A stretch of 64,000 nucleotides of DNA from Candidatus Latescibacterota bacterium (GTDB taxonomy: Bacteria; Latescibacterota; UBA2968; UBA8231), in the NCBI GenBank assembly GCA_965197905.1, contig CBDAOB010000005.1, positions 224,001-288,000 of the forward strand. Reading direction: 5' to 3'. Both the position numbers and the translations under genes were made by a program. Below are positions 1 through 64,000 of the stretch, in pieces. Positions within the stretch are counted from its first letter, which is position 1; each line of letters begins with the position of its first letter. The notes under the pieces are model-generated. The model searched no databases, had not been told where the DNA came from, and saw only the letters and a program-made list of their open reading frames with translations.

Positions 1-65
1 TAGAGCCCGCTCTCCCGAATCTCGCCGAGGACGCCCGTCAGCTGGGATTTCACCCTTTCAAGCAT
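1..65 (-). CDS. kbl: 5' end of glycine C-acetyltransferase (2-amino-3-ketobutyrate CoA ligase), truncated by window edge
   Basis: Reverse strand reads (L)KGVKSQLTGVLGEIRESGL from TTG at 61, resembling the Kbl N-terminus (..L..EL.EIRE.GLYK). CAGGAG RBS upstream; lies directly downstream of tdh. The ATG at 65 is out of frame with this reading. Confidence 0.7.
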   Translation of the reverse strand, partial: MLERVKSQLTGVLGEIRESGL

Positions 66-91
66 GAGTCACTCCTGGATGCAATTTGCGT

Positions 92-1138
92 CTACGCCTG
101 GTCCCAGTTCAACACCACCTTGCCGGATCTACCCGATCGCATCAGATCGAAACCCTCTTGAAACGATTCGAATTCGAAGCGGTGGGTGATGACTGCCGAG
201 ATGTCCAATCCCGTCTGCAGCATGCTGGTCATTTTGTACCACGTTTCGTACATCTCGCGTCCGTAGATGCCCTTGATGTGCAATCCGTTGAAGATCACCT
301 GGTTCCAATCAATGGACATCTCGTTTTCCGGTATGCCCAACAACGCGATCTTGCCGCCATGGCACATGGTGTTCAGCATGTCCTTGAACGCCGATTCGTT
401 GCCCGACATCTCCAACCCCACGTCGAACCCCTCCTTCATGCCCAGCTCGCCCACCACATCCTGGAGCTTCTCCTTGCTCACATCCACTGCGCGAGTAGCG
501 CCCATCCTTGCCGCCAGCTCGAGCCGGTACGGATTGACGTCGGTGATCACCACCAGCCGGGCGCCGGCGTGCCGCACGATCGCCGTGGCCATGATACCGA
601 TAGGTCCTGCCCCCGTAATGAGCACGTCTTCGCCGAGAAGATCAAAGGAGAGGGCGGTGTGAGTGGCGTTTCCCAGCGGATCGAAGCAGGAAAGGATGTC
701 CGTAGGAATGCTGGGGTCGCAGTACCAGACGTTGGTGACCGGTATGCTCAGGTACTTCGCAAAGGCGCCGTCTCGATTGACCCCCACGCCGCTGGTGTTG
801 GCGCACAGATGCCGGCGGCCCGCCAGGCAGTTGCGGCAGCGGCCGCAGACGATATGCCCCTCGCCGCTCACCAGATCACCCTCCTTGAAGTCGTGTACGT
901 TGGCGCCGATCTCCGTGACGCGGCCCACGAACTCGTGACCGATTACCATGGGGACCGGAATGGTCTGCTGGGCCCAGTGGTCCCAGTTGTAGATGTGCAC
1001 ATCCGAGCCGCAGATGGAGGTTTTCTCGACCTTGATGAGCACCTCGTTGACGCCGGTTTCCGGGACCGGCACCTCCTCGAGCCACAGGCCGACCTCCGAC
1101 TTTCGTTTCACCAGCGCGGGCATCTCTTTCATGAACAA
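92..1138 (-). CDS. tdh: L-threonine 3-dehydrogenase (Zn-dependent MDR)
   Basis: [29 protein letters not shown] Zn motifs, [20 protein letters not shown] signature. Confidence 0.95.
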
Positions 1139-1169
1139 TCCGATCGGCCCGTTACAGCTTTGGGAGATA

Positions 1170-1931
1170 TCATATCATGAGGTCGCCGCCGTTGATGTCT
1201 ACGGCGGCTCCGGTAATGTAGTCGGCATCGGCGACCAGAAAAAGCACCAGCTGTGCCACCTCCTGCGGAGCGCCAAGGCGAGAGATGGGGAAACTCTTTT
1301 CGTACGCTTGAACGCGTTCGGGGGTACAATTCGCACCGACCATGCCGGTGTCGATCAGGCCGGGACAAACGGAATTCGAGGTGATACCAAAGGGAGCCAT
1401 CTCCTTGGCCAGCGCCCGCGTAAAACCGAGGATCCCCGCCTTGGCCGCGGTGTAATGGGCGCCACCAAGAGTGCTCACGCTGCGACCGGCAGACGAGGAC
1501 ATGTTGACGATGCGGCCGTATCCCTTGCTTTTCATGATCGGGAGTACGGCGCGGGAGCAGACGAAGGTGCTCTTGAGGTTGCCGTCTACTACGAGATCCC
1601 ATTCCTCGACCGAGATCTCTTCGATCCTCGTTGGCCGCAGCACACCGGCGTTGTTGACTAGAATATCGACGCTGCCGAAACAGTCGACAGCGGCGGCGAT
1701 CATCGCGTTCGCCTCTTCCTCCGAAGTCGCATCGGCGCCGAAGCTGGAAACCCTGGAGGTTTCCCCCTCCATTCTTGCGGCGGCAGCCTGGGCCCCGGCG
1801 ACATCGATATCCGCGAGCAGAACGGAGGCGCCTGCGGCCAACAGTTGCTGAGCGATCGCGGCTCCCATATCGCCGGCGGCGCCGGTGACAATGGCTACCC
1901 TGTCTTCGAGTTTACCAATGGGGGTGGTCAT
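1170..1931 (-). CDS. SDR family oxidoreductase (FabG-like)
   Basis: TGAAGDMG Rossmann motif, NNAG, YTAAK catalytic motif, DINGG C-terminus. Confidence 0.9.
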
Positions 1932-1946
1932 AGTGTTGGAGAAATA

Positions 1947-2116
1947 TGGACGCCCCGTCGCCCAGCGTCCAGACGGCCGCCGCTTGCGGCGTTACCTTCG
2001 CTCGCCGTACTTCCAGTACAGGCTCGCTCAGGTGCCTTGCAAGCTGCTTTGCTCGGCAGCCGTATGTACACGCTCGCGCTAGCGCCTTGTGAGCTGCACA
2101 CGTCGGCAGCCGTACC
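1947..2116. repeat. Structured intergenic palindromic element (REP/MITE-like)
   Basis: Hairpin TGGACGC/GCGTCCA (1947-1971); long stem GCTTGC..ACCT..GTAC-ttcca-GTAC..AGGT..GCAAGC (1982-2044); direct repeat TCGGCAGCCGTA at ~2053 and ~2103. Confidence 0.45.
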
Positions 2117-2129
2117 AACTCGCCCGGTA

Positions 2130-2753
2130 CTAGCTGGTCAGGGCGGAAAACACCAGATCGGCAAGCAGCTGGTTTCCCAGCTCTGACATGTGGCAACCAT
2201 CGGCGAACAACTCGACCGGTCGGTCAGCGCCGGCATTGTATTCCAACATGTTTTCGAAGGGCGTCTTCACGTCCACGAAGTGATTGCCGAACTCGTCGCA
2301 GAGGCGATCGACAATCCGATCGTAGGTCGCCAACATCTGGTTCTTCTGATCTTCGCCCGGGTGCGGCGTGGTCGACAGTTGCAGGACCGCTATCTTTGCG
2401 TCGAGCAATATATCCAGGACCTGGCTCAGGTTTGTCTCGAACTCATCCGCACTGTATTTCTTGGCGTCGTTTTGTCCCATGAAAAGTACGGCACACGTCG
2501 CTTCGAACTGCTCCAGATGGACGGGCAAGCTCTGCAGCAGGTGGGGAAGCATGATGCCTCCGACTCCGGCGTTGAAGATCTGAAGCCCCAGCTGCGGGAA
2601 GTGCACCAGCAGACGCTTGGCCAGGATGTCTACGTAGCTCCCAAGATACGCGTGGCCGTAACGTGCCGCCGGAATCGTGCTGGTCAGCAGACCGGTGCGT
2701 TGGGTCAGGCTGTCACCGAGAAAGATGAGACGATCGTTTGTCTGTAGCAGCAT
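2130..2753 (-). CDS. SGNH/GDSL hydrolase
   Basis: GDSLT (block I), NAGVGG (II), GQND (III), DGCH (V). Confidence 0.9.
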   Translation of the reverse strand: MLLQTNDRLIFLGDSLTQRTGLLTSTIPAARYGHAYLGSYVDILAKRLLVHFPQLGLQIFNAGVGGIMLPHLLQSLPVHLEQFEATCAVLFMGQNDAKKYSADEFETNLSQVLDILLDAKIAVLQLSTTPHPGEDQKNQMLATYDRIVDRLCDEFGNHFVDVKTPFENMLEYNAGADRPVELFADGCHMSELGNQLLADLVFSALTS

Positions 2754-3877
2754 CAGGCGCTGAAACGGTCTCCGATTCGAAAGATCTTTCCGAGAGGGTT
2801 TTCCCGGGCTTCAACTACATCTGCAACCAACGGACCGATCGATCCGCCAAACTTGAAACCGTGTCCGCTGCCGCCGCCAGCGACCACCGTGTGCTGGCAT
2901 CCGGGCGCGCGGTCGATGATGAAATGGTGGTCGGGGGTGTTGGTGTAGAGGCAACAGCGGCTGCCAACGAGCTCTCCCTGCGCCAGGCCGGGTATCCTGG
3001 CGGCGACCATCCGGCGGACGTCCTCGAGAAACTCGGGCGTCGCGATCCGCTCCACGTCTGCATCCACCTGGTTCACCCGATTGCCCATCGCCGCCTTCAC
3101 AAACCCTTCGTGGAGCAGAGGGAACCCGTACCAGCCATCATCGTAAGGGGCGAAGGACCAGACCGGAGTCACCTCTCGGCGAAAGCTATCTGGATTGCTG
3201 GGTTTGCAGAACGCCATCTCCTGCCGGGTAATAAGAAGATGTTCGGCCAACGCGGGGAGGAGGCGGCCGACCCAGGGACCGCCGCAGATGACGGCCCCGT
3301 CGAAGCCGCTGGTGCCACCACCGTGGCGAATCCGAACGGACCTGAGATCCTCGACCAGCTCCAGCACCGTGGTGTCGGGCAGGACCTGCACCCCCTCTTC
3401 CTGGGCGATGTCGGCCAACCCCGCGAGCGCCGCCCCGCTGCGCACGTATCCCGTCCATTCGTCGTGAATGATGACGTCGTCGTCGTGAAAGACGAACTGG
3501 GGAAAACGCTTCTCCGCTTCCTGCCGCGACAGCATGCGGCTGCCCATCGGCTCATTCTTGAAGCGTTCCCAGGAGATATGGGCCAGGGTCTCCGGTTCGA
3601 AATGCCCGGTCACGTGCAGCTTGCCAACACGAAAGTAGATCTCGCTAATCTGCTCGTTCCAGCGTTCCCATTGCAATGCAGAGCGCTCTGCCAGCTCGAC
3701 ATATTCGGATACACGGCCGTAGCCGTCGCGGCGAATCGCCTTGCTGTTGTCGGTGGAGCTGGCATGGGGGTTTGGTACGCTGCCCTGCTCGAAGAGGCAG
3801 ACTTCATGGCTGCGAGCACGCAGCTCCAGGCTCGTGGCAAGCCCGAAGATACCAGCGCCAACGACCGCGATCCTCAT
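2753..3877 (-). CDS. FAD-dependent amine oxidase, monomeric sarcosine oxidase / fructosyl-amino-acid oxidase family
   Basis: GAGIFG FAD motif, ASSTDNSKAIR, CLYTNTPDHHFIID (covalent-FAD Cys region), GSGHGFKF. Confidence 0.85.
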   Translation of the reverse strand: MRIAVVGAGIFGLATSLELRARSHEVCLFEQGSVPNPHASSTDNSKAIRRDGYGRVSEYVELAERSALQWERWNEQISEIYFRVGKLHVTGHFEPETLAHISWERFKNEPMGSRMLSRQEAEKRFPQFVFHDDDVIIHDEWTGYVRSGAALAGLADIAQEEGVQVLPDTTVLELVEDLRSVRIRHGGGTSGFDGAVICGGPWVGRLLPALAEHLLITRQEMAFCKPSNPDSFRREVTPVWSFAPYDDGWYGFPLLHEGFVKAAMGNRVNQVDADVERIATPEFLEDVRRMVAARIPGLAQGELVGSRCCLYTNTPDHHFIIDRAPGCQHTVVAGGGSGHGFKFGGSIGPLVADVVEARENPLGKIFRIGDRFSA

Positions 3878-4857
3878 GCCGTTGCGGACTCCCCTAGAAC
3901 CTCGGTGCGCAGCTTTTCGTCCACGTTGGATCCGGAGACCAGCAGACAGACCTTTCTCCCTGCGAGCTTATCCTGGAGCTGCAGCGCCCCGGCCAGCGCC
4001 GCCGCGCCCGCCCCTTCAGGCAGATGCCCGGTGGTTTCGAAAAACAATCGCATAGCCTGTTTCATGTCGGCCTCGCTCACCAAAAGCATCTCATCAACCA
4101 CCTCCCGTAGCAAACGCAATGCGTGGGGGGAAGCGACACCTACGGCGATGCCGGACGCGAAGGTGTCGCAAAGATTGGAGCTCACCTGCTGGCCGGCCAG
4201 GAAGGAACGGTACATAGACGGGGCACGCTCGGCCTGCACGCCTATCAGCTCAACCTCCTTCAGACGTTCTTTCAACGCGGTTCCCAGACCGCCGATCAGG
4301 GCGCCGCCGCCGACGGGAACGAGAACCACCTCCACATCCGGCAGCTGCTCCGCTATCTCCAGTCCGATCGAGGAGGTGCCCGCGTTGATCTCCGGGCAGA
4401 CCCCGTCGTGTACGAAGTGGTGTCCCGGCTCAAACTCCCGCGTCAACATATACTCCAGAGCCTCGTCATAATCGCTGCCGTGGAAGATCAGCTCAGGTCC
4501 ATGCGCCTCGATAAGCGCCACCTTGCTGGCATCGCAGTCGCGCGGCACTCCAACCGTGAGCGGCACTCCGTACTTGCTGCAGACAAACGCCATGGCCGCC
4601 CCATGGTTGCCGGTGGAAACCGTAACGAGTCCCTTAGCGCCGCGTTCGTTGACCAGGGTGTCTACCAGATAAAGGGCGCCCCGAAGCTTGAACGATTGCA
4701 CCGGATTGAAGATCTCGTATTTGGCGTAGGTCTGGGTGCCCAATCGGGCGCTCAGCTCAGGTTCCAGCTGCATCGGACCTGGGTCGAACTGACGGCGATA
4801 GATCTCGGAAGCGGCCGCGGTGCGGCCGGCGTCGGGGCGCAGTGAATCAATTTCCAC
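3874..4857 (-). CDS. PLP-dependent threonine/serine dehydratase family protein (no ACT domain)
   Basis: SFKLRG PLP lysine, STGNHG, PVGGGALIGG, SGSN. Confidence 0.9.
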   Translation of the reverse strand: MEIDSLRPDAGRTAAASEIYRRQFDPGPMQLEPELSARLGTQTYAKYEIFNPVQSFKLRGALYLVDTLVNERGAKGLVTVSTGNHGAAMAFVCSKYGVPLTVGVPRDCDASKVALIEAHGPELIFHGSDYDEALEYMLTREFEPGHHFVHDGVCPEINAGTSSIGLEIAEQLPDVEVVLVPVGGGALIGGLGTALKERLKEVELIGVQAERAPSMYRSFLAGQQVSSNLCDTFASGIAVGVASPHALRLLREVVDEMLLVSEADMKQAMRLFFETTGHLPEGAGAAALAGALQLQDKLAGRKVCLLVSGSNVDEKLRTEVLGESATA

Positions 4858-4868
4858 AGGCGTTTCCT

Positions 4869-5615
4869 CTACAGGCGCAAGAGCCGCCGGGCATTGGCGC
4901 CCAGAACCTCAACTTTGGCGGCAGCGGATATGGCGGCGGTGAGGATCTTGCCGATCTGTGGCCGTGGATCCATGAGCGGCTGATCCGAACCGAAGAGAAC
5001 TCGATCGGCGCCGGCCCCTTCCACCAGCTCCTCGATCGCACCCGGCGTGCGGAAGGTGGAGCAGGTTTCGAGAAAGATGTTCGGGTTGTTGTTGGCGGCG
5101 ATGATCGCATCCCGCCTTTCGGGGGCGACGTTACCCGAGTGTCCCGCAACAAAGTTGGCGTGGGGAAAGCGCGGGGCAATCTCCCCGAGGAATCTTGGGT
5201 GTGCGTGGGGTTCCGATCCCGTATGGAAGATGACCGCCAGGTTCCGTTCATCCGCGAACCGGTAGATGTCGAACCAGTGGCTGTTGTTGAGCGGCCACGG
5301 CGCGCGCGGTGGATACAGCTTGATCGCCACGCAAAACAGCTTGTCCACCGCCTCTTCCAGCTGCTTCACTGCGTTTTTTCCGAGAATGGGGGAGGTGAAT
5401 GCAAACGGAATAAATCGATTCGGGTTCGCCTCGGCGTATCGCGCTGCCAGCTCGTTGCCGCTGCCATCCAAACGGCCAGTGTGAAAGACGCACGCCCGGT
5501 CGATGCCGGCCACGTCCATCGCATGGGTGACCCGGGTGGCGTCGGCAAGCATGCGCAAACGATCGTTGCGATTGACGTGACCGTGGAAGTCGATCACTTC
5601 TACGCCGTCGATCAC
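4869..5615 (-). CDS. Amidohydrolase family protein (Amidohydro_2 type)
   Basis: DFHGH, FHTG, GHSG, LFGSD metal-binding motifs. Confidence 0.85.
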   Translation of the reverse strand: MIDGVEVIDFHGHVNRNDRLRMLADATRVTHAMDVAGIDRACVFHTGRLDGSGNELAARYAEANPNRFIPFAFTSPILGKNAVKQLEEAVDKLFCVAIKLYPPRAPWPLNNSHWFDIYRFADERNLAVIFHTGSEPHAHPRFLGEIAPRFPHANFVAGHSGNVAPERRDAIIAANNNPNIFLETCSTFRTPGAIEELVEGAGADRVLFGSDQPLMDPRPQIGKILTAAISAAAKVEVLGANARRLLRL

Positions 5616-6970
5616 GCTTCGGTCTCCCGCGCCACTTCCACCACCAGATTCGCCATCGTGCGGATACCCGCGAAGTAATTCTCCACGGCAAACGACTCGT
5701 CGGGCGAGTGATTGCGCTCGTCGTGCTGTGCGTACGGCACCAGAAAAATTGCGGCTCCGGGAATCTGCTTGAACCAGGCCATGGGAAGACTACCGCCGAC
5801 CCCCGGTACGAGAAACGGAGGCGCTCCAAAGCCCGCTTCCACCGCCCGCAGCACCGGTCGGGCGGCCGGGTGGTCGATAGGGGTGCGCCAGGGAGGCATG
5901 CGACCGTACACCTTCACTTCCAGCTCATCCATTCCGATCTCCGTCAAATACTTCTCGAGGAGTTCCTGAATCTCCTCGGGCGTCTGATGTTCCACCAGGC
6001 GCATGTCGATCTTCATCGTCGCCGAGTTCGGGATGATGGTTTTCATGCCCTCGCCCGTGTAGCCACCGCCGAAACCGTTCACGTTCAAGGTAGGCTGCAG
6101 TACCCGCTTCACCAGAAAGTGGGTATTCGGATCGCCGGCGATCCTATCCGTGCCGAGGTCTCTCATCACCTGCGCCTCGGTCAGCGGCAGCGCCTGGAAC
6201 GCTTGCAGGTCCTGTTCGGTCGGATTTGCAACCTTGTCGTAGAAGCCCGGAATCAGGACGTGATTCGTCTCGTCTTTCAACAGGGTCACGAGCCGGGCAA
6301 GCCTCTCGTTGGGACTGTCCACGAGCCCGCCAAAGTTCCCGGAGTGCATGTCGACGCTGGGACCTCTGGCGGTGAGCTCCACGTAGAATATGCCGCGTAC
6401 CCCGAACACCACCTCCGGCCGCTCGCCATAAGAGTGATGGCCATCCGAGCAGTAAACCAGGTCGCAGGCCAGCAGATCGAGGTGTTCGCGGACAAACGCC
6501 CCGATGTTCGGGCTGCCCACTTCCTCCTCACCCTCGAAGAGGAACTTGACGTTGACCGGAAGCTCTCCCAGGCATTCGAGAACGGCCTGAACTCCTTTTA
6601 CCTGGGCGTAGAGCTGTCCCTTGTTGTCGCCGGCGCCGCGAGCGTAGATCTTGCCGTCGCGGATCGTCGGTCGAAATGGTGGGGATGTCCACCGTTCGAC
6701 CGGGTCAGGGGGTTGCACGTCGTAGTGGCCGTAGACCAACACGGTGCGTTGGGCCGACGCCGACGTCCTTTCGGCAAACAAGAAAGGCTCGCCGGGGCTT
6801 TCGAACTGCTGCATCTTGAGACCGGACGACTCCAGCAACTGGGAGAGCAGGGTCACGCTCTCGGCCATTCCTTCGCCCGTGGTGCTGATGCTCGGCTGCG
6901 CGATCAGTTCGAAGAGCTCCTGCAACCAGGGTTCGCGCCGGCTGTCGATGTAGGAATGGACCTCCCGCAC
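5612..6970 (-). CDS. M20/M25/M40 family metallo-dipeptidase
   Basis: YGHYDVQP, ARGAGDNKG, EGEEEVGS, HSG, NHSPDE. Confidence 0.9.
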   Translation of the reverse strand: MREVHSYIDSRREPWLQELFELIAQPSISTTGEGMAESVTLLSQLLESSGLKMQQFESPGEPFLFAERTSASAQRTVLVYGHYDVQPPDPVERWTSPPFRPTIRDGKIYARGAGDNKGQLYAQVKGVQAVLECLGELPVNVKFLFEGEEEVGSPNIGAFVREHLDLLACDLVYCSDGHHSYGERPEVVFGVRGIFYVELTARGPSVDMHSGNFGGLVDSPNERLARLVTLLKDETNHVLIPGFYDKVANPTEQDLQAFQALPLTEAQVMRDLGTDRIAGDPNTHFLVKRVLQPTLNVNGFGGGYTGEGMKTIIPNSATMKIDMRLVEHQTPEEIQELLEKYLTEIGMDELEVKVYGRMPPWRTPIDHPAARPVLRAVEAGFGAPPFLVPGVGGSLPMAWFKQIPGAAIFLVPYAQHDERNHSPDESFAVENYFAGIRTMANLVVEVARETEA

Positions 6971-6973
6971 AGC

Positions 6974-7357
6974 TCAGGTCACCGCGGCGATGACGTCGAA
7001 GGCGACCTTGTATCCCCCGGGGTACTCGTTGATATGGATGGTCGTCCGCGCCGGACGGTGGTCGCCGAAAGCCAGGATATAGGCCTCGTTCATCTCACCG
7101 AAGGAGTCCATGTCGGCAAGGTAGACATTGACCTTGATCACCTGCGACAACTCGGTACCCGCCGCCATGAGTATCTCTCGAATGCTATCGAACGCCCGCG
7201 TTGTCTGCAGCCCGACCGATCCTGGCTCTTCTCCTTCCGGCGGCATGCCGGTCTGGGAAGAGACGTATGCCGTGTCGCCGTGGATAACCGCATGGGAATA
7301 CGGGCCAGGGGCGTTCGCCTTATCGGCTATGATCAGCTCCAACTCCGAACTTGCCAT
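6974..7357 (-). CDS. RidA/YjgF/UK114 family enamine/imine deaminase
   Basis: GPYSHA, KVNVYL.DM..F..MNEAY, RPART with catalytic Arg. Start moved to ATG 7357 behind CAGGAG RBS. Confidence 0.85.
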   Translation of the reverse strand: MASSELELIIADKANAPGPYSHAVIHGDTAYVSSQTGMPPEGEEPGSVGLQTTRAFDSIREILMAAGTELSQVIKVNVYLADMDSFGEMNEAYILAFGDHRPARTTIHINEYPGGYKVAFDVIAAVT

Positions 7358-7418
7358 GATCTTCTCCTGTTGACTACTCAACTGATCTGTTTCGTGCCGG
7401 TCGCAGGCCGGCATCGAA

Positions 7419-9014
7419 TCAACGAAAGGTGGGCGCGGCCGCGGCTTCGATCTCAACGTTGATGCATGCGGGTAAGCCGGAGTCCAGCGCTCGTTCGAGG
7501 GCGGGCCTCAATTCGTCCGGGTGTTGGACGAACTCCCCGTATCCGCCCAGGGCCGCCGCAACCCTGTCGTACCGGGTACCGAGCAGATCACAGCCTACCA
7601 CGCGGTCGGCGCCGTACTGCTTGATCTGCAGCTGAAGCTCCGCATTCCAGCCGCTGTCATTGCCGACGACGACCACCAGGGGCAACTGGTGACGTAAAGC
7701 GGTGTCCAGATCGAGAAGGTGGTAACCAGCCGTGCCATCGCCGCACAAAACAAACACGCGTTTTTGCGGATGGGCGAGCTGTGCCGCCATGCCCAGCCCG
7801 ATCGAGCTGCCAATCGAGCCCGATGGGCCGTTGATCAATCGATATCTGGGGTCCAGACCCGTCTGCATCCATTGTCCGACCTCGCCCCCGTCACTCACAA
7901 CGACCGCGTTGTCGTCCACAACACCGTCTAACGCTTCGCACAGGGCCAGCGGATGCATCGGCAGAACGCAGTTCGAACCCAAAGCTTTCCACCCGTCCGG
8001 AACACGGGCACGCTCTGCTTCGATCTCCTCCCTCCATGCCGAGCCATTCCAGGTTCTTCCGTCGCAGCCCGCCTCCAGCGCCTTGACGGCTGCTGCCGGG
8101 TCCCCCGCGAAACTCCCGACCAGCGATTCGTGGTGCCTCAGCTCACTCCCATCGGCATCTATCTGCATCAGTTCGCAGGTCGGGTCGAAGATCGGAGCCG
8201 CGGTGGTGCCGAGGGTGAAGTCGAATCGTTTGCCCAGAAGAAGCACCAGGTCGGCCCTGTCGAGACAGTTTGTCGCCCCGTGCAGCCATGGATCGTTGAT
8301 GCCACGCGGACTCTCCATCGGCACCGCCGGTACCGACGTCAGCTGTGAGAAGGCGCAGACCTCTTGCCACCTCTCGTTTCTGGACATGGCCGGGCCGCAG
8401 AGAATAAGCGGCCGTTGGGCGGCGCCAAGCGCGTCGAGTATCTGGTCGACCTGTCGTGTTTCGAGGCGATGCCCCTTGCCCACCTCGCCGGCTGCCGAAC
8501 TGGCCGGTGCGACCGCGACTTCCAGCAGGTCCTGGGGAAGGCTGATGTGTACCGGCCCCGGCCTGCCCGAACGGCAGATCTCCAGAGCTCTGCGAACATC
8601 GTTGCCGATGTTGCCGGCGTCGTTAACCTCCCAGGCTTCCTTGCACAGCGGCGCAGCGATTCCGACTTGGTCGATGTCCTGAAAAACCCCGAGGCCAGCC
8701 TTCCCGGCGGGACTACTGCCGCTCAGCAACAGCAGGGGAGACTCGGCCATGCGCGCGGTGTAGAGAGCCGACACCCCGTTGCAATGGCCCGGCCCTGCCG
8801 TCAACAGTGCAACGCCCGGTTGTTCGGTCAGCCGGCCCCACCCGTCCGCCATGTGTACGGCGGTGGCTTCGTGGCGGGTGTGCACCAGCTCGATGTCGCG
8901 GCCGATGGTGGCGTCGAACACCGGAAGAATCTGATTGCCGGACAGGGTGAACAGGTAGGGGACTCGTGCCTCTACAAGAGTCTCAACCAGGACATTGGCG
9001 CCGCGCTTTGGCAT
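7419..9014 (-). CDS. Thiamine-diphosphate-dependent enzyme (acetolactate synthase / 2-hydroxyacyl-CoA lyase-like)
   Basis: RHEATAVHMADG, TAGPG, GRPGPVHI, GDG..(x)..ND ThDP motif. Confidence 0.9.
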   Translation of the reverse strand: MPKRGANVLVETLVEARVPYLFTLSGNQILPVFDATIGRDIELVHTRHEATAVHMADGWGRLTEQPGVALLTAGPGHCNGVSALYTARMAESPLLLLSGSSPAGKAGLGVFQDIDQVGIAAPLCKEAWEVNDAGNIGNDVRRALEICRSGRPGPVHISLPQDLLEVAVAPASSAAGEVGKGHRLETRQVDQILDALGAAQRPLILCGPAMSRNERWQEVCAFSQLTSVPAVPMESPRGINDPWLHGATNCLDRADLVLLLGKRFDFTLGTTAAPIFDPTCELMQIDADGSELRHHESLVGSFAGDPAAAVKALEAGCDGRTWNGSAWREEIEAERARVPDGWKALGSNCVLPMHPLALCEALDGVVDDNAVVVSDGGEVGQWMQTGLDPRYRLINGPSGSIGSSIGLGMAAQLAHPQKRVFVLCGDGTAGYHLLDLDTALRHQLPLVVVVGNDSGWNAELQLQIKQYGADRVVGCDLLGTRYDRVAAALGGYGEFVQHPDELRPALERALDSGLPACINVEIEAAAAPTFR

Positions 9015-9017
9015 GTC

Positions 9018-9416
9018 TCAATCTTTGACGATGATACCCAGCAGAACCCCAGCCAGGGTCGTCTGGACCACCGCTCCCCAGAACCAGCCCGCCGCGAGCA
9101 CGTAGGGGATCGGCATTACCGTATACGTGCCGTATCCCATGCTCATGCCGACGCTGATCCCGTAGACGATGCCGTACTTCACCGCCGAGCTCATCTGTTT
9201 CTCGGCGAAAAACCGGGCATAGATGTAGACGAAGACGAGGGCCGACACCAACACGGTCAGGTGCATGATCCACATCTTGCCCATCATCTCCTCCATCGGC
9301 CGCCAGAGAGAGGGGGTTGCTTCGTAGGTGGACATGAGTATCTGGTTATGCAGGATGAAATCGAGAATCGTCCAGAGGACGAAAATTGCTGCCACTGCGA
9401 TCAGAGATCTCTTCAC
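9018..9416 (-). CDS. Small integral membrane protein (about 4 TM), function unknown
   Basis: Four hydrophobic segments; GTG start at 9416 behind AAGGAGG RBS. Confidence 0.75.
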   Translation of the reverse strand: MKRSLIAVAAIFVLWTILDFILHNQILMSTYEATPSLWRPMEEMMGKMWIMHLTVLVSALVFVYIYARFFAEKQMSSAVKYGIVYGISVGMSMGYGTYTVMPIPYVLAAGWFWGAVVQTTLAGVLLGIIVKD

Positions 9417-9456
9417 GATCTTCCTCCTTTTGATGTGTCGCCCAAAAAAGTCGGGC

Positions 9457-9825
9457 TCAGCCGTACCCGTACTGCTCGAGGGTCTCGTCATCGAAACCCA
9501 TGAAATGGGCGATCTCGTGCACCAGGGTGATTTCGATTTCGCGGGCGAGATCGTCCGGATCGGGAAAGTCCTCCTCGAGTGGACCGCGGAACAGGTGGAT
9601 CACGTCGGGCAGCTCGCCGGAAGCGTGAACCGAGCGTTCGGCGATGGGGGTTCCGGTGAACAATCCGTAGAGAAGCTCCCCGCGTTCGCCCGTCGCTTCC
9701 TCCACCAGGTCCGGATCCGGCCATTCGTCGACAACGATCGCGACGTTCTCCATCGCCTCCCGAATGCGGGGCGGGATCTTGGTCATGGCCCGCTTTACCT
9801 GGAGGTCGAACTCCGAGCCGCTCAC
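9457..9825 (-). CDS. Minimal zincin metallopeptidase (DUF1025/Zincin_1-like)
   Basis: LYGLFTG.P, LPD.I.LFR.P, HEIAHFMG HExxH motif; GTG start just after upstream stop. Confidence 0.85.
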   Translation of the reverse strand: MSGSEFDLQVKRAMTKIPPRIREAMENVAIVVDEWPDPDLVEEATGERGELLYGLFTGTPIAERSVHASGELPDVIHLFRGPLEEDFPDPDDLAREIEITLVHEIAHFMGFDDETLEQYGYG

Positions 9826-9827
9826 GT

Positions 9828-10901
9828 TCAGACGATCCGCTGCGCCTGTTCCTGCGCTTCCAGACAAAGCTGGGCTGCCATAAAGGTGTGTTCCTGGGTC
9901 ATCGCCTTTTCGGTGCCGTTGAGACAGTCGAGAATCAGCTGGCCGAAGTACGGGAATCCCACCTTGCCGGTGACCGGGAAATGCTGCTCTGACTCCCCAT
10001 TCACCAGAAAGACCTGATTGCCCTCCGGGTCGCGTGCTACGTCCAGATACTTGCGCATCTCGATATATCCTTCGGTGCCGAGAACGAAGGTGCGCCCATC
10101 TCCCCAAGCAGCAAGGCCTTCCGGCGTGAACCAGTCGACGCGGAAGTAGCAGGTTGCTCCGTTATCGGCAACGAGGTTGGCCTCGCCGAAATCCTCCAGC
10201 TCCGGATAGTCGGGGTTGTTGTAGTTCGCCACCTGACTATGCACCACACGAGCGCTTTTGGCGCCGGCGTAAGACAGGAACTGCTCCGCCTGGTGGCTGC
10301 CGATATCGCACAGGATGCCGCCGTAGTCTTCCCGTTGGAAAAACCAGGGTGGGCGGGTGTCGGCACGCAGCCTGTGGGGCCCGGTGCCGAGCACCTGAAG
10401 CACACGACCGATGGCTCCCGCCTCGATCAGCTGCCCGGCAAACACCGCCGCTTCGTTCTGCAGTCGTTCGCTGTAGCAAACCGCCCAGATCAATCCGGTG
10501 CCGGCTACCTTGTCGCGGGCATCGGCCAGCTGTTGCAGCGTCGTAAAGGGCGCCTTGTCGCTGAAGTAATGTTTCCCGTGGTCCATCACCCGCAAGCCCA
10601 ATGGGCCCCGCTGCGAGGTTACCGCCGCGCTGGCCACCAGCTGAATCGAGTTGTCATCAAATATCTCACGTTCAGACGCGGCAATCTGCGCCGTCGGAAA
10701 ACTGCGGCGGAAGGATTCGATTTTCTCCGGGTCGGGATCGTAGACCGCAACGATTTCGGCGCCCGCATCCTCCAGACCGCCACACATGCCATTGATATGC
10801 CCGTGGTCCAGCCCAATGGCAGCACAGCGAAAATCTCCGTTCGCACACACCGGTTTTGGTTTCGCGCGTGGGGCGTAGTTCATGCCATCGCTGGCGTTCA
10901 A
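9828..10901 (-). CDS. Gfo/Idh/MocA family oxidoreductase
   Basis: GLDHGHI, DKAP, GGILCDIGSH, VDWFTP.GL..WGDGR. Confidence 0.9.
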   Translation of the reverse strand: MNASDGMNYAPRAKPKPVCANGDFRCAAIGLDHGHINGMCGGLEDAGAEIVAVYDPDPEKIESFRRSFPTAQIAASEREIFDDNSIQLVASAAVTSQRGPLGLRVMDHGKHYFSDKAPFTTLQQLADARDKVAGTGLIWAVCYSERLQNEAAVFAGQLIEAGAIGRVLQVLGTGPHRLRADTRPPWFFQREDYGGILCDIGSHQAEQFLSYAGAKSARVVHSQVANYNNPDYPELEDFGEANLVADNGATCYFRVDWFTPEGLAAWGDGRTFVLGTEGYIEMRKYLDVARDPEGNQVFLVNGESEQHFPVTGKVGFPYFGQLILDCLNGTEKAMTQEHTFMAAQLCLEAQEQAQRIV

Positions 10902-10944
10902 CTATCTGCCCCTCGACCATCGGGATCGGTAAGCAGCTGAGCAA

Positions 10945-12507
10945 TCAGGCAACATAAACGGCGTAGAGCCTGGCGTCCTCCGGCCGGACGCCGTTCCAAT
11001 TGACCCGTACCCGCACCGGGTGATCGAAGTGACCGATCGTGTCGCCTTGCTTCCATACAACCCGCTGTCGCAGGCCGTCCTCACTGACGAGGACACAGTC
11101 GTTTCCGGAGTAACCCGATATGGGGCGGAATTCCAGGTCGAGAAGTTCGACCCGCAGCTGGCTATACTCCCCCAGGCCGTCGACGTTCACGAACACTCCG
11201 GCATCTTCCTTGCCGGCATGCACCGGACAAGAGATGGTGTGGGGTTCCACCGGGATGTCCTTGTAGCCCTGTCCCTGAAAAATCGGTCTCGAAACGGCGG
11301 AGAAGAAACCGAGCCGGTCCCGGGGCCAGGTGGCGATGCGCACCATGCCGCGGGGGGGATACTCCCAGCTGGTGTAAAAATGCAGCGTGCGCTCGCCGAC
11401 ATTCGCCGTGGCGGCTTGCATGATCTTCGACCCGGCGCCCAGCCCGGGATTCAACAGAGGGGACTCCTCGAAGCAGGGCACGATCTTGAAGTCGGGGATC
11501 GGCTCGCGGTAATGCATCGCATCGTGGCTCACCAACAACCCCAGGTCCATGGTGGCGTAGAGGCGATCGTTGCTCTCGTTGTGGTACATGCCGTAGATGC
11601 CGAGGATCACGTTCCCGCGGTTCCACAGGGCGGCACCTTGGTGCACCTGTTCTCCCCGATGCCACTCGAAATCGGGAATCGCGCGTGGCGGAACAGGATC
11701 GCGCCGAAAGCTCGGCACCGCCGCCTGGGTCCACGTTTCGAAATCGTAACTCGCCCAGGTGATCATCTCGCGTTTGGAAGCCCCGTCCACCGGATGCGGG
11801 ATGGTCTTGTTGAACGGTCCGGGTCCGCCCTGTCCGTTGAGATACCAGCAGCCTTTGAACTTGATCGGTGGCGCGGGCTCGACGCCGTGTCCCACCACCT
11901 TTCCCTTGGTCCAGCTCACCCCATCGGCGCTGAAATGGACCCTCAAGCGCATCAACTCTCCCATGCTGATCATCTTGAACCGCTTGGATGGATCCGGGTC
12001 CTCCGGGTCGTAGGCGACGTACCAGCCATTCTCCCCATCCACATCCACAAGATTGTTCTCCTTGTTGCCGTTGTATTCCACCAAGCCCAGCTTCGGTTTT
12101 TCCCAGTTGATGCCGTCCTTGCTGGTGGCATAGGCGAGTCGTCGCGTGGGATCTACCGGATCGCCACCACCCCAGTATGGAGGCGCCGCGCCCGGGTCCT
12201 TGTTGCCGCGGGCGTAATACCATATCTGATATTCCCCCTCGACCTCCAGCACCGTCGGAAAGACGATCTCCTTGCTGTCGCAATCGTCCTCGCCACCCAC
12301 CTGCACCACCGGATCGCCCGGATGATCCGGGTCGTAGCTGGCGCCTTCGCGATAGTCGTGAGGTTTCCGGCTTCCTGGGATCAGGTTTAACAGCACGTCC
12401 TTGCGGAAAGGGAGGCTGTAGTCGTCGAACGGAAACAGGACCGCCTCTTCCACCTCGAAAGATGAGGAACTGGACTCTACGACGATGAGCGGGTGCGTGG
12501 GTGGCAT
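10945..12507 (-). CDS. Hypothetical beta-propeller glycoside-hydrolase-like protein
   Basis: YATSKDGINWEKP and SADGVSW Asp-box-like blades; C-terminal module ending ARLYA. Confidence 0.6.
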   Translation of the reverse strand: MPPTHPLIVVESSSSSFEVEEAVLFPFDDYSLPFRKDVLLNLIPGSRKPHDYREGASYDPDHPGDPVVQVGGEDDCDSKEIVFPTVLEVEGEYQIWYYARGNKDPGAAPPYWGGGDPVDPTRRLAYATSKDGINWEKPKLGLVEYNGNKENNLVDVDGENGWYVAYDPEDPDPSKRFKMISMGELMRLRVHFSADGVSWTKGKVVGHGVEPAPPIKFKGCWYLNGQGGPGPFNKTIPHPVDGASKREMITWASYDFETWTQAAVPSFRRDPVPPRAIPDFEWHRGEQVHQGAALWNRGNVILGIYGMYHNESNDRLYATMDLGLLVSHDAMHYREPIPDFKIVPCFEESPLLNPGLGAGSKIMQAATANVGERTLHFYTSWEYPPRGMVRIATWPRDRLGFFSAVSRPIFQGQGYKDIPVEPHTISCPVHAGKEDAGVFVNVDGLGEYSQLRVELLDLEFRPISGYSGNDCVLVSEDGLRQRVVWKQGDTIGHFDHPVRVRVNWNGVRPEDARLYAVYVA

Positions 12508-12592
12508 TGGGTGGATCCTTTCTAATATCCCTTGCGAGGGAGCATACGGGCTGCGTCGACGGCTGTCATAACGGGCTCTCGCGGATCTGCAT

Positions 12593-15169
12593 TTACAGGT
12601 TTTCCACCAGATTCACTTCGCGACAAGAGAGTTGTCCACGGTTTTTCGTTAACCTCAAGCTCTTTAACCCGTAGGCGCCAATCGTGGTTTTGATCCGCTT
12701 GCGAAATCCGTGAACCCTTACACCGATTTCGGTAGCGCGTCCGTCCACCTCCTGCAGGCGGACGATCAAACCATTGCCCTTTTCGGCCTTCTTCAATGCC
12801 GTGATCTGCACGTTGCTGCGGTCGAGCTGCACCGTGTGCGCGATGTTGCGCAACGCCGCCGCCCGCTGGGTGCGGCCATCGGGATAGAACACCTGATAGT
12901 AGGGGGCTGAGTTGAACGCGGTCGCCGCCTGGGATACCTCGTGCTCTACGAATCGGCGGCCGAAGAGGAACCGGAAGCCGACCTCATGCTCGCCCTGGTC
13001 GTGTCGGGGCAGAAACCGGTGGTCACCCCAGACATCTCCCGGGGTGATACGCATGGATGCGTACGCCGGGGAGCGCAAAATGTTCAGGCAAAGATGGCTC
13101 TGGGTCAGATTGTGGGCGCAGCTTCCCGTGGTCAGCGCGGCGACATACCCATCGACGCCCCGTGCCACGACCCAGCGCTGATTCGTGTGTTCCTCGTAGC
13201 GTCGCGTCGGTTTGCGTCGAACGGCGCTGTACGGCGCTTCGGAAATCGATTCGCTTGGCGCGAATCCCAGCGGTATGTCGAGCTTCAGCATCTGGTCCTT
13301 GTGGTTGAACAGGACCCGGTCCCTGATTTCGAAGGAACCCGCCTTCTTACCGAACACGTAGTTGCGCACGATAACAGAAGGGCCGCAGACAAACATCGCT
13401 TCTACTACGGTGCAAATGGGGCCGTCTTCCACAATACGCAGCGGAAGCGCGGCGGTGGTCCGGTTTCCCAGCCACTTGTCGGTGGCCAGAGGTGAGATCT
13501 CCGCCGCTTCCTTCGCTGTGGCCAGACGAAAACGTGCCGCAGGTTTGGTCCAGGCCGGCGCCTGCGACCAGACCCCTCGGGGTTCGATGTTGTCGATCTG
13601 GTCCGGATCGCCGCAGGTCCAGCTGTGGTCTAGGTCGTTGAAGAGCACCGGGCGAAAAGCGCCGGGTTTTACGAGCGACTTTCGCGACCCGATATCTACA
13701 TGGTCCACGAGTCCGGTTTTGGGGTTGAGCTGAATCGTCAGTTTTCCGGATTGAAGACGAAGAGCGCGGCGGGTCGGCTGCGGCCGCCGCGGTTTGGGCA
13801 GCCGCTCGACGACGCGATAGCTCGCGTCGAGCCGCAGCATTTCCCACGGCGCGAGGTCGACCTGCACCGCTAGGCGAGTGCGCCACTGGCGCCCAATGTT
13901 GTTCTCGGCTTTGATCACCTGGAACGGATATCTCCTGCCGTTTCTGCGCAGGATGATTTCGCCCGCCGCGCTGAAGCTCTGGGCCAGGTTGTATTCGAAC
14001 TCGACCACCGACTTTACCCGGAAGCCGTGGGGATTGGCGATGAATACGGGGACTTCGCCTTCACCGGCTTTGGCGTCGAGCTTGAGAATCTGCAGCATGG
14101 TTTCGAGTCGGGTGCGCCGCAGCTTCTCCTGGGCATGACCCATCATCATCAGGGTGTCTTTCTCGGCGGCGGGCACACACGAACCGGGAAGTATGTCGTG
14201 GAACTCGCAGAATAGGATATCTCTCCAGGCCACATCGAGATAGGGTGCCGGGTAGGGCGCCAACCCCTGCCACCACGCCAGGGCGCAGAGGTTTTCCGTA
14301 CTTCGCATCAGGCTCTCGGCCGCGCGGTGAGCGCGTTTGACGCGGCTCATCGAGGTATAGCAACCGGGGAAGCTGTGCTCGATCTCGCCGTTGACGACGG
14401 GCAGTTTCGCCGTTCTCTTACGCACCTCGGTAAAGAATTGCTCCGGGGTGGAATGCAACCACTGGTACTCCGGATGCTCCTTCATGTAACGCTGAAGATC
14501 GACGAACTCCTCCCGCGACACCCCGCCACCGTGGTTACCCACCCCCCATAGGATCATCGTCTCCGGTTCGAGCTCGTAGTGCGGCAGCCATCTGTCGAGG
14601 ATGTCGCGAATCCCGGAGTTACTCAGATAGTGATCGTCGCTACGACGGGTGACGATTTCGGCGCCGGAGCGATCACGCCAGCGGAAGGCGCCAAGGGGTA
14701 GGTCGTGGGTGCCGTAATCGGGCCGGCAAAAGATGTAGGAGTTCATGCCGCAGCCGTTGAGGATCTGCGCGAACCCTTCCGGGTGTCCAAACGGATCGAA
14801 GTTGTACGCGGTTCGCGGCCTGGCTCCGAACTTCTCCTTGAAATAGCTCAAGCCTAGCAGGAATTGCCGAATGTGGCTCTCGCCGTGGGGATTGTTGACG
14901 TCGGGCTGCAGGTACGCGCCTCCTGAAATGTGCCAGCGACCCGCGGCAACAAGATCCCGTATGCGGTCAAACAGGGGCGGATCGTGCTGCTCGATCCAAC
15001 GGTAGAGCAAGGCTTCGTTGTGGTTGAAGACAAAACCACGATGCGACTCACAGAAATCAGCGGCGATGCGAAAGGTCGATATCGCTTCGGTCAGACCATC
15101 CTCCCAGTGCCACAGCCAGACCGGATCGAGATGAGCGTTACAAACGAGATGGATCTTCTTCTTGGGCAT
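12593..15169 (-). CDS. Alpha-mannosidase, GH38
   Basis: NAHLDPVWLW, DPFGH nucleophile motif, GVGNHGGG, EFHDILPGS; start moved to ATG 15169. Confidence 0.9.
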   Translation of the reverse strand: MPKKKIHLVCNAHLDPVWLWHWEDGLTEAISTFRIAADFCESHRGFVFNHNEALLYRWIEQHDPPLFDRIRDLVAAGRWHISGGAYLQPDVNNPHGESHIRQFLLGLSYFKEKFGARPRTAYNFDPFGHPEGFAQILNGCGMNSYIFCRPDYGTHDLPLGAFRWRDRSGAEIVTRRSDDHYLSNSGIRDILDRWLPHYELEPETMILWGVGNHGGGVSREEFVDLQRYMKEHPEYQWLHSTPEQFFTEVRKRTAKLPVVNGEIEHSFPGCYTSMSRVKRAHRAAESLMRSTENLCALAWWQGLAPYPAPYLDVAWRDILFCEFHDILPGSCVPAAEKDTLMMMGHAQEKLRRTRLETMLQILKLDAKAGEGEVPVFIANPHGFRVKSVVEFEYNLAQSFSAAGEIILRRNGRRYPFQVIKAENNIGRQWRTRLAVQVDLAPWEMLRLDASYRVVERLPKPRRPQPTRRALRLQSGKLTIQLNPKTGLVDHVDIGSRKSLVKPGAFRPVLFNDLDHSWTCGDPDQIDNIEPRGVWSQAPAWTKPAARFRLATAKEAAEISPLATDKWLGNRTTAALPLRIVEDGPICTVVEAMFVCGPSVIVRNYVFGKKAGSFEIRDRVLFNHKDQMLKLDIPLGFAPSESISEAPYSAVRRKPTRRYEEHTNQRWVVARGVDGYVAALTTGSCAHNLTQSHLCLNILRSPAYASMRITPGDVWGDHRFLPRHDQGEHEVGFRFLFGRRFVEHEVSQAATAFNSAPYYQVFYPDGRTQRAAALRNIAHTVQLDRSNVQITALKKAEKGNGLIVRLQEVDGRATEIGVRVHGFRKRIKTTIGAYGLKSLRLTKNRGQLSCREVNLVENL

Positions 15170-15295
15170 GACTTTTCGTTGCGGTTGGGGTGAGACGAGA
15201 GTTGGCGGCACCTATAGTACGCGGGCCGCGACCCGGCTGCAAGCGGCGGTATTTACTTGAAAAAAGCGTCCAAACCGCATTCAATTATAGAGTCA

Positions 15296-15321
15296 GCTAT
15301 AGCGACAGCTGTCGCTATAGC
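15296..15321. promoter_or_regulatory. Perfect 26-bp palindrome in divergent promoter region (candidate operator)
   Basis: GCTATAGCGACAGCTGTCGCTATAGC equals its own reverse complement. Confidence 0.5.
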
Positions 15322-15369
15322 CGGGATTACACAGGGCTCAAATTATTTGGTCTGAGGCCGACGAAAATT

Positions 15370-18300
15370 ATGATGCGTACTGTTGCGACATTGCTGCTGA
15401 TCCTCGCGGTCTCCAGCTCGGGGGTCAGTGCCTCCGACCTGTTCGAGATCGGGTCTGCCGAAACGGTTGCCGGAGGCGGGACCGGCACCGGCGGGCCCGC
15501 CCGGGCGGCGAGCCTTCTGCCGCTGGGCGTGGCGGCTGGTCCAGGCGACGAAGCCGATCGTCTCTACATCGCCGATTCCGGGAACGGGCGTATTCGCAGA
15601 TTGGACGCCGACGGCCGAATGCACACGGTTGCCGGCAACGGCTCGACCTTTCCTCTCGACGCAGGTGGGCCGGCGCTGGACACGGCACTCTTGATGCCGG
15701 TAGAGGTGAAGATCGATCACCGCGGCCGCTTGCTGATCGCCGACGGCGAGGCCAATCGGATATTCCGCATGGGCGAGGATGGTTTCCTGTCGGTGGTAGC
15801 CGGGAACGGATCGCGAGGCGCGGCCCAGGATGGCAGCCTCGCCGACGCAGCCGAACTGGGCCGGCCACTCGGCTTCGTGCCGGATGGCTCCGGCGGCGTG
15901 TTTATCTCGGACACCGAGAACCATCGGCTGCTGCATGCGGATCGAGAGGGGATTCTGCGGGTGCTGGCTTCGGGGTTCGTGCGTCCCGCACGTCTTTTCC
16001 TGGATGCGGACGGCGCGCTGCTGGTGGCCGAAGCGGGCCGCAACGAGATCAAACGCCTCACCGTCGATCGCCTGGTAGAACCGCCCCGCGAACGTGTAAC
16101 TGTTCCGCAAGGTTACGTGGTTCGCACTCTTGCCGCGCTGCCGGTTCCCAAGCTACTCGAAGTGGTATATCATCGGGATGAGGGGCGCATATACATCACC
16201 CATGCCCGCGGCATCGAATGGATGCAGGACGGGGGTCGGCGCAACGCGTTTGCAGAATTCCTTGTCCCCAGATACAGCAGCACGTCTGCCAGGTCCGGTC
16301 TGATTGTGGGCACCGCTTCCTTCATCGATTGGCCGCAACCGCTGACCAACATTCGCCCGGACGGGGAATTGAATCCGTTGTATCTGCCGGTGCCTCTGTC
16401 CTTTGCCGGCGCCGACGCGATCACCCGAGGGCAAGGAGGCAACCTCGGGAACGATCTTTTCGTCCACCACGTCCGCGGCGAGGTTACCAGGGTCGCCGAG
16501 AACGAGATCGCGGCGTGGCCCTTTGCGCTGATCGAGCCGGGGACCGCAAAGATCCAGGCAATACCAGACGGCAGTCTCTACGCCGTTCTGAGCCGATCCC
16601 GGAGCCTGTGGAGGCTGACCGATCAGGATGGCGACGGCGAGATTCTGGGGCGAGAGGCACGGGTAGTAGCCGCGTTCGACCGTGAACCGGTGGCGCTGGC
16701 TTACGACAACGGACTCTTTGCCGCCACCGGGGACGGCCGCATCTACCAGATCACCGAAGGTGGAGAGATCTCCCTCTTCGCCTCGGGGTTTGCGGAGGCA
16801 GTCATCGATATCAGTCCGGCCCCGGGCGGTGGGCTGCTGGTTCTGGAGGGTGACGCCCTTGCCGGCCGCCTGCTGCTCCTCTCTCCCCCGCAGCCGGTGG
16901 TGGCGAGCTGGCCCAGCCAGGTCGATTACGGCCGCGTTCAACTCGGGAATCCCGTCGCCGCCTCCCTCATCCTTCGCAACGAGGGAGACCGCGGTGTGGA
17001 GTTGACGGCTAGTCCAGGTCCTGGAGTGCACGTTGGTTCCGAGCGTATCGTGCTTGCCGCGGGGGAACACCGCTCCGTCACCGCCGAGCTTGCGCCCTGG
17101 ATCAAAGGGCCCAACGCCAGCTACCTGGAATTCTCCGACGGCGAGGGCCAGCTGTTGCTATCGGTGCCACTGCTCGCCGAGGGCATCGCCCCGCGCTTGA
17201 GGGTGACCCCCCGCGTCGACTTCGGCACGGTTCTCCTGGGATCCAGAGTGCGACGATCCCTGGTGCTGCACAACGATGGCGAAGCGGGACTGCTCGTACG
17301 GCTGCAGCTGGCACCCGACCACGGTTTCCAGACCGGTGCCGCCGAGTACCCCGAGATTCCTCCTGGATCCTCTCTGACCGTCGACATCAGCTGGTTGCCC
17401 GAGCAGCGTCGCGCACCCACCGGTCAGCTACTGATCTCGAGCAACGATCCGGATCATCCCACCAGGACAGTCGAGCTCTCCGGCTTCGGTGGGATTCCAC
17501 AGCTCCGGGGACTCCCTGAATCGATTCAACTCGGTGCGGTTAAGGTCGGGGAGACCGAGCGCCAGAAACTGGAGTTGAAGAACGAAGGCGAGATGGATCT
17601 GTGGATCACCCAGATCCTGACCGGGGAGCGCGAGCTGAGGGTATCCCCGAGTCATCTGCAGATACCGCCGGGTGAAACCCGGTTGTTAGAGCTCACCTAT
17701 CGGCCCCGCGCTCACGGTGCGCTGGCGGGTGAGTTCTTTCTGCGCACCACCGACCCGAAGCATCGCGAGGTTCGCGTCGATTACGCCGGGCGGGGGTTGA
17801 GCTCCTTCCTGGCGTTGCCGGCAGGACCTCTGCTGTTCGCCGCCACGGCGTTGGGCCAGGTCAGCGAGCTTTCGTTCCCAATATCCAATGAGAGTTCCGC
17901 AGCCATCGCGATCCGGCAGGTCCAGACCAACAGCACTCAGTACCGGGTCACCGGTTTTCCGTCACGTCTTGAACCGGGAGCCGCTGGGTCGGTCGATGTC
18001 GAGTTTCGACCCGTGCGCCTGGGAGATGTCAGCGGGGAATTGACCCTGACTACGGAAGGTGCCGCCACCGAAAACCTGCGTATCGATCTGCAGGGCCGCA
18101 GTCATCCCGGTTCGCAACTCTTCCTCGAATGGGAGGGACCGTCGGTGGCTCCTGGATCCGAGTTCGAGGTAGTTTTGACCCTCGCCCATGCGTATCGGCT
18201 GGTGGGCATGGTGATCGAGCTCTCCTTGCCTCTCGAGCAGGTAGAGTTTCTAGGGGTGCGGTGGCCACGCAACGGACTCTTCGGAGACGAGGAACCGCCA

Positions 18301-19011
18301 CTGGTGATTCACCAGCAGACAGGACCCGACCGGGTCGAGTTCGGATTCTCCCAGACCGGCGTATCAGCCTTCGACGGAGTCAGCGGCGGTGGCGAGCTGG
18401 GGCGCCTGCGATTTCGGCTGCGCCCGGGCGCGCATGGAAAAATCGAGATTCGGGTCCCAAGGGCCGTCTACCGCTCGTCACAGGGCCGCGCCGACGATCT
18501 GCCCCAGGACGCCCGCGTCTCCGTGCCCGTGTTGCGGACCGGCGATTTCGATGCGGACGGCCGCGTGGATTTCGATGACTTCCTGGTGCTGATGGACAAC
18601 CTGGGCACCGACTCGTTGCCAGGGATACAGATCTACGACCTGAACGGTGACGGACAGGTATCGTTGGACGACGTCTTCGTACTCTTCGCCAACATGGAAT
18701 CGGCCGCCAAGGCGCTGGCGCGGGAACAGTTGCCGCTGAGCTTCGGTCTGAACGCCTATCCCAATCCATTCAATGCCGAACTCGCGCTCGAGTATCGGCT
18801 GCCGGGTGAACAACAGGTTCAGCTGGTGATCTTCAACACCCTCGGCCAGCGAGTCCGTCACCTGGAATCGGGGCGGCGGCAGCGCGGCATTCACCAGGTC
18901 ACCTGGGACGGCCGTGACGACTCGGGACGGGAGGTAACCTCCGGTCTTTACATCGCCACCCTCCGCGGCACCCGGGAACGCATCAGCAGGCGGCTGCTTC
19001 TCGTTCGCTGA
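15370..19011 (+). CDS. Exported multidomain protein: NHL repeats, Ig-like (ASH/choice-of-anchor D) repeats, cohesin-like, dockerin/EF-hand, FlgD-Ig C-terminal domain
   Basis: Signal peptide; LYIADSGNGRIRR NHL repeats; repeated DFG.V..G...L.L.N.G; GDFDADGRVDFDDF/DLNGDGQVSLDD; AYPNPFN..IFNTLGQ..WDG.D..G..SG.Y. Confidence 0.85.
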   Translation: MMRTVATLLLILAVSSSGVSASDLFEIGSAETVAGGGTGTGGPARAASLLPLGVAAGPGDEADRLYIADSGNGRIRRLDADGRMHTVAGNGSTFPLDAGGPALDTALLMPVEVKIDHRGRLLIADGEANRIFRMGEDGFLSVVAGNGSRGAAQDGSLADAAELGRPLGFVPDGSGGVFISDTENHRLLHADREGILRVLASGFVRPARLFLDADGALLVAEAGRNEIKRLTVDRLVEPPRERVTVPQGYVVRTLAALPVPKLLEVVYHRDEGRIYITHARGIEWMQDGGRRNAFAEFLVPRYSSTSARSGLIVGTASFIDWPQPLTNIRPDGELNPLYLPVPLSFAGADAITRGQGGNLGNDLFVHHVRGEVTRVAENEIAAWPFALIEPGTAKIQAIPDGSLYAVLSRSRSLWRLTDQDGDGEILGREARVVAAFDREPVALAYDNGLFAATGDGRIYQITEGGEISLFASGFAEAVIDISPAPGGGLLVLEGDALAGRLLLLSPPQPVVASWPSQVDYGRVQLGNPVAASLILRNEGDRGVELTASPGPGVHVGSERIVLAAGEHRSVTAELAPWIKGPNASYLEFSDGEGQLLLSVPLLAEGIAPRLRVTPRVDFGTVLLGSRVRRSLVLHNDGEAGLLVRLQLAPDHGFQTGAAEYPEIPPGSSLTVDISWLPEQRRAPTGQLLISSNDPDHPTRTVELSGFGGIPQLRGLPESIQLGAVKVGETERQKLELKNEGEMDLWITQILTGERELRVSPSHLQIPPGETRLLELTYRPRAHGALAGEFFLRTTDPKHREVRVDYAGRGLSSFLALPAGPLLFAATALGQVSELSFPISNESSAAIAIRQVQTNSTQYRVTGFPSRLEPGAAGSVDVEFRPVRLGDVSGELTLTTEGAATENLRIDLQGRSHPGSQLFLEWEGPSVAPGSEFEVVLTLAHAYRLVGMVIELSLPLEQVEFLGVRWPRNGLFGDEEPPLVIHQQTGPDRVEFGFSQTGVSAFDGVSGGGELGRLRFRLRPGAHGKIEIRVPRAVYRSSQGRADDLPQDARVSVPVLRTGDFDADGRVDFDDFLVLMDNLGTDSLPGIQIYDLNGDGQVSLDDVFVLFANMESAAKALAREQLPLSFGLNAYPNPFNAELALEYRLPGEQQVQLVIFNTLGQRVRHLESGRRQRGIHQVTWDGRDDSGREVTSGLYIATLRGTRERISRRLLLVR

Positions 19012-19017
19012 CGGCGC

Positions 19018-20175
19018 ATGCTTCGCACCATACCTATTCTGCTGCTGAGCGGACTCTGGTACACAGCCTGCAGTCCGGGGGGTTCCACCATCCAGACGGA
19101 ACACCTCGCGCCAGGTGTAGATCACCACGAGATCCATCTGCTCGCCGGCCCGTGGTGGATTCATGTCATCGAAGTCGACCTGAAACGGGCACTGCGCGAG
19201 GGCATTCGCCTGGAGACGGCAAAAGCCGATTATCGGCACGGCGGCTTTCAACGGACCAGCAGCATGGCCGCAGCGGCAATTGCCGCGGTCAACGGCGACT
19301 ACTTCTATCAGCGGGGCCGGCCGCTCGGGTTGCAGATACGCCGGGGGGAGCTGCTGCAGGAGCCCCACCGCTTTTCATCGGCCCTGGCCTTGAGTGCCGC
19401 CGGTGAACCCCTGGTTGCCGTGTTCAAGCTGCGGGCAGGTCTGATAACACCTCGCGGCCAGGTCGTCACTATTTCCGGATTGAACCGCGAGCCAGCCGCT
19501 GACGGATTGACCCTTTACAATCGTTTCGGCAAGGCGTGGCAAGATTCGGTGCGGGCCGAGCTCGGTTTCCAGATGCAGCAGACCGGATCCGGGTCACCTA
19601 TCAACGATACCCTGTCGCTGCGGGTTACCCAGGTGCGCAGGAAGGGCTGGCCCCTCCGACTGGAATCCGGGCAATGGTTGCTCGCCGCCGGCGCCGATCA
19701 CGGCATCGGCGAAATCATGGCTCCCGGAGATACCATCCAATTGTTCTGCAACCTGCCTCCCGCCGACGAGAGATTGGGCGAAGCGATCGGTGGAGGTCCG
19801 AGAATCATTCGCGATGGTTCGGTCTCCATCGAATACGTCGCCGAACATCTGGATCAAACCTTCGCAACGGCGCGGCATCCGCGGACCGCCGTCGCCTACT
19901 CCAGGTTGGGGCGCACCCTGTTTCTGGTGACCGTCGACGGACGTCAGCCCGGGTACAGCGTGGGAATGAGTCTGGAAGAGCTGGCTGATTTCCTGCGCCA
20001 TCGGCTAGCCGAGTTCACCAGCTCCCGATCGAACGCACACCAGGCTTTAAATCTCGACGGAGGGGGTGCGACGACGGTGGTCGTCAACGGGCAGGTGGCG
20101 AATCGACCCTCCGATCCTACCGGAGAACGTCCCGTAGCCAACGCACTGCTTATCGTCCGCGAATCGGAACTATGA
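19018..20175 (+). CDS. Phosphodiester glycosidase (NAGPA) family lipoprotein
   Basis: AVNGDYF, GGGP, RHPRTAV, VDGRQ, ALNLDGGG, ERPVANAL. Confidence 0.85.
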   Translation: MLRTIPILLLSGLWYTACSPGGSTIQTEHLAPGVDHHEIHLLAGPWWIHVIEVDLKRALREGIRLETAKADYRHGGFQRTSSMAAAAIAAVNGDYFYQRGRPLGLQIRRGELLQEPHRFSSALALSAAGEPLVAVFKLRAGLITPRGQVVTISGLNREPAADGLTLYNRFGKAWQDSVRAELGFQMQQTGSGSPINDTLSLRVTQVRRKGWPLRLESGQWLLAAGADHGIGEIMAPGDTIQLFCNLPPADERLGEAIGGGPRIIRDGSVSIEYVAEHLDQTFATARHPRTAVAYSRLGRTLFLVTVDGRQPGYSVGMSLEELADFLRHRLAEFTSSRSNAHQALNLDGGGATTVVVNGQVANRPSDPTGERPVANALLIVRESEL

Positions 20176-20207
20176 AGAAACGCCCCACTTGATTCTGCGA
20201 CAGCTGA

Positions 20208-20690
20208 TTAGTGCAGGCTGTCCTGCACCTGTCGCAGAGAGGTCTCGAAAACGCGGGAGGCAGAATCTGCTTCGACCTGTTTGTGGTAGAATGAGGTAAA
20301 CAGCTCCGGACGGTTCTCTCTGGCACCTTGCAGAACCAGGTCGTACGCCCTTATCCTGAGTCCGAGATAGGCCAGAAGCTTGCTGTTGGTCGCCAGCAGT
20401 TCCGCCGTAGTCGGAAGCTGTTGAGCCCGCTCGCGCAGCTGCTTCAGCTGAGGGAGGAACTGCTCTTCGATGAGTGGTACGATGACATGGCTTTTCACGT
20501 TGTCGGCGGGTACCGCTTCCTCAATCTGCCGCTCGAGCAGCCGCAGATCCTGAAGTATGGGTTTCACTGCCTCCAGGTAGAGACCAACCGTGTTGGAACC
20601 TCCAAACTCGGTATCTCTGGACGGAGCCCCGCAGGAAAGAGCGGCCAGGCAGCCGACTGCGGTCGCATACCTCACGCTTCCCAATGACAT
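20208..20690 (-). CDS. Hypothetical helical lipoprotein
   Basis: Lipobox ALSC; abuts upstream MBL gene. Confidence 0.6.
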   Translation of the reverse strand: MSLGSVRYATAVGCLAALSCGAPSRDTEFGGSNTVGLYLEAVKPILQDLRLLERQIEEAVPADNVKSHVIVPLIEEQFLPQLKQLRERAQQLPTTAELLATNSKLLAYLGLRIRAYDLVLQGARENRPELFTSFYHKQVEADSASRVFETSLRQVQDSLH

Positions 20691-20692
20691 GG

Positions 20693-21541
20693 TCAGACAG
20701 AGCCGTTGAAGGTTATCTCCGAGCCTTCTCTGGCGGCCTCAACTTGGAAGCTCTCCGAGCGATAGCGCCCAACGATTTCGTCGATACCGGCGTCGGTGCG
20801 GTTGGGGTGATGATGGAACAACAGCAGGTGGCGGACCTCCGCTTCCCGGGCAACCTCCACCGCATGGTGATCGGAGGAATGTCCCCAACCTCGATGGGTT
20901 TCGTACTCAGCACTGCTGAAATGGGCGTCGTGGAGCAGCAGGTCCGCCTGCCGCGCAAGGGCCAGGGCGGGTTCCCGGTGATCGTCCTCCAGATATTCAA
21001 CGTCGGGTAGGTAGGCGATGGCAACACCTCCACTCTCGATCCTGAACCCCAGACAAACCGTCCCGGCGGCGTGGTTGACCTCGCGCGACTCCACCTGGAA
21101 GTCCCCTATCCGCATCGATTCCGACTGGACCTCCTTCGCACCGACCTTCGCTCCTGTGTCGTCCTCGAAGAAATCCGGGACCGGGCAGTAGACCGCGGTC
21201 ATCTGCACCCGCAGCAAGTCGCCGATCGAACGTCCGGTGCTGCCCTTGCCCCAAAGCGTGAAGCGGTTGCCGGCAATCAAGAACGGCTTGAAGAATGGCA
21301 ACCCTTGAATATGACCCCAGTGGGTGTGACTGACCAGGACGTGGCCGCTGCCACCGCCGTCACCAAACGGGGAATCGATCAGGGCGTCGCCCAGAGCGGG
21401 CAATCCCGTACCGCCGTCGAGGATCAGGACGGATGTCGGATCCAGCTCGATCAGGACGCAAGGCGTATTGCCTCCGTACACGCCATGAAGAGAGGATGGG
21501 GTAGGAATCGAACCCCTCGTACCCCACAACCTTATCTTCAA
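20693..21541 (-). CDS. MBL-fold metallo-hydrolase (RNase Z/phosphodiesterase-like) with variant HTHWGH motif
   Basis: WGTRGS, YGGNTPC, DGGTG, HTHWGHIQG, WGHS, LFHHHP. Confidence 0.85.
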   Translation of the reverse strand: MKIRLWGTRGSIPTPSSLHGVYGGNTPCVLIELDPTSVLILDGGTGLPALGDALIDSPFGDGGGSGHVLVSHTHWGHIQGLPFFKPFLIAGNRFTLWGKGSTGRSIGDLLRVQMTAVYCPVPDFFEDDTGAKVGAKEVQSESMRIGDFQVESREVNHAAGTVCLGFRIESGGVAIAYLPDVEYLEDDHREPALALARQADLLLHDAHFSSAEYETHRGWGHSSDHHAVEVAREAEVRHLLLFHHHPNRTDAGIDEIVGRYRSESFQVEAAREGSEITFNGSV

Positions 21542-21554
21542 TATCGGCTCTCTT

Positions 21555-22424
21555 TCACAGGTTCACTTCCAACCCTTCCATCGCCGCAACCAGCTCCAGC
21601 TGATTCGGAGATTCGGCTTTGTATCGGGCCAGGATCTCATCAATCGAGTCATCGCTGCGATCGGGCCGGTGGTGAAACAAGGCGACCCGCTTGGCGGCTG
21701 ATTCGACGCCAAGACGCAGGGCGTCTTCCGGCGTGCTGTGGCCAAAATCCGAGCGATACTCATCGGTAAGGAAATAAGTATCGCATACCATGAGATCAGA
21801 ACTGTGAGCTAGATCACGTGCGCCGCGACGTAGTTCCTCGATTCGTGACGATTTTTCCGGATCATCCGCCGGCATGTCGTCCCCCAGGAGCGTGTCGGTG
21901 TAGAGATCGGCGTCCGAAACATAGGAGAAGACCGAGTTACCGTTCTCGACTCGAAAACCGCCCGCAACCCCCGGGTGATTCAGGCGTTTACAGGTTACCC
22001 GGGTGGCGCCGACCTGGATGGTTTCTCCATCGGTGAGCTCGATAAACTCGAGCCGGGCTTTGACCTGATCGAGGGGTAGCGGAAAAAAGGGGGACTCCTG
22101 TTGAGCGCAGAAGATCTCCTTAAGGCTTTTCTGGCTGCGTCTCAGCGAGTAAACGTAGATCTGCGCAGAGGAGTCGAGCAGCGGACCGAAATGGGGGAAC
22201 CCCTGGATGTGATCCCAGTGGGTGTGACTGACCAACAAGTGTATGGTTGAAATCTTGCGACTCTGGAGGGACTTCCCAGCGGCGTATATCCCGGTTCCAG
22301 CATCGACGAGCAGGGTAGTGCCGTCGGCCTCGACTTCGAGACACGGGGTGTTGCCGCCGTACCGCAAGCAGTAGTCTGCCGCTACCGGATAGGAGCCGCG
22401 CACCCCCCAAAAGGTTACTTTCAT
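21555..22424 (-). CDS. MBL-fold metallo-hydrolase (RNase Z/phosphodiesterase-like)
   Basis: WGVRGS, YGGNTPC, DAGTG, canonical HTHWDHIQG, FGHS, LFHH; start moved to ATG 22424. Confidence 0.9.
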   Translation of the reverse strand: MKVTFWGVRGSYPVAADYCLRYGGNTPCLEVEADGTTLLVDAGTGIYAAGKSLQSRKISTIHLLVSHTHWDHIQGFPHFGPLLDSSAQIYVYSLRRSQKSLKEIFCAQQESPFFPLPLDQVKARLEFIELTDGETIQVGATRVTCKRLNHPGVAGGFRVENGNSVFSYVSDADLYTDTLLGDDMPADDPEKSSRIEELRRGARDLAHSSDLMVCDTYFLTDEYRSDFGHSTPEDALRLGVESAAKRVALFHHRPDRSDDSIDEILARYKAESPNQLELVAAMEGLEVNL

Positions 22425-22673
22425 GGTTGAATTTTGGGCGCGTGAAGGGGTCGAAAATAGTTCGTTATTTTCGTTATTATATGAAGGATGTTTAAAAACC
22501 ACAAGCATTTAGTTACATTTTTGGAGGTCTTTGAATCGGGCTAAAATAGGCAGTTTTGGAGGCGCGGAATGATGGGTTCCGCCGTCTGCGCAGATTTCAC
22601 ATAAGGTGGGATTTCCGTATATTTATTCCTCACCGAAAACCGAATCTACCGCACACCTGAACACAACCAGTGG

Positions 22674-23471
22674 GTGGCTACTATTTCGAAGAAAAAAAAA
22701 CCGAGAATTCGCGAAAAGAAACCACTGGGCGAGGAATCGAAGGACGGGGAGGCCGACCTCGACGAGTCAAGCAGCGGGCAACCGAAAACCGGCGTCCGCC
22801 AGTACCTCTCTTCGATTCTGATCGCCGTTGGCCTGGCGTTGCTCATCCGTACAACCGTCGTTCAGGCGTTTTTTATTCCTTCGGGCTCCATGGAGGACAC
22901 CCTCTATATCGGCGACTACCTGTTGGCTAACAAATTCGTCTATGGCGCACCGATCGACATCATCGGCACGAGTATCACTTTGTTTCGTTTGCCCGGGCTG
23001 CGCGACCCTAGTCCCGGGGATATCGTCATTTTTAGGTCTCCCATCGAGGAGGACAAGGACCTGATCAAGCGGTGCGTCGCCGTCGGGGGGCAACGGGTGG
23101 AGGTCGTCGGCAAGGAACTCTACGTCAACGGCAAGCGGTTTCCCGATCCACCCGGTGCGAAGTTCGTCAAAGGGGGCATGGACAGCTACGGCCCTATCGT
23201 CGTGCCGCAAGACCACTATTTCATGATGGGAGACAACCGCGACAACAGCCTCGACAGTCGCGTATTCGGTCCCGTTCCCAACGGACTGGTCAAGGGCAAA
23301 GCGATGAACGTTTATTGGTCTATAAAGCCGGACAAATGCACCCGCTTCAACAGGAACGATTGCACACCAAACTATTCCGGACTGTCTTCGCTGCCTAAGG
23401 TAGTTGGAAAGTTTCTCTGGCGCTTGCCTGGCCGCGTTCGCTATAGCCACCTGGGAGATGTCATCCTGTAA
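22674..23471 (+). CDS. lepB: Signal peptidase I
   Basis: TM helix, IPSGSM (catalytic Ser), LIKR (catalytic Lys), MGDNRDNSLDSR. Confidence 0.95.
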   Translation: MATISKKKKPRIREKKPLGEESKDGEADLDESSSGQPKTGVRQYLSSILIAVGLALLIRTTVVQAFFIPSGSMEDTLYIGDYLLANKFVYGAPIDIIGTSITLFRLPGLRDPSPGDIVIFRSPIEEDKDLIKRCVAVGGQRVEVVGKELYVNGKRFPDPPGAKFVKGGMDSYGPIVVPQDHYFMMGDNRDNSLDSRVFGPVPNGLVKGKAMNVYWSIKPDKCTRFNRNDCTPNYSGLSSLPKVVGKFLWRLPGRVRYSHLGDVIL

Positions 23472-23481
23472 CGGTACGATT

Positions 23482-25218
23482 ATGGAGAGAGACGACCTAC
23501 ACCACGATCCCGACGAAGAGCTCGAGGAGTACGACGACTACAGGGAGTACGAGGAAGATAACAGCCTGCAGGAGGAGTTCGACGCCGAGCCGTTGCGGTT
23601 GGTGGACAAGCTTCTGTCGCTGGCCCCCGAGAAGGATCCGGCTCGCCCCCTGCTGTACGGGTTGCGGCGCCAGCTCATGGAGCGCGAGATCACCTTCCAG
23701 GAGGCCCGTCGCAGCCTCGTGGAGCTGGAAGCAGCGCTGGAAAAGGTGACCTCCCCCTCCAATCGCGTCGGTATCTACCTTGGTTCGCCGAGAGACGAAA
23801 TCGCCACGGTTTTCGTGGGCGGTGCAGAATATTACGCCAACATCGATCCACGGGTGGATGTCGCCGACCTGGAGGTGGGGACGCGGATCTTGATCAACGA
23901 AGCGTACGCCGTCGTCGGCGTTCTAGGTTTCAATCCCGCCGGCCCGATCGCCAAGATCGGCGATCTCTTCGACGACGGACGACTGCGCCTTACTCAGGAA
24001 CACGGCTCCCAGGATCTGGTGGTGGAGCGCTCAGCTTCCCTGGCCGATGCGGATCTCAAGAAGGGAGACGAGGTCCGCGTGGATCCTGGATTCAAGGTGG
24101 CCCTCGAACGCATTGCCGCCGGCGATGGCAAGGAATACTTCCTCGAGAATGTGCCGGTCATGGACTGGTCCAGCATTGGCGGTCAGGAAGAGGCGATCCA
24201 GGCGATCCGCGACACCATCGAGCTGCCGGCGTTGCATCCGGAGCTGTTCGAGCGCTTCCAATACAGCACCCCGAAGGGGTTTCTGCTCTACGGCCCCCCC
24301 GGCTGCGGCAAGACCCTCATCGGCAAAGCGACCGCCTACAATCTGGTGCGCCACATCCGCGAGGCAGAAGGTGAGGATGTAAAAGAGTATTTCATGCACA
24401 TCAAGGGCCCCGAAATCCTCAACATGTGGCTCGGAGAAACCGAACGCATGGTGCGGGAGATCTTTGCCCAGGCCCGGGAGAAACGGAAGGAGGGGTTTCT
24501 ACCTTTCGTCTTCATCGACGAGGCGGAGTCAATTCTAGGCATCCGGCGCTCCATGAGGTCGCACCACATCGCCAACACTGTGGTGCCCATGTTCTGCACC
24601 GAAATGGACGGCATCGAGTCGTTACACGATGTCGTGATCATTCTCGCCTCCAACCGCCACGACCTGATCGATCCCGCCATTCTTCGGCCGGGCCGAATCG
24701 ACCGCAAGATCAAGGTGGAGCGTCCGGACAGGGACGCCTCAAGGGCGATTCTGGAAATCTACCTCACGTCCAATCTGCCTCTAGATCTCGAGGAATCGAA
24801 GGCGTTCGAGAACCCCGAGGCGGCCCGCCAGGCGTTGATCGACGCGACGGTCGATCATTTCTTCGCGCGGGACGAAGAGACCAAGTTTCTCGAGGTCACG
24901 CTGCGCAGCGGCCGAGTAGAGGTCCTGAACTTTTGCGATCTCTCAAGCGGGGCCATCATCGACTCGATGGTGCAGCGCGCCAAGGAAACCGCGGTCAAAC
25001 GGGCCATCGCCAGCAAGGATGCCGACGCCGGTTTGCGCCGCGAGGATCTCATGCAGGCGGTGCGTGCCGAATTCCGCGAAAGCGAAGTATTCCCCCCCAC
25101 GGACACGGTCGAAGACTGGCTCAAGCTACTCGACTACGATCCGGACAATGTGGTACGGGTCCTGCCCGTACGATCCCAGGAAAAGACAGCGGACACCCCA
25201 GCCAGCAAGGTCATCTGA
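23482..25218 (+). CDS. arc: Proteasome-associated AAA+ ATPase (ARC/Mpa family)
   Basis: N-terminal coiled coil and OB domains, GPPGCGKT, KGPEILNMWLGE, FIDEAE, AILRPGRID; first gene of a proteasome operon. Confidence 0.9.
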   Translation: MERDDLHHDPDEELEEYDDYREYEEDNSLQEEFDAEPLRLVDKLLSLAPEKDPARPLLYGLRRQLMEREITFQEARRSLVELEAALEKVTSPSNRVGIYLGSPRDEIATVFVGGAEYYANIDPRVDVADLEVGTRILINEAYAVVGVLGFNPAGPIAKIGDLFDDGRLRLTQEHGSQDLVVERSASLADADLKKGDEVRVDPGFKVALERIAAGDGKEYFLENVPVMDWSSIGGQEEAIQAIRDTIELPALHPELFERFQYSTPKGFLLYGPPGCGKTLIGKATAYNLVRHIREAEGEDVKEYFMHIKGPEILNMWLGETERMVREIFAQAREKRKEGFLPFVFIDEAESILGIRRSMRSHHIANTVVPMFCTEMDGIESLHDVVIILASNRHDLIDPAILRPGRIDRKIKVERPDRDASRAILEIYLTSNLPLDLEESKAFENPEAARQALIDATVDHFFARDEETKFLEVTLRSGRVEVLNFCDLSSGAIIDSMVQRAKETAVKRAIASKDADAGLRREDLMQAVRAEFRESEVFPPTDTVEDWLKLLDYDPDNVVRVLPVRSQEKTADTPASKVI

Positions 25219-25232
25219 GCTCTGAGCGTTCG

Positions 25233-26759
25233 ATGAACCGACTCGTGGGGCTGGAAACCGAATACGGCATCCAGGTGGATGACGTGGAGGAGATGGACGT
25301 GGTGGTGGAGTCCATGGAGCTGATCCGCTGTTTCCTCCACGAGGAATTCGTCGCCCGCTGGGACTACGCCCGTGAGAATCCGCGCCAGGACATGCGTGGG
25401 TTCGAGGTAGACGAGCTGCTCAATGACGTGGATGAGACCGTCCATCTCCAGCGCGATCGCAAACGGCAGATTCCGCTGAAAGAGCTCAAGAGCGACCTCA
25501 TTATTCGCAACGGGGCGCGGCTCTACAACGATCACACTCACCCCGAATACTCAACCCCCGAGTGCCTGTCGCTGATCGATCTAGCCACCTACGACCGCGC
25601 CGGCGAACAGATCCTGAACGGGTGTGCCAAACAACGCACCGCAACCCGGGATGGGGGAGTGGTCCGGCTCTACAAGAACAACACCGACTTCGAGGGACAT
25701 AGCTACGGGTGTCACGAAAACTACCTGATCGGGCGGGCGATCCCCTTCCAGCAGGTCATCGACGGCTTGCTGCCGTTCGTGGTTACCCGTCCGATCTTTG
25801 CCGGCGCCGGCAAGGTGGGCGTCGAAAACGTTACCGGCGGCTCGCTGCAGCCCTACCAGCTGTCCCAGCGCGCCGATTTCTTCGAGACGATCGCCAGTGT
25901 CGACACCATGCACCGACGTCCGCTGGTGAATACCCGCGATGAACCCCACGCCGACCGAAACCGTTACCGCCGCCTGCATATGATCACCGGCGATGCCAAC
26001 ATGTCCGAGTACATCACCGCTCTGAAGGTGGGAACGATGGGGTTGGTTCTGGAGCTGTTGGAGGCCGGAAAGTTGCCGTCCTACGAGCTCGCGGATCCGA
26101 TCGGGGCGCACAAGGAGATCTCCCGCGATCTCTCTAGGGCTTGGCCGGTCCAGCTCACCGATCGCTCTTTTACCACCGCCCTGGAGATTCAGCACGCCTT
26201 GCAGAAAGCGGCTCTCTCGTGCTTCGCGGGCAGGGACGAGGAGACCGATTGGGCCCTGGCTCAGTGGGGGCAGGTGCTGGACGATCTCGGGGGCGATCTT
26301 GCACCGCTGATCGGCCGCTGTGACTGGGTGACCAAGAAGTGGCTGCTCGACGCTTTCGTCGAGGCGGAGGGTTTGGACTGGGGGAACCCCGATCACCGGA
26401 CCTGGCTGCAAAGCCAGGACCTGGAATACCATAATATCGATCCGGAAGAAGGCCTCTTCCTCATGCTGGAACAACAGGGAGAGGTTGTTCGCCTGACGGA
26501 AGAAGGAGGTATCCTCAGGGCGACTGTGGAACCGCCGGCAGGTACCCGGGCCTATTTTCGCGGTGTCTGCCTCACCCGATTTGCGGAAAAAATCACCGCC
26601 TTGAACTGGGACAGCATCGAATTCGACCTGGACGCCGGTCGCTGGGTGCTCGATCTGAAAGATTGCGTGGATGCGGAAACGGCGGCTTATTATAATGAGA
26701 GTTTGGACCAGGTAGACAGCGTCGAGGCATTAAGGTCCAAACTCGAGCGTGCCGATTAA
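25233..26759 (+). CDS. dop: Dop-like depupylase/deamidase (PafA2)
   Basis: GLETEYG, Dop-loop RWDYARENPRQDMRGF, NGARLYNDHTHPEYSTPEC, GHSYGCHENY, RPLVNTRDEPHA. Confidence 0.9.
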   Translation: MNRLVGLETEYGIQVDDVEEMDVVVESMELIRCFLHEEFVARWDYARENPRQDMRGFEVDELLNDVDETVHLQRDRKRQIPLKELKSDLIIRNGARLYNDHTHPEYSTPECLSLIDLATYDRAGEQILNGCAKQRTATRDGGVVRLYKNNTDFEGHSYGCHENYLIGRAIPFQQVIDGLLPFVVTRPIFAGAGKVGVENVTGGSLQPYQLSQRADFFETIASVDTMHRRPLVNTRDEPHADRNRYRRLHMITGDANMSEYITALKVGTMGLVLELLEAGKLPSYELADPIGAHKEISRDLSRAWPVQLTDRSFTTALEIQHALQKAALSCFAGRDEETDWALAQWGQVLDDLGGDLAPLIGRCDWVTKKWLLDAFVEAEGLDWGNPDHRTWLQSQDLEYHNIDPEEGLFLMLEQQGEVVRLTEEGGILRATVEPPAGTRAYFRGVCLTRFAEKITALNWDSIEFDLDAGRWVLDLKDCVDAETAAYYNESLDQVDSVEALRSKLERAD

Positions 26760-26776
26760 CTAGATAGGAGGGCGCT

Positions 26777-26974
26777 ATGATAGACAAAAACATAGAGTTA
26801 CGGGATCGCGCTCCGCGGCCGACGAAACCACTCGGCGGTGGTGACGACGCCGACCAGGACGACGGTCCCCGACGGCCCAAGGTCGAACGCCCGCAAACCG
26901 ATGACATCTTGCGCCGTATGCGGCGAGTGGATCCGAATCAGGCCAGACGGTATCGCCAGCGAACCGGTCAGTAG
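26777..26974 (+). CDS. ubact: UBact, Pup-like protein modifier of Gram-negative bacteria
   Basis: 65 aa, disordered N-terminus, C-terminal MRRVDPNQARRYRQRTGQ matching the UBact R[TS]G[EQ] terminus; AGGAGG RBS; sits between dop and prcB. Confidence 0.9.
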   Translation: MIDKNIELRDRAPRPTKPLGGGDDADQDDGPRRPKVERPQTDDILRRMRRVDPNQARRYRQRTGQ

Positions 26975-26975
26975 C

Positions 26976-27752
26976 GTGGAGAGTTGCGATTTTCTGTCTC
27001 TGCTCAAAGAGCAGGGACATCTTCCCCGCGATCCAGTCCCCGCGGGGCCCCACGGAGCCGAGTTCGACACCACCGAAGGCACGACGATCCTGGCGATCAG
27101 ATACCGAGAGGGAGTTCTCATAGCCGGAGATCGCAGAGCCACCATGGGCAATACCGTCGTCTATGACCGGGCCGACAAGGTCCTGTCCATCGACGACGAC
27201 GCGGTGATGGCGCTCGCCGGGTCGCCGGCAATCGCCTACGAAATGGCGCGTCTCCTCGAAATCTCCTTTCAACATTATCGCCGAAGTCAGCTCCAGGTTC
27301 TCAGCCTCGATGGCAAACTGCGCATCCTGTCCCGCCTGCTGCGTGACAATCTTTCGCTGGCGCTGCAGGGCATTGGCGCCGTGGTTCCCATTTTCGCGGC
27401 GTTCGACATCCACGCAAACGAAGGCAAGATCTATTTCTACGATGTGCTCGGGGCGCAGTTCGAATCGGTGGATTTCTGCACCATCGGGTCCGGATCCCCC
27501 ATCATCCGCGGCGCCCTCTACCATCATAACCGCTGGCAGGATCGTCTGGCGGAGATGGACGAATCCGCCTCTCTGGAACTGGTGTTGAAGATGCTGGAAA
27601 CCGCCGCCGAGTTCGACACAGCCACCGGCGGACTGAACACCCGGTCCCGCATCTTTCCGCAAGTTCGGCGCATCACCGCCGCCGGTATCGAGACCGTTGC
27701 CGAAGACGTTCTCGAGTCCCTGTACCACTCTGAACTCCAGCCTCAAACCTGA
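26976..27752 (+). CDS. prcB: 20S proteasome beta subunit (Ntn hydrolase)
   Basis: 35-aa propeptide ending TEG|TTILA (Thr1), AGDRRAT.GN, KV, GSGS. Confidence 0.9.
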   Translation: MESCDFLSLLKEQGHLPRDPVPAGPHGAEFDTTEGTTILAIRYREGVLIAGDRRATMGNTVVYDRADKVLSIDDDAVMALAGSPAIAYEMARLLEISFQHYRRSQLQVLSLDGKLRILSRLLRDNLSLALQGIGAVVPIFAAFDIHANEGKIYFYDVLGAQFESVDFCTIGSGSPIIRGALYHHNRWQDRLAEMDESASLELVLKMLETAAEFDTATGGLNTRSRIFPQVRRITAAGIETVAEDVLESLYHSELQPQT

Positions 27753-27803
27753 CCTCGGGGTTCTCTGATGGGATCCAGCTCCTTATCCATGCCCGGGTCT
27801 CGC

Positions 27804-27830
27804 CCGGCGCCGGCGCCGGCGCCGCCGGCG
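27804..27830. repeat. GC microsatellite (CCGGCG)3-CCG-CCGGCG within GGGTC..GACCC hairpin
   Basis: Read directly in the prcB-prcA spacer. Confidence 0.6.
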
Positions 27831-27860
27831 ACCCAATGCTAGCGAGCGCGCGGAGATATC

Positions 27861-28619
27861 ATGCTTGAAGAGCCCTACCGCTGGGTCGAAGCGATACAGA
27901 ATCGCCGCGAATATCTGGATGATCAGCTGCGGGGTGCCAGTCCGGTGGTCGGCCTTTCTTACGAGCATGGGATCCTGCTGCTGACCACCACACCCGGTCC
28001 ACGTAAGCTGTTCGAGGTCTACAACGACCTGAGCTTCGCCGCGATCGGCCATCCCGCCGATATCGAAAAGCTGCGCAAGGCGGTCATCGACATCGCCCAT
28101 CTGGAGGCGTTCAACTTCTCGGCCAAGGACGTCTCGCTTCAGCGGCTGGTAAGTTTCGGCATCGGCCCGCTGGTCAAAGCGGCCTTCGACGAGATCTTCC
28201 GCTCCCCGTTTACCGCCCGGGTGCTCATGGCGGAACTGGATCCCCAGACTGGCCGCGATCGGTTTTTCGTGATCGACGCGGATGGATCCTTCCTGGGTCA
28301 CGAGCAAGAGGCAGCGGTAGCCGGATCCGACGCCAGCGTGGACGCCATATTGGAATCACTAGGTAACGGGGGTGCTGCCGCGTGGTCGCGGACCGAGGCG
28401 CTGCATGCCGGTTTACAGGCATGGGCAGCCGGTCGCCTCAATCTCGAAAGCGAATCCACAACCCTCCCAGACCAGGGGGCGGTTGAAGCCTGTTTGCGTG
28501 AAGTGCTGGAATCCCAACGGATCGAAGTGGCGGTACTCGACCGTACCCGACCGGGCAAAAGCAAGTTCACGCTTCTATCCAACGAAGAAATCGACGCCGC
28601 CCTGGCGCCGTACCGGTAG
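27861..28619 (+). CDS. prcA: 20S proteasome alpha subunit
   Basis: ASPVVGL.Y..GILL, KLFEVYN...FAAIG, ELD, EVAVLDRTR; position between prcB and ligase. Confidence 0.85.
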   Translation: MLEEPYRWVEAIQNRREYLDDQLRGASPVVGLSYEHGILLLTTTPGPRKLFEVYNDLSFAAIGHPADIEKLRKAVIDIAHLEAFNFSAKDVSLQRLVSFGIGPLVKAAFDEIFRSPFTARVLMAELDPQTGRDRFFVIDADGSFLGHEQEAAVAGSDASVDAILESLGNGGAAAWSRTEALHAGLQAWAAGRLNLESESTTLPDQGAVEACLREVLESQRIEVAVLDRTRPGKSKFTLLSNEEIDAALAPYR

Positions 28620-28627
28620 CAGACAAG

Positions 28628-30049
28628 ATGGACGAGCGCATCTTCGGAATCGAAGTGGAATTCGGATGTCTACCGCCCGACGCCGACCCGTTTTTGAGCC
28701 CGGACTTCATCTCGGTCAAGGCGAAGGACTGCATCTTCTACCGCGAGGGATTGGGAATCGTTGATATTCATTACCGTGGAAGGGACGAACCCCCGGGCAA
28801 TGGAGGGTTTCTGTTCAACGGCGGGCGGATCTACATCGACATGGGGCACGTCGAATACGCCACGCCCGAATGCCAGGGTCTGTTCGATCTGGTAGCGGCA
28901 GATCGGGCCGGCGAAATCATCGTTCAACGGGCGCTTGAGCAACTCGGTCTCGCCGAAACGGCTTCCTTCTTCAAGAACAACATCGATCATTACACCGGCG
29001 CCACCTTCGGTTGTCACGAAAACTATCTTGTGCGCCGCGACGTGCCGTTTTCCCAGGTTCTGTTGCCCGCCATGCTGCCGTTTTTCGTTACCCGACAGAT
29101 TTTCGCGGGTGCCGGTCGCGTTGGTTGTCACACGGACATCTTCGAATATGGAGGCAATGAGGAGGAGGGGGTCGCGTATCAGCTTTCTCAGCGCGCCGAC
29201 CACATCGTAACCGAGATCTATCAGTGGATCCAGTTCAGTCGGGCGATCATAAACACCCGTGACGAGCCGCTGGCTGATTGGGGGCTCTACCGCCGACTGC
29301 ACCTTCTGGTTGGCGACTCGAACATGTCCGAGTACGCCACCGCGCTCAAGGTCGGCACAACGGCGCTGATTCTGCGGTTGATCGAGGAGCGGGTGGTTCC
29401 GCCCATATCCCTGTTGGACCCCGTCCAGGCCATTCGCGACATCTCCCGCGATCTCAACTTCCGCTGGGAGGTGCAGCTCGAGGACGGCAGCTACACGACG
29501 GCGACCGAGATTCAGCGCGCCTATCTGGATCTGGCTGAACGCTATCTGCGCGGCAAGGACCCCGAGGGCGACTGGGTCCTGGACGAATGGCGGTTCGTCG
29601 TCGACGGCCTCGATTTCGACCCCATGAGCCTCATCGACCGAGTGGACTGGGTTACCAAGAAGTGGCTGCTGGAATCCTTCATGCGTTCCGAGGACCTGGA
29701 GTGGAACGACCCGGCGATCCAGAGCCTCGATCTTGAATACCACAACCTCAATATGGACCGGGGTCTCTACTTCGACCTGCGGCGCCGCGGCATGACCAAA
29801 CGCGTGGTCGACGACGACCAGGTGAACATGGCGCTGGTCACGCCGCCGCAGGACACCCGGGCAAAGGCGCGGTCAGTGGTGATGCGCGAGCTCACCGGTC
29901 AGAAAGCCCGCTACGTGATCGATTGGGACTCGATTTACGTCGAAGATGAGAAGTATCTCAGCCTGGATGATCCTTTTCTGGTGTACGACATCGAAACCCG
30001 GGAGTTCATCGACGACTGCCGCAACGGGGCGCCCCCAGAGGCATATTAG
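28628..30049 (+). CDS. pafA: PafA-like Pup/UBact-protein ligase
   Basis: FGIEVEFG, NGGRIYIDMGHVEYATPEC, TFGCHENY, RAIINTRDEPLA, RRLHLLVGDSNMS, PPQDTRAKARS; no Dop loop. Confidence 0.9.
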   Translation: MDERIFGIEVEFGCLPPDADPFLSPDFISVKAKDCIFYREGLGIVDIHYRGRDEPPGNGGFLFNGGRIYIDMGHVEYATPECQGLFDLVAADRAGEIIVQRALEQLGLAETASFFKNNIDHYTGATFGCHENYLVRRDVPFSQVLLPAMLPFFVTRQIFAGAGRVGCHTDIFEYGGNEEEGVAYQLSQRADHIVTEIYQWIQFSRAIINTRDEPLADWGLYRRLHLLVGDSNMSEYATALKVGTTALILRLIEERVVPPISLLDPVQAIRDISRDLNFRWEVQLEDGSYTTATEIQRAYLDLAERYLRGKDPEGDWVLDEWRFVVDGLDFDPMSLIDRVDWVTKKWLLESFMRSEDLEWNDPAIQSLDLEYHNLNMDRGLYFDLRRRGMTKRVVDDDQVNMALVTPPQDTRAKARSVVMRELTGQKARYVIDWDSIYVEDEKYLSLDDPFLVYDIETREFIDDCRNGAPPEAY

Positions 30050-30074
30050 GAACGCAACCACCGCGTCCCATTTT

Positions 30075-30103
30075 TTGGATATTTGCTCCGTCCCGATTAT
30101 ATT
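30075..30103 (+). promoter_or_regulatory. Putative sigma70 promoter
   Basis: TTGGAT-17 nt-TATATT, followed by AAGGAG RBS and ATG 30134. Confidence 0.5.
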
Positions 30104-30133
30104 CAAACAGGTAACACCCCAAGGAGATAACAG

Positions 30134-30571
30134 ATGCCTCTGCCAATGGCGGCGGCCGGCAAGGATGTATATGCGCCGGCCGAGTCCCGCTTGCGCACTC
30201 AGTCCAAACCGGTCGGACTGGGCCCACAAAGGCTCAATAGCGGCGTGGGAATCGACCCGCTCAGGGCGACCTCAAGTCCGGTCACGAGCTCCCAATCGCT
30301 GCTGGCTGAACCCCCTCCCGCCGGGCAGCAACTCATCGATATGCTCCGCGGTTCCGCCCGCGACAGCAGCTCCTTTACGGCATCGCTGGGATCCGGCCCT
30401 GCAGGAACGACCTCCCTGGGGGTTCTGCAGGCACGGATTTCGAGAGCTCGAAGTCAGTGGCGCGAGATAGATAGCAAGGCCCGTTTCCTGCTGGCCAGTC
30501 GCGGAGATGTCCGCTCCAACGCCTGGTTCAAGGCGCCCATTCCGCAGGTAAAAATCGACTTGACCGGCTGA
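30134..30571 (+). CDS. Hypothetical Ser/Pro-rich protein
   Basis: Strong RBS and candidate promoter; fills the gap between pafA and the M6 protease; no recognised domain. Confidence 0.55.
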   Translation: MPLPMAAAGKDVYAPAESRLRTQSKPVGLGPQRLNSGVGIDPLRATSSPVTSSQSLLAEPPPAGQQLIDMLRGSARDSSSFTASLGSGPAGTTSLGVLQARISRARSQWREIDSKARFLLASRGDVRSNAWFKAPIPQVKIDLTG

Positions 30572-30583
30572 GGCCGCCCGCAT

Positions 30584-33500
30584 TTGTTCCAGGTTTCTCC
30601 GTCCGTAGTATCCCGCCCTACCTTCCTAGTCATTCTTGTTTTCCTGATTGTTTCTTTTGCCGTTGTCCGCGCCGATGAGTTTGTATGCGCCGGGACGTTG
30701 CCGGCGTCGGTGAAACCCCTGGCGCAATCCTCGGGTACCCTGAACGCCCTGGTTGTGTTCGCCAAGTTCCAGGGGGAAGCAGCCGGCGACGATGCGGCGC
30801 CGGCATGGGCCGTGGATCTCTTCAATCCCGGACTGCCGGGCAGTTTCGCCCATTTCTACGACGAGGCTTCCCGTGGCCTTCTGCTGGTCCGTGGCTCGGT
30901 AGTACCGAAACGCTACAGCTCACTGCGGCCGGCTTCCGACTACGTCGCTGAGCGCTCGGGAGTTCAGGGTCGCTTCGGTCAGTTCAACCTCGAAATCCTC
31001 GAGCAGATGGACCCCGATGTCGACCTCGGTCTGTTCGACAACGACGGTGGTGATGGGGTGCCGAATTCTGGGGACGATGATGGCTATGTGGACGTGGTCT
31101 TCGTCAATCTATTGACCGTGCCGCAGAATTTCTTCATCTCCGGCGCGACCGGTTTTGCCTCGCTGGGGCTGGATACCGATTTCATCAGCGACGATGCCGC
31201 CGCCGGCGGTGGACGGATTCGGATTCGCAGTCGTTTCAGCGGCTTCGGTGGCACCACCCAACGCGGTCATGTTTTCTCGGTCACCGCATCCACCATGTGT
31301 CACGAATTCGGCCACGTGCTCGGCTTGCCCGACCTGTTCGATCAGTCATCCGTCTCCATGGGCGATGAGCTCGATCCCGAGCAGGACAGCGCCGGCATCG
31401 GGAAATGGGGACTGATGGGTCTCGGTACGTTGGGATGGGGGATCGAGGACGGTCCAAACGCCTTCTCAGCCTGGTCGCTGGCGCAGTTGGGTTGGGTCGA
31501 GGTGGTGGAGATCAGCAGGAGTCGTCCTGGTCTGGTCATCGAAGACATCGATGCCGGCGGCGTGGTCTACAAGATCCCGATCGGATACGACGAGTACCTG
31601 CTGCTGGAGAATCGCCAAGCCTCGGAATCGTATTACAACCGCAATGTGCCGGGAACGGGGCTGCTGGTCTGGCATGTGGACGACCAGGCGGACAACGACG
31701 AGGAGCGCCACAAGCAGGTCGACCTGGTCTGCGCGGATGGTCTCTACAGCGATCGCGGTTTCCCGGGGTCGCTGCCCGATCCGCGGGCCGGCCGCGACAA
31801 CCTCGACTTCTGGTCCCGCGACACTGCTTACGCGGAGGCGCGCAACGGCAATCAAGGTGATGCAACGGATCCGTTCGACGGGGTGGAGCGGACCCGCCTT
31901 GCGTTCGACACCAATCCGGCGGTCGGTGCCCACACCGGATTCAGGCGCGATTTGCCGCTGGGCATTGTGCTGGAGAAGATTCGCTCGCAGGGCTCAAACC
32001 TGGTGGCGGATGTGCTGCGTCAACCTCTGCCGGGACATGTGCAGGCCGATACCACCTGGTCTGGAGATGTGGTGTTGGATGGCGATCTCGTGATCGAACC
32101 CGGCGCGAGGTTGTCTTTGGATCCGGGCACCACGGTGCGCTTCGCCACCAGCGACAGTCGGCGGACGGGATTCTCACGCGAGCATTGCGAACTCATCGCC
32201 TACGGCGAGCTGCTACTGCCGGCAGGCGGCGAGAGCCCCGCCCGTTTTCTGTCGGCTGCCGCGCAACCGGGCGCCGCCGATTGGCAAGGTATCTTCCTGC
32301 TCAACGGACAGGAGTTCGACGAGACGAGTGCCGTGCTGGAAAACGCGGCGTTCGATCTGGTGCGCTCGCACCTTCCCCAGGGGATCACCCGATGGTCCGG
32401 CCGCAGAAACATGCCATTTGATCTCGTGATTCCGCCCGGGGCGGAGCTGGTGGTGGAGGCGGGCAGCAGGCTCGGTTTCAGCTCGATGGATATGGGCCGC
32501 AGCGGGCAGTTCGCCGAGCTGACAGAGCTATTAGTGGAGGGCCGGCTGGAGGTGGACGCTAGCGTTGCTCAGCCGGCGATCTTCACCCTGGCGTCGGGGC
32601 GGCGGGATTCCCTTTGGTACGGGGTGCATCTGAAGGACGGCTCCGAGCTGATAGCCCGCAACCTGAACGCCGAGCAGGGTGTAGTAACCATCGGTGGCGA
32701 AGTGGGCGCAGGGAGCACCCTGTTGCTTGAGGACAGCCGTCTGTCCACCAGCGCCGGGTACGGCTTGCGTCTCACCGTCAATGGTACTGTCGAACTGAAC
32801 CGCAGCTCGATTACCCGGCATCCCTTGCAGGCGATCTACGTCGAGGGCAGCGGTACCTTGTTGTTGCACAATTCCGCCGTCGCCGGAAATGGGCAGGAAG
32901 GGATTTTCATTGGCAACTGCTCTTTGGAAGCGATCAACAGCCGGATCGAACAGAACGGGCTCCTCGACGCCAACGACCCGCGTTCAGGTTTGACGGCGGT
33001 GGGCGGCCGCGGTCAGCGCATAGAATTGTGGAACAGCACCGTGGCGAGCAATCCGCTGCATGGGCTGGATCTCACCCAATGGCAAGGAAGGTTGGAGCTG
33101 CATTCCACCGAAATCAGCGCCAACCGTCGGTCGGGCTTGCAGGCGGCGGGGCTCGAGATACTGGTGTTCGAGGATGTTGCGATCGAACGCAACCTGGGTA
33201 TCGGCGCCATGGTCAGCGGTTCGCCTCTCGAGATCTGGACCACGAGCTTCGCCGACAATATCGGCCCCGGGCTGGTCCTCGGCCCCGGTTCCACCGGACT
33301 GATCGAGATGGGTGAATTCATCAACAACTCAGGCATCGAGATGACCGATGTGGAAGGAGTAATGGTGCGCAGCAGCAGGTTCGAGAACTCGGCGCTCGCC
33401 CTCAGCTCCGTCGACTCCGCTCCCGCGCTCTACGGCAATCGGTTTACCAACAATCTGACCGCGGTGGAAATCGCAGGCGACGCAGTGCCAGCCCTGGTGA

Positions 33501-33976
33501 CCCGCAACAGCTTCCTCGACAATCAGCTTGCGATCGCCAACCGCACCTCACTGCCCTTGGCGGCCGCGGGGAACTTCTGGGGCACCGCTGACAGTACCGA
33601 GATCGCCGGCCTGGTCACTGGGCGGGTAGACTTTGCGCCGTTTCTGGATTCTGAGCCCGACCTGACTGCCATCGCCGGACCCGAGGAGGCCACACCCCTG
33701 CGTCATTCCATGGACGCTCCATTCCCTAATCCGTTCAACGCACAGACGGTGATACGGTTCGATCTCGCCGCACCGCAGGCTGTCACCCTGGAGGTTTTCG
33801 ATATCCTGGGCAAACGGGTGCGAACGCTTGCGGTTGGAAACCTAGGTGCGGGGGTTCACCAGGAGGTGTGGGATGGGAAAGATCAGCGAGGTCGGACACT
33901 GGGCAGCGGTGTCTATCTCATGCGATTGACGGTGAGCGGCATCCCGGTGACCCGCCGGTCCGTTCTTATTCGTTAG
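30584..33976 (+). CDS. M6 family (immune inhibitor A-like) metalloprotease with right-handed beta-helix and FlgD-Ig C-terminus
   Basis: Signal peptide, DFGLFDNDG.DG.PNSGDDDGYVD, HEFGHVLGLPDL, W.LM..G, LLENRQ, GLLVWHVD, FPNPFN tail. Confidence 0.9.
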   Translation: MFQVSPSVVSRPTFLVILVFLIVSFAVVRADEFVCAGTLPASVKPLAQSSGTLNALVVFAKFQGEAAGDDAAPAWAVDLFNPGLPGSFAHFYDEASRGLLLVRGSVVPKRYSSLRPASDYVAERSGVQGRFGQFNLEILEQMDPDVDLGLFDNDGGDGVPNSGDDDGYVDVVFVNLLTVPQNFFISGATGFASLGLDTDFISDDAAAGGGRIRIRSRFSGFGGTTQRGHVFSVTASTMCHEFGHVLGLPDLFDQSSVSMGDELDPEQDSAGIGKWGLMGLGTLGWGIEDGPNAFSAWSLAQLGWVEVVEISRSRPGLVIEDIDAGGVVYKIPIGYDEYLLLENRQASESYYNRNVPGTGLLVWHVDDQADNDEERHKQVDLVCADGLYSDRGFPGSLPDPRAGRDNLDFWSRDTAYAEARNGNQGDATDPFDGVERTRLAFDTNPAVGAHTGFRRDLPLGIVLEKIRSQGSNLVADVLRQPLPGHVQADTTWSGDVVLDGDLVIEPGARLSLDPGTTVRFATSDSRRTGFSREHCELIAYGELLLPAGGESPARFLSAAAQPGAADWQGIFLLNGQEFDETSAVLENAAFDLVRSHLPQGITRWSGRRNMPFDLVIPPGAELVVEAGSRLGFSSMDMGRSGQFAELTELLVEGRLEVDASVAQPAIFTLASGRRDSLWYGVHLKDGSELIARNLNAEQGVVTIGGEVGAGSTLLLEDSRLSTSAGYGLRLTVNGTVELNRSSITRHPLQAIYVEGSGTLLLHNSAVAGNGQEGIFIGNCSLEAINSRIEQNGLLDANDPRSGLTAVGGRGQRIELWNSTVASNPLHGLDLTQWQGRLELHSTEISANRRSGLQAAGLEILVFEDVAIERNLGIGAMVSGSPLEIWTTSFADNIGPGLVLGPGSTGLIEMGEFINNSGIEMTDVEGVMVRSSRFENSALALSSVDSAPALYGNRFTNNLTAVEIAGDAVPALVTRNSFLDNQLAIANRTSLPLAAAGNFWGTADSTEIAGLVTGRVDFAPFLDSEPDLTAIAGPEEATPLRHSMDAPFPNPFNAQTVIRFDLAAPQAVTLEVFDILGKRVRTLAVGNLGAGVHQEVWDGKDQRGRTLGSGVYLMRLTVSGIPVTRRSVLIR

Positions 33977-34108
33977 TACGCTCAATAACTGGCCTTGTAA
34001 AATTTCGGCGCCGAGGCGCCCCGCCCGCAAAGCGCGCGATCGAGCCACATTTATGGATATGGCGAGTGAGCACAACGCAGCGGGCTGGGATACATCGGCG
34101 GCGAGGGC

Positions 34109-35539
34109 TCAAACACCCAGCTGTTTCTTGAGCAGCTCGGTAACGATGGGTGGCGAAGCTTTGCCCCGGGTAGCTTTCATCACCTGTCCCATGAGGGCGT
34201 TCATAGCCTTGTCGTTTCCGGTTTTGATCTTCTCGACCACGTCAGGATTCTCGCCGATGATCGTGGCCACTACCCCTTCGAGCTCTCCCGCATCGGAAAC
34301 CTGCTCCAGCCCCTGCTGAGACACGATCTCGGCGGGCGAGCCTCCATCCTCCCAAAGCATTCCGAATACCTCTTTGGCGGCGTTCTGATTGATCGCACCG
34401 CTGTTGACCATGGTAATCAACTCAGCCAGCATCCGGGGCGTCAGCTTTATCGACTGAATCTCGAGCTCGTACTCATTGAGTCGGCGGAACACCTCCCCGG
34501 CTACCCAGTTGCTAACCTGTTTCGGCTCGGCGCCATCGTGGCGCAGCACCTCTTCGAAGTAGTCGGCCACGTCGCGATCATCCACCAGGACTTCGATCTC
34601 TTGATCGCCGAGGCCGTAGTCGGCGGAGAAACGACCGGCCTTGGCATGGGGAAGCTCGGGCATCGCGTTACGAAGTCGCTCGATCCAGGCGGATTCGAGC
34701 TCCACCCGGAGCAGATCCGGCTCGGGGAAATAGCGGTAATCTTCGGAGGTTTCTTTGCTGCGCTGCTCTCGGGTGACCCCGGCGTTTTCATCCCAGCCTG
34801 CGGTTACCTGGGTGACCCTTCCACCTCCCTCCAGGACGCGGATCTGCCGGTCCGTCTCGTAGGCGATGGCGTTGCGCACCGAGCGGAAGGAGTTCAGGTT
34901 CTTGACCTCTACCTTGGTTCCATATTCAACGGAACCTTCGGGCCGAACCGATATGTTCGCCTCGCACCGCATCGCTCCCTTTTCCATGTCTCCGCTGGAA
35001 GCCCCCACGTAGCGCACGATCTGGCGGATCGTGATCAGGTAGGCGTACGCCTCCTCGGCCGAGCGCAGGGAAGAGTCGGAGACGATCTCCATCAAAGGAA
35101 CGCCAGCCCTATTGTAGTCCACCAGACTCGCTCCATCCCGGTGTACCAGCTTCCCCGTGTCCTCTTCCAGATGAACGCGAACGATGCCGATTTCTTTCTC
35201 TTTTCCCTCGCTTCGAATCGCGATCGTACCGTCTGTGCATAGAGGTTGCTCGTACTGGGAGATCTGGTACCCCTTCGGCAGGTCCGGGTAGACGTAATTC
35301 TTGCGGGCGAAGATGTTCCGCGGTTGGACCTTGCAGTTCAGGGCCATACCGGTCATCACGGTAAGTTCCATGGCCCGTTCGTTGATTACCGGCAATGATC
35401 CAGGCTGTGCGGTACATACGGGACATATGTGTCGGTTGGCCTCGACGAGAAAGTGATTCGCGTTGCAGCGGCAGAACATCTTCGACGCGGTTTCCAGCTC
35501 GGCGTGAACCTCCATGCCGATGACTGTTTCGTATTGCAC
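34109..35539 (-). CDS. gatB: Asp-tRNA(Asn)/Glu-tRNA(Gln) amidotransferase subunit B
   Basis: [62 protein letters not shown]. Confidence 0.97.
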
Positions 35540-35555
35540 CCTCAGCTCCTGCCCG

Positions 35556-37433
35556 TCAATTAAATATGACGTGGCGCCTTAGGAACGATTCCATGGCGCG
35601 GTAGTAGGCTTCGATCGTCTCCGGTTTCCTCCAGCCGTGCCCCTCACCTTCGAAGAGATGGTATTCGTGAGGCACGTTGCGGCGGGAGAGGGAAGCCACG
35701 AGCTCCTCCGCCTGCTCCTTGGGCACCATCCGGTCTGCGGCCCCCTGGAAAATGATAAGGGGGTCGGCGATCTTCTCAATCGCAAAGATAGGAGAGCGCT
35801 GGCGGAACAGCTCGCTCGACTCCGGAAGCGGACCGATGAGCGAGTCCAGGTAATGGGCTTCGAACTTGTGGGTCTCGGCCGCGAGGCTGAACAGATTGCA
35901 AATTCCGTAGGAGCAGATACCGGCACGGAAGAATCCGGGGCGCACCGTCAGGGCGCGCAGGGTGGTGTATCCTCCGGCGCTACCGCCCATGATAATCAGC
36001 TGCGACTCGTTGGCCAACCCGGAGTCCACCAGATGCTGGCCGCCGCCAAAACAATCCTCCACGTCATAGACCCCCCAGTTTCCCCGCAGCAGCTGCGCAT
36101 ATTCGCGCCCGAAACCGGCGCTACCCCGGTAATTGACATCGAGCACTGCGTACCCTCTGGTGCTAAAGAATTGGATGCGCGCTTCGAATCCGCAGGCCGC
36201 CTGGGCGCTGGGGCCGCCGTGGACCGCAACAATGGCTGGCGGCGCGCCGCGACCGGAGAAGCGCCGGCTTGCAGGGGCATAATAAAGACCGTGGACCTTG
36301 GACCCATCGGCCGTCTCCCAGCTCAGCGGTTGCGGTTGGGCCAACTCCTCCCGGGCGATAGTTTCCGAGCTGGAGCGGCTGCTAACTCTTGCCGCAGGCG
36401 GTTCGACCCGAACGATTCTGGGTGGTAGGGTGCTGGAGGAGGCGATGCAGGCGAGAGAACGACCACGAGGCGCGGCCGTCAGTTGCTCTACGAACGCGTA
36501 CTCTGCCAGTTCGGTCACTTCCGATACCTTCCGGGTGGCCAGGTCACACACGTAGGCACGTCGGCAACCCGCTTCGGATCGGGTGAAATAGAGCCGCTTG
36601 CCATCGGCGGAGAAGCTCATGGCGCGCATGCCCTGGATCCATGCCGGCAACCCCACATCGTGCTCATCTTCGGTTAAGCAGGCGTGACGGTTCTCTTTCA
36701 ACTCGTAGAGCCAGATGTTGCTCCAGCCCCGGGTGTCGGAAGCGTAGGCGAGGGTGTTGCCATCGGGGGAAAAAAGGGGCTGGAACAGGGAGGTCGTGGC
36801 GTCGCCGGCAATCGTCCTCGCCGCCGCCAGCACCGGTGTTGTGCCTTTGGGAAAACGCAGGTCTCCCAGCACCAGCCGGGTACCGTCCCACGGCATTTGG
36901 GGATGGTCCCACTCGATCCATGCCAGGGTTTTGCCGCGAGGATGCCAGGCGGGCTGCATGTAGAAATCGGCGCCACCGACCAGACGCGAAGGCCATGCCG
37001 ATCCCTCCGCGTCGACCAGGGCGATGCAGTCTCGATCTTCCGCGGTGTGTATGTAGGCAAGCCAGCCGCCCTCGGGAGAGGGGCATGGTGCGGCCGCATT
37101 ACCGAAGGCGGGTGTGAGCGCCTGAACGCCGCCGCCCGTAAGCTCCCGGCGCCAAATCCGGCCCTCCGCACCGACGAAAAACAAGCGGTTTCGGGATACG
37201 GCGAACTCGCCCCCGCCGTAACCCACTTGAGCGCGGCTGGGTTGGGTCGGATTGAGGGTGCGCGAAGCGTCCGCGCCCCGTTGGCAGACAATCATTCCAC
37301 CCTGACCCCGATCCTCGAGCCAGACTAGGGTGCGCCCATCCGTGTCCCAGGCCAGATCGCGAAAGCGGGCGGTGCGGGCGAGCTCCCGAGGGTTCAGCGG
37401 GCTGTCCCACAATCCAAACTGGCGTTCCTCCAT
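35556..37433 (-). CDS. S9 family peptidase (dipeptidyl aminopeptidase/acylaminoacyl peptidase)
   Basis: VGYGGG, W.HP.MPWD, HGGP, NYRGS.G.G, GGSAGG, QG..D, EGHG. Confidence 0.92.
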
Positions 37434-37449
37434 GGTCAGGTCTGCCGGA

Positions 37450-38364
37450 TCAAGCCTGGGCCCAAGCTCGATCCAGCAGCGCGGTGGACTCGGCGATGAT
37501 CTCCTCTGCGGATTCGCCGCTGCACGGTTTCAGCTCGAAGGACAGCGCTTTCTTCTCACCGGCAAAATATCCGATCGAACCCAGGCCGGCGAGGAACTCA
37601 GCCAGCTCATCGAGCCCGTTCTCGCCCTCCGGGATGCCGAATCGCGGATGGTTGTCGCCATAAGCCTTGTGATCTGGATGAGACATGACGCAGTTGCCGA
37701 CATGGGCGTGGGCGAGGAATTCCCGCAGGATGGCCAGACAATCTTCCGTGCGCTCTTCCAGGAGCGTCATGTGTGCCTGATCCACCAGCACCCCGAAGCT
37801 GGGATGCGTCTTGCGCACCTGGAGCGCGAAGTCGGCTACCTCTTCGCTGGGTCCCAACAAACAGTTCTTAGCGTACGGCGCGCGATCGAACGCCTCCAAC
37901 AGGAGAGGCATATCTCCCTGGTCCGCGGCATGGTCGCAAAGCTGCAGAACCGAGTCCACAGTGTGTCCGATCGCCCGGGAGCGCTCGCTGGCTCCGGGGT
38001 CGGGTCCAGATAAGAACGACAGGCCGGCCGCATCCCATCCATACGCCTCATCGATCGCGCCCTTGACGATATCGACTGCTTTCCGCCGTTCGCCGGCGTC
38101 ACCATGTCCGAGGTCGAGCTTGTTCATCAGAATCGCCGGATGGGAGCCAAACGCCACCGACTTTCCAGCCCCCCCTATGGTCTCCTTGGATTGGGCGCGA
38201 ACCGCTTCGTCTTCGATGTGTGTGATTTCCAGAAGCTGGAAGTAGTCTAGGGATGCCAGATACTCGTAGATATCCCCGAGCGGTCCGCTCCCACCCCCTA
38301 TTTCCGGGTAAATCATGAACGCGACGATGCCGACGTCCGCCCGATCCTGCACGCGGCCTTCCAT
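37450..38364 (-). CDS. Sugar phosphate isomerase/epimerase (xylose-isomerase-like TIM barrel)
   Basis: LLLEAFD, VDQAH, HAHVGN, YGDNHPRFG, SFELKP; start moved to ATG 38364 behind GAGGAG. Confidence 0.85.
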   Translation of the reverse strand: MEGRVQDRADVGIVAFMIYPEIGGGSGPLGDIYEYLASLDYFQLLEITHIEDEAVRAQSKETIGGAGKSVAFGSHPAILMNKLDLGHGDAGERRKAVDIVKGAIDEAYGWDAAGLSFLSGPDPGASERSRAIGHTVDSVLQLCDHAADQGDMPLLLEAFDRAPYAKNCLLGPSEEVADFALQVRKTHPSFGVLVDQAHMTLLEERTEDCLAILREFLAHAHVGNCVMSHPDHKAYGDNHPRFGIPEGENGLDELAEFLAGLGSIGYFAGEKKALSFELKPCSGESAEEIIAESTALLDRAWAQA

Positions 38365-38474
38365 GTTCGCTCCTCTTGTGTAAATCCAGAATAAATTTTT
38401 GGAAATATCCTCCCAAACCCGCAAATGCACAAATGCGTTGCCCCCGTCTGGGGATCTTTGTAGAATTAGCCGAA

Positions 38475-39056
38475 ATGACTGACGCGAACCACGAACAGCA
38501 GGACTACTCCCCCGATCCGGAGTGGACAAACATCTTCCGCCCCGAGATCGCCCAACGGGAGACTCTGGACGCGACGCTTTCCCGCATACCCGTTTTTAAT
38601 CTTCTCAGCGGTAAGGAATTGGCGCAGCTCGCCCGCATCGTCCATCTGCGCCACTTCGAGCCCGGCGAAACGGTGATCAAGCGGGGGGTGCAACAGTCCG
38701 GATTCTATCTTATTCGCAGCGGATCGGTGCACATCGTGCGCCAGGACATCAACCAGGTCACAACCGTCATTGCCACGCTCGGTCTCCACGAGCTGTTGGG
38801 CGAATTCGCACTTCTGGACAGCACGCCGCGAACATCCTCGATCGTGGCGGCCGAAACCAGCGAGCTCATAGGGTTCTTCAAACCCGACCTCATGGACATC
38901 CTTGTAACGAATCCCCAGCTCGGCTGCAAGATTCTGCTCCGCCTGGCAGAAGAGATGTCCAAAAGCCTGCAAAAGGATTATCGCAAACTGCGCGAAACAA
39001 AAATTCCCCTGGAGGATCTGGAAGTAGCGTTGCCCGCCGAATCCGTCTTGCCATGA
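38475..39056 (+). CDS. Stand-alone cyclic-nucleotide-binding domain protein
   Basis: IPVF..L...EL, FY.I.SG.V, GEFALL...PRTSS phosphate-binding cassette; no HTH. Confidence 0.85.
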   Translation: MTDANHEQQDYSPDPEWTNIFRPEIAQRETLDATLSRIPVFNLLSGKELAQLARIVHLRHFEPGETVIKRGVQQSGFYLIRSGSVHIVRQDINQVTTVIATLGLHELLGEFALLDSTPRTSSIVAAETSELIGFFKPDLMDILVTNPQLGCKILLRLAEEMSKSLQKDYRKLRETKIPLEDLEVALPAESVLP

Positions 39057-39388
39057 GCCCCCGCAAGAAGAAGAAACCTCTGCTCACCCGCATTTTCGGG
39101 GGCAAGAAGGGCAAGAAGGGCGGCAAGAAGGGCGCCACGGCGGACAAGCAATCGCAGGAAACCCCCAGAACCAGGCTTCAGCGCTCCATTGCCGAGATGA
39201 AACAGATGAAGCAGTTGGGGGAGAAAGACCCGGAGCGACTCGCCCGCCTGCTGGTCGCCATGTTCCGCGAGGTGCAGCAGAAAGAGGAACAGGACAAACA
39301 ACGCTTCGACGAGATGGTCTGGGATATCGTCCACAAGAACGAGGCGCCAGAGGAAGAGGGCGGCAACGGCGAGACCCCCCAGCAATGA
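39053..39388 (+). CDS. Hypothetical protein with Lys-rich N-terminus and acidic C-terminus
   Basis: ATGA overlap with upstream gene; GC3-rich codons. Confidence 0.65.
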   Translation: MSPRKKKKPLLTRIFGGKKGKKGGKKGATADKQSQETPRTRLQRSIAEMKQMKQLGEKDPERLARLLVAMFREVQQKEEQDKQRFDEMVWDIVHKNEAPEEEGGNGETPQQ

Positions 39389-39439
39389 CGCCCCCTCGCC
39401 TGTCAAAGCGAATACCCGGATACGCTCCCAGGGTGACGA

Positions 39440-40262
39440 TCAGCTCAGTGCGGCTTCGATGCCCCGGCAGTAGGCGAGACTGGTTGCCGCGATCGTGCGC
39501 GGGTCGGGTTTGAAGTCGAACACCTCCACCGACGCGTAACGTTGGTAATCGAGCTTCTTCAAGGTTTGCAGGATCTCCGCAAAGTCCGTATCGCCGAACC
39601 CGGGACCGCGGCCGTTGGCATCGTTGAGATGCACGTGGTAGAGCTGGTCGACCGTTTCTTCCAGCAGGCGTGAAACCGGGATCTTTTCGGTGGAGCCGCT
39701 GCGCACGTCTACCATCGCTTGAAAGTTCGGGTGATCGATCTCGGACACCAGCTTCCGAGCTTCCGCCGCCGTCGTCACCATATTCGTCTGGTCCGTGCTC
39801 AACGGCTCGATGCAGAGGTACACCCCGTTTTCCTCCGCCAGTGCCAGGCAATCCTCGAAAACGGATCGCGTGCGATCCCAGGTCTCCTGGTAATCCCAAG
39901 CCTCCTGCACGTTGCGTTGCTGCGGCGAGCCGAAGATCATTACCGACCCGCCCAGATCTCCGCAGAACCTCGTCAGGGATCGAAAGTAATCGCGGGTCTT
40001 GTTGCGCAGCTCGTCCGTCTGGATGATTCATATAGAGCCCTTTCGGGCTGATCAGGAGCCAGTGAAGACCGATAATCTCGACTCCGGCGCCGGCGGCGGC
40101 CCGGCGAATCTCTTCCCGCCTGGCTGAGCTGATCTCGTCCACCGATTCGGCCAATGTGTACGGCGCGATTTCGACCCCATCGAAGCCGATCTCGGCGCAA
40201 TATTCAAACACCGCCTCGATTGTCCATCCCTCGAAGTATTCGTTGCAGGTTCCGTATTTCAT
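39440..40262 (-). pseudogene. Sugar phosphate isomerase/epimerase (psicose/tagatose 3-epimerase-like), frameshifted
   Basis: CNE.F..GVEIAP..GLHWLL..NHPD continues as DELRNKTRDYF..MIFGSP..EPL..HLNDAN..SVEVF after one extra base at ~40016. Confidence 0.85.
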
Positions 40263-40502
40263 TTCCTATCCCCTGTTGGTGCTGCATCCAGAATCAAGCA
40301 AAGATAGTACGCGATCGTTCGAACTCAAATCGCCAAGGAAGCGGTCCGTGTTGCGACAGGGAAACACGAATGTCTCCTCCGTACCTCGGTGGTGAGGCGC
40401 TTCCGCGAGACATGGCGCTGTGTCCGCTTGCTCCACACTGGGGGGAATCTGACCAGCGGTTAGCCGCGAATGCCTGGAACGCTTGTTGCGTTGCAGCTCC
40501 GA

Positions 40503-42063
40503 ATGTCGAGGTTCCAACACCTGGTAGCGGGCGCTCTCGCAGTGACCGCTACCGCCTTCTCGCAACCGGCTGTATTTCAAGATGACTCCGATGTTCGGAC
40601 CCTCGAAACTGAAGCGGCCGACCGTGCGGGCTTGACCCGATCGACCTACCGCTTGCGGCTGCAGAGCGCGTCGCCGGCGGTGGAAGCTACCCGGGTCTAC
40701 CAGCGTCTCGAACTGCGGGATGGAGAGGGTGGAGAGGCGTTCTTCCTGGTGGAACGCGATCCCGGCGAGCCCAGGTGGAACGATTTCACCACCTTTTACC
40801 TTCGCTGGTCGAGTCCGGCGAGACCGATCGAAGTCGTAGTCGGCGACCTGCGTCCCGGGTTCGGTCAGGGTCTCCTCTTTAGTCGCAGCAGCCGGAAGGG
40901 CGCCGGTGTTTGGCGACCCCGCGCGGATCATCGCCGGCTGGGGTACCGCTCCAGCGGGGAGAATGACGCATTTCGGGGACTGGGAGTTCGCGGCCGCGCA
41001 GGTTTGTTGAGCTGGGCATTGCTTGGGGGCAGGGGGCGGCGCGACGCGCGGGTGGACGAAACCGGCACCGTCACCTCGTTGCCCTCCAGCGGTCTCCACG
41101 TTACCAGAGTCGAACAGATGGGGCGCAACCGGCTAGGAGTCCGAGTATTCGGAGCCCGACTGCGGGGCGTCAGCCACGGGGTGTCTGTCGGTTTGGTGGG
41201 CCAGGACCTTCGTTTCGATCGAGCTCTCGATCTGCGCCGGCAAGGGCGGAAAGGGGTGGCATTCCACGGCCGCCGAATGCGCACAGGTTCGGCGGATCTC
41301 TTGCTCAAACGAGAGCAGCTGGACTTGGCGGCGGCGATGGCTGTGGACGGCTCGTCCAGGATGGGCACCTCGATTGTTCTGCGTCAGGGTCTGCCGCAGG
41401 GGCGTGTCAGGGTGGAGGCTGCACCACGCTGGTTTTGCCAATCCGTTCGGTCGCACGTCGAACGCCAATGAAACCGGAGTGGGTGGTGAGTGGAAGGGTG
41501 GGAACGGGAGATTCAAGTGGCGGCTGTCAGTAGACCAGGTTCGACAACCTCAGGCCGAGTACTCCACGCCGTTGCCGAGCGAGACGCTGCGCTGGTCTGG
41601 GGAGCTGGAAACCCAGATCGGACGCCAGGCGCGCCTCGACGCTCACCTGCAAACGGTCGAACGTCGCAAAGGGAGCAGTGGACAGCGTGATCACACTCGA
41701 CGCTTCCGTCTCGATCTACACCTTCGCGGCGCGAAGCTGCGTGTGGAAGGCAGACAAAACAAGGGCTCGAGCTCAGATCGGGGCGGGTTGGTGTCTGCGT
41801 TGTGGCGCTATCGTGGGCAGCACTTGAGTGGTGTAGTCCATCTCAGCCGTTTTCACACTGGCGCCTATGCCGCGCGGATCTACGAATACGAGTACGATCT
41901 GCCGGGAGCGTACAGCATACGACCGCTCTACGGGAATGGATGGAGGATCTACACCCGAACCGGTTTAGCCTGGGGAAGTCTGCGGATCGTGCTGCGATAC
42001 CGACTTCAATCCGGGCCTCCGCTGCGTCACCATGCAGGTGTTCAAGTGGATTTGGCCGCCTGA
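40503..42063 (+). pseudogene. Outer-membrane beta-barrel-like protein (resembles barrel part of ComEA/HhH-barrel proteins), frameshifted
   Basis: Signal peptide, ERDPGE, GD...GFGQGL, SG.H.T..E in first frame; FANPF..NE.G and IYEYEYDL..YG.G.R.Y in second frame; shift at ~41410-41420. Confidence 0.65.
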
Positions 42064-42098
42064 ATCTGGACCAAACTCCGACCACTCCGACGGCGAGG

Positions 42099-43420
42099 TC
42101 AGAACCCGATTCGCTCCAGCAGCCAGGTGGGCACCGCGGTAAACTGGTTGGTCAAAACCACTATCCACGAAACGGCACCCGAACGCGGCACGAGCTGCAA
42201 ACCGTATTGCACCATAAGACCGCCGTTCCAGAGGGACAGCAGAACCACAACGAGAGTGGGGGACCGGGGCCACTTCCGGCCGATGCTGCGCAAGGTGGCC
42301 GCAAGGCCCAACGCGAGCCATGGATAAGACGAGATGAAGAACCGATTGCCGAAGGAGGCTCCACCCCACCAACCCGACCACGAGCTGACCAGGTAGATCT
42401 GCAACGACATTCCCAGGATCGCCGCATTCCATATAGGCTTGGACGGAGAGTTGCGACAGACGACGAGCCCCGCAAGACCCAGCAGCAGTATCGGGTGCCA
42501 GGCAATGAACCCACCGCGTTCGCTGAAAAACACATGGAGCAGATGTGTGGGCACCCATTCAAGTCCCCCCAGGCTTGGCGTCGGCCCGCTCAACCAGCTG
42601 CCGTAGAGATAGTTCCAAATGGCCAGCTGTGGTGCGAGCGTCACCGCGGCACCGAGACCAAACCATGTTGCGAACCGGCCCTGGATGCGGAGATTGCGCT
42701 CGCCGGCGTAATTCCAGATGCCTACACCACCCACTGCAACCACCCAGACCACGTCTTGATACCTGGTTACGAAGAGCAAACCTCCCAGCAACCCCAAGCC
42801 AAACATATTTTTCGCGCTGGCGGAGCCGACGGTACGCTCCAGCTGCAAAAGGAAGGCGACCGCGACAAAAAAGCCGACGCCGTGGGACATGGAGCCGTGA
42901 AACAGCCGTAAAAAATCAGCGGCGTCGCCAGCAGGATTCCAGCAGCGGCGTAAGCCGAGGTTGCCGGTCCAAATTCGCGTTTGAGGCGCCGAAACAGCAG
43001 CAGTAAACCCAGGCTGGTCCATAGCGCGGACGAAAAGGCCACCGCCCAGGCGTACGGAAAGCCGAGCAGATCGGCGGCGCCCGGAGCCGGGGAGCCAGAG
43101 GCGAGAAATACCACGAAAACCGCCGGCGCCCAAAAGAGGGCGGCGCCGAATCCAAACTGATTGCTCAACCTTCCGGTTATTTCCGAGCGGGGAAGGGTAA
43201 CCATGCGGTACGGCGTCTCTCGAAAGAGATCCAGCGCGCGGTACTCGTCCTGAAAATCGAGATCGCCCTCCTGCAACAGGGCCATGAGGTAGGCGTAGTT
43301 ACCGCCGCCGTCAAAACCCCTGATCTCCGGGCGCAGGGCCAAGGTCGTGAGGATCACGAGGAAGAGTGCGGCCAGCACCGTCTCGCGTTCGCGCCAGCCA
43401 GTCAACAGGTTTCGGGGCAT
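42099..43420 (-). pseudogene. Polytopic membrane glycosyltransferase (GT-C fold), frameshifted
   Basis: DG..NYAYL..L...GDLDF.DE, TPLIFYG then FHGSMSH in the next frame (~42903), TRYQD, WWGG.SFGNRF. Confidence 0.75.
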
Positions 43421-43429
43421 GGTAAGGTG

Positions 43430-44887
43430 CTACGAAAGGGGGGAAGGAACCCGGCGCTCCTCTAGGTACTCGGCGTCCGTGTTCACCAACCACGGATCAT
43501 CGTCGCTCTGGCCCAGGCAGTTCCGGGTGGCCAATAGGGCGGTCATCATGGAGTGGTCCTGGTTGTTGTAGTGGTGCATTCCGTTGCGCCCCACGGTCCA
43601 GATGTTCTCGAAACCGTCGAGCCAGCTCCGTACCTTCTCGACCACCGATTTGTAGTGCTCGTCGTAGACCGGATACGCTTTTTTTACTCGCACCACAGCG
43701 CCATCCACAACCTTGTCGTGCCCTAGCAACCCCAAACCGGTCAACTCCTTCACGGCCAGGCTCCGGAGTGACCCGTCGCTCTGGTTCCACAGATCGTCCT
43801 GTTGGTTGCAGAAATACTCCACGCCGAGAACGGAAAAGGCGCCTTCGGGAACCATGTCTGCCGACCAGTTCCCGTAATTCTGCACCCGTCCTGCTTTGAC
43901 TGCAGGATCGTGAATATAGATCCAGTTGTCGGGAAATATGTCGGTTCCTTTCACGGTAAGGGCGACTATTAGAAAGTCGCGATAGCGAAGTTTTTCTACC
44001 TCCGCGATCAGGTCCGGCGGCGCTGCGGGATCGAAGTTGCGAACGAATTCTCGCAGCGGCATCGAGCTGATCAGCGCTCCGCAGGCGTGTTCGTGTCGAT
44101 TTCCATCGCGGTCTTCGCTAACGACACGCACCGCGCGTCGGCCGTCGGTCATCACCGAGGTTACCGTGCGGTCCAACAGCACCTTGCTCCCGTGGGATTC
44201 GATCCGGCGCGCCACGGTTTCCCACATCATGCCCGGGCCCTTGCGGGGGTAGAGAAATCGGTCTGTCAGCGTTTTTACTACCTTGCCGCTTCCCCGGCTA
44301 CCGCCGCTTAAACCTATCGAGTTCATGACGGCGATTCTCAACGACAGACCCTTGATGCGCTGGGCGGCCCAGTCCGCCGAGATCTCCTCACATCGCATGC
44401 CCCAAACCTTTTCGGTATAGCTCCGAAAAAAAATCCGGAAGAGTCGATCGCCGAACCGGTTGGTGACCCAGTCTCTGAAGGAAACCTCAGGTTTGATCGG
44501 ATTCACACTGCGATACAGGTAGGTAAGGATACAGAGGAAGGAATCGAGCACGCCAAGGTTGATCAGCGCGTTGAGCGGCCGCAGCGGATATTCGAAGAAT
44601 TTGCCGCCATAAAAGATCCGGCTATGGCGATCCACCTCGATAAAATCCTCCGGCGGCAGCACCTCCTTCCACTAGGCGACGATTTCCTGATTCTTCGAGA
44701 AGAAACGGTGGCCGCCCAGGTCGAACCGGGCGCCATTGTGCTCGACCGTTCGCGCCAGACCACCCAGGTAGTGGGGGTCGGATTCCAGCACGGTGCATTC
44801 TCCGTCGCTCTTGCAGTACTCCAGGCCGGCCGTGAGTCCTGCGGGTCCGCCGCCAATGACGACCATGTGCGGGCGCGAGTCGTTCAC
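43430..44887 (-). pseudogene. NAD(P)/FAD-dependent oxidoreductase (protoporphyrinogen-oxidase-like fold, typical of glycosylation loci) with in-frame TAG
   Basis: GGGPAGLTAG..GGLART..DLGGHRFFSK, TAG at 44672-44674, then same frame continues WKEVL..SADWAAQRI..GRNGMHHYNNQDHSM. Confidence 0.85.
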
Positions 44888-45102
44888 TCTTTTGTCGGTT
44901 GTTGAATGGGTCTAGATGTTATCCGGGGGTGTCTGAGAAGGCGCACTTGAATGTAGCAACTGGGTCTCATTTTGTCGTTGATGTCCGGCCGTCCCGGTCG
45001 ATTGCCGGCGCCAGGTTCCTTGCGTACTGTTGCCAACGTTCAGTGGAATCGATCTGACCATATGTGAATGCAGCCCGTCACGACGTCGGCGGAGGACGAA
45101 AG

Positions 45103-46719
45103 ATGGCTCGACCCGAGCGAGCAACCCACAGAATGGCGTGTGAGTGGGGCATCGATTCACATAAACAGTACAAAGATCCGTTCAACGCCCTCGAGTTGGA
45201 CGTGCATTTTACCCACGAAAGCGGAACCGAGTACCGGGTCCCCGCATTCTGGGCCGGCGATCACCACTGGCGGGTGCGTTTCGCGCCTCCCGAGGCCGGC
45301 TCCTACACCTATCGCAGCGTGTGCACTGACGCTGACAACCAGGAACTGAATGGCGACGAGGGGAGCCTGGAAGCGGGTCCCTATACGGGTGATAACCTGC
45401 TGCTTTCAAGGGGACCACTTTCCCTCGGTGGCGAGCCGACGCGCTTCATGCACGAAGACGGCACCGCTTTCTTCTGGCTCGGCGACACCTGGTGGATGGG
45501 ACTGTGCCACCGCTGGACCTGGCCCGAGGATATTCAGCTGCTCGCCGCCGACCGTAAACAGAAAGGGTTCACCGTAATCCAGATCATCGCAGGCCTCTAT
45601 CCCGACATGCTCGCTTTCGATCCCCGGGGCGCCAACGAAAGTGGATTTCCCTGGGACCCGCAGTACGAACAGATCAACCCCGCCTACTTCGATGCCGCCG
45701 ACCTGCGTATTCAATGGCTCGTGCGCTGTGGTCTGGTGCCGTGTATCTTCGCCTGCTGGGGCTGGTTCTACTCCCTCATGGGCGAGCAGCGGATGAAACA
45801 GCACTGGCGGAACCTGGTGGCGCGCTGGGGCGCGTATCCGGTTGTCTGGTGTCTAGCCGGTGAGGGGCAGCAGATCTACTACCTGACCAAGACCCCGGAC
45901 GAGGATCGGGCCCGTCAGCTGCGGGGGTGGACCGAGCTTGCCCGCTATGTGCGCGAGATCGATCCGTACCGGCGCCTGTTGACCATTCATCCGGCCTCCC
46001 TGCGCGATTCCCGCGAGCAGATCGAAGATCCGCAGCTGATCGACTTCGGCATGCTGCAGCTGAGTCATCGGGGACACGAGTACCTGGGCGATCAGATGCG
46101 CATTCTCGACGAGTCCGTGCGGCGCTCGCCACCGCTTGCCATCGTCAACGCGGAAGGGAATTACGAAGGGATCAAGGGGGGGCATCTCGCCGATGTGCAG
46201 CGGTTCTCTTTCTGGAGCAGCATGCTGCTGGGCGCCGCCGGGTTCACCTACGGCGCCAACGGCATGTGGCAGATCAATCGACGGGAGGAGCCGTTCGGTC
46301 CCTCTCCGCACGGCGCTTCCTGGGGAGACACCTCCTGGGAGGAGGCGTACCAGCTGCCGGGGGGAAACCAGGTCGCCTTGGGAAGCCGGATCCTGCGCCA
46401 GCTGCCGTGGCACAGGTTTACTCCTCATCTGGAGTGGGTTCGGGATGCGGATGGGGTCGACAACCTCTTACGCCCGGTGGCGGCCGGCATACCGCAGGAG
46501 TGTCGCGTCGTCTACCTGCCGGTGCCGTTGCATCCCCAGGGAGCGCGCCCTACCGTTCTCGGCATCGAGCACGACAACTACGAAGCCCGCTTTGTCAGCA
46601 CGGAAAACGGTCGGGATTACGATCTTGGGCGCGTGACACCCGATGCCAGCGGAGAGTGGATGCTGGCGCCGCCGCCGATCATGCACGACCTGCTGCTCAT
46701 ACTCCAGCGGCCGTCGTAA
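45103..46719 (+). CDS. DUF5060/DUF4038 apiosidase-like glycoside hydrolase (GH140-related)
   Basis: FW.G...W.VRF.P, FFWLGDTWW, KGFTVIQ, W.LAGE, TIHP, E..YEG, YGANG.WQ; GGAGG RBS. Confidence 0.8.
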   Translation: MARPERATHRMACEWGIDSHKQYKDPFNALELDVHFTHESGTEYRVPAFWAGDHHWRVRFAPPEAGSYTYRSVCTDADNQELNGDEGSLEAGPYTGDNLLLSRGPLSLGGEPTRFMHEDGTAFFWLGDTWWMGLCHRWTWPEDIQLLAADRKQKGFTVIQIIAGLYPDMLAFDPRGANESGFPWDPQYEQINPAYFDAADLRIQWLVRCGLVPCIFACWGWFYSLMGEQRMKQHWRNLVARWGAYPVVWCLAGEGQQIYYLTKTPDEDRARQLRGWTELARYVREIDPYRRLLTIHPASLRDSREQIEDPQLIDFGMLQLSHRGHEYLGDQMRILDESVRRSPPLAIVNAEGNYEGIKGGHLADVQRFSFWSSMLLGAAGFTYGANGMWQINRREEPFGPSPHGASWGDTSWEEAYQLPGGNQVALGSRILRQLPWHRFTPHLEWVRDADGVDNLLRPVAAGIPQECRVVYLPVPLHPQGARPTVLGIEHDNYEARFVSTENGRDYDLGRVTPDASGEWMLAPPPIMHDLLLILQRPS

Positions 46720-46747
46720 TCGGGTCTCGTCGCCGGGCGGCGAAAGG

Positions 46748-47494
46748 TTATTTCTTGTTCTTCTTGCCGGCTTTGGCTCCGTACGCTTGCCCACCGAATA
46801 TAGCCCGTATCTCGGCGGCGGATGTCGCTTTGGACGCGGCGCCCATTCGCTCCTCCTCCACCTTCTGAATCTTCTTGCAGTTGTCCAGCACCGCGGCCAT
46901 ATGCTGGGCTGGAAATTTACAAGCGCCGTTCTCGTCCATGTGCACGATCTCTCCAGGCGCTACATCCATGCCAGCAACCGAAACGGGAACATTGACCGCA
47001 TGCACCGCAAAATCTCCATGACCGGGAGTGAGCCCGGTGAGCAGATACTGGAATTTCATCGGTCGAATCTCGTCGATATCCCTGGAGGGCCCGTTCGAGA
47101 CGACGCCGACGCAACCCATCGCTTTCATCGCTGTGGTCATGTTGCCACCGGCGAGGCCCACCTTGCCCTGCAACTCCGGCGGAAACTTCTGCTGCAGTAC
47201 CAGGATGGTAGGTTTTTTTGAGACGTCCAGTGCATCTATGACATCCATGAAGGTCAAGCGCGAAAAGCTCGGGTCGGGCAACCCGAATACGCAGGTCACT
47301 GCGTAGCCCGTGAGCCGGCCCAGTTCCGGATACATGCAGCGGATGCTCTGATCGGTGTACCAATTCTCGGTCCACGGATTGTAGAGCCCGAGGCAGAGCG
47401 GATTTTTTGGATAGGTGGCAACGACGTTGGTTATGGTAGGGGTATCGAATCCCTTGAGTGCTTCCAATATGTCCGTATCGCTGAGCTTCGGCAT
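46748..47494 (-). CDS. RraA family / HMG-aldolase-like protein
   Basis: DTPTITN, GYAVT, GG.M, G..RD..EI, PGEIVH.DENG; GGAGG RBS before ATG 47494. Confidence 0.85.
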   Translation of the reverse strand: MPKLSDTDILEALKGFDTPTITNVVATYPKNPLCLGLYNPWTENWYTDQSIRCMYPELGRLTGYAVTCVFGLPDPSFSRLTFMDVIDALDVSKKPTILVLQQKFPPELQGKVGLAGGNMTTAMKAMGCVGVVSNGPSRDIDEIRPMKFQYLLTGLTPGHGDFAVHAVNVPVSVAGMDVAPGEIVHMDENGACKFPAQHMAAVLDNCKKIQKVEEERMGAASKATSAAEIRAIFGGQAYGAKAGKKNKK

Positions 47495-47606
47495 GGTTTC
47501 CTCCACGGGTGACCAGCTTACAGCATCTGGACTAAGGTTCTTCGCGTCAATACTTTTTTGAGACCGACATCTCGTTTCCATGGACGAACCCGAGAGGACT
47601 CTCAAC

Positions 47607-48971
47607 ATGCAGTCTCAATTTGAAGCGGAATATGTTGCCAAGACACCCGGATCGAAGGCGCTGTGGCCGCGCGCCCAAGAGGTGTTCCCCAGCGGAGTGA
47701 CGCATGATTCGAGGATCTTCGCTCCGTACCCGTTGTGTATCGACCGTGCCTCAGGCTCCCACAAATGGGATGTGGATGGCAACGAGTACATCGACTTTTA
47801 TGGCGGCCACGGTGCGCTGTTGCTGGGCCACTGCCATCCGGTGGTGTTAGAAGCCGTAATCGAGCAGGCTGCCAAGGGAACCCAGTTCGGCTCCTCCAAC
47901 GAGATGGAGCTGAGGTGGGCGGAGCAGATCGTCAAGATGGTACCCTGCGCCGAGAAGGTGCGTTTTACCAGCTCCGGAACCGAAGCGAGCCACCTGGCTT
48001 TTCGCATTTCCAGGGCGGCCACGGGAAAAACCAAGATCCTGCGCTTCGCGGGCCATTTTCACGGTTGGCACGACCAGGTGGCGTGGGCGGCCACCACCCA
48101 TCTCGACGGTTCAGTGCCGGCAGGCATAACTGGAGAAACCATGGAGAACGTGATTGTTTGTCCGCCCAACGACCTGGATGCCTTGGAGCGTCACTTGGCG
48201 AACAATGACGACATTGCGGCCGCGATCCTGGAACCCACCGGTGGCACCTTCGGCACTGCGCCGACCTCCGGCGAGTTTCTGCACCAGCTGCGGCGTTTGA
48301 CCGAGCAGTACCACGTGCTGCTCATTTTCGACGAGGTGGTGACCGGATTCCGGGTTGCGCCCGGAGGTGCTCAGGAGCAGTACGGGGTCACCCCGGATCT
48401 GTCGCTGCTGGCCAAGATCATGGCGGGCGGATATCCGGGGGGTGCCGTGGTGGGTCGCTCCGACATCCTGGAAGTAATGAACACCCATCCGGACCCGGAA
48501 TGGAACCGCCAGAACCTCGTTTCACATTATGGCACCTTCAACGCCAATCCCTTTTCCGCCAGCGCCGGACTGGCGTCCCTGCAACTGATCGACTCCGAGG
48601 ATATGACGGGCCGCGCCAACGCGACCGCCCAACAGCTGCGGGATGCCTTGAGCGATATCGTTCAGTCGGCGGGACTCAACTGGGTCGTGTACGGCGAGTT
48701 CTCCGGGGTCCACATCTTCACCAACGGTGACGATATGGAGGTATCGCGCGAGGACATCTACGCCGGACGGGTGGACTACCTCGAGCTCAAACGTCGCCCT
48801 CCCGAGATCACCGCCGCCCTACGGCATGGCCTGCTTGCGCGCGGGGTCGATTTCGCCGGCTGGCCGGGGGCCATCGTCTCGGCGGTGCATTCCGGAGCCG
48901 ACATCGATCGCACCGCAAGCGTTTTCGAAGAGGTTGCCCACATGTTCAAGGAGGAGCTTGTGGCGGGGTGA
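47607..48971 (+). CDS. Class III aminotransferase (glutamate-1-semialdehyde aminomutase-like)
   Basis: WDVDGNEYID, SGTEA, FHG, DEVVTGFR, AKIMAGG, GTFNANP. Confidence 0.9.
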   Translation: MQSQFEAEYVAKTPGSKALWPRAQEVFPSGVTHDSRIFAPYPLCIDRASGSHKWDVDGNEYIDFYGGHGALLLGHCHPVVLEAVIEQAAKGTQFGSSNEMELRWAEQIVKMVPCAEKVRFTSSGTEASHLAFRISRAATGKTKILRFAGHFHGWHDQVAWAATTHLDGSVPAGITGETMENVIVCPPNDLDALERHLANNDDIAAAILEPTGGTFGTAPTSGEFLHQLRRLTEQYHVLLIFDEVVTGFRVAPGGAQEQYGVTPDLSLLAKIMAGGYPGGAVVGRSDILEVMNTHPDPEWNRQNLVSHYGTFNANPFSASAGLASLQLIDSEDMTGRANATAQQLRDALSDIVQSAGLNWVVYGEFSGVHIFTNGDDMEVSREDIYAGRVDYLELKRRPPEITAALRHGLLARGVDFAGWPGAIVSAVHSGADIDRTASVFEEVAHMFKEELVAG

Positions 48972-49825
48972 TGCGCGCGTCTCTGCTCGCCCTCCTGGTG
49001 ACCTTACCGCTGCTTGCCTGCGGCGACAAGGGCGTTGATTCCAGAGCGCCCGCACTGCTGGCCGGCGACTACGAAATCCTGAACACGCGCGACATCGACG
49101 AGCTGCGCCAGAGGGGAGGGGAGGCCTACACCATCGGTGGATCTTTGCTCATCTTCGGTTCAGCGGTGGAGGACCTGTCCGGTCTCGGAAACCTGACCGG
49201 GATCGGTCGAAGTCTGGAGATTCGTTTCAATACCAGACTGACTTCCCTGCGCGGACTCGAAGGCCTGGCAAGCGTCGGCGATAGCCTGACGGATACGGGG
49301 CTTCGCGTTTCCCCGCTGGAAAACCCTTCCAACAAAAGCCTCCACGTCATCGAGGGACTGATCGTCACCGATAATCCGGCGCTGGCTAGCCTGCTGGGCC
49401 TGGACAGCCTGCAGTTCGTGGGGGGTGGCCTCTCACTGATTTTCAATGAGACGCTGACAAGCCTAGATCATCTGGGAAACTTGACGCGGGTCCGCGGCAG
49501 CGTCGACGTCATTGCGAATCCCATGCTCGCCGGGCTTACCGGATTGCAACGATTGGAGCGGATCGAAGGATACCTGGAGGTGGGCGGCAACCCGCTCATA
49601 AGCGATCTGCGAGGCTTGGAGCGCTTGTCCACCGTCGACGCAGATCTGATCGTCTGGTTCAACGACGGACTGACGTCTCTGGATGGGCTTCAGGGGCTAG
49701 AGGTGGTGGGCGGACCGCTGACCATCGATCGAAACCCGTTGCTTCCACAAGAGCAGGTGCGCGCGTTTGTCGACAGTCTGATCGCCAGGGGGTACGAGGG
49801 AGAAGCGATTCTCGGTCCGGGGTGA
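48968..49825 (+). CDS. Receptor L-domain / leucine-rich repeat lipoprotein
   Basis: Lipobox LLAC; ~24-aa repeats L.I..N..L..L.GL..L..V.G; GTGA overlap with aminotransferase. Confidence 0.8.
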   Translation: MMRASLLALLVTLPLLACGDKGVDSRAPALLAGDYEILNTRDIDELRQRGGEAYTIGGSLLIFGSAVEDLSGLGNLTGIGRSLEIRFNTRLTSLRGLEGLASVGDSLTDTGLRVSPLENPSNKSLHVIEGLIVTDNPALASLLGLDSLQFVGGGLSLIFNETLTSLDHLGNLTRVRGSVDVIANPMLAGLTGLQRLERIEGYLEVGGNPLISDLRGLERLSTVDADLIVWFNDGLTSLDGLQGLEVVGGPLTIDRNPLLPQEQVRAFVDSLIARGYEGEAILGPG

Positions 49826-49844
49826 CCGGGCCCTTTTCCCGAGT

Positions 49845-50324
49845 CTAGGGTTCAGTGCAGGTGAAGTCGCGTCCTTCGGTGCAACCGGTGTGGCAGCCTA
49901 CGCACGACGGCAGCTGTCCCTCGCGCATAACCTTGCCCTTGATATCCAGCTCCTGCCAGCTCCAATCTCCCGTCAACGGCGCTGTCTGCGTCTCGCCTTT
50001 CCTCATGCTGACGAAACCGGCGATCTCGGAACAACCGGGATCGGCGTGCAGCACCTTCACGAGAACCGATCCAACGGGTAGTGGATAGGCGCCGTCCACG
50101 TAAGCCCCGGCGTTCTCGGGGTCGGCGAACACGACGATGTTGTGCCCGTCGTGGGCGCTGCTGAAGCGACAGTTCCGCACCTGGATATAGGAGGCGCGAA
50201 AGTCCGTGGGATAGAACGGCTCCGGTCCACTGGCGCCGGTAGCCTTATCGTCGCTGCATTGGGTCGTGGAGGTCAGGGGAAGGCAGACTGCCGCCAACAC
50301 GAGGACGGCGCGCTTCGGCGTCAC
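49845..50324 (-). CDS. Cytochrome P460 / c'-beta family protein (lipoprotein)
   Basis: P.GSVLVK, V.M.K, GDW.W, C-terminal CVGCH then RDF. Confidence 0.75.
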   Translation of the reverse strand: MTPKRAVLVLAAVCLPLTSTTQCSDDKATGASGPEPFYPTDFRASYIQVRNCRFSSAHDGHNIVVFADPENAGAYVDGAYPLPVGSVLVKVLHADPGCSEIAGFVSMRKGETQTAPLTGDWSWQELDIKGKVMREGQLPSCVGCHTGCTEGRDFTCTEP

Positions 50325-51541
50325 TTGCGCACAACCCGGACCCGGTTGTTGTGGGTATCGGCGATGTAGAGGTTGCCTCTGCGGTCTACGTCGAGACCGT
50401 AGGGTCGATTCAACAGCGCTTCGAGCGGATGGCCCCCCCCCCCATCGCCGTCGTATCCTATCTCACCGCATTGCCCCACCAGCGTGCGGATGAGGCCATC
50501 TAGATCGACCATTCGCACGCAGTGGTTGAAGGTGTCGGCGATAAACAGCCGCCCGTCAGGACCTACTGCCACATCGCACGGCCAGCCCAACTTCGCCTCA
50601 GTTGCCGGCACCCCTTCACCCTCGAAGATGACGCCTCTGGACCCCAGGATATGGCTTTCGATTTCGATGTCACCCTCCTCCAGTTCGGCGTCCACCTTGG
50701 TGAACCCGGCAACGGTCGATATGATGCCGCTCACCGCGTCGATTCGCCGAATTCGATTGTTCATGGTGTCGGCGACGAAGATGTTACCGTCCGAGTCGGA
50801 CGTGATGCGGCTCGTCGGTGGCGCGGATTGTCCGGTGGGGGAGAACAGCTGCGCCATGTAGGCCGGCTCCTCTTCGCCCGCGAACCCCGGTTTACCGTTG
50901 CCTGCGATGGTGGTGATGATTCCGTTCAGGTCCACCATGCGAATGCGCTGGTTGGCCTGGTCGGAGATGAACATGCGTCCGGCGAGATCGAAGGCGGTGG
51001 AACTGGGCAGATCCAGCGCAGCCTCGGTGGCCGGACCCCCGTCGCCGGCGAAGGAGCGCGCCCCGGTTCCCACAATCCGTTCCAACGATCGGGTGCCGAA
51101 ATCGTACCGCATTACCTTGGAGTTGTGCCAGGCGGCCATGATCAACCGGCCCCTGGGGTCGAACGAGATGTTCGTCGGGTGGTTCAAACCGACCTGCAGC
51201 GCCAGACCTTCCAGAGCATCCCCCAGCTCACCCGTGCCGATCAGGGTGCGCACCACCCCACCATCCACGACACGAACCCGGTGGTTATTCCAATCGAGGA
51301 TGTAGAGCCGGTTGTCCGGGCCATACGTGACATCCTGAGGCAGATACAATTCCGTTATATCAGGTGCCATGCCCTCAGGCCCTAGTCCGGAGATGCCAGT
51401 ACCCACCAGCGTGTGAATCTCGGAGTACGGTTCACCGCCGTGCGCTGGACCCGACGGTGAGCTGTCACAGCCGCTGCCGGCGAAGCCAGCCAAGGCCGCC
51501 AAGGCGATTCCTCGAACTAGCTGTGTTTTGAAAAGCAGCAT
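50321..51541 (-). CDS. NHL-repeat (teneurin-like) beta-propeller lipoprotein
   Basis: Lipobox GSGC; repeated GDGG.A..A.L..P and IAD..N.RIR. Confidence 0.85.
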   Translation of the reverse strand: MLLFKTQLVRGIALAALAGFAGSGCDSSPSGPAHGGEPYSEIHTLVGTGISGLGPEGMAPDITELYLPQDVTYGPDNRLYILDWNNHRVRVVDGGVVRTLIGTGELGDALEGLALQVGLNHPTNISFDPRGRLIMAAWHNSKVMRYDFGTRSLERIVGTGARSFAGDGGPATEAALDLPSSTAFDLAGRMFISDQANQRIRMVDLNGIITTIAGNGKPGFAGEEEPAYMAQLFSPTGQSAPPTSRITSDSDGNIFVADTMNNRIRRIDAVSGIISTVAGFTKVDAELEEGDIEIESHILGSRGVIFEGEGVPATEAKLGWPCDVAVGPDGRLFIADTFNHCVRMVDLDGLIRTLVGQCGEIGYDGDGGGGHPLEALLNRPYGLDVDRRGNLYIADTHNNRVRVVRK

Positions 51542-51550
51542 CGGGTGCTC

Positions 51551-52741
51551 CTATGGATTTACACGGCGTATGCGATGATTGTAGGTGTCGGCAATGATCA
51601 GACGCCCCATGGCGTCCTCTGCGATGCCGGCCGGCCGGTTCAGGGATGCCGAAACGGCAGGTCCTCCGTCCCCCGAAAATCCGGCCATTCCGTTTCCGGC
51701 AACGGTGGAAATGATCCCGGTGTCGAGATCGATGGCACGAATGCGGTGATTCAGCTCGTCGGCTACCAGAAGCCGGCCGTCGCGAGTGAACAGCAGATCA
51801 CGGGGATTGTCGAACGCGGCGGACAACGCCGATCCTCCGTCCCCCGAAAACCCACGATCGCCCGTTCCCGCGAAGGTGTCGATGCGGTCGTTGTCGAAAT
51901 CTACGACGCGGATGCGATTGTTGAGGCTGTCCGATATGTAGAGTCTGCCAGCGGGTCCAAACGCGAGTGAGCCCGCGGGCTGGGGGTTGCTCCCCGCGGG
52001 AAGATGCAATTGGGCTTCCAGGGGTAGACCCCCGTCTCCCGCAAAGCCGGGTTCGCCGGTGCCCACCACGGTGGAGATGGTGCCGTCGGCGGCAATTCTG
52101 CGGATTCGCTGATTGCGCTGGTCGAGGATGTAGAGCCCTGCATCCGGACCGAGTACCGTCTGGCTCGGTTGGCTCAAGAGGGCCTCGCGCGCGTGATCGC
52201 CGTCCCCTTCGAAACCGGCAGCGGCCCCGCAGATAACCATAACCAGACCGGTTGCCGGATCGTAGGTGCGCAGCTTGTGGTTGTGCCAGGCCGTAAGCAG
52301 CAACGTGCCGTTGGGCAGGGGGATCATCTGGGTTGGGTGATTCAGCAGCACTGTAGTTCCCAACGCGCCGGGAGCCACTTGATCCGATTCGTCGTACGGG
52401 CCGTCGCCCACGAAATCGGATCCGATGACGGTCAGCAGCGTCTCGTCGGCCATCACCTTCCGCACCCGGTGGTTGTTCCAGTCCATCACGTAGGTGTCCC
52501 CCGCGGGGGTCACCGTGATGTCCATCGGCCAGTAGAATTTGGACAGCAACAGGGGTTGGCCGTCGCCTTCCCAGCCTGGGCCGCCTGTGCCGGCCCAGGT
52601 GCAGATGGAGCCGGGTTCAGCGGAACAGAGCGAGACCGGCACCTCCATTTCTCCGTTTGCGGACATGCCCTTGTCGCCGGAACATCCGGCCAGACACAGC
52701 GCCACAGCGCAGAAGACAAGCCGCAGAACAGAATTCACCAT
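51551..52741 (-). CDS. NHL-repeat (teneurin-like) beta-propeller lipoprotein
   Basis: Lipobox LAGC; DWNNHRVR and AWHN.K shared with the neighbouring paralog; start may be 52741 or 52804. Confidence 0.85.
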   Translation of the reverse strand: MVNSVLRLVFCAVALCLAGCSGDKGMSANGEMEVPVSLCSAEPGSICTWAGTGGPGWEGDGQPLLLSKFYWPMDITVTPAGDTYVMDWNNHRVRKVMADETLLTVIGSDFVGDGPYDESDQVAPGALGTTVLLNHPTQMIPLPNGTLLLTAWHNHKLRTYDPATGLVMVICGAAAGFEGDGDHAREALLSQPSQTVLGPDAGLYILDQRNQRIRRIAADGTISTVVGTGEPGFAGDGGLPLEAQLHLPAGSNPQPAGSLAFGPAGRLYISDSLNNRIRVVDFDNDRIDTFAGTGDRGFSGDGGSALSAAFDNPRDLLFTRDGRLLVADELNHRIRAIDLDTGIISTVAGNGMAGFSGDGGPAVSASLNRPAGIAEDAMGRLIIADTYNHRIRRVNP

Positions 52742-52840
52742 TGTTTCAAAAACCTTCGTTCGCCGCACTCCTCCGCTGGAGACAGCGACGATTGCTTTAC
52801 CCATGTAGGTAGTATAAAACTCATCGTTCGACTTACCAAT

Positions 52841-54412
52841 TCATTCCATATTCGCTTCAATCTCCACAAGACCTTCGAACCCGCCGGCGGCCAGTCGGCC
52901 GGCGAAGGCGCGGGCGTTTTCCGCCGACAGGCTCGGATTTTCGGTGATGCGCAGGATCCTTCCGACGCTGCTCAGGTTGCGCAAACCGTCCAGGTCGGCC
53001 AGGGAAGGATTGCCGACTATGAGTAGATCGCGCCCCACACTGGACAGTCGCTCGGCGCCCACCAATACCGCCAGAGACTCGTTGCCGGCGATCCGCAGGT
53101 TTTCACCGATCGAAACCAGGGCGGAGAGTCCGTCCAGGGTAGCCAGGGTGCTGTTCTCGTCGATAAGAAGGCTCTCTTCGATGGTTTCGAGGTGCTCGAG
53201 TCCCATGAGGTTTTCGAGGGCGCCGTTTCGCGCCAGGAAGAAATCCTCTCCCAGGTGGACGAGCCCGTTCAGCGCGGCAAGGGATTGCAGTTCCGGTTGG
53301 TCCTCCAGACGCAGGTCACCGGCGACCTCTGCCAGGTTTTCAAGTCCGTCCAGGGTGGCAAGGGAGCTGTTGCCACTGAGCCTGAGCTCTCCGGGAAGCG
53401 ATGTGAAAGCCGGGAACCCCTCCAGATTCACCAGGGCCCCATTGTCGATGATTCCGATATCGGATCCCACGACCGTCAATCGTTCCAATCCATCCAGGGC
53501 CCGCAGCTTCTGGTTGCCGCTGATCCACAGCTGGCCGTGCACCGCTGTCAGATTGGTCAGAGCCGCCAGAGAAAGGAGCTCGGGATTGCCGGAGATAACA
53601 AGATCGTCGGCAATGCCGGTCAGATTGTCGACGCCCTGAAGCGACTCCACGAGGTCGTTGTTGGCGATGCTTATGCTGCCGCGAATCGTAGTGATCGACT
53701 CCAATCCCTCAAGTGAAGTGAGCCGACCATTCCCCTCGACGATCAGGTTGTGACCGATCTCGTGCAGAGAGCGAAGCGGTTGTAGCGTGGCGAGATTGGC
53801 ATTGCCGTCGACGAATAACGAGCCGCCAATGACTGTTAGGTTTCTCAATCCCTGCAGCTGGGTCAGGTTCTGGTTCTGCAGGAGAACGAGATTGCCGCCG
53901 ATCTCTTCCAGATGCGACAGGCTGTCCAGGGCAAGCAGCCGTTCGTTATTCGATATATTCAGCTCGCCATGAATCGTCGTCACTCGCTGCAGACCATCCA
54001 TGCTCAGCAGCGATCGGTTCAAGCTGATTCTGATCTTGCCGCCGTGATTCGGACTCTGACCTACCTGCTGGAGACTGCGCAGGCCGGCCAGGGAGACCAG
54101 CTGATCGTTGTTTTCGACCAGGAGGTCAAACCCGATGCTGGTGAGATTCTGCAACCCGCCGAGATTCACCAATCCCGGATTGTTTCTCAGTGTGAGACTG
54201 CCGCCCACCGTCTGCAGGTTCTCCAGAAACCCCAGATCGGTCAGGTCCGGGCTCTCGATCAGCAGATCGCCCTCGAGGGTCGAGCGCGACCGCAGGGCTC
54301 GCAGGTCGGAGACGGTTCTTACGATCGCGTCACCGGACGAACACTGAGGGTTACCCTCGTCGCCGCAGGAGTATCCCAAGCAGCATGCCGACAGGCCAAT
54401 GAGCCATTTCAT
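52841..54412 (-). CDS. Receptor L-domain / leucine-rich repeat lipoprotein (~18-19 repeats of 24 aa)
   Basis: Lipobox-like GYSC; regular L.I..N..L..L.GL..L..I.G repeats. Confidence 0.85.
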   Translation of the reverse strand: MKWLIGLSACCLGYSCGDEGNPQCSSGDAIVRTVSDLRALRSRSTLEGDLLIESPDLTDLGFLENLQTVGGSLTLRNNPGLVNLGGLQNLTSIGFDLLVENNDQLVSLAGLRSLQQVGQSPNHGGKIRISLNRSLLSMDGLQRVTTIHGELNISNNERLLALDSLSHLEEIGGNLVLLQNQNLTQLQGLRNLTVIGGSLFVDGNANLATLQPLRSLHEIGHNLIVEGNGRLTSLEGLESITTIRGSISIANNDLVESLQGVDNLTGIADDLVISGNPELLSLAALTNLTAVHGQLWISGNQKLRALDGLERLTVVGSDIGIIDNGALVNLEGFPAFTSLPGELRLSGNSSLATLDGLENLAEVAGDLRLEDQPELQSLAALNGLVHLGEDFFLARNGALENLMGLEHLETIEESLLIDENSTLATLDGLSALVSIGENLRIAGNESLAVLVGAERLSSVGRDLLIVGNPSLADLDGLRNLSSVGRILRITENPSLSAENARAFAGRLAAGGFEGLVEIEANME

Positions 54413-55434
54413 GGGCGATGGGCGCGCAGAAACTTGCGGTCGCTGAAGGTCTTGAGGAACGCGACGATCGCTCTCTGTTCCTCGGCGGTCAGGGTATGAC
54501 GCCGCGCCCTGAGCAGTGGATCCGTTCGCGAGGTTCGGTGAAATCCTTCACTGTAGAATCGGAGTACCTCTTCCAGGGTTTGGAATCGACCGTCGTGCAT
54601 ATATGGTGAGGTGAATTCCACGTTGCGCAAGGAAGGTGATTTGAACTTGCCGAGATCGAAGGTGTTGCCGGTTATGGCCGCCAGTCCCGAGTCGGCCGGC
54701 ACCTCATCCAGCCCATTGTTGTGGAACTGATTGTCGGTCAGCAGGACAGTGCCGTGACAATGAAAACAGTCGCCGGTCTCGTTGTTGAAGAGCTCGAAGC
54801 CGAGCTTCTCCTCCTCGCTGTAGTTTTCTTTGCCGTTCAGGAAGTCGTCGAACCGGGACTCGCTGGAAACCAGGGTGCGTTCGAACTGTGCGATCGCTTT
54901 TACCACCCGATCACGGGTGATCTCGCCGTCGCCGAACGCTGCGGCAAAGAGAATCGGGTAGTCAGGGTGCCGGCTGAGTTTTTCTTCCACGTGGCTCCAG
55001 GTTTCGCCCATCTCTACCTGGTTTGCCACCGGCTGCAGCGCTTGCGCCTCGAGGCTCTCCGCTCGTCCGTCCCAGAACAGCGCCGACATCCACCCGGCGT
55101 TGACGATATGCATTGAGTTTCTCCCGGTAACACCGGCGACGCCTTCGCTGAATTGGTCGTTGTCCGTAAACGACGCGTTTGGCAGGTGGCAGCTGCCGCA
55201 TGCTTTGGTGCTATCGATGGAGAGTATAGGATCGAAGAACAGCTTCTTTCCCAGGTCCACCCCCTCTACGGTCATCGGGTTGTCCTCTGGGATAGCCATG
55301 GGCGGGAAATGGTCGGGCCGTATCATGTCCAACGGCGTCGGAGTCGAGGACGACTCGCCCCCCATTCCGCTTTCCTTGCCGTCACATGCGAGCAGCAGGG
55401 CGCACAACAAGATTGGGACGGCGCGCCAAGTCAT
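54409..55434 (-). CDS. Di-heme cytochrome c peroxidase superfamily enzyme (MbnH/MauG-like) lipoprotein
   Basis: Lipobox LLAC; P.DNP.T...V.LGK.LFFDP.LS, CGSCH, FWDGRA, CFHCH, FHNNG, FK.PSLRN, PYMHDG. Confidence 0.9.
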   Translation of the reverse strand: MTWRAVPILLCALLLACDGKESGMGGESSSTPTPLDMIRPDHFPPMAIPEDNPMTVEGVDLGKKLFFDPILSIDSTKACGSCHLPNASFTDNDQFSEGVAGVTGRNSMHIVNAGWMSALFWDGRAESLEAQALQPVANQVEMGETWSHVEEKLSRHPDYPILFAAAFGDGEITRDRVVKAIAQFERTLVSSESRFDDFLNGKENYSEEEKLGFELFNNETGDCFHCHGTVLLTDNQFHNNGLDEVPADSGLAAITGNTFDLGKFKSPSLRNVEFTSPYMHDGRFQTLEEVLRFYSEGFHRTSRTDPLLRARRHTLTAEEQRAIVAFLKTFSDRKFLRAHRP

Positions 55435-55443
55435 GGAACTGAA

Positions 55444-55611
55444 TCATTCGTGGTCTTCGTCATGAGCGTCGTGAATGTCGTCCAGGATGAAGACATTGCC
55501 ACCGGTCTCGTGCAGCACCAGCTGGGCGTCGCCGTCGTTGTCGCTACAGCCAAGGAGGCCAAAGGTCAGCCCGATGAGGGCGATACTCATGAAGGTCGAC
55601 GGCAATTTCAA
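55444..55611 (-). CDS. 55-aa His/Asp-rich lipoprotein (absent from ORF track; possible MbnP remnant)
   Basis: Manual translation: LKLPSTFMSIALIGLTFGLLGC-SDNDGDAQLVLHETGGNVFILDDIHDAHDEDHE-stop; AAGGA RBS; fills the gap between barrel and peroxidase. Confidence 0.7.
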   Translation of the reverse strand: MKLPSTFMSIALIGLTFGLLGCSDNDGDAQLVLHETGGNVFILDDIHDAHDEDHE

Positions 55612-55647
55612 AGCATGAGAATTCCTTGGAGATTAATATAACGGATA

Positions 55648-56760
55648 TCAGTGATAGAGTGGGAGGTAGTATCCGAGGCCAACGAGCAGATTGGCGTCGG
55701 CGGTAACCTGAACCTGGTTGACGTCTTGGTGGACGGGGTGCTGGTAATACCAGTATGCCGTCAGGTTGTGTAGTGGTTTGACTTCCATCCCCGGGCTGAG
55801 CAGAATCTCGGTTCCACCCGTAGCGTCGGTAAGTTCGCCACTGCGGCCCGGCCGGTGCTGATTGCTCCAGTGACCGACAAGCTGACCGAGCAGTGTGACT
55901 TTACTGGAGACCGGGATATGAAGGCCCAGGTGGGCACTGCGTTCTGCTCCGAAGTGGAAACTTTTGCGCCCCTCGGCGTTGAGCTGCATGGACACGCTGG
56001 CTCGCAAGAGCATCTCTTCTTGGGACGGACCCACCGGATGGGGCAGGCGATAATGGATCGCGGCGCCCGCCAGCAATCCGTACGCCCCTCTGCCTGGCTG
56101 CAAGGTGGGCTCGGCTCGCTGCCTATGCGGGTTTTCCACCGCCGTGGACCCGGTGGGCAGGCGCACACCCAACGTGAGCCCTAATCGGGGGCGTTGAAAC
56201 CCGGGAATGGGTGATTGCCACGCTCCTCGTAGGTTGAGATCCCCGATCCTGGTGAAATCCCATGTTTCCCGGGTGCGGTCCAACGGGTCTTCATGTTTGA
56301 CGGCTTCGCGGCGTCCCGCCTTCGCCGTCGGACCAAATCCCGCCGTCACGCCGCGTTGATCTACAACTTTGTGTCGATGTCCCCCAGCGGACAGATGAAT
56401 ATGGCACCGGTTCACAACGGGTAGTTCGGCTTGGAACGACCAAACCTCACCGAATCGGTACTGCAGCAAGAGGCGGGTATTGCGGTTGAGGGTTTCGATT
56501 TCATCGTGATCGGGTCGGGAGATCTCCCCGAACCCCACCTTCTTCGTTCCGAATCGGGATTGATTTTGGTCTATGCGTTCGAAAACGATCTGCACATCTA
56601 TTCCAGGTTGGGCTGTCTTGGTCGCATTCCCCAACCCGAGGTCACCAAGATCAAGCGGGCAGCTGGACGTGCCGCAGCTTGCTTCCGCGGGGGGCGGCAC
56701 GGGCGTCGCCAGGCTGCCCAGAACCGCGGCGAAGAGAGCTGAGAGCTGGAAGGGCCTCAT
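55648..56760 (-). CDS. Outer-membrane beta-barrel transporter-like protein with N-terminal SCGTSSC and His-rich loop
   Basis: Signal peptide, SCGTSSCPL, HIHL...HRH, GD..L, G.RLPTG, LQPG.G, SPG, terminal aromatic strand. Confidence 0.75.
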   Translation of the reverse strand: MRPFQLSALFAAVLGSLATPVPPPAEASCGTSSCPLDLGDLGLGNATKTAQPGIDVQIVFERIDQNQSRFGTKKVGFGEISRPDHDEIETLNRNTRLLLQYRFGEVWSFQAELPVVNRCHIHLSAGGHRHKVVDQRGVTAGFGPTAKAGRREAVKHEDPLDRTRETWDFTRIGDLNLRGAWQSPIPGFQRPRLGLTLGVRLPTGSTAVENPHRQRAEPTLQPGRGAYGLLAGAAIHYRLPHPVGPSQEEMLLRASVSMQLNAEGRKSFHFGAERSAHLGLHIPVSSKVTLLGQLVGHWSNQHRPGRSGELTDATGGTEILLSPGMEVKPLHNLTAYWYYQHPVHQDVNQVQVTADANLLVGLGYYLPLYH

Positions 56761-56846
56761 TCGATTATCCTGTTTGGCCTAGCGCGGTCGATGCATTTCA
56801 GACGCCATCGTCTCCCGGTGCCGTAAAAACGTCAGGCCCGTTGGAC

Positions 56847-56890
56847 ATACTAGTATCTTGCTTGACAGCCCGGCAGTTGGCAATCAGTAT
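56847..56890 (+). promoter_or_regulatory. Candidate promoter with adjacent 10-bp palindrome
   Basis: ATACTAGTAT (56847-56856), perfect TTGACA (56862-56867), weak -10 CAGTAT 17 nt later. Confidence 0.4.
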
Positions 56891-56933
56891 TCCGAACGCA
56901 ATGCCCAAGCTGTAACAATTAAACCTCGAGTAA

Positions 56934-59900
56934 ATGCACCAAGAAATCCACATGCCCAGCGCCCTGGATGAGCTGAAACGCGGATTTGCCCAGCCTCGGG
57001 CCGACTACGGCCCCATCGATTGCTGGTGGTGGGAAGCCGCGCGTTTGGACAAAGAGAAGATGCGGTGGCAGCTGGAAGAGCTCAAAGACAAAGGGGTCGC
57101 CGGGACCTGGTACTATCCGCGCTACATCGGCGAGGAGGATCTGGCCTGCCGGCCCCGCTACTGGACGGAGGAATGGTGGGACCTCACTAAATTCGCTGTC
57201 GAAGAGCACGAGCGCCTCGGGCTGGCCTACTGGTTCAGCGACTGGACGGCCCACGAGTTCATCCAGGAAAAACTGCGGTCGGAGGTGGATGCGAGACCTG
57301 AATTCCACGGCAGGCGCCTCGTTTTCCGCCAGGAGGAGGCGACGGGTCCAGGGCCGCTCGCCCTAAAAATCGACTCCGGAGACGTGGTGCTCGACGCGGC
57401 GGCCTTCCGCACGGCTGGCGGGGGTCTCGACTATGCCACGAGGGTGGATCTGACCGCGGACCTGCAGGACGGCGAACTGCGTTGGAGGGCCGAGTCATCC
57501 GGGTGGATCGTCACCATGGTCTGCGTCGAGCCGTTCGATCTGGATTACATCAACCCCGAGCTGACGGCGCGTTGGATCGAGATCCTACTGGGCACCTACG
57601 AATCCCGCATGGGGCGCCACATGGGCGCCACGATCAAAGCGTTCGGCACCGACGAATGGCGCTTCATGCAGGGTAACGTTCTCTACTCATCCGCGCTGAT
57701 GCAGCGATTTCAGGCTGAAAAGGGATACGATCCTTCCGCCTACCTGGTGGGGCTCTTTCGCGATATCGGCCAGCCGACCGACAAGATCCGCTGCGAGTAT
57801 TACGAGGTGATGTGTTCCGAGATCGCGGAGAATTTCTATCGCCCGTTCGCGGCGTGGCTAGAGGAACGCAACATGCTGTTCACCGAATTCTGTCCGCGCG
57901 GAAAGACGGAGAACCTCCTGGAGCAGACCCACCACTACGGCGATTTCTTCCGCTACATGGGGAGTTACCACATCCCCGGAAACGAGGAACGCTGCCTGAA
58001 GGGCGATCGGGTGCGCAAGTTCCAGGCGAAGCTGGCCAGCTCGATCGCCCACGTGAGCGGCCGCAGTCGGGTAGGACTGTGCGCCTACTGGGGGTCGGGC
58101 TGGGGCCACACCACCCAGGAGAATCTGGCGTGGACCAACGAGAATTACGCCTACGGCATCAACCTCTACAACCGCCACGGCGTGCTCTACAGCACGATGG
58201 CGGGTTGGTATGAGTGGGTGCCCCCGGCGGTGCATTTCCGCCAGCCTTATTGGAAGTACTGGCGCACCTTCACCGAGTATGTGAGCCGGCTCAGCTACCT
58301 GTTGAGTCAAGGCACTCATCGAGCCGATGTGGCGCTGGTCTACCCGCTGGCGACGCTGCATGCAAACTGGGAGGACCGCTGGAAATTCAACAAAACGGCG
58401 GAGACCTTCAGCAAGGCGATGTACGATCTCGCCAAGGCGGTGTACCGCGGCGGCATCGACCTGGATTTCGTGGACGACGCTTCCCTGGGCAACGCTCGCG
58501 TTGACGGCGACAGGCTGGTAATCGCGGAGATGCCGTTTCGCGCGGTTCTGCTGCCTCCCATGACCACGGTTCGCTTGCAAACCATGCGCCTCATCGCCGA
58601 GTTCCACCGCGGCGGCGGCACGGTGGTATGCTTCGGATGCCTGCCCACGGCCTCCGATGAGGGCGGCCGCGGCGATCCGGCGTTGGCGGAACTGTTGGAA
58701 GAGCTCTTCGGCATCTCCTCGAGCGCGGGCGTGCAAAAAACGTTAGAGCGTGAGCGGGTGATGTTTGCGCCAACCGACCTGGACTCGATCCCGGCGATGC
58801 TGACGCGGTCGATCACCCGGGATTTGATTGCGTCTCAAGCGAACGTTTTCCACACCCACCAGATCGTGAACGGAGTCCATCTCTATTACATCTATAATCA
58901 CGCCGCAGATCGCCGTCGCATCGAGCTGGATCTGGACGCCGTCGGGGTTCCCCTGCGCTTCGATGCCGGCAGCGGTCAGGTGGGAGAGATCCACCGATTC
59001 GAGATCTCATCGGACCGGACTCGCGTGAGGCTCGACATGCATGCATTCGAAGGCATTCCGCTGGTCATCGACGGGGGCGGCGAACGCCCCCAGCTTTTGG
59101 AGGACAACCTCGGTGTAGTGGACCGAGTAGAAGAGATGGGTGAGTCGGTTCGCATTTCGGGGACCGATGCGGACGGGGGAGGGAAGCAGGTACGGCTGCG
59201 ACACCGTGGCCGCGAATACGCAGGGGAGCTCGAAGTGGCGGCACCGCCCGCAGCCATCGACCTGGATGGGGCGTGGGATTTCCGTCTGGAGCCGACGATG
59301 AACAATCGCTGGGGCGATTTTCGTTATCCCGCCGCCGACCGCGATATCGGCGCGGAGGTCCGACGGTTTCGCTATCGCGAAGAAGGCGACATCCCCGGAG
59401 AAGAGCTTGGCTGGCACCAGGCCGCCTACGACGACGGCGACTGGAGGCAGGTGACCTACACCCACGGGCCGTACTGGTCGACCCTCGGTCCGATCCCCGT
59501 GGCCGACGACAGCCCGGAAACCACTGCGTTTGTGCACCGAGACCCACCCCTGGAAACGGATCTCGAGGTTGCCGGCACCGTACTCCGGTGGGAACAGTAC
59601 CGCTTTTCGAAGAGGTTCGGGTTCGAGAATCGGAGCTCCGCCGAGGTAACCGCCACGGAGCTGGGGAGCTTGATGGGGGTGCAACCTCATTTCCTGCGGT
59701 TTCCCGCCGTTGAGGCGGCGGCCACCGACATGCCCGATTTCGAGGCGACGCTGGCAGCACCCGAAGCCCGCGCGCAAGACACCCGGAATTCCGCCTCATC
59801 AGGCCAGCGTTACGCGCGCTATTTCCGTACCTGCATAATCGTTCACCACGAAGGTCAGTACACCTTTGACTTTGGAGGGCCTGCCGCCCTGCAGCGGAAG

Positions 59901-60770
59901 GCATGGGTCGACGGAGAAGAGGTGATCTCGAGAGATGCCGCCACGGCGGACGCGAGGTGTGTCGTGGCACTTGGCGCCGGCTCGCACACCGTGCTGTTGC
60001 GCGTGGAGGTGGACGCCACCCAACAGCTGGAAACCTATGCCTTTTTCTATCTCGGAGATCCTCCCGAACACGATCCGCTGATTCCGCAGCTGCAATGGTT
60101 CGACGCACAGGCACCCGACTACGAAGTGAGAACCTCCGGGCAGCTAAACGTCGGTTGGTTTCGCTTCGACGCGCCGCCAGGTCTGCGCGAGATCCGGCTC
60201 AACTGCGATGCGGAACAGGTGGAAGCCTGGGCCAATGGTATTCCCCTGCGTGTGGACGGGAACCGGGCGCATCCGGACCAGATCATCGAAGATCGTTCGG
60301 CGATCGCCCTTCGCGTCCGCCAGCGGAGAGGTGCGTACGAAGGGGCTGCCTTTGTGGAGCCGATAGCGTTCGAGTGTCGTGGGGGTCGGATTCCGGCGGG
60401 CGACTGGTGCGATCATGGTCTGGGGGAATACTCCGGCGGCGCTATCTATCGTCGCACGGTTCGACTGGCGCCGGAGCACCTTTCTGGTGCCGTCTTGCTC
60501 GACCTCGGGACCGCGGCGGCGACCGCGGCTTTGCGGGTGAACGGCAACGAGGCGGGGGTGCGCATGGCGCTGCCGTTTCGCTTCGACATTACCGATCTGG
60601 CGCGACCCGGAGAGAATGAGATCGAGGTATCGGTGGTCAATACCCTCGCCAATCACATGAGCTCCTATCCCACCAACTTTATCTACGAGGGGCAGCTGGT
60701 CTCCGGCTTACTCGGCCCGGTCCGGCTCGAATTCCATGCGCGCTTCGAGATGGACGCGGTTCTCGTTTGA
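56934..60770 (+). CDS. Large glycoside hydrolase (GH106 alpha-L-rhamnosidase-like, GH2-type C-terminal sugar-binding domain)
   Basis: F..P......WWW, YW.EEWW, TDE, KLASS.AH..GR, G.N....HG, QPYW, RL..LL.QG, LDLG...VNG...NTLAN..SGLLGPV. Confidence 0.8.
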   Translation: MHQEIHMPSALDELKRGFAQPRADYGPIDCWWWEAARLDKEKMRWQLEELKDKGVAGTWYYPRYIGEEDLACRPRYWTEEWWDLTKFAVEEHERLGLAYWFSDWTAHEFIQEKLRSEVDARPEFHGRRLVFRQEEATGPGPLALKIDSGDVVLDAAAFRTAGGGLDYATRVDLTADLQDGELRWRAESSGWIVTMVCVEPFDLDYINPELTARWIEILLGTYESRMGRHMGATIKAFGTDEWRFMQGNVLYSSALMQRFQAEKGYDPSAYLVGLFRDIGQPTDKIRCEYYEVMCSEIAENFYRPFAAWLEERNMLFTEFCPRGKTENLLEQTHHYGDFFRYMGSYHIPGNEERCLKGDRVRKFQAKLASSIAHVSGRSRVGLCAYWGSGWGHTTQENLAWTNENYAYGINLYNRHGVLYSTMAGWYEWVPPAVHFRQPYWKYWRTFTEYVSRLSYLLSQGTHRADVALVYPLATLHANWEDRWKFNKTAETFSKAMYDLAKAVYRGGIDLDFVDDASLGNARVDGDRLVIAEMPFRAVLLPPMTTVRLQTMRLIAEFHRGGGTVVCFGCLPTASDEGGRGDPALAELLEELFGISSSAGVQKTLERERVMFAPTDLDSIPAMLTRSITRDLIASQANVFHTHQIVNGVHLYYIYNHAADRRRIELDLDAVGVPLRFDAGSGQVGEIHRFEISSDRTRVRLDMHAFEGIPLVIDGGGERPQLLEDNLGVVDRVEEMGESVRISGTDADGGGKQVRLRHRGREYAGELEVAAPPAAIDLDGAWDFRLEPTMNNRWGDFRYPAADRDIGAEVRRFRYREEGDIPGEELGWHQAAYDDGDWRQVTYTHGPYWSTLGPIPVADDSPETTAFVHRDPPLETDLEVAGTVLRWEQYRFSKRFGFENRSSAEVTATELGSLMGVQPHFLRFPAVEAAATDMPDFEATLAAPEARAQDTRNSASSGQRYARYFRTCIIVHHEGQYTFDFGGPAALQRKAWVDGEEVISRDAATADARCVVALGAGSHTVLLRVEVDATQQLETYAFFYLGDPPEHDPLIPQLQWFDAQAPDYEVRTSGQLNVGWFRFDAPPGLREIRLNCDAEQVEAWANGIPLRVDGNRAHPDQIIEDRSAIALRVRQRRGAYEGAAFVEPIAFECRGGRIPAGDWCDHGLGEYSGGAIYRRTVRLAPEHLSGAVLLDLGTAAATAALRVNGNEAGVRMALPFRFDITDLARPGENEIEVSVVNTLANHMSSYPTNFIYEGQLVSGLLGPVRLEFHARFEMDAVLV

Positions 60771-60820
60771 CACACGCCCTTTACTGGCGATAATTTGGGG
60801 CGACCGAAGGACGTTCTATC

Positions 60821-62413
60821 ATGACTACCACGACCAGCGTCGAATCGGATCTGGGCGACCGCCTGAAGCGGCTCAACGAGATCGGAGTCGCATTGAGCGC
60901 CGAGCGGGACCTCACCGTTCTGTTGGAGCGCATCCTCTACGAAGCCCGGCGTTTCACCCATGCCGACGCCGGCACCCTCTTTCTGGTAGAGGACGATCAT
61001 CTGAACTTTGAAATCGCCCAGAACGACACCCTCCACAGCTTTATGGTCGGGCGCTCCGGCGGCAACCACGTTCCCCCAGTCCCCATCAACAAAGAGAGCG
61101 TTTCGGGGTATGCTGTCGTCACCGGCGAGATCCTCAATATCGAGGATGTCTACACCGACACCGAACACCGCTTCGAAGGTCCCAAGCAGTACGACCGGCT
61201 CAGTGGATACCACACCTCGTCCATGCTCGGGGTGCCCATGAAGGATCACGAAGGCGAGATCATCGGCGTGCTTCAGCTGATCAATGCTACCGATACCGAC
61301 ACCGGCGAGGTGACCGCTTTCACGCTGGCCGATGAAGAGTTGATCCAGTCGCTGGCGTCCCAGGCCGCCGTGGCCATTGAAAACGTCCACCTCATCGGTG
61401 AGATGGAGAAGCTGTTCGAATCGTTCGTCCAGGTGATGGCAACGGCCATCGACGAGCGCTCGCCGTACACCGGCGGTCATATCAAACGGGTGGCCGAGAT
61501 GACGATGGTGGTGGCCAGAGCGGTAAACAGATGCGACGCGGGAACGCTCGCCGATGTCAAATTCGACGAAGACGAAATGAACGAACTCAGGATCGCCGCT
61601 TGGATGCACGATATAGGCAAGATTACCACCCCTGAATGGGTGGTCGACAAACCTACCAAGTTGACCACGATTTACGATCGCATCGACCTGCTGAGAGCGC
61701 GTTTTGCGTTAGTCAGAGCTTCCATCGAAAATGAGCATTTACAACAGAAGCTGGAGTTTCTGGAAGGCGGGAAGAGCGTTCCCGACGAATTCGAGAGCTC
61801 CTACGCCAAACACATTTCCCAGGTCGATGAGGTATTGGAATTTCTCGAGCGGGCGAACACCCCTGGAGAGTTCATGCAGGACGAGGACCTGGAACGGTTG
61901 CGGGAGATCGGGAGTTACAGTTACAGCCTGGCCGGCGATTCACGACCGTATCTCAGCCCTGACGAAATGGAGAATCTGTCCATCCGCAAGGGCAGCCTAA
62001 CCGACGCCGAGCGACAGAAGATCAACGATCACGCCGAGATGAGCATTCGCATGCTCGAGCAGATCCCGTTCACGCGAAAGCTGCAACAGGTCACGCCCAT
62101 TGCCGGGGCCCATCACGAAAAGCTGAACGGCACCGGCTATCCTCGCGGCCTCAAGGCGGACGAGATCAATGTTCAAGCGCGCATTCTGGCGCTGGTCGAT
62201 ATCTTCGAGTCGTTGAGCGCCGACGATCGTCCCTACCGGTCGCGGCCCATGCCGCGGGAGCTGGTGTTGAAAATCCTCCAGGAGGAGGTGGACGCCAACC
62301 ATATCGATGGAGACCTCTTCGCGCTTTTCCTGAAGGAGGAGTTATATCTCGAGCTGGATAAGATCAAAGCGGAAATGGCCCGAGATCGGGAGGAGATTTC
62401 GAACGGCGACTGA
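60821..62413 (+). CDS. GAF + HD-GYP domain cyclic-dinucleotide phosphodiesterase
   Basis: GAF (SGY....G..LNI.DVY, GVLQLIN), YTGGH..RV, HDIGK, HHEKLNGTGYP, DRPY. Confidence 0.92.
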   Translation: MTTTTSVESDLGDRLKRLNEIGVALSAERDLTVLLERILYEARRFTHADAGTLFLVEDDHLNFEIAQNDTLHSFMVGRSGGNHVPPVPINKESVSGYAVVTGEILNIEDVYTDTEHRFEGPKQYDRLSGYHTSSMLGVPMKDHEGEIIGVLQLINATDTDTGEVTAFTLADEELIQSLASQAAVAIENVHLIGEMEKLFESFVQVMATAIDERSPYTGGHIKRVAEMTMVVARAVNRCDAGTLADVKFDEDEMNELRIAAWMHDIGKITTPEWVVDKPTKLTTIYDRIDLLRARFALVRASIENEHLQQKLEFLEGGKSVPDEFESSYAKHISQVDEVLEFLERANTPGEFMQDEDLERLREIGSYSYSLAGDSRPYLSPDEMENLSIRKGSLTDAERQKINDHAEMSIRMLEQIPFTRKLQQVTPIAGAHHEKLNGTGYPRGLKADEINVQARILALVDIFESLSADDRPYRSRPMPRELVLKILQEEVDANHIDGDLFALFLKEELYLELDKIKAEMARDREEISNGD

Positions 62414-62426
62414 ACGCCGGGTCGAA

Positions 62427-64000
62427 TTGGTAATCAATTTCCAGCCGCTCTCTCGATTCGGGAGCGGTTTTTTTTTCGTCCCCCTGCGCCACGCCACCTG
62501 TCGCGGAATTCTCATCCTACTGAGCCTTTCCGCGGTTTACTTAACAGCCCCGCAGACGGCATCCGCTTCCTGTGCGCAACGGCCGCTATGGCCCCTGCGC
62601 GGAGCGACTCCAGTTCAGGGCACCTGCGGCGCGCTGGTGATCTTCGCCCGCTTCCAGGGTGAGGCCGCGAGCGCAACAGCACCCCCGTTCGCGGCTGAGA
62701 TTTTCGATCCACAGCGCGCCGGCAGCCTGAGCCATTTCTACAGCGAAATGTCCCATGGTCAGTTTGCCCTCACCGGCGAGGTTCTGGAGCGCTGGTACGC
62801 TTCCGAAAACAACGCCCAGTTCTACATGGCGAACACCGGGCCGCAGGATTCCTTTGGTCTGTTCGCGGCCGACATCCTACGCCAGGTGGACAACGAGATT
62901 GATTTCGGCCTGTTCGACAACGACGGGACCGATGGCGTTCCGAACTCCGGCGATGACGACGGCTTCGTGGATATGATCTTCATGACCATGCTGACGGTCC
63001 CGCAAGGGTTCTTGATCGGCACCGCGACCGGTGTCGCCCGGCTGGGTCTGCGCGAGAACTTCACCACCGCGGATCCCTCCCGTCGCGGTGGATCGATCAA
63101 GATTCGCAACGATACCCATAGGAATGGACCGGCCGGGGTCCTGCTGCGGGGCCACACATTCGAGGTGGCCGTGGGCAGCATGGCGCACGAATTCGGCCAT
63201 TTCCTCGGGTTGCCCGATCTCTTCAACACCCGTTTCGCGCAAGCGGAGGGAGCGATCGAACCTGAACAGGATTCGGCCGGAATCGGGTACTGGGGGTTGA
63301 TGGCTCACGGAACCCGTGGCTGGGATGAAGCCGGTGGTCCGAATCCGTTTTGCGCCTGGAGTCTGGAGCAGCTTGGGTGGATCGGCGCAAACAACAGCGA
63401 CCTGGAGGTCGTCGAGAGCAACCGGTTTGATGTTGAGTTCGTGGATGTGAACGCCGGCGGCAAGGTTAGGAAGATCGCGATATCCGGTTCCGAGGAGTAC
63501 TTCCTCATCGAGCATAGAGGCCGGGAGACGAGCTACTACGAGCGGGATCTGCCCGCCAGCGGATTGCTCGTATGGCATGTGGATCCTTCACAGCCAGATG
63601 ATGACGATGAACGTGCCAAGCTGGTCGACCTGGTATCCGCAGATGGATTGTATGTCGACGCCGGGTTCCCCCTGGGCAGCGAACCCGCGCCACGGGTCGG
63701 TTTCGACAATCTCGATTTCTGGGCCAACGACGATGAGTACCAACGCACCCGGGGCGGAAACCTTGGTGACGCCGGTGATCCGTTCGATGGCGTTACCACT
63801 ACCGAATTTTCCGTTGTCTCCAATCCCGCCGCCCCTTCAGGGCTTGCCATCGCCAACATCAGGCGCACTTCCGGCGGCATGGTCGCCGATATTCTGCTAG
63901 ACGATCGTCGCCGTGCAGGGATCGTACTCGACGACGAAGAGTGGCAAGGATCCATACAGGTCGTGGGGGATGTAGTCGTTGGTCCCCGGGGGCGGTTGGA
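62427..64000 (+). CDS. Second M6 family metalloprotease, partial (runs off window; start uncertain)
   Basis: Open frame absent from the ORF track: ILILLSLSAVYL signal, ALVIFARFQGE, DFGLFDNDGTDGVPNSGDDDGFVD, HEFGHFLGLPDL, GLLVWHVD; paralog of 30584..33976. Confidence 0.85.
   Translation, partial: MVINFQPLSRFGSGFFFVPLRHATCRGILILLSLSAVYLTAPQTASASCAQRPLWPLRGATPVQGTCGALVIFARFQGEAASATAPPFAAEIFDPQRAGSLSHFYSEMSHGQFALTGEVLERWYASENNAQFYMANTGPQDSFGLFAADILRQVDNEIDFGLFDNDGTDGVPNSGDDDGFVDMIFMTMLTVPQGFLIGTATGVARLGLRENFTTADPSRRGGSIKIRNDTHRNGPAGVLLRGHTFEVAVGSMAHEFGHFLGLPDLFNTRFAQAEGAIEPEQDSAGIGYWGLMAHGTRGWDEAGGPNPFCAWSLEQLGWIGANNSDLEVVESNRFDVEFVDVNAGGKVRKIAISGSEEYFLIEHRGRETSYYERDLPASGLLVWHVDPSQPDDDDERAKLVDLVSADGLYVDAGFPLGSEPAPRVGFDNLDFWANDDEYQRTRGGNLGDAGDPFDGVTTTEFSVVSNPAAPSGLAIANIRRTSGGMVADILLDDRRRAGIVLDDEEWQGSIQVVGDVVVGPRGRL
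62443..62476 (+). terminator. Rho-independent terminator
   Basis: AGCCGCTCTC-tcgattc-GGGAGCGGTT stem followed by a T run, 30 nt after the HD-GYP stop. Confidence 0.75.

Follow-up and report, generated by a model that had tools for sequence, protein, structure and literature searches.

Does a Gram-negative bacterium carry a complete UBact tagging system coupled to a proteasome, and how closely would such a system follow pupylation? UBact was reportedly named, and proposed from genomes, by Lehmann et al. in 2017, in lineages said to include Handelsmanbacteria. We addressed the question in a single window, meaning here the entire stretch of 64,000 nucleotides that was analysed, with all coordinates counted from its first letter. 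In the literature searched, in which subscription journals were thinly covered, no experimental study of UBact was found, and the first 300,000 characters of PMC7203096 contained no mention of it. Homologues of Dop and PafA have been described as sporadic in NC10, Armatimonadetes, Verrucomicrobia, Nitrospinae and other lineages (PMC7947786, in excerpt).

A complete six-gene UBact locus

Six intact open reading frames, all on the forward strand and free of internal stops, spanned exactly positions 23482-30049 in the order arc-dop-ubact-prcB-prcA-pafA, with intergenic gaps of 14, 17, 1, 108 and 8 nt, respectively. The initial annotation had proposed this contiguous order and a complete UBact operon; the frames bear out the former, and the profile matches of all six genes, taken with their order, bear out the latter. 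E-values in the profile searches ranged from 1e-20 for UBact to 1e-150, beyond anything that chance would give, and all five large genes scored below the actinobacterial NCBIfam cut-offs though matching the expected families. The locus was single-copy in the 6.69 Mb genome, which is 91% complete. A promoter and terminator scan remained at chance level (3 vs 2.3 and 7 vs 7.5). Upstream, lepB (22674-23471, forward strand), encoding signal peptidase I (TIGR02227, 147.5 bits), ends 10 nt before arc and is possibly co-transcribed with the operon; among the 92 unique loci in which arc is complete, it lies upstream of arc in 49, and it is not a fixed part of the UBact system.

Lying between dop and prcB, as in UBact operons, the ubact gene (26777-26974, forward strand) encodes a 65-aa modifier and has a ribosome-binding-like AGGAGG at 26766-26771, 5 nt ahead of its ATG start. 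Its product passed both UBact models, scoring 73.9 bits against NF033388 (cut-off 35) and 73.1 bits against PF20513 (cut-off 27.8). The Pup model PF05639 detected nothing in the genome at E<=1 while matching a Corynebacterium control, and a UBact-to-Pup profile comparison was not significant (probability 0.3%), such that the reading of this frame as UBact withstood the profile check. The translation confirmed that the modifier ends in RTGQ and not, as Pup does, in GG[EQ]. This end fits R[ST]G[EQ], which is said to be the C-terminal motif by which Lehmann et al. defined UBact in 2017. No relative of the tag was detected in the PDB, and no match among 50,697 GenBank phages.

Among 93 deduplicated loci of the class, the tag ended in RTGE in 48 and in RTGQ in 45, and dop was in view at 92. 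Relatives use Q or E interchangeably as the last residue, and this interchange with dop retained mirrors the PupQ/PupE dimorphism of actinobacterial Pup. The charge of the two tags differs: the C-terminal half of UBact is basic, with net +5 over the last 26 residues in the window and a value of +4 or +5 for 89 of the 93 class loci, whereas the single Pup reference carries net -9 over its last 30 residues. All 64 of 64 metagenome tags were positively charged, a count that is not independent, since only sequences with basic residues and an R[ST]G[EQ] end could satisfy the search pattern. UBact is also four residues shorter than Pup between its two predicted helices.

The locus is the norm for its class

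Among the best 80 of 115 confirmed Dop-protein loci, 60 were titled Latescibacterota or Latescibacteria, 13 Gemmatimonad-, one Handelsmanbacteria and one Planctomycetota; the closest named Dop relative within these, 93% identical, came from Latescibacterota. These titles support the diderm, FCB-type host proposed from the sequence, and from such relatives we infer a Gram-negative, non-actinobacterial host. Close relatives of the tag bear the NCBI name 'ubiquitin-like protein UBact [Candidatus Latescibacterota bacterium]'. UBact was present in 37 of 41 sampled relatives and in 122 of the phylum's 153 genomes: 119/124 across the four families of the class and 2/28 outside it. The exact six-gene order recurred in 100 of 115 fetched related loci, two more showed it with a duplicated tag or a split last gene, and the remaining 13 held some of the genes, contiguous and with their order unchanged; after removal of duplicates, 85 of 97 loci carried all six genes. 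With UBact in 119/124 class genomes and the six-gene order at 100/115 loci, such a locus is standard for the class. The window holds an intact, ordinary copy of a known, already named system, and no feature distinguishes it from other members of the family. That the genes are a horizontally acquired, decaying relic without function is hardly credible: all frames are intact in a system so widespread in its class, GC content of the operon region resembles the remainder of the window, and catalytic and interface residues are invariant.

The upstream ligase-fold enzyme resembles Dop

Both ligase-fold enzymes retain the GhExE motif, as had been noted, in the form GLETE in the first and GIEVE in the second, and these two are the only PF03136 genes in the genome. 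The upstream one, dop (25233-26759, forward strand), encodes 508 aa, a deamidase/de-conjugase by family. Its product scored 503 bits against PF03136 and 427.2 against the Dop model TIGR03688 (short of the cut-off of 492.3) vs 341.5 against the PafA model TIGR03686, and its best PDB match was Dop (360 bits) vs 258 bits for PafA. In the alignment it retained equivalents of E8, E10, W47, R90, Y92, D94, H155, T217, R227, H231, H241 and W453, which excerpts of PMC8599861 and PMC7947786 list among catalytic or diagnostic residues. The same excerpts define the Dop loop, Thr217 and Asp94 as marks of Dop, and the product carries a Dop loop with its conserved Trp, the alpha-loop Thr217 and the catalytic Asp94. 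By these comparisons, the upstream enzyme is clearly Dop-like. The Dop-loop motif was shared by 44 of the 51 upstream enzymes, compared with 0 of the 32 downstream ones.

The downstream enzyme is a likely ligase with a rebuilt face

The enzyme at the pafA position (28628-30049, forward strand; 473 aa) is, from its sequence, likely the UBact ligase. It matched PF03136 at 462.4 bits and was ambiguous by HMM, with 363.8 bits against TIGR03686 (cut-off 551.3) vs 358.0 against TIGR03688, both under cut-off; against the PDB, solved Dop structures (288-293 bits) outscored PafA (253-255). Its AlphaFold model (mean pLDDT 66.8; residues 162-232 below 50) did not separate Dop from PafA in Foldseek, TM-scores being 0.66-0.69 for both, and column-wise quartet counts (0, 1 and 1 columns) were uninformative for its affinity. 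The Dop-loop motif is absent, as expected of PafA, and so are equivalents of T217 and H231, which serve hydrolysis in Dop; PafA residues D64, H188, S200, R201, R207, P210 and D439 are kept in the alignment.

Phylogenetic trees were built from these enzymes. A FastTree of 131 rows, drawing on 51 of 122 length-filtered representatives (150 returned; all 26 motif-classified plus 25 random others), resolved the UBact enzymes into an upstream and a downstream group, each with a support of 100. On the full alignment of 31 rows, IQ-TREE paired the two UBact groups weakly (79/76), and PafA orthology of the downstream enzyme was found in 26% of bootstrap trees. With residues 296-404 (window-PafA numbering) removed, the core tree split Dop from PafA across the Pup and UBact systems (93/90). 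AU tests rejected neither pairing, with p 0.276 for PafA orthology on the full alignment and p 0.153 without the segment. Segment 296-404 alone grouped the enzymes by tag type, UBact vs Pup (97/97). The 'PafA' label of the initial annotation draws tentative support from the core tree and the missing Dop loop, and it sounds safer than is warranted by HMM scores that are ambiguous and below both cut-offs.

These trees are suggestive of a mosaic in the Dop and PafA of UBact systems, in which segment 296-404 would follow the tag and the rest would follow function; convergence on the tag and gene conversion between paralogues would both give such a pattern. Because the segment was picked after viewing the alignment, the segment trees used LG+G4, and Pup-type representatives other than three named references were labelled by motif, the evidence for a mosaic is not proof. 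In a sliding scan, the difference in net charge (UBact minus Pup) peaked for both enzymes at window-PafA 355-384, with -5.1 for Dop and -3.4 for PafA, although the PafA groups also differed in charge over the whole protein (-3.7 vs -1.9 per 100). In the PafA-Pup structure, residues 345-404 presumably line the tag-binding groove. We predict that the recognition surfaces of both enzymes co-evolved with the basic tag through an acidic shift in this one segment.

The face that meets the substrate differs more widely. Judged against the PafA-PanB contact residues in an excerpt of bioRxiv 10.64898/2026.04.10.717840, the SS hinge, V65, T197, T198, R199 and R442 are all replaced. Among the basic sites 1-3 of PafA (PMC10465538, in excerpt), the site-2 arginines R137/R207/R218 are kept and sites 1 and 3 are replaced; PafA-type residues stand at 5 of 22 rows of Table 1 in PMC7947786, by our own reading of that excerpt. 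The alpha-loop reads HIVTEIYQWIQFSR and is near-invariant in 46 relatives, with WIQFSR where PafA has ATTRSR. Unlike the loop of PafA, it lacks both threonines required for PafA's full activity and carries the invariant insert HYRGRDEPPGNGG; the W-x-Q motif was found in 29 of 32 downstream enzymes. As most PafA-PanB contacts differ and basic site 2 is retained without sites 1 and 3, a different substrate range is predicted.

These replaced contacts and basic sites, the near-invariance of the loops that took their place and the W-x-Q motif could also be expected of a narrow, adaptor-like ligase or a second hydrolase, having arisen by an independent duplication inside the UBact systems, and the weak pairing of the UBact enzymes in the full-length tree points the same way. 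We regard this origin as improbable, since the core tree puts the downstream enzyme with PafA, the Dop loop and the hydrolytic T217 and H231 equivalents are gone, and the genome holds no further ligase-fold gene. A narrower substrate range would in any case be compatible with a pupylation-like role.

ARC and the 20S particle

The arc gene (23482-25218, forward strand) encodes a 578-aa AAA+ ATPase of the ARC/Mpa type. The product scored 468.4 bits against TIGR03689, short of the 504.75 cut-off, matched PF17758, PF16450 and PF00004, and found its best PDB match in Mpa (E 2e-106). It has the Mpa/ARC architecture of a coiled coil, two OB domains and an AAA module, plus an N-terminal helical hairpin. 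In the monomer model (mean pLDDT 69), helices occupy residues 36-47 and 55-89 and the last strand spans 557-562; the tail at 566-578 is disordered (pLDDT<50), and, as modelled, is more in keeping with a flexible element for docking than with a strand of the fold. The acidic first 36 residues (net -17) were considered as a tag receptor, and this candidate was dropped, the stretch being variable among relatives.

The 20S subunits follow the tag. The prcB gene (26976-27752, forward strand) was assigned a GTG start one base past the ubact stop, a start codon inferred and chosen in the analysis; a 35-aa propeptide precedes Thr1 (codon at 27081), and the translation shows Thr1, Asp17 and Lys33, in agreement with the Thr1 beta subunit first described. 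PrcB matched PF00227 and fell narrowly under the TIGR03690 cut-off (182.3 vs 191.9). PrcA (prcA, 27861-28619, forward strand; 252 aa) also matched PF00227, scored 71.1 against TIGR03691, under the cut-off of 139.05, and keeps the Ntn fold, the H0 helix and the pocket Lys49; the alpha-pocket Lys motif was matched in 85 of 90 loci and in four more by eye.

The way ARC would dock onto this particle is predicted to depart from the actinobacterial one. The window's ARC ends in SKVI, without GQYL or a penultimate Tyr, whereas both actinobacterial ARC references end in GQYL, a motif reported as essential for Mpa in mycobacteria (PMC12288473, in excerpt). Neither GQYL nor a penultimate Tyr occurred in any of 124 unique ARC tails (92 from the class and 32 from metagenomes, the latter 47-70% identical to the window's ARC), all of which end in V or I. 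The tail is about 8-10 residues shorter than its actinobacterial counterparts, its terminal VI aligning near their RAI/RSI. Measured from the DYxP motif, it is 27-30 residues long in 91 of 92 loci, with a variable linker and a conserved aliphatic end.

A second Mpa-20S contact has been described between the hairpin 501-505 ANGDK and basic residues of H0; this contact alone is insufficient, and proteasome-less corynebacteria use a divergent hairpin (PMC8755798, in excerpt). The ARC hairpin loop of the window is RSGR (475-478); hairpins begin with R or K in 85 of 92 class loci (seven were unmatched by the pattern) and in 32 of 32 metagenome loci, compared with ANGDK in both actinobacterial ARC references, the two on which this comparison rests. 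On the other side, the H0 helix of the window's PrcA has D20/D21 where the PDB PrcA has R21/K22 (numbered as in the PDB chain; the PMC8755798 excerpt names R22). Position 21 was acidic (D/E) in 86 of 88 class and 49 of 51 metagenome sequences and is Lys in the PDB PrcA, and position 20 was Arg in 20 of the 51 metagenome sequences. The ARC-hairpin/H0 contact thus looks charge-swapped relative to that of Mpa and 20S.

A tail that never carries the penultimate Tyr in class or metagenome and stops well short of the actinobacterial end, taken with the divergent hairpin of proteasome-less corynebacteria, might mean that tagging is real and degradation uncoupled: ARC would have lost 20S docking and act as a stand-alone unfoldase or complex-disassembler, and 20S would work alone or with another activator. 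We consider this unlikely, though less so than a downstream enzyme of separate origin. The arc and prcBA genes share one fixed operon across distant lineages, the tail keeps its length and aliphatic end behind a variable linker and is disordered in the model, the pocket Lys is retained, and the hairpin/H0 swap is complementary. Moreover, no match to the alternative activators Bpa or PAC2 was found in the 91% complete genome, although the Bpa control was also silent.

A probable pupylation-like pathway and a possible code of its own

We favour, as the probable reading, a complete UBact-proteasome gene set working like pupylation, with deamidation by Dop, ligation by the downstream enzyme and unfolding by ARC into 20S. 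Gene content, order, families, catalytic residues and conservation were observed, and every chemical step is inferred from the Pup pathway. In such a pathway, along the lines that the initial annotation had proposed, Dop would turn the terminal Gln of UBact into Glu, and this Glu would then be coupled to target lysines through an isopeptide bond in an ATP-dependent reaction of the downstream enzyme, leaving a TGE remnant of +287.112 Da. Tagged proteins would be recruited to the ARC coiled coils and unfolded into 20S, and Dop would recycle UBact from conjugates. For docking, a flexible tail with two aliphatic end residues, along with the charge-swapped hairpin/H0 contact, would replace GQYL.

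The likeness to the actinobacterial Pup-proteasome (Mpa/ARC, Dop, Pup, PrcB, PrcA, PafA) is extensive: the same six families in the same order, the catalytic residues of Dop, of the PafA core, of the AAA module and of the 20S beta subunit, and the Q/E dimorphism of the tag. Unlike the Pup system, the UBact genes form one compact run, and the ATPase has its N-terminal helical hairpin, its GQYL-less tail and its swapped hairpin/H0 charges. In the literature searched, no prior mention was found of the ARC-tail, charge-reversal, hairpin/H0 or ligase-loop differences or of the grouping of segment 296-404 by tag type; the supplementary alignments of PMC7947786 may show UBact-type enzymes. From sequence comparison, we predict that the differences between Pup and UBact would keep the parts of one system from replacing those of the other. 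Taken further, UBact might constitute a second, Pup-orthogonal tag-and-destroy code, with a basic tag, acidified enzyme grooves, a rebuilt ligase face, 20S opening that dispenses with the Tyr and relies on a tail ending in Val/Ile-COOH together with a charge-swapped hairpin, and no cross-reaction; we hold this tentatively, at slightly less than even chances.

The window locus provides a clean, single-copy, complete kit for a first biochemical test of UBact. If the proposed code is true, a Pup-orthogonal ligase/tag pair would be usable as a second protein-labelling tool, and 20S gating without a penultimate Tyr would be an exception to the rule stated for bacterial and eukaryotic activators.

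Genes adjoining the UBact operon

A signal peptidase I gene (22674-23471, + strand) lies 10 nt from arc in the window, and such a gene adjoins arc in 49 of the 92 non-redundant related loci with a full arc. This adjacency tracked the C-terminal residue of the tag, being found in 40 of the 45 loci whose tag ends in Q, whereas only 6 of the 48 loci with an E-ending tag carried it; shared ancestry is the most likely explanation for the association. Inside the operon, prcB and prcA lie 108 nt apart, and the spacer contains a GC-only run of CCGGCG-type repeats (27800-27836). Around the operon, two tandem metallo-beta-lactamase-fold genes (20693-22508, - strand) gave weak matches to RNase Z and cyclic-nucleotide phosphodiesterase, all under the cut-off. 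Two large secreted-looking proteins (15190-19011, + strand; 30584-33976, - strand), the latter also bearing an HEFGH metalloprotease motif, share a similar 'FPNPFN...' C-terminal domain, which we take to be a sorting-type domain of FCB bacteria.

A further proteasome-fold gene in the same genome

The window's own genome encodes a single proteasome-fold gene outside the UBact operon. Because this gene sits in an apparent topA-xerC-hslV-hslU order (G000:C4:1058876-1063965), with names assigned from translations read by eye and from Pfam, the organism seems to possess both HslUV and the 20S proteasome.

Variant, additional and phage-borne UBact copies

In genome G028 (locus L031, 5202-7588), dop and ubact are separated by an inserted DNA methylase and an MjaI-type restriction gene; the normal tag is followed by a second UBact-like ORF (51 bits) that ends in RDGGVN, without a terminal Q or E. 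Genomes G094 (loci L276 and L277) and G111, both with 6% contamination, yielded two UBact matches each, and the 12.5 kb examined for one of the G094 copies contained none of the operon genes.

A stand-alone UBact ORF was also observed on a 70-kb phage contig in IMG/VR (L148), the sole UBact match from two viral scans. This ORF (7980-8156, + strand) scored 66.7 bits against PF20513, the Pfam UBact model, ends in RSGQ and is flanked by portal and head-morphogenesis genes; arc, dop, pafA and prc had no match in the 16 kb of the contig examined. Possibly, the phage UBact acts as a decoy, or as a tag donor, against the UBact system of its host.
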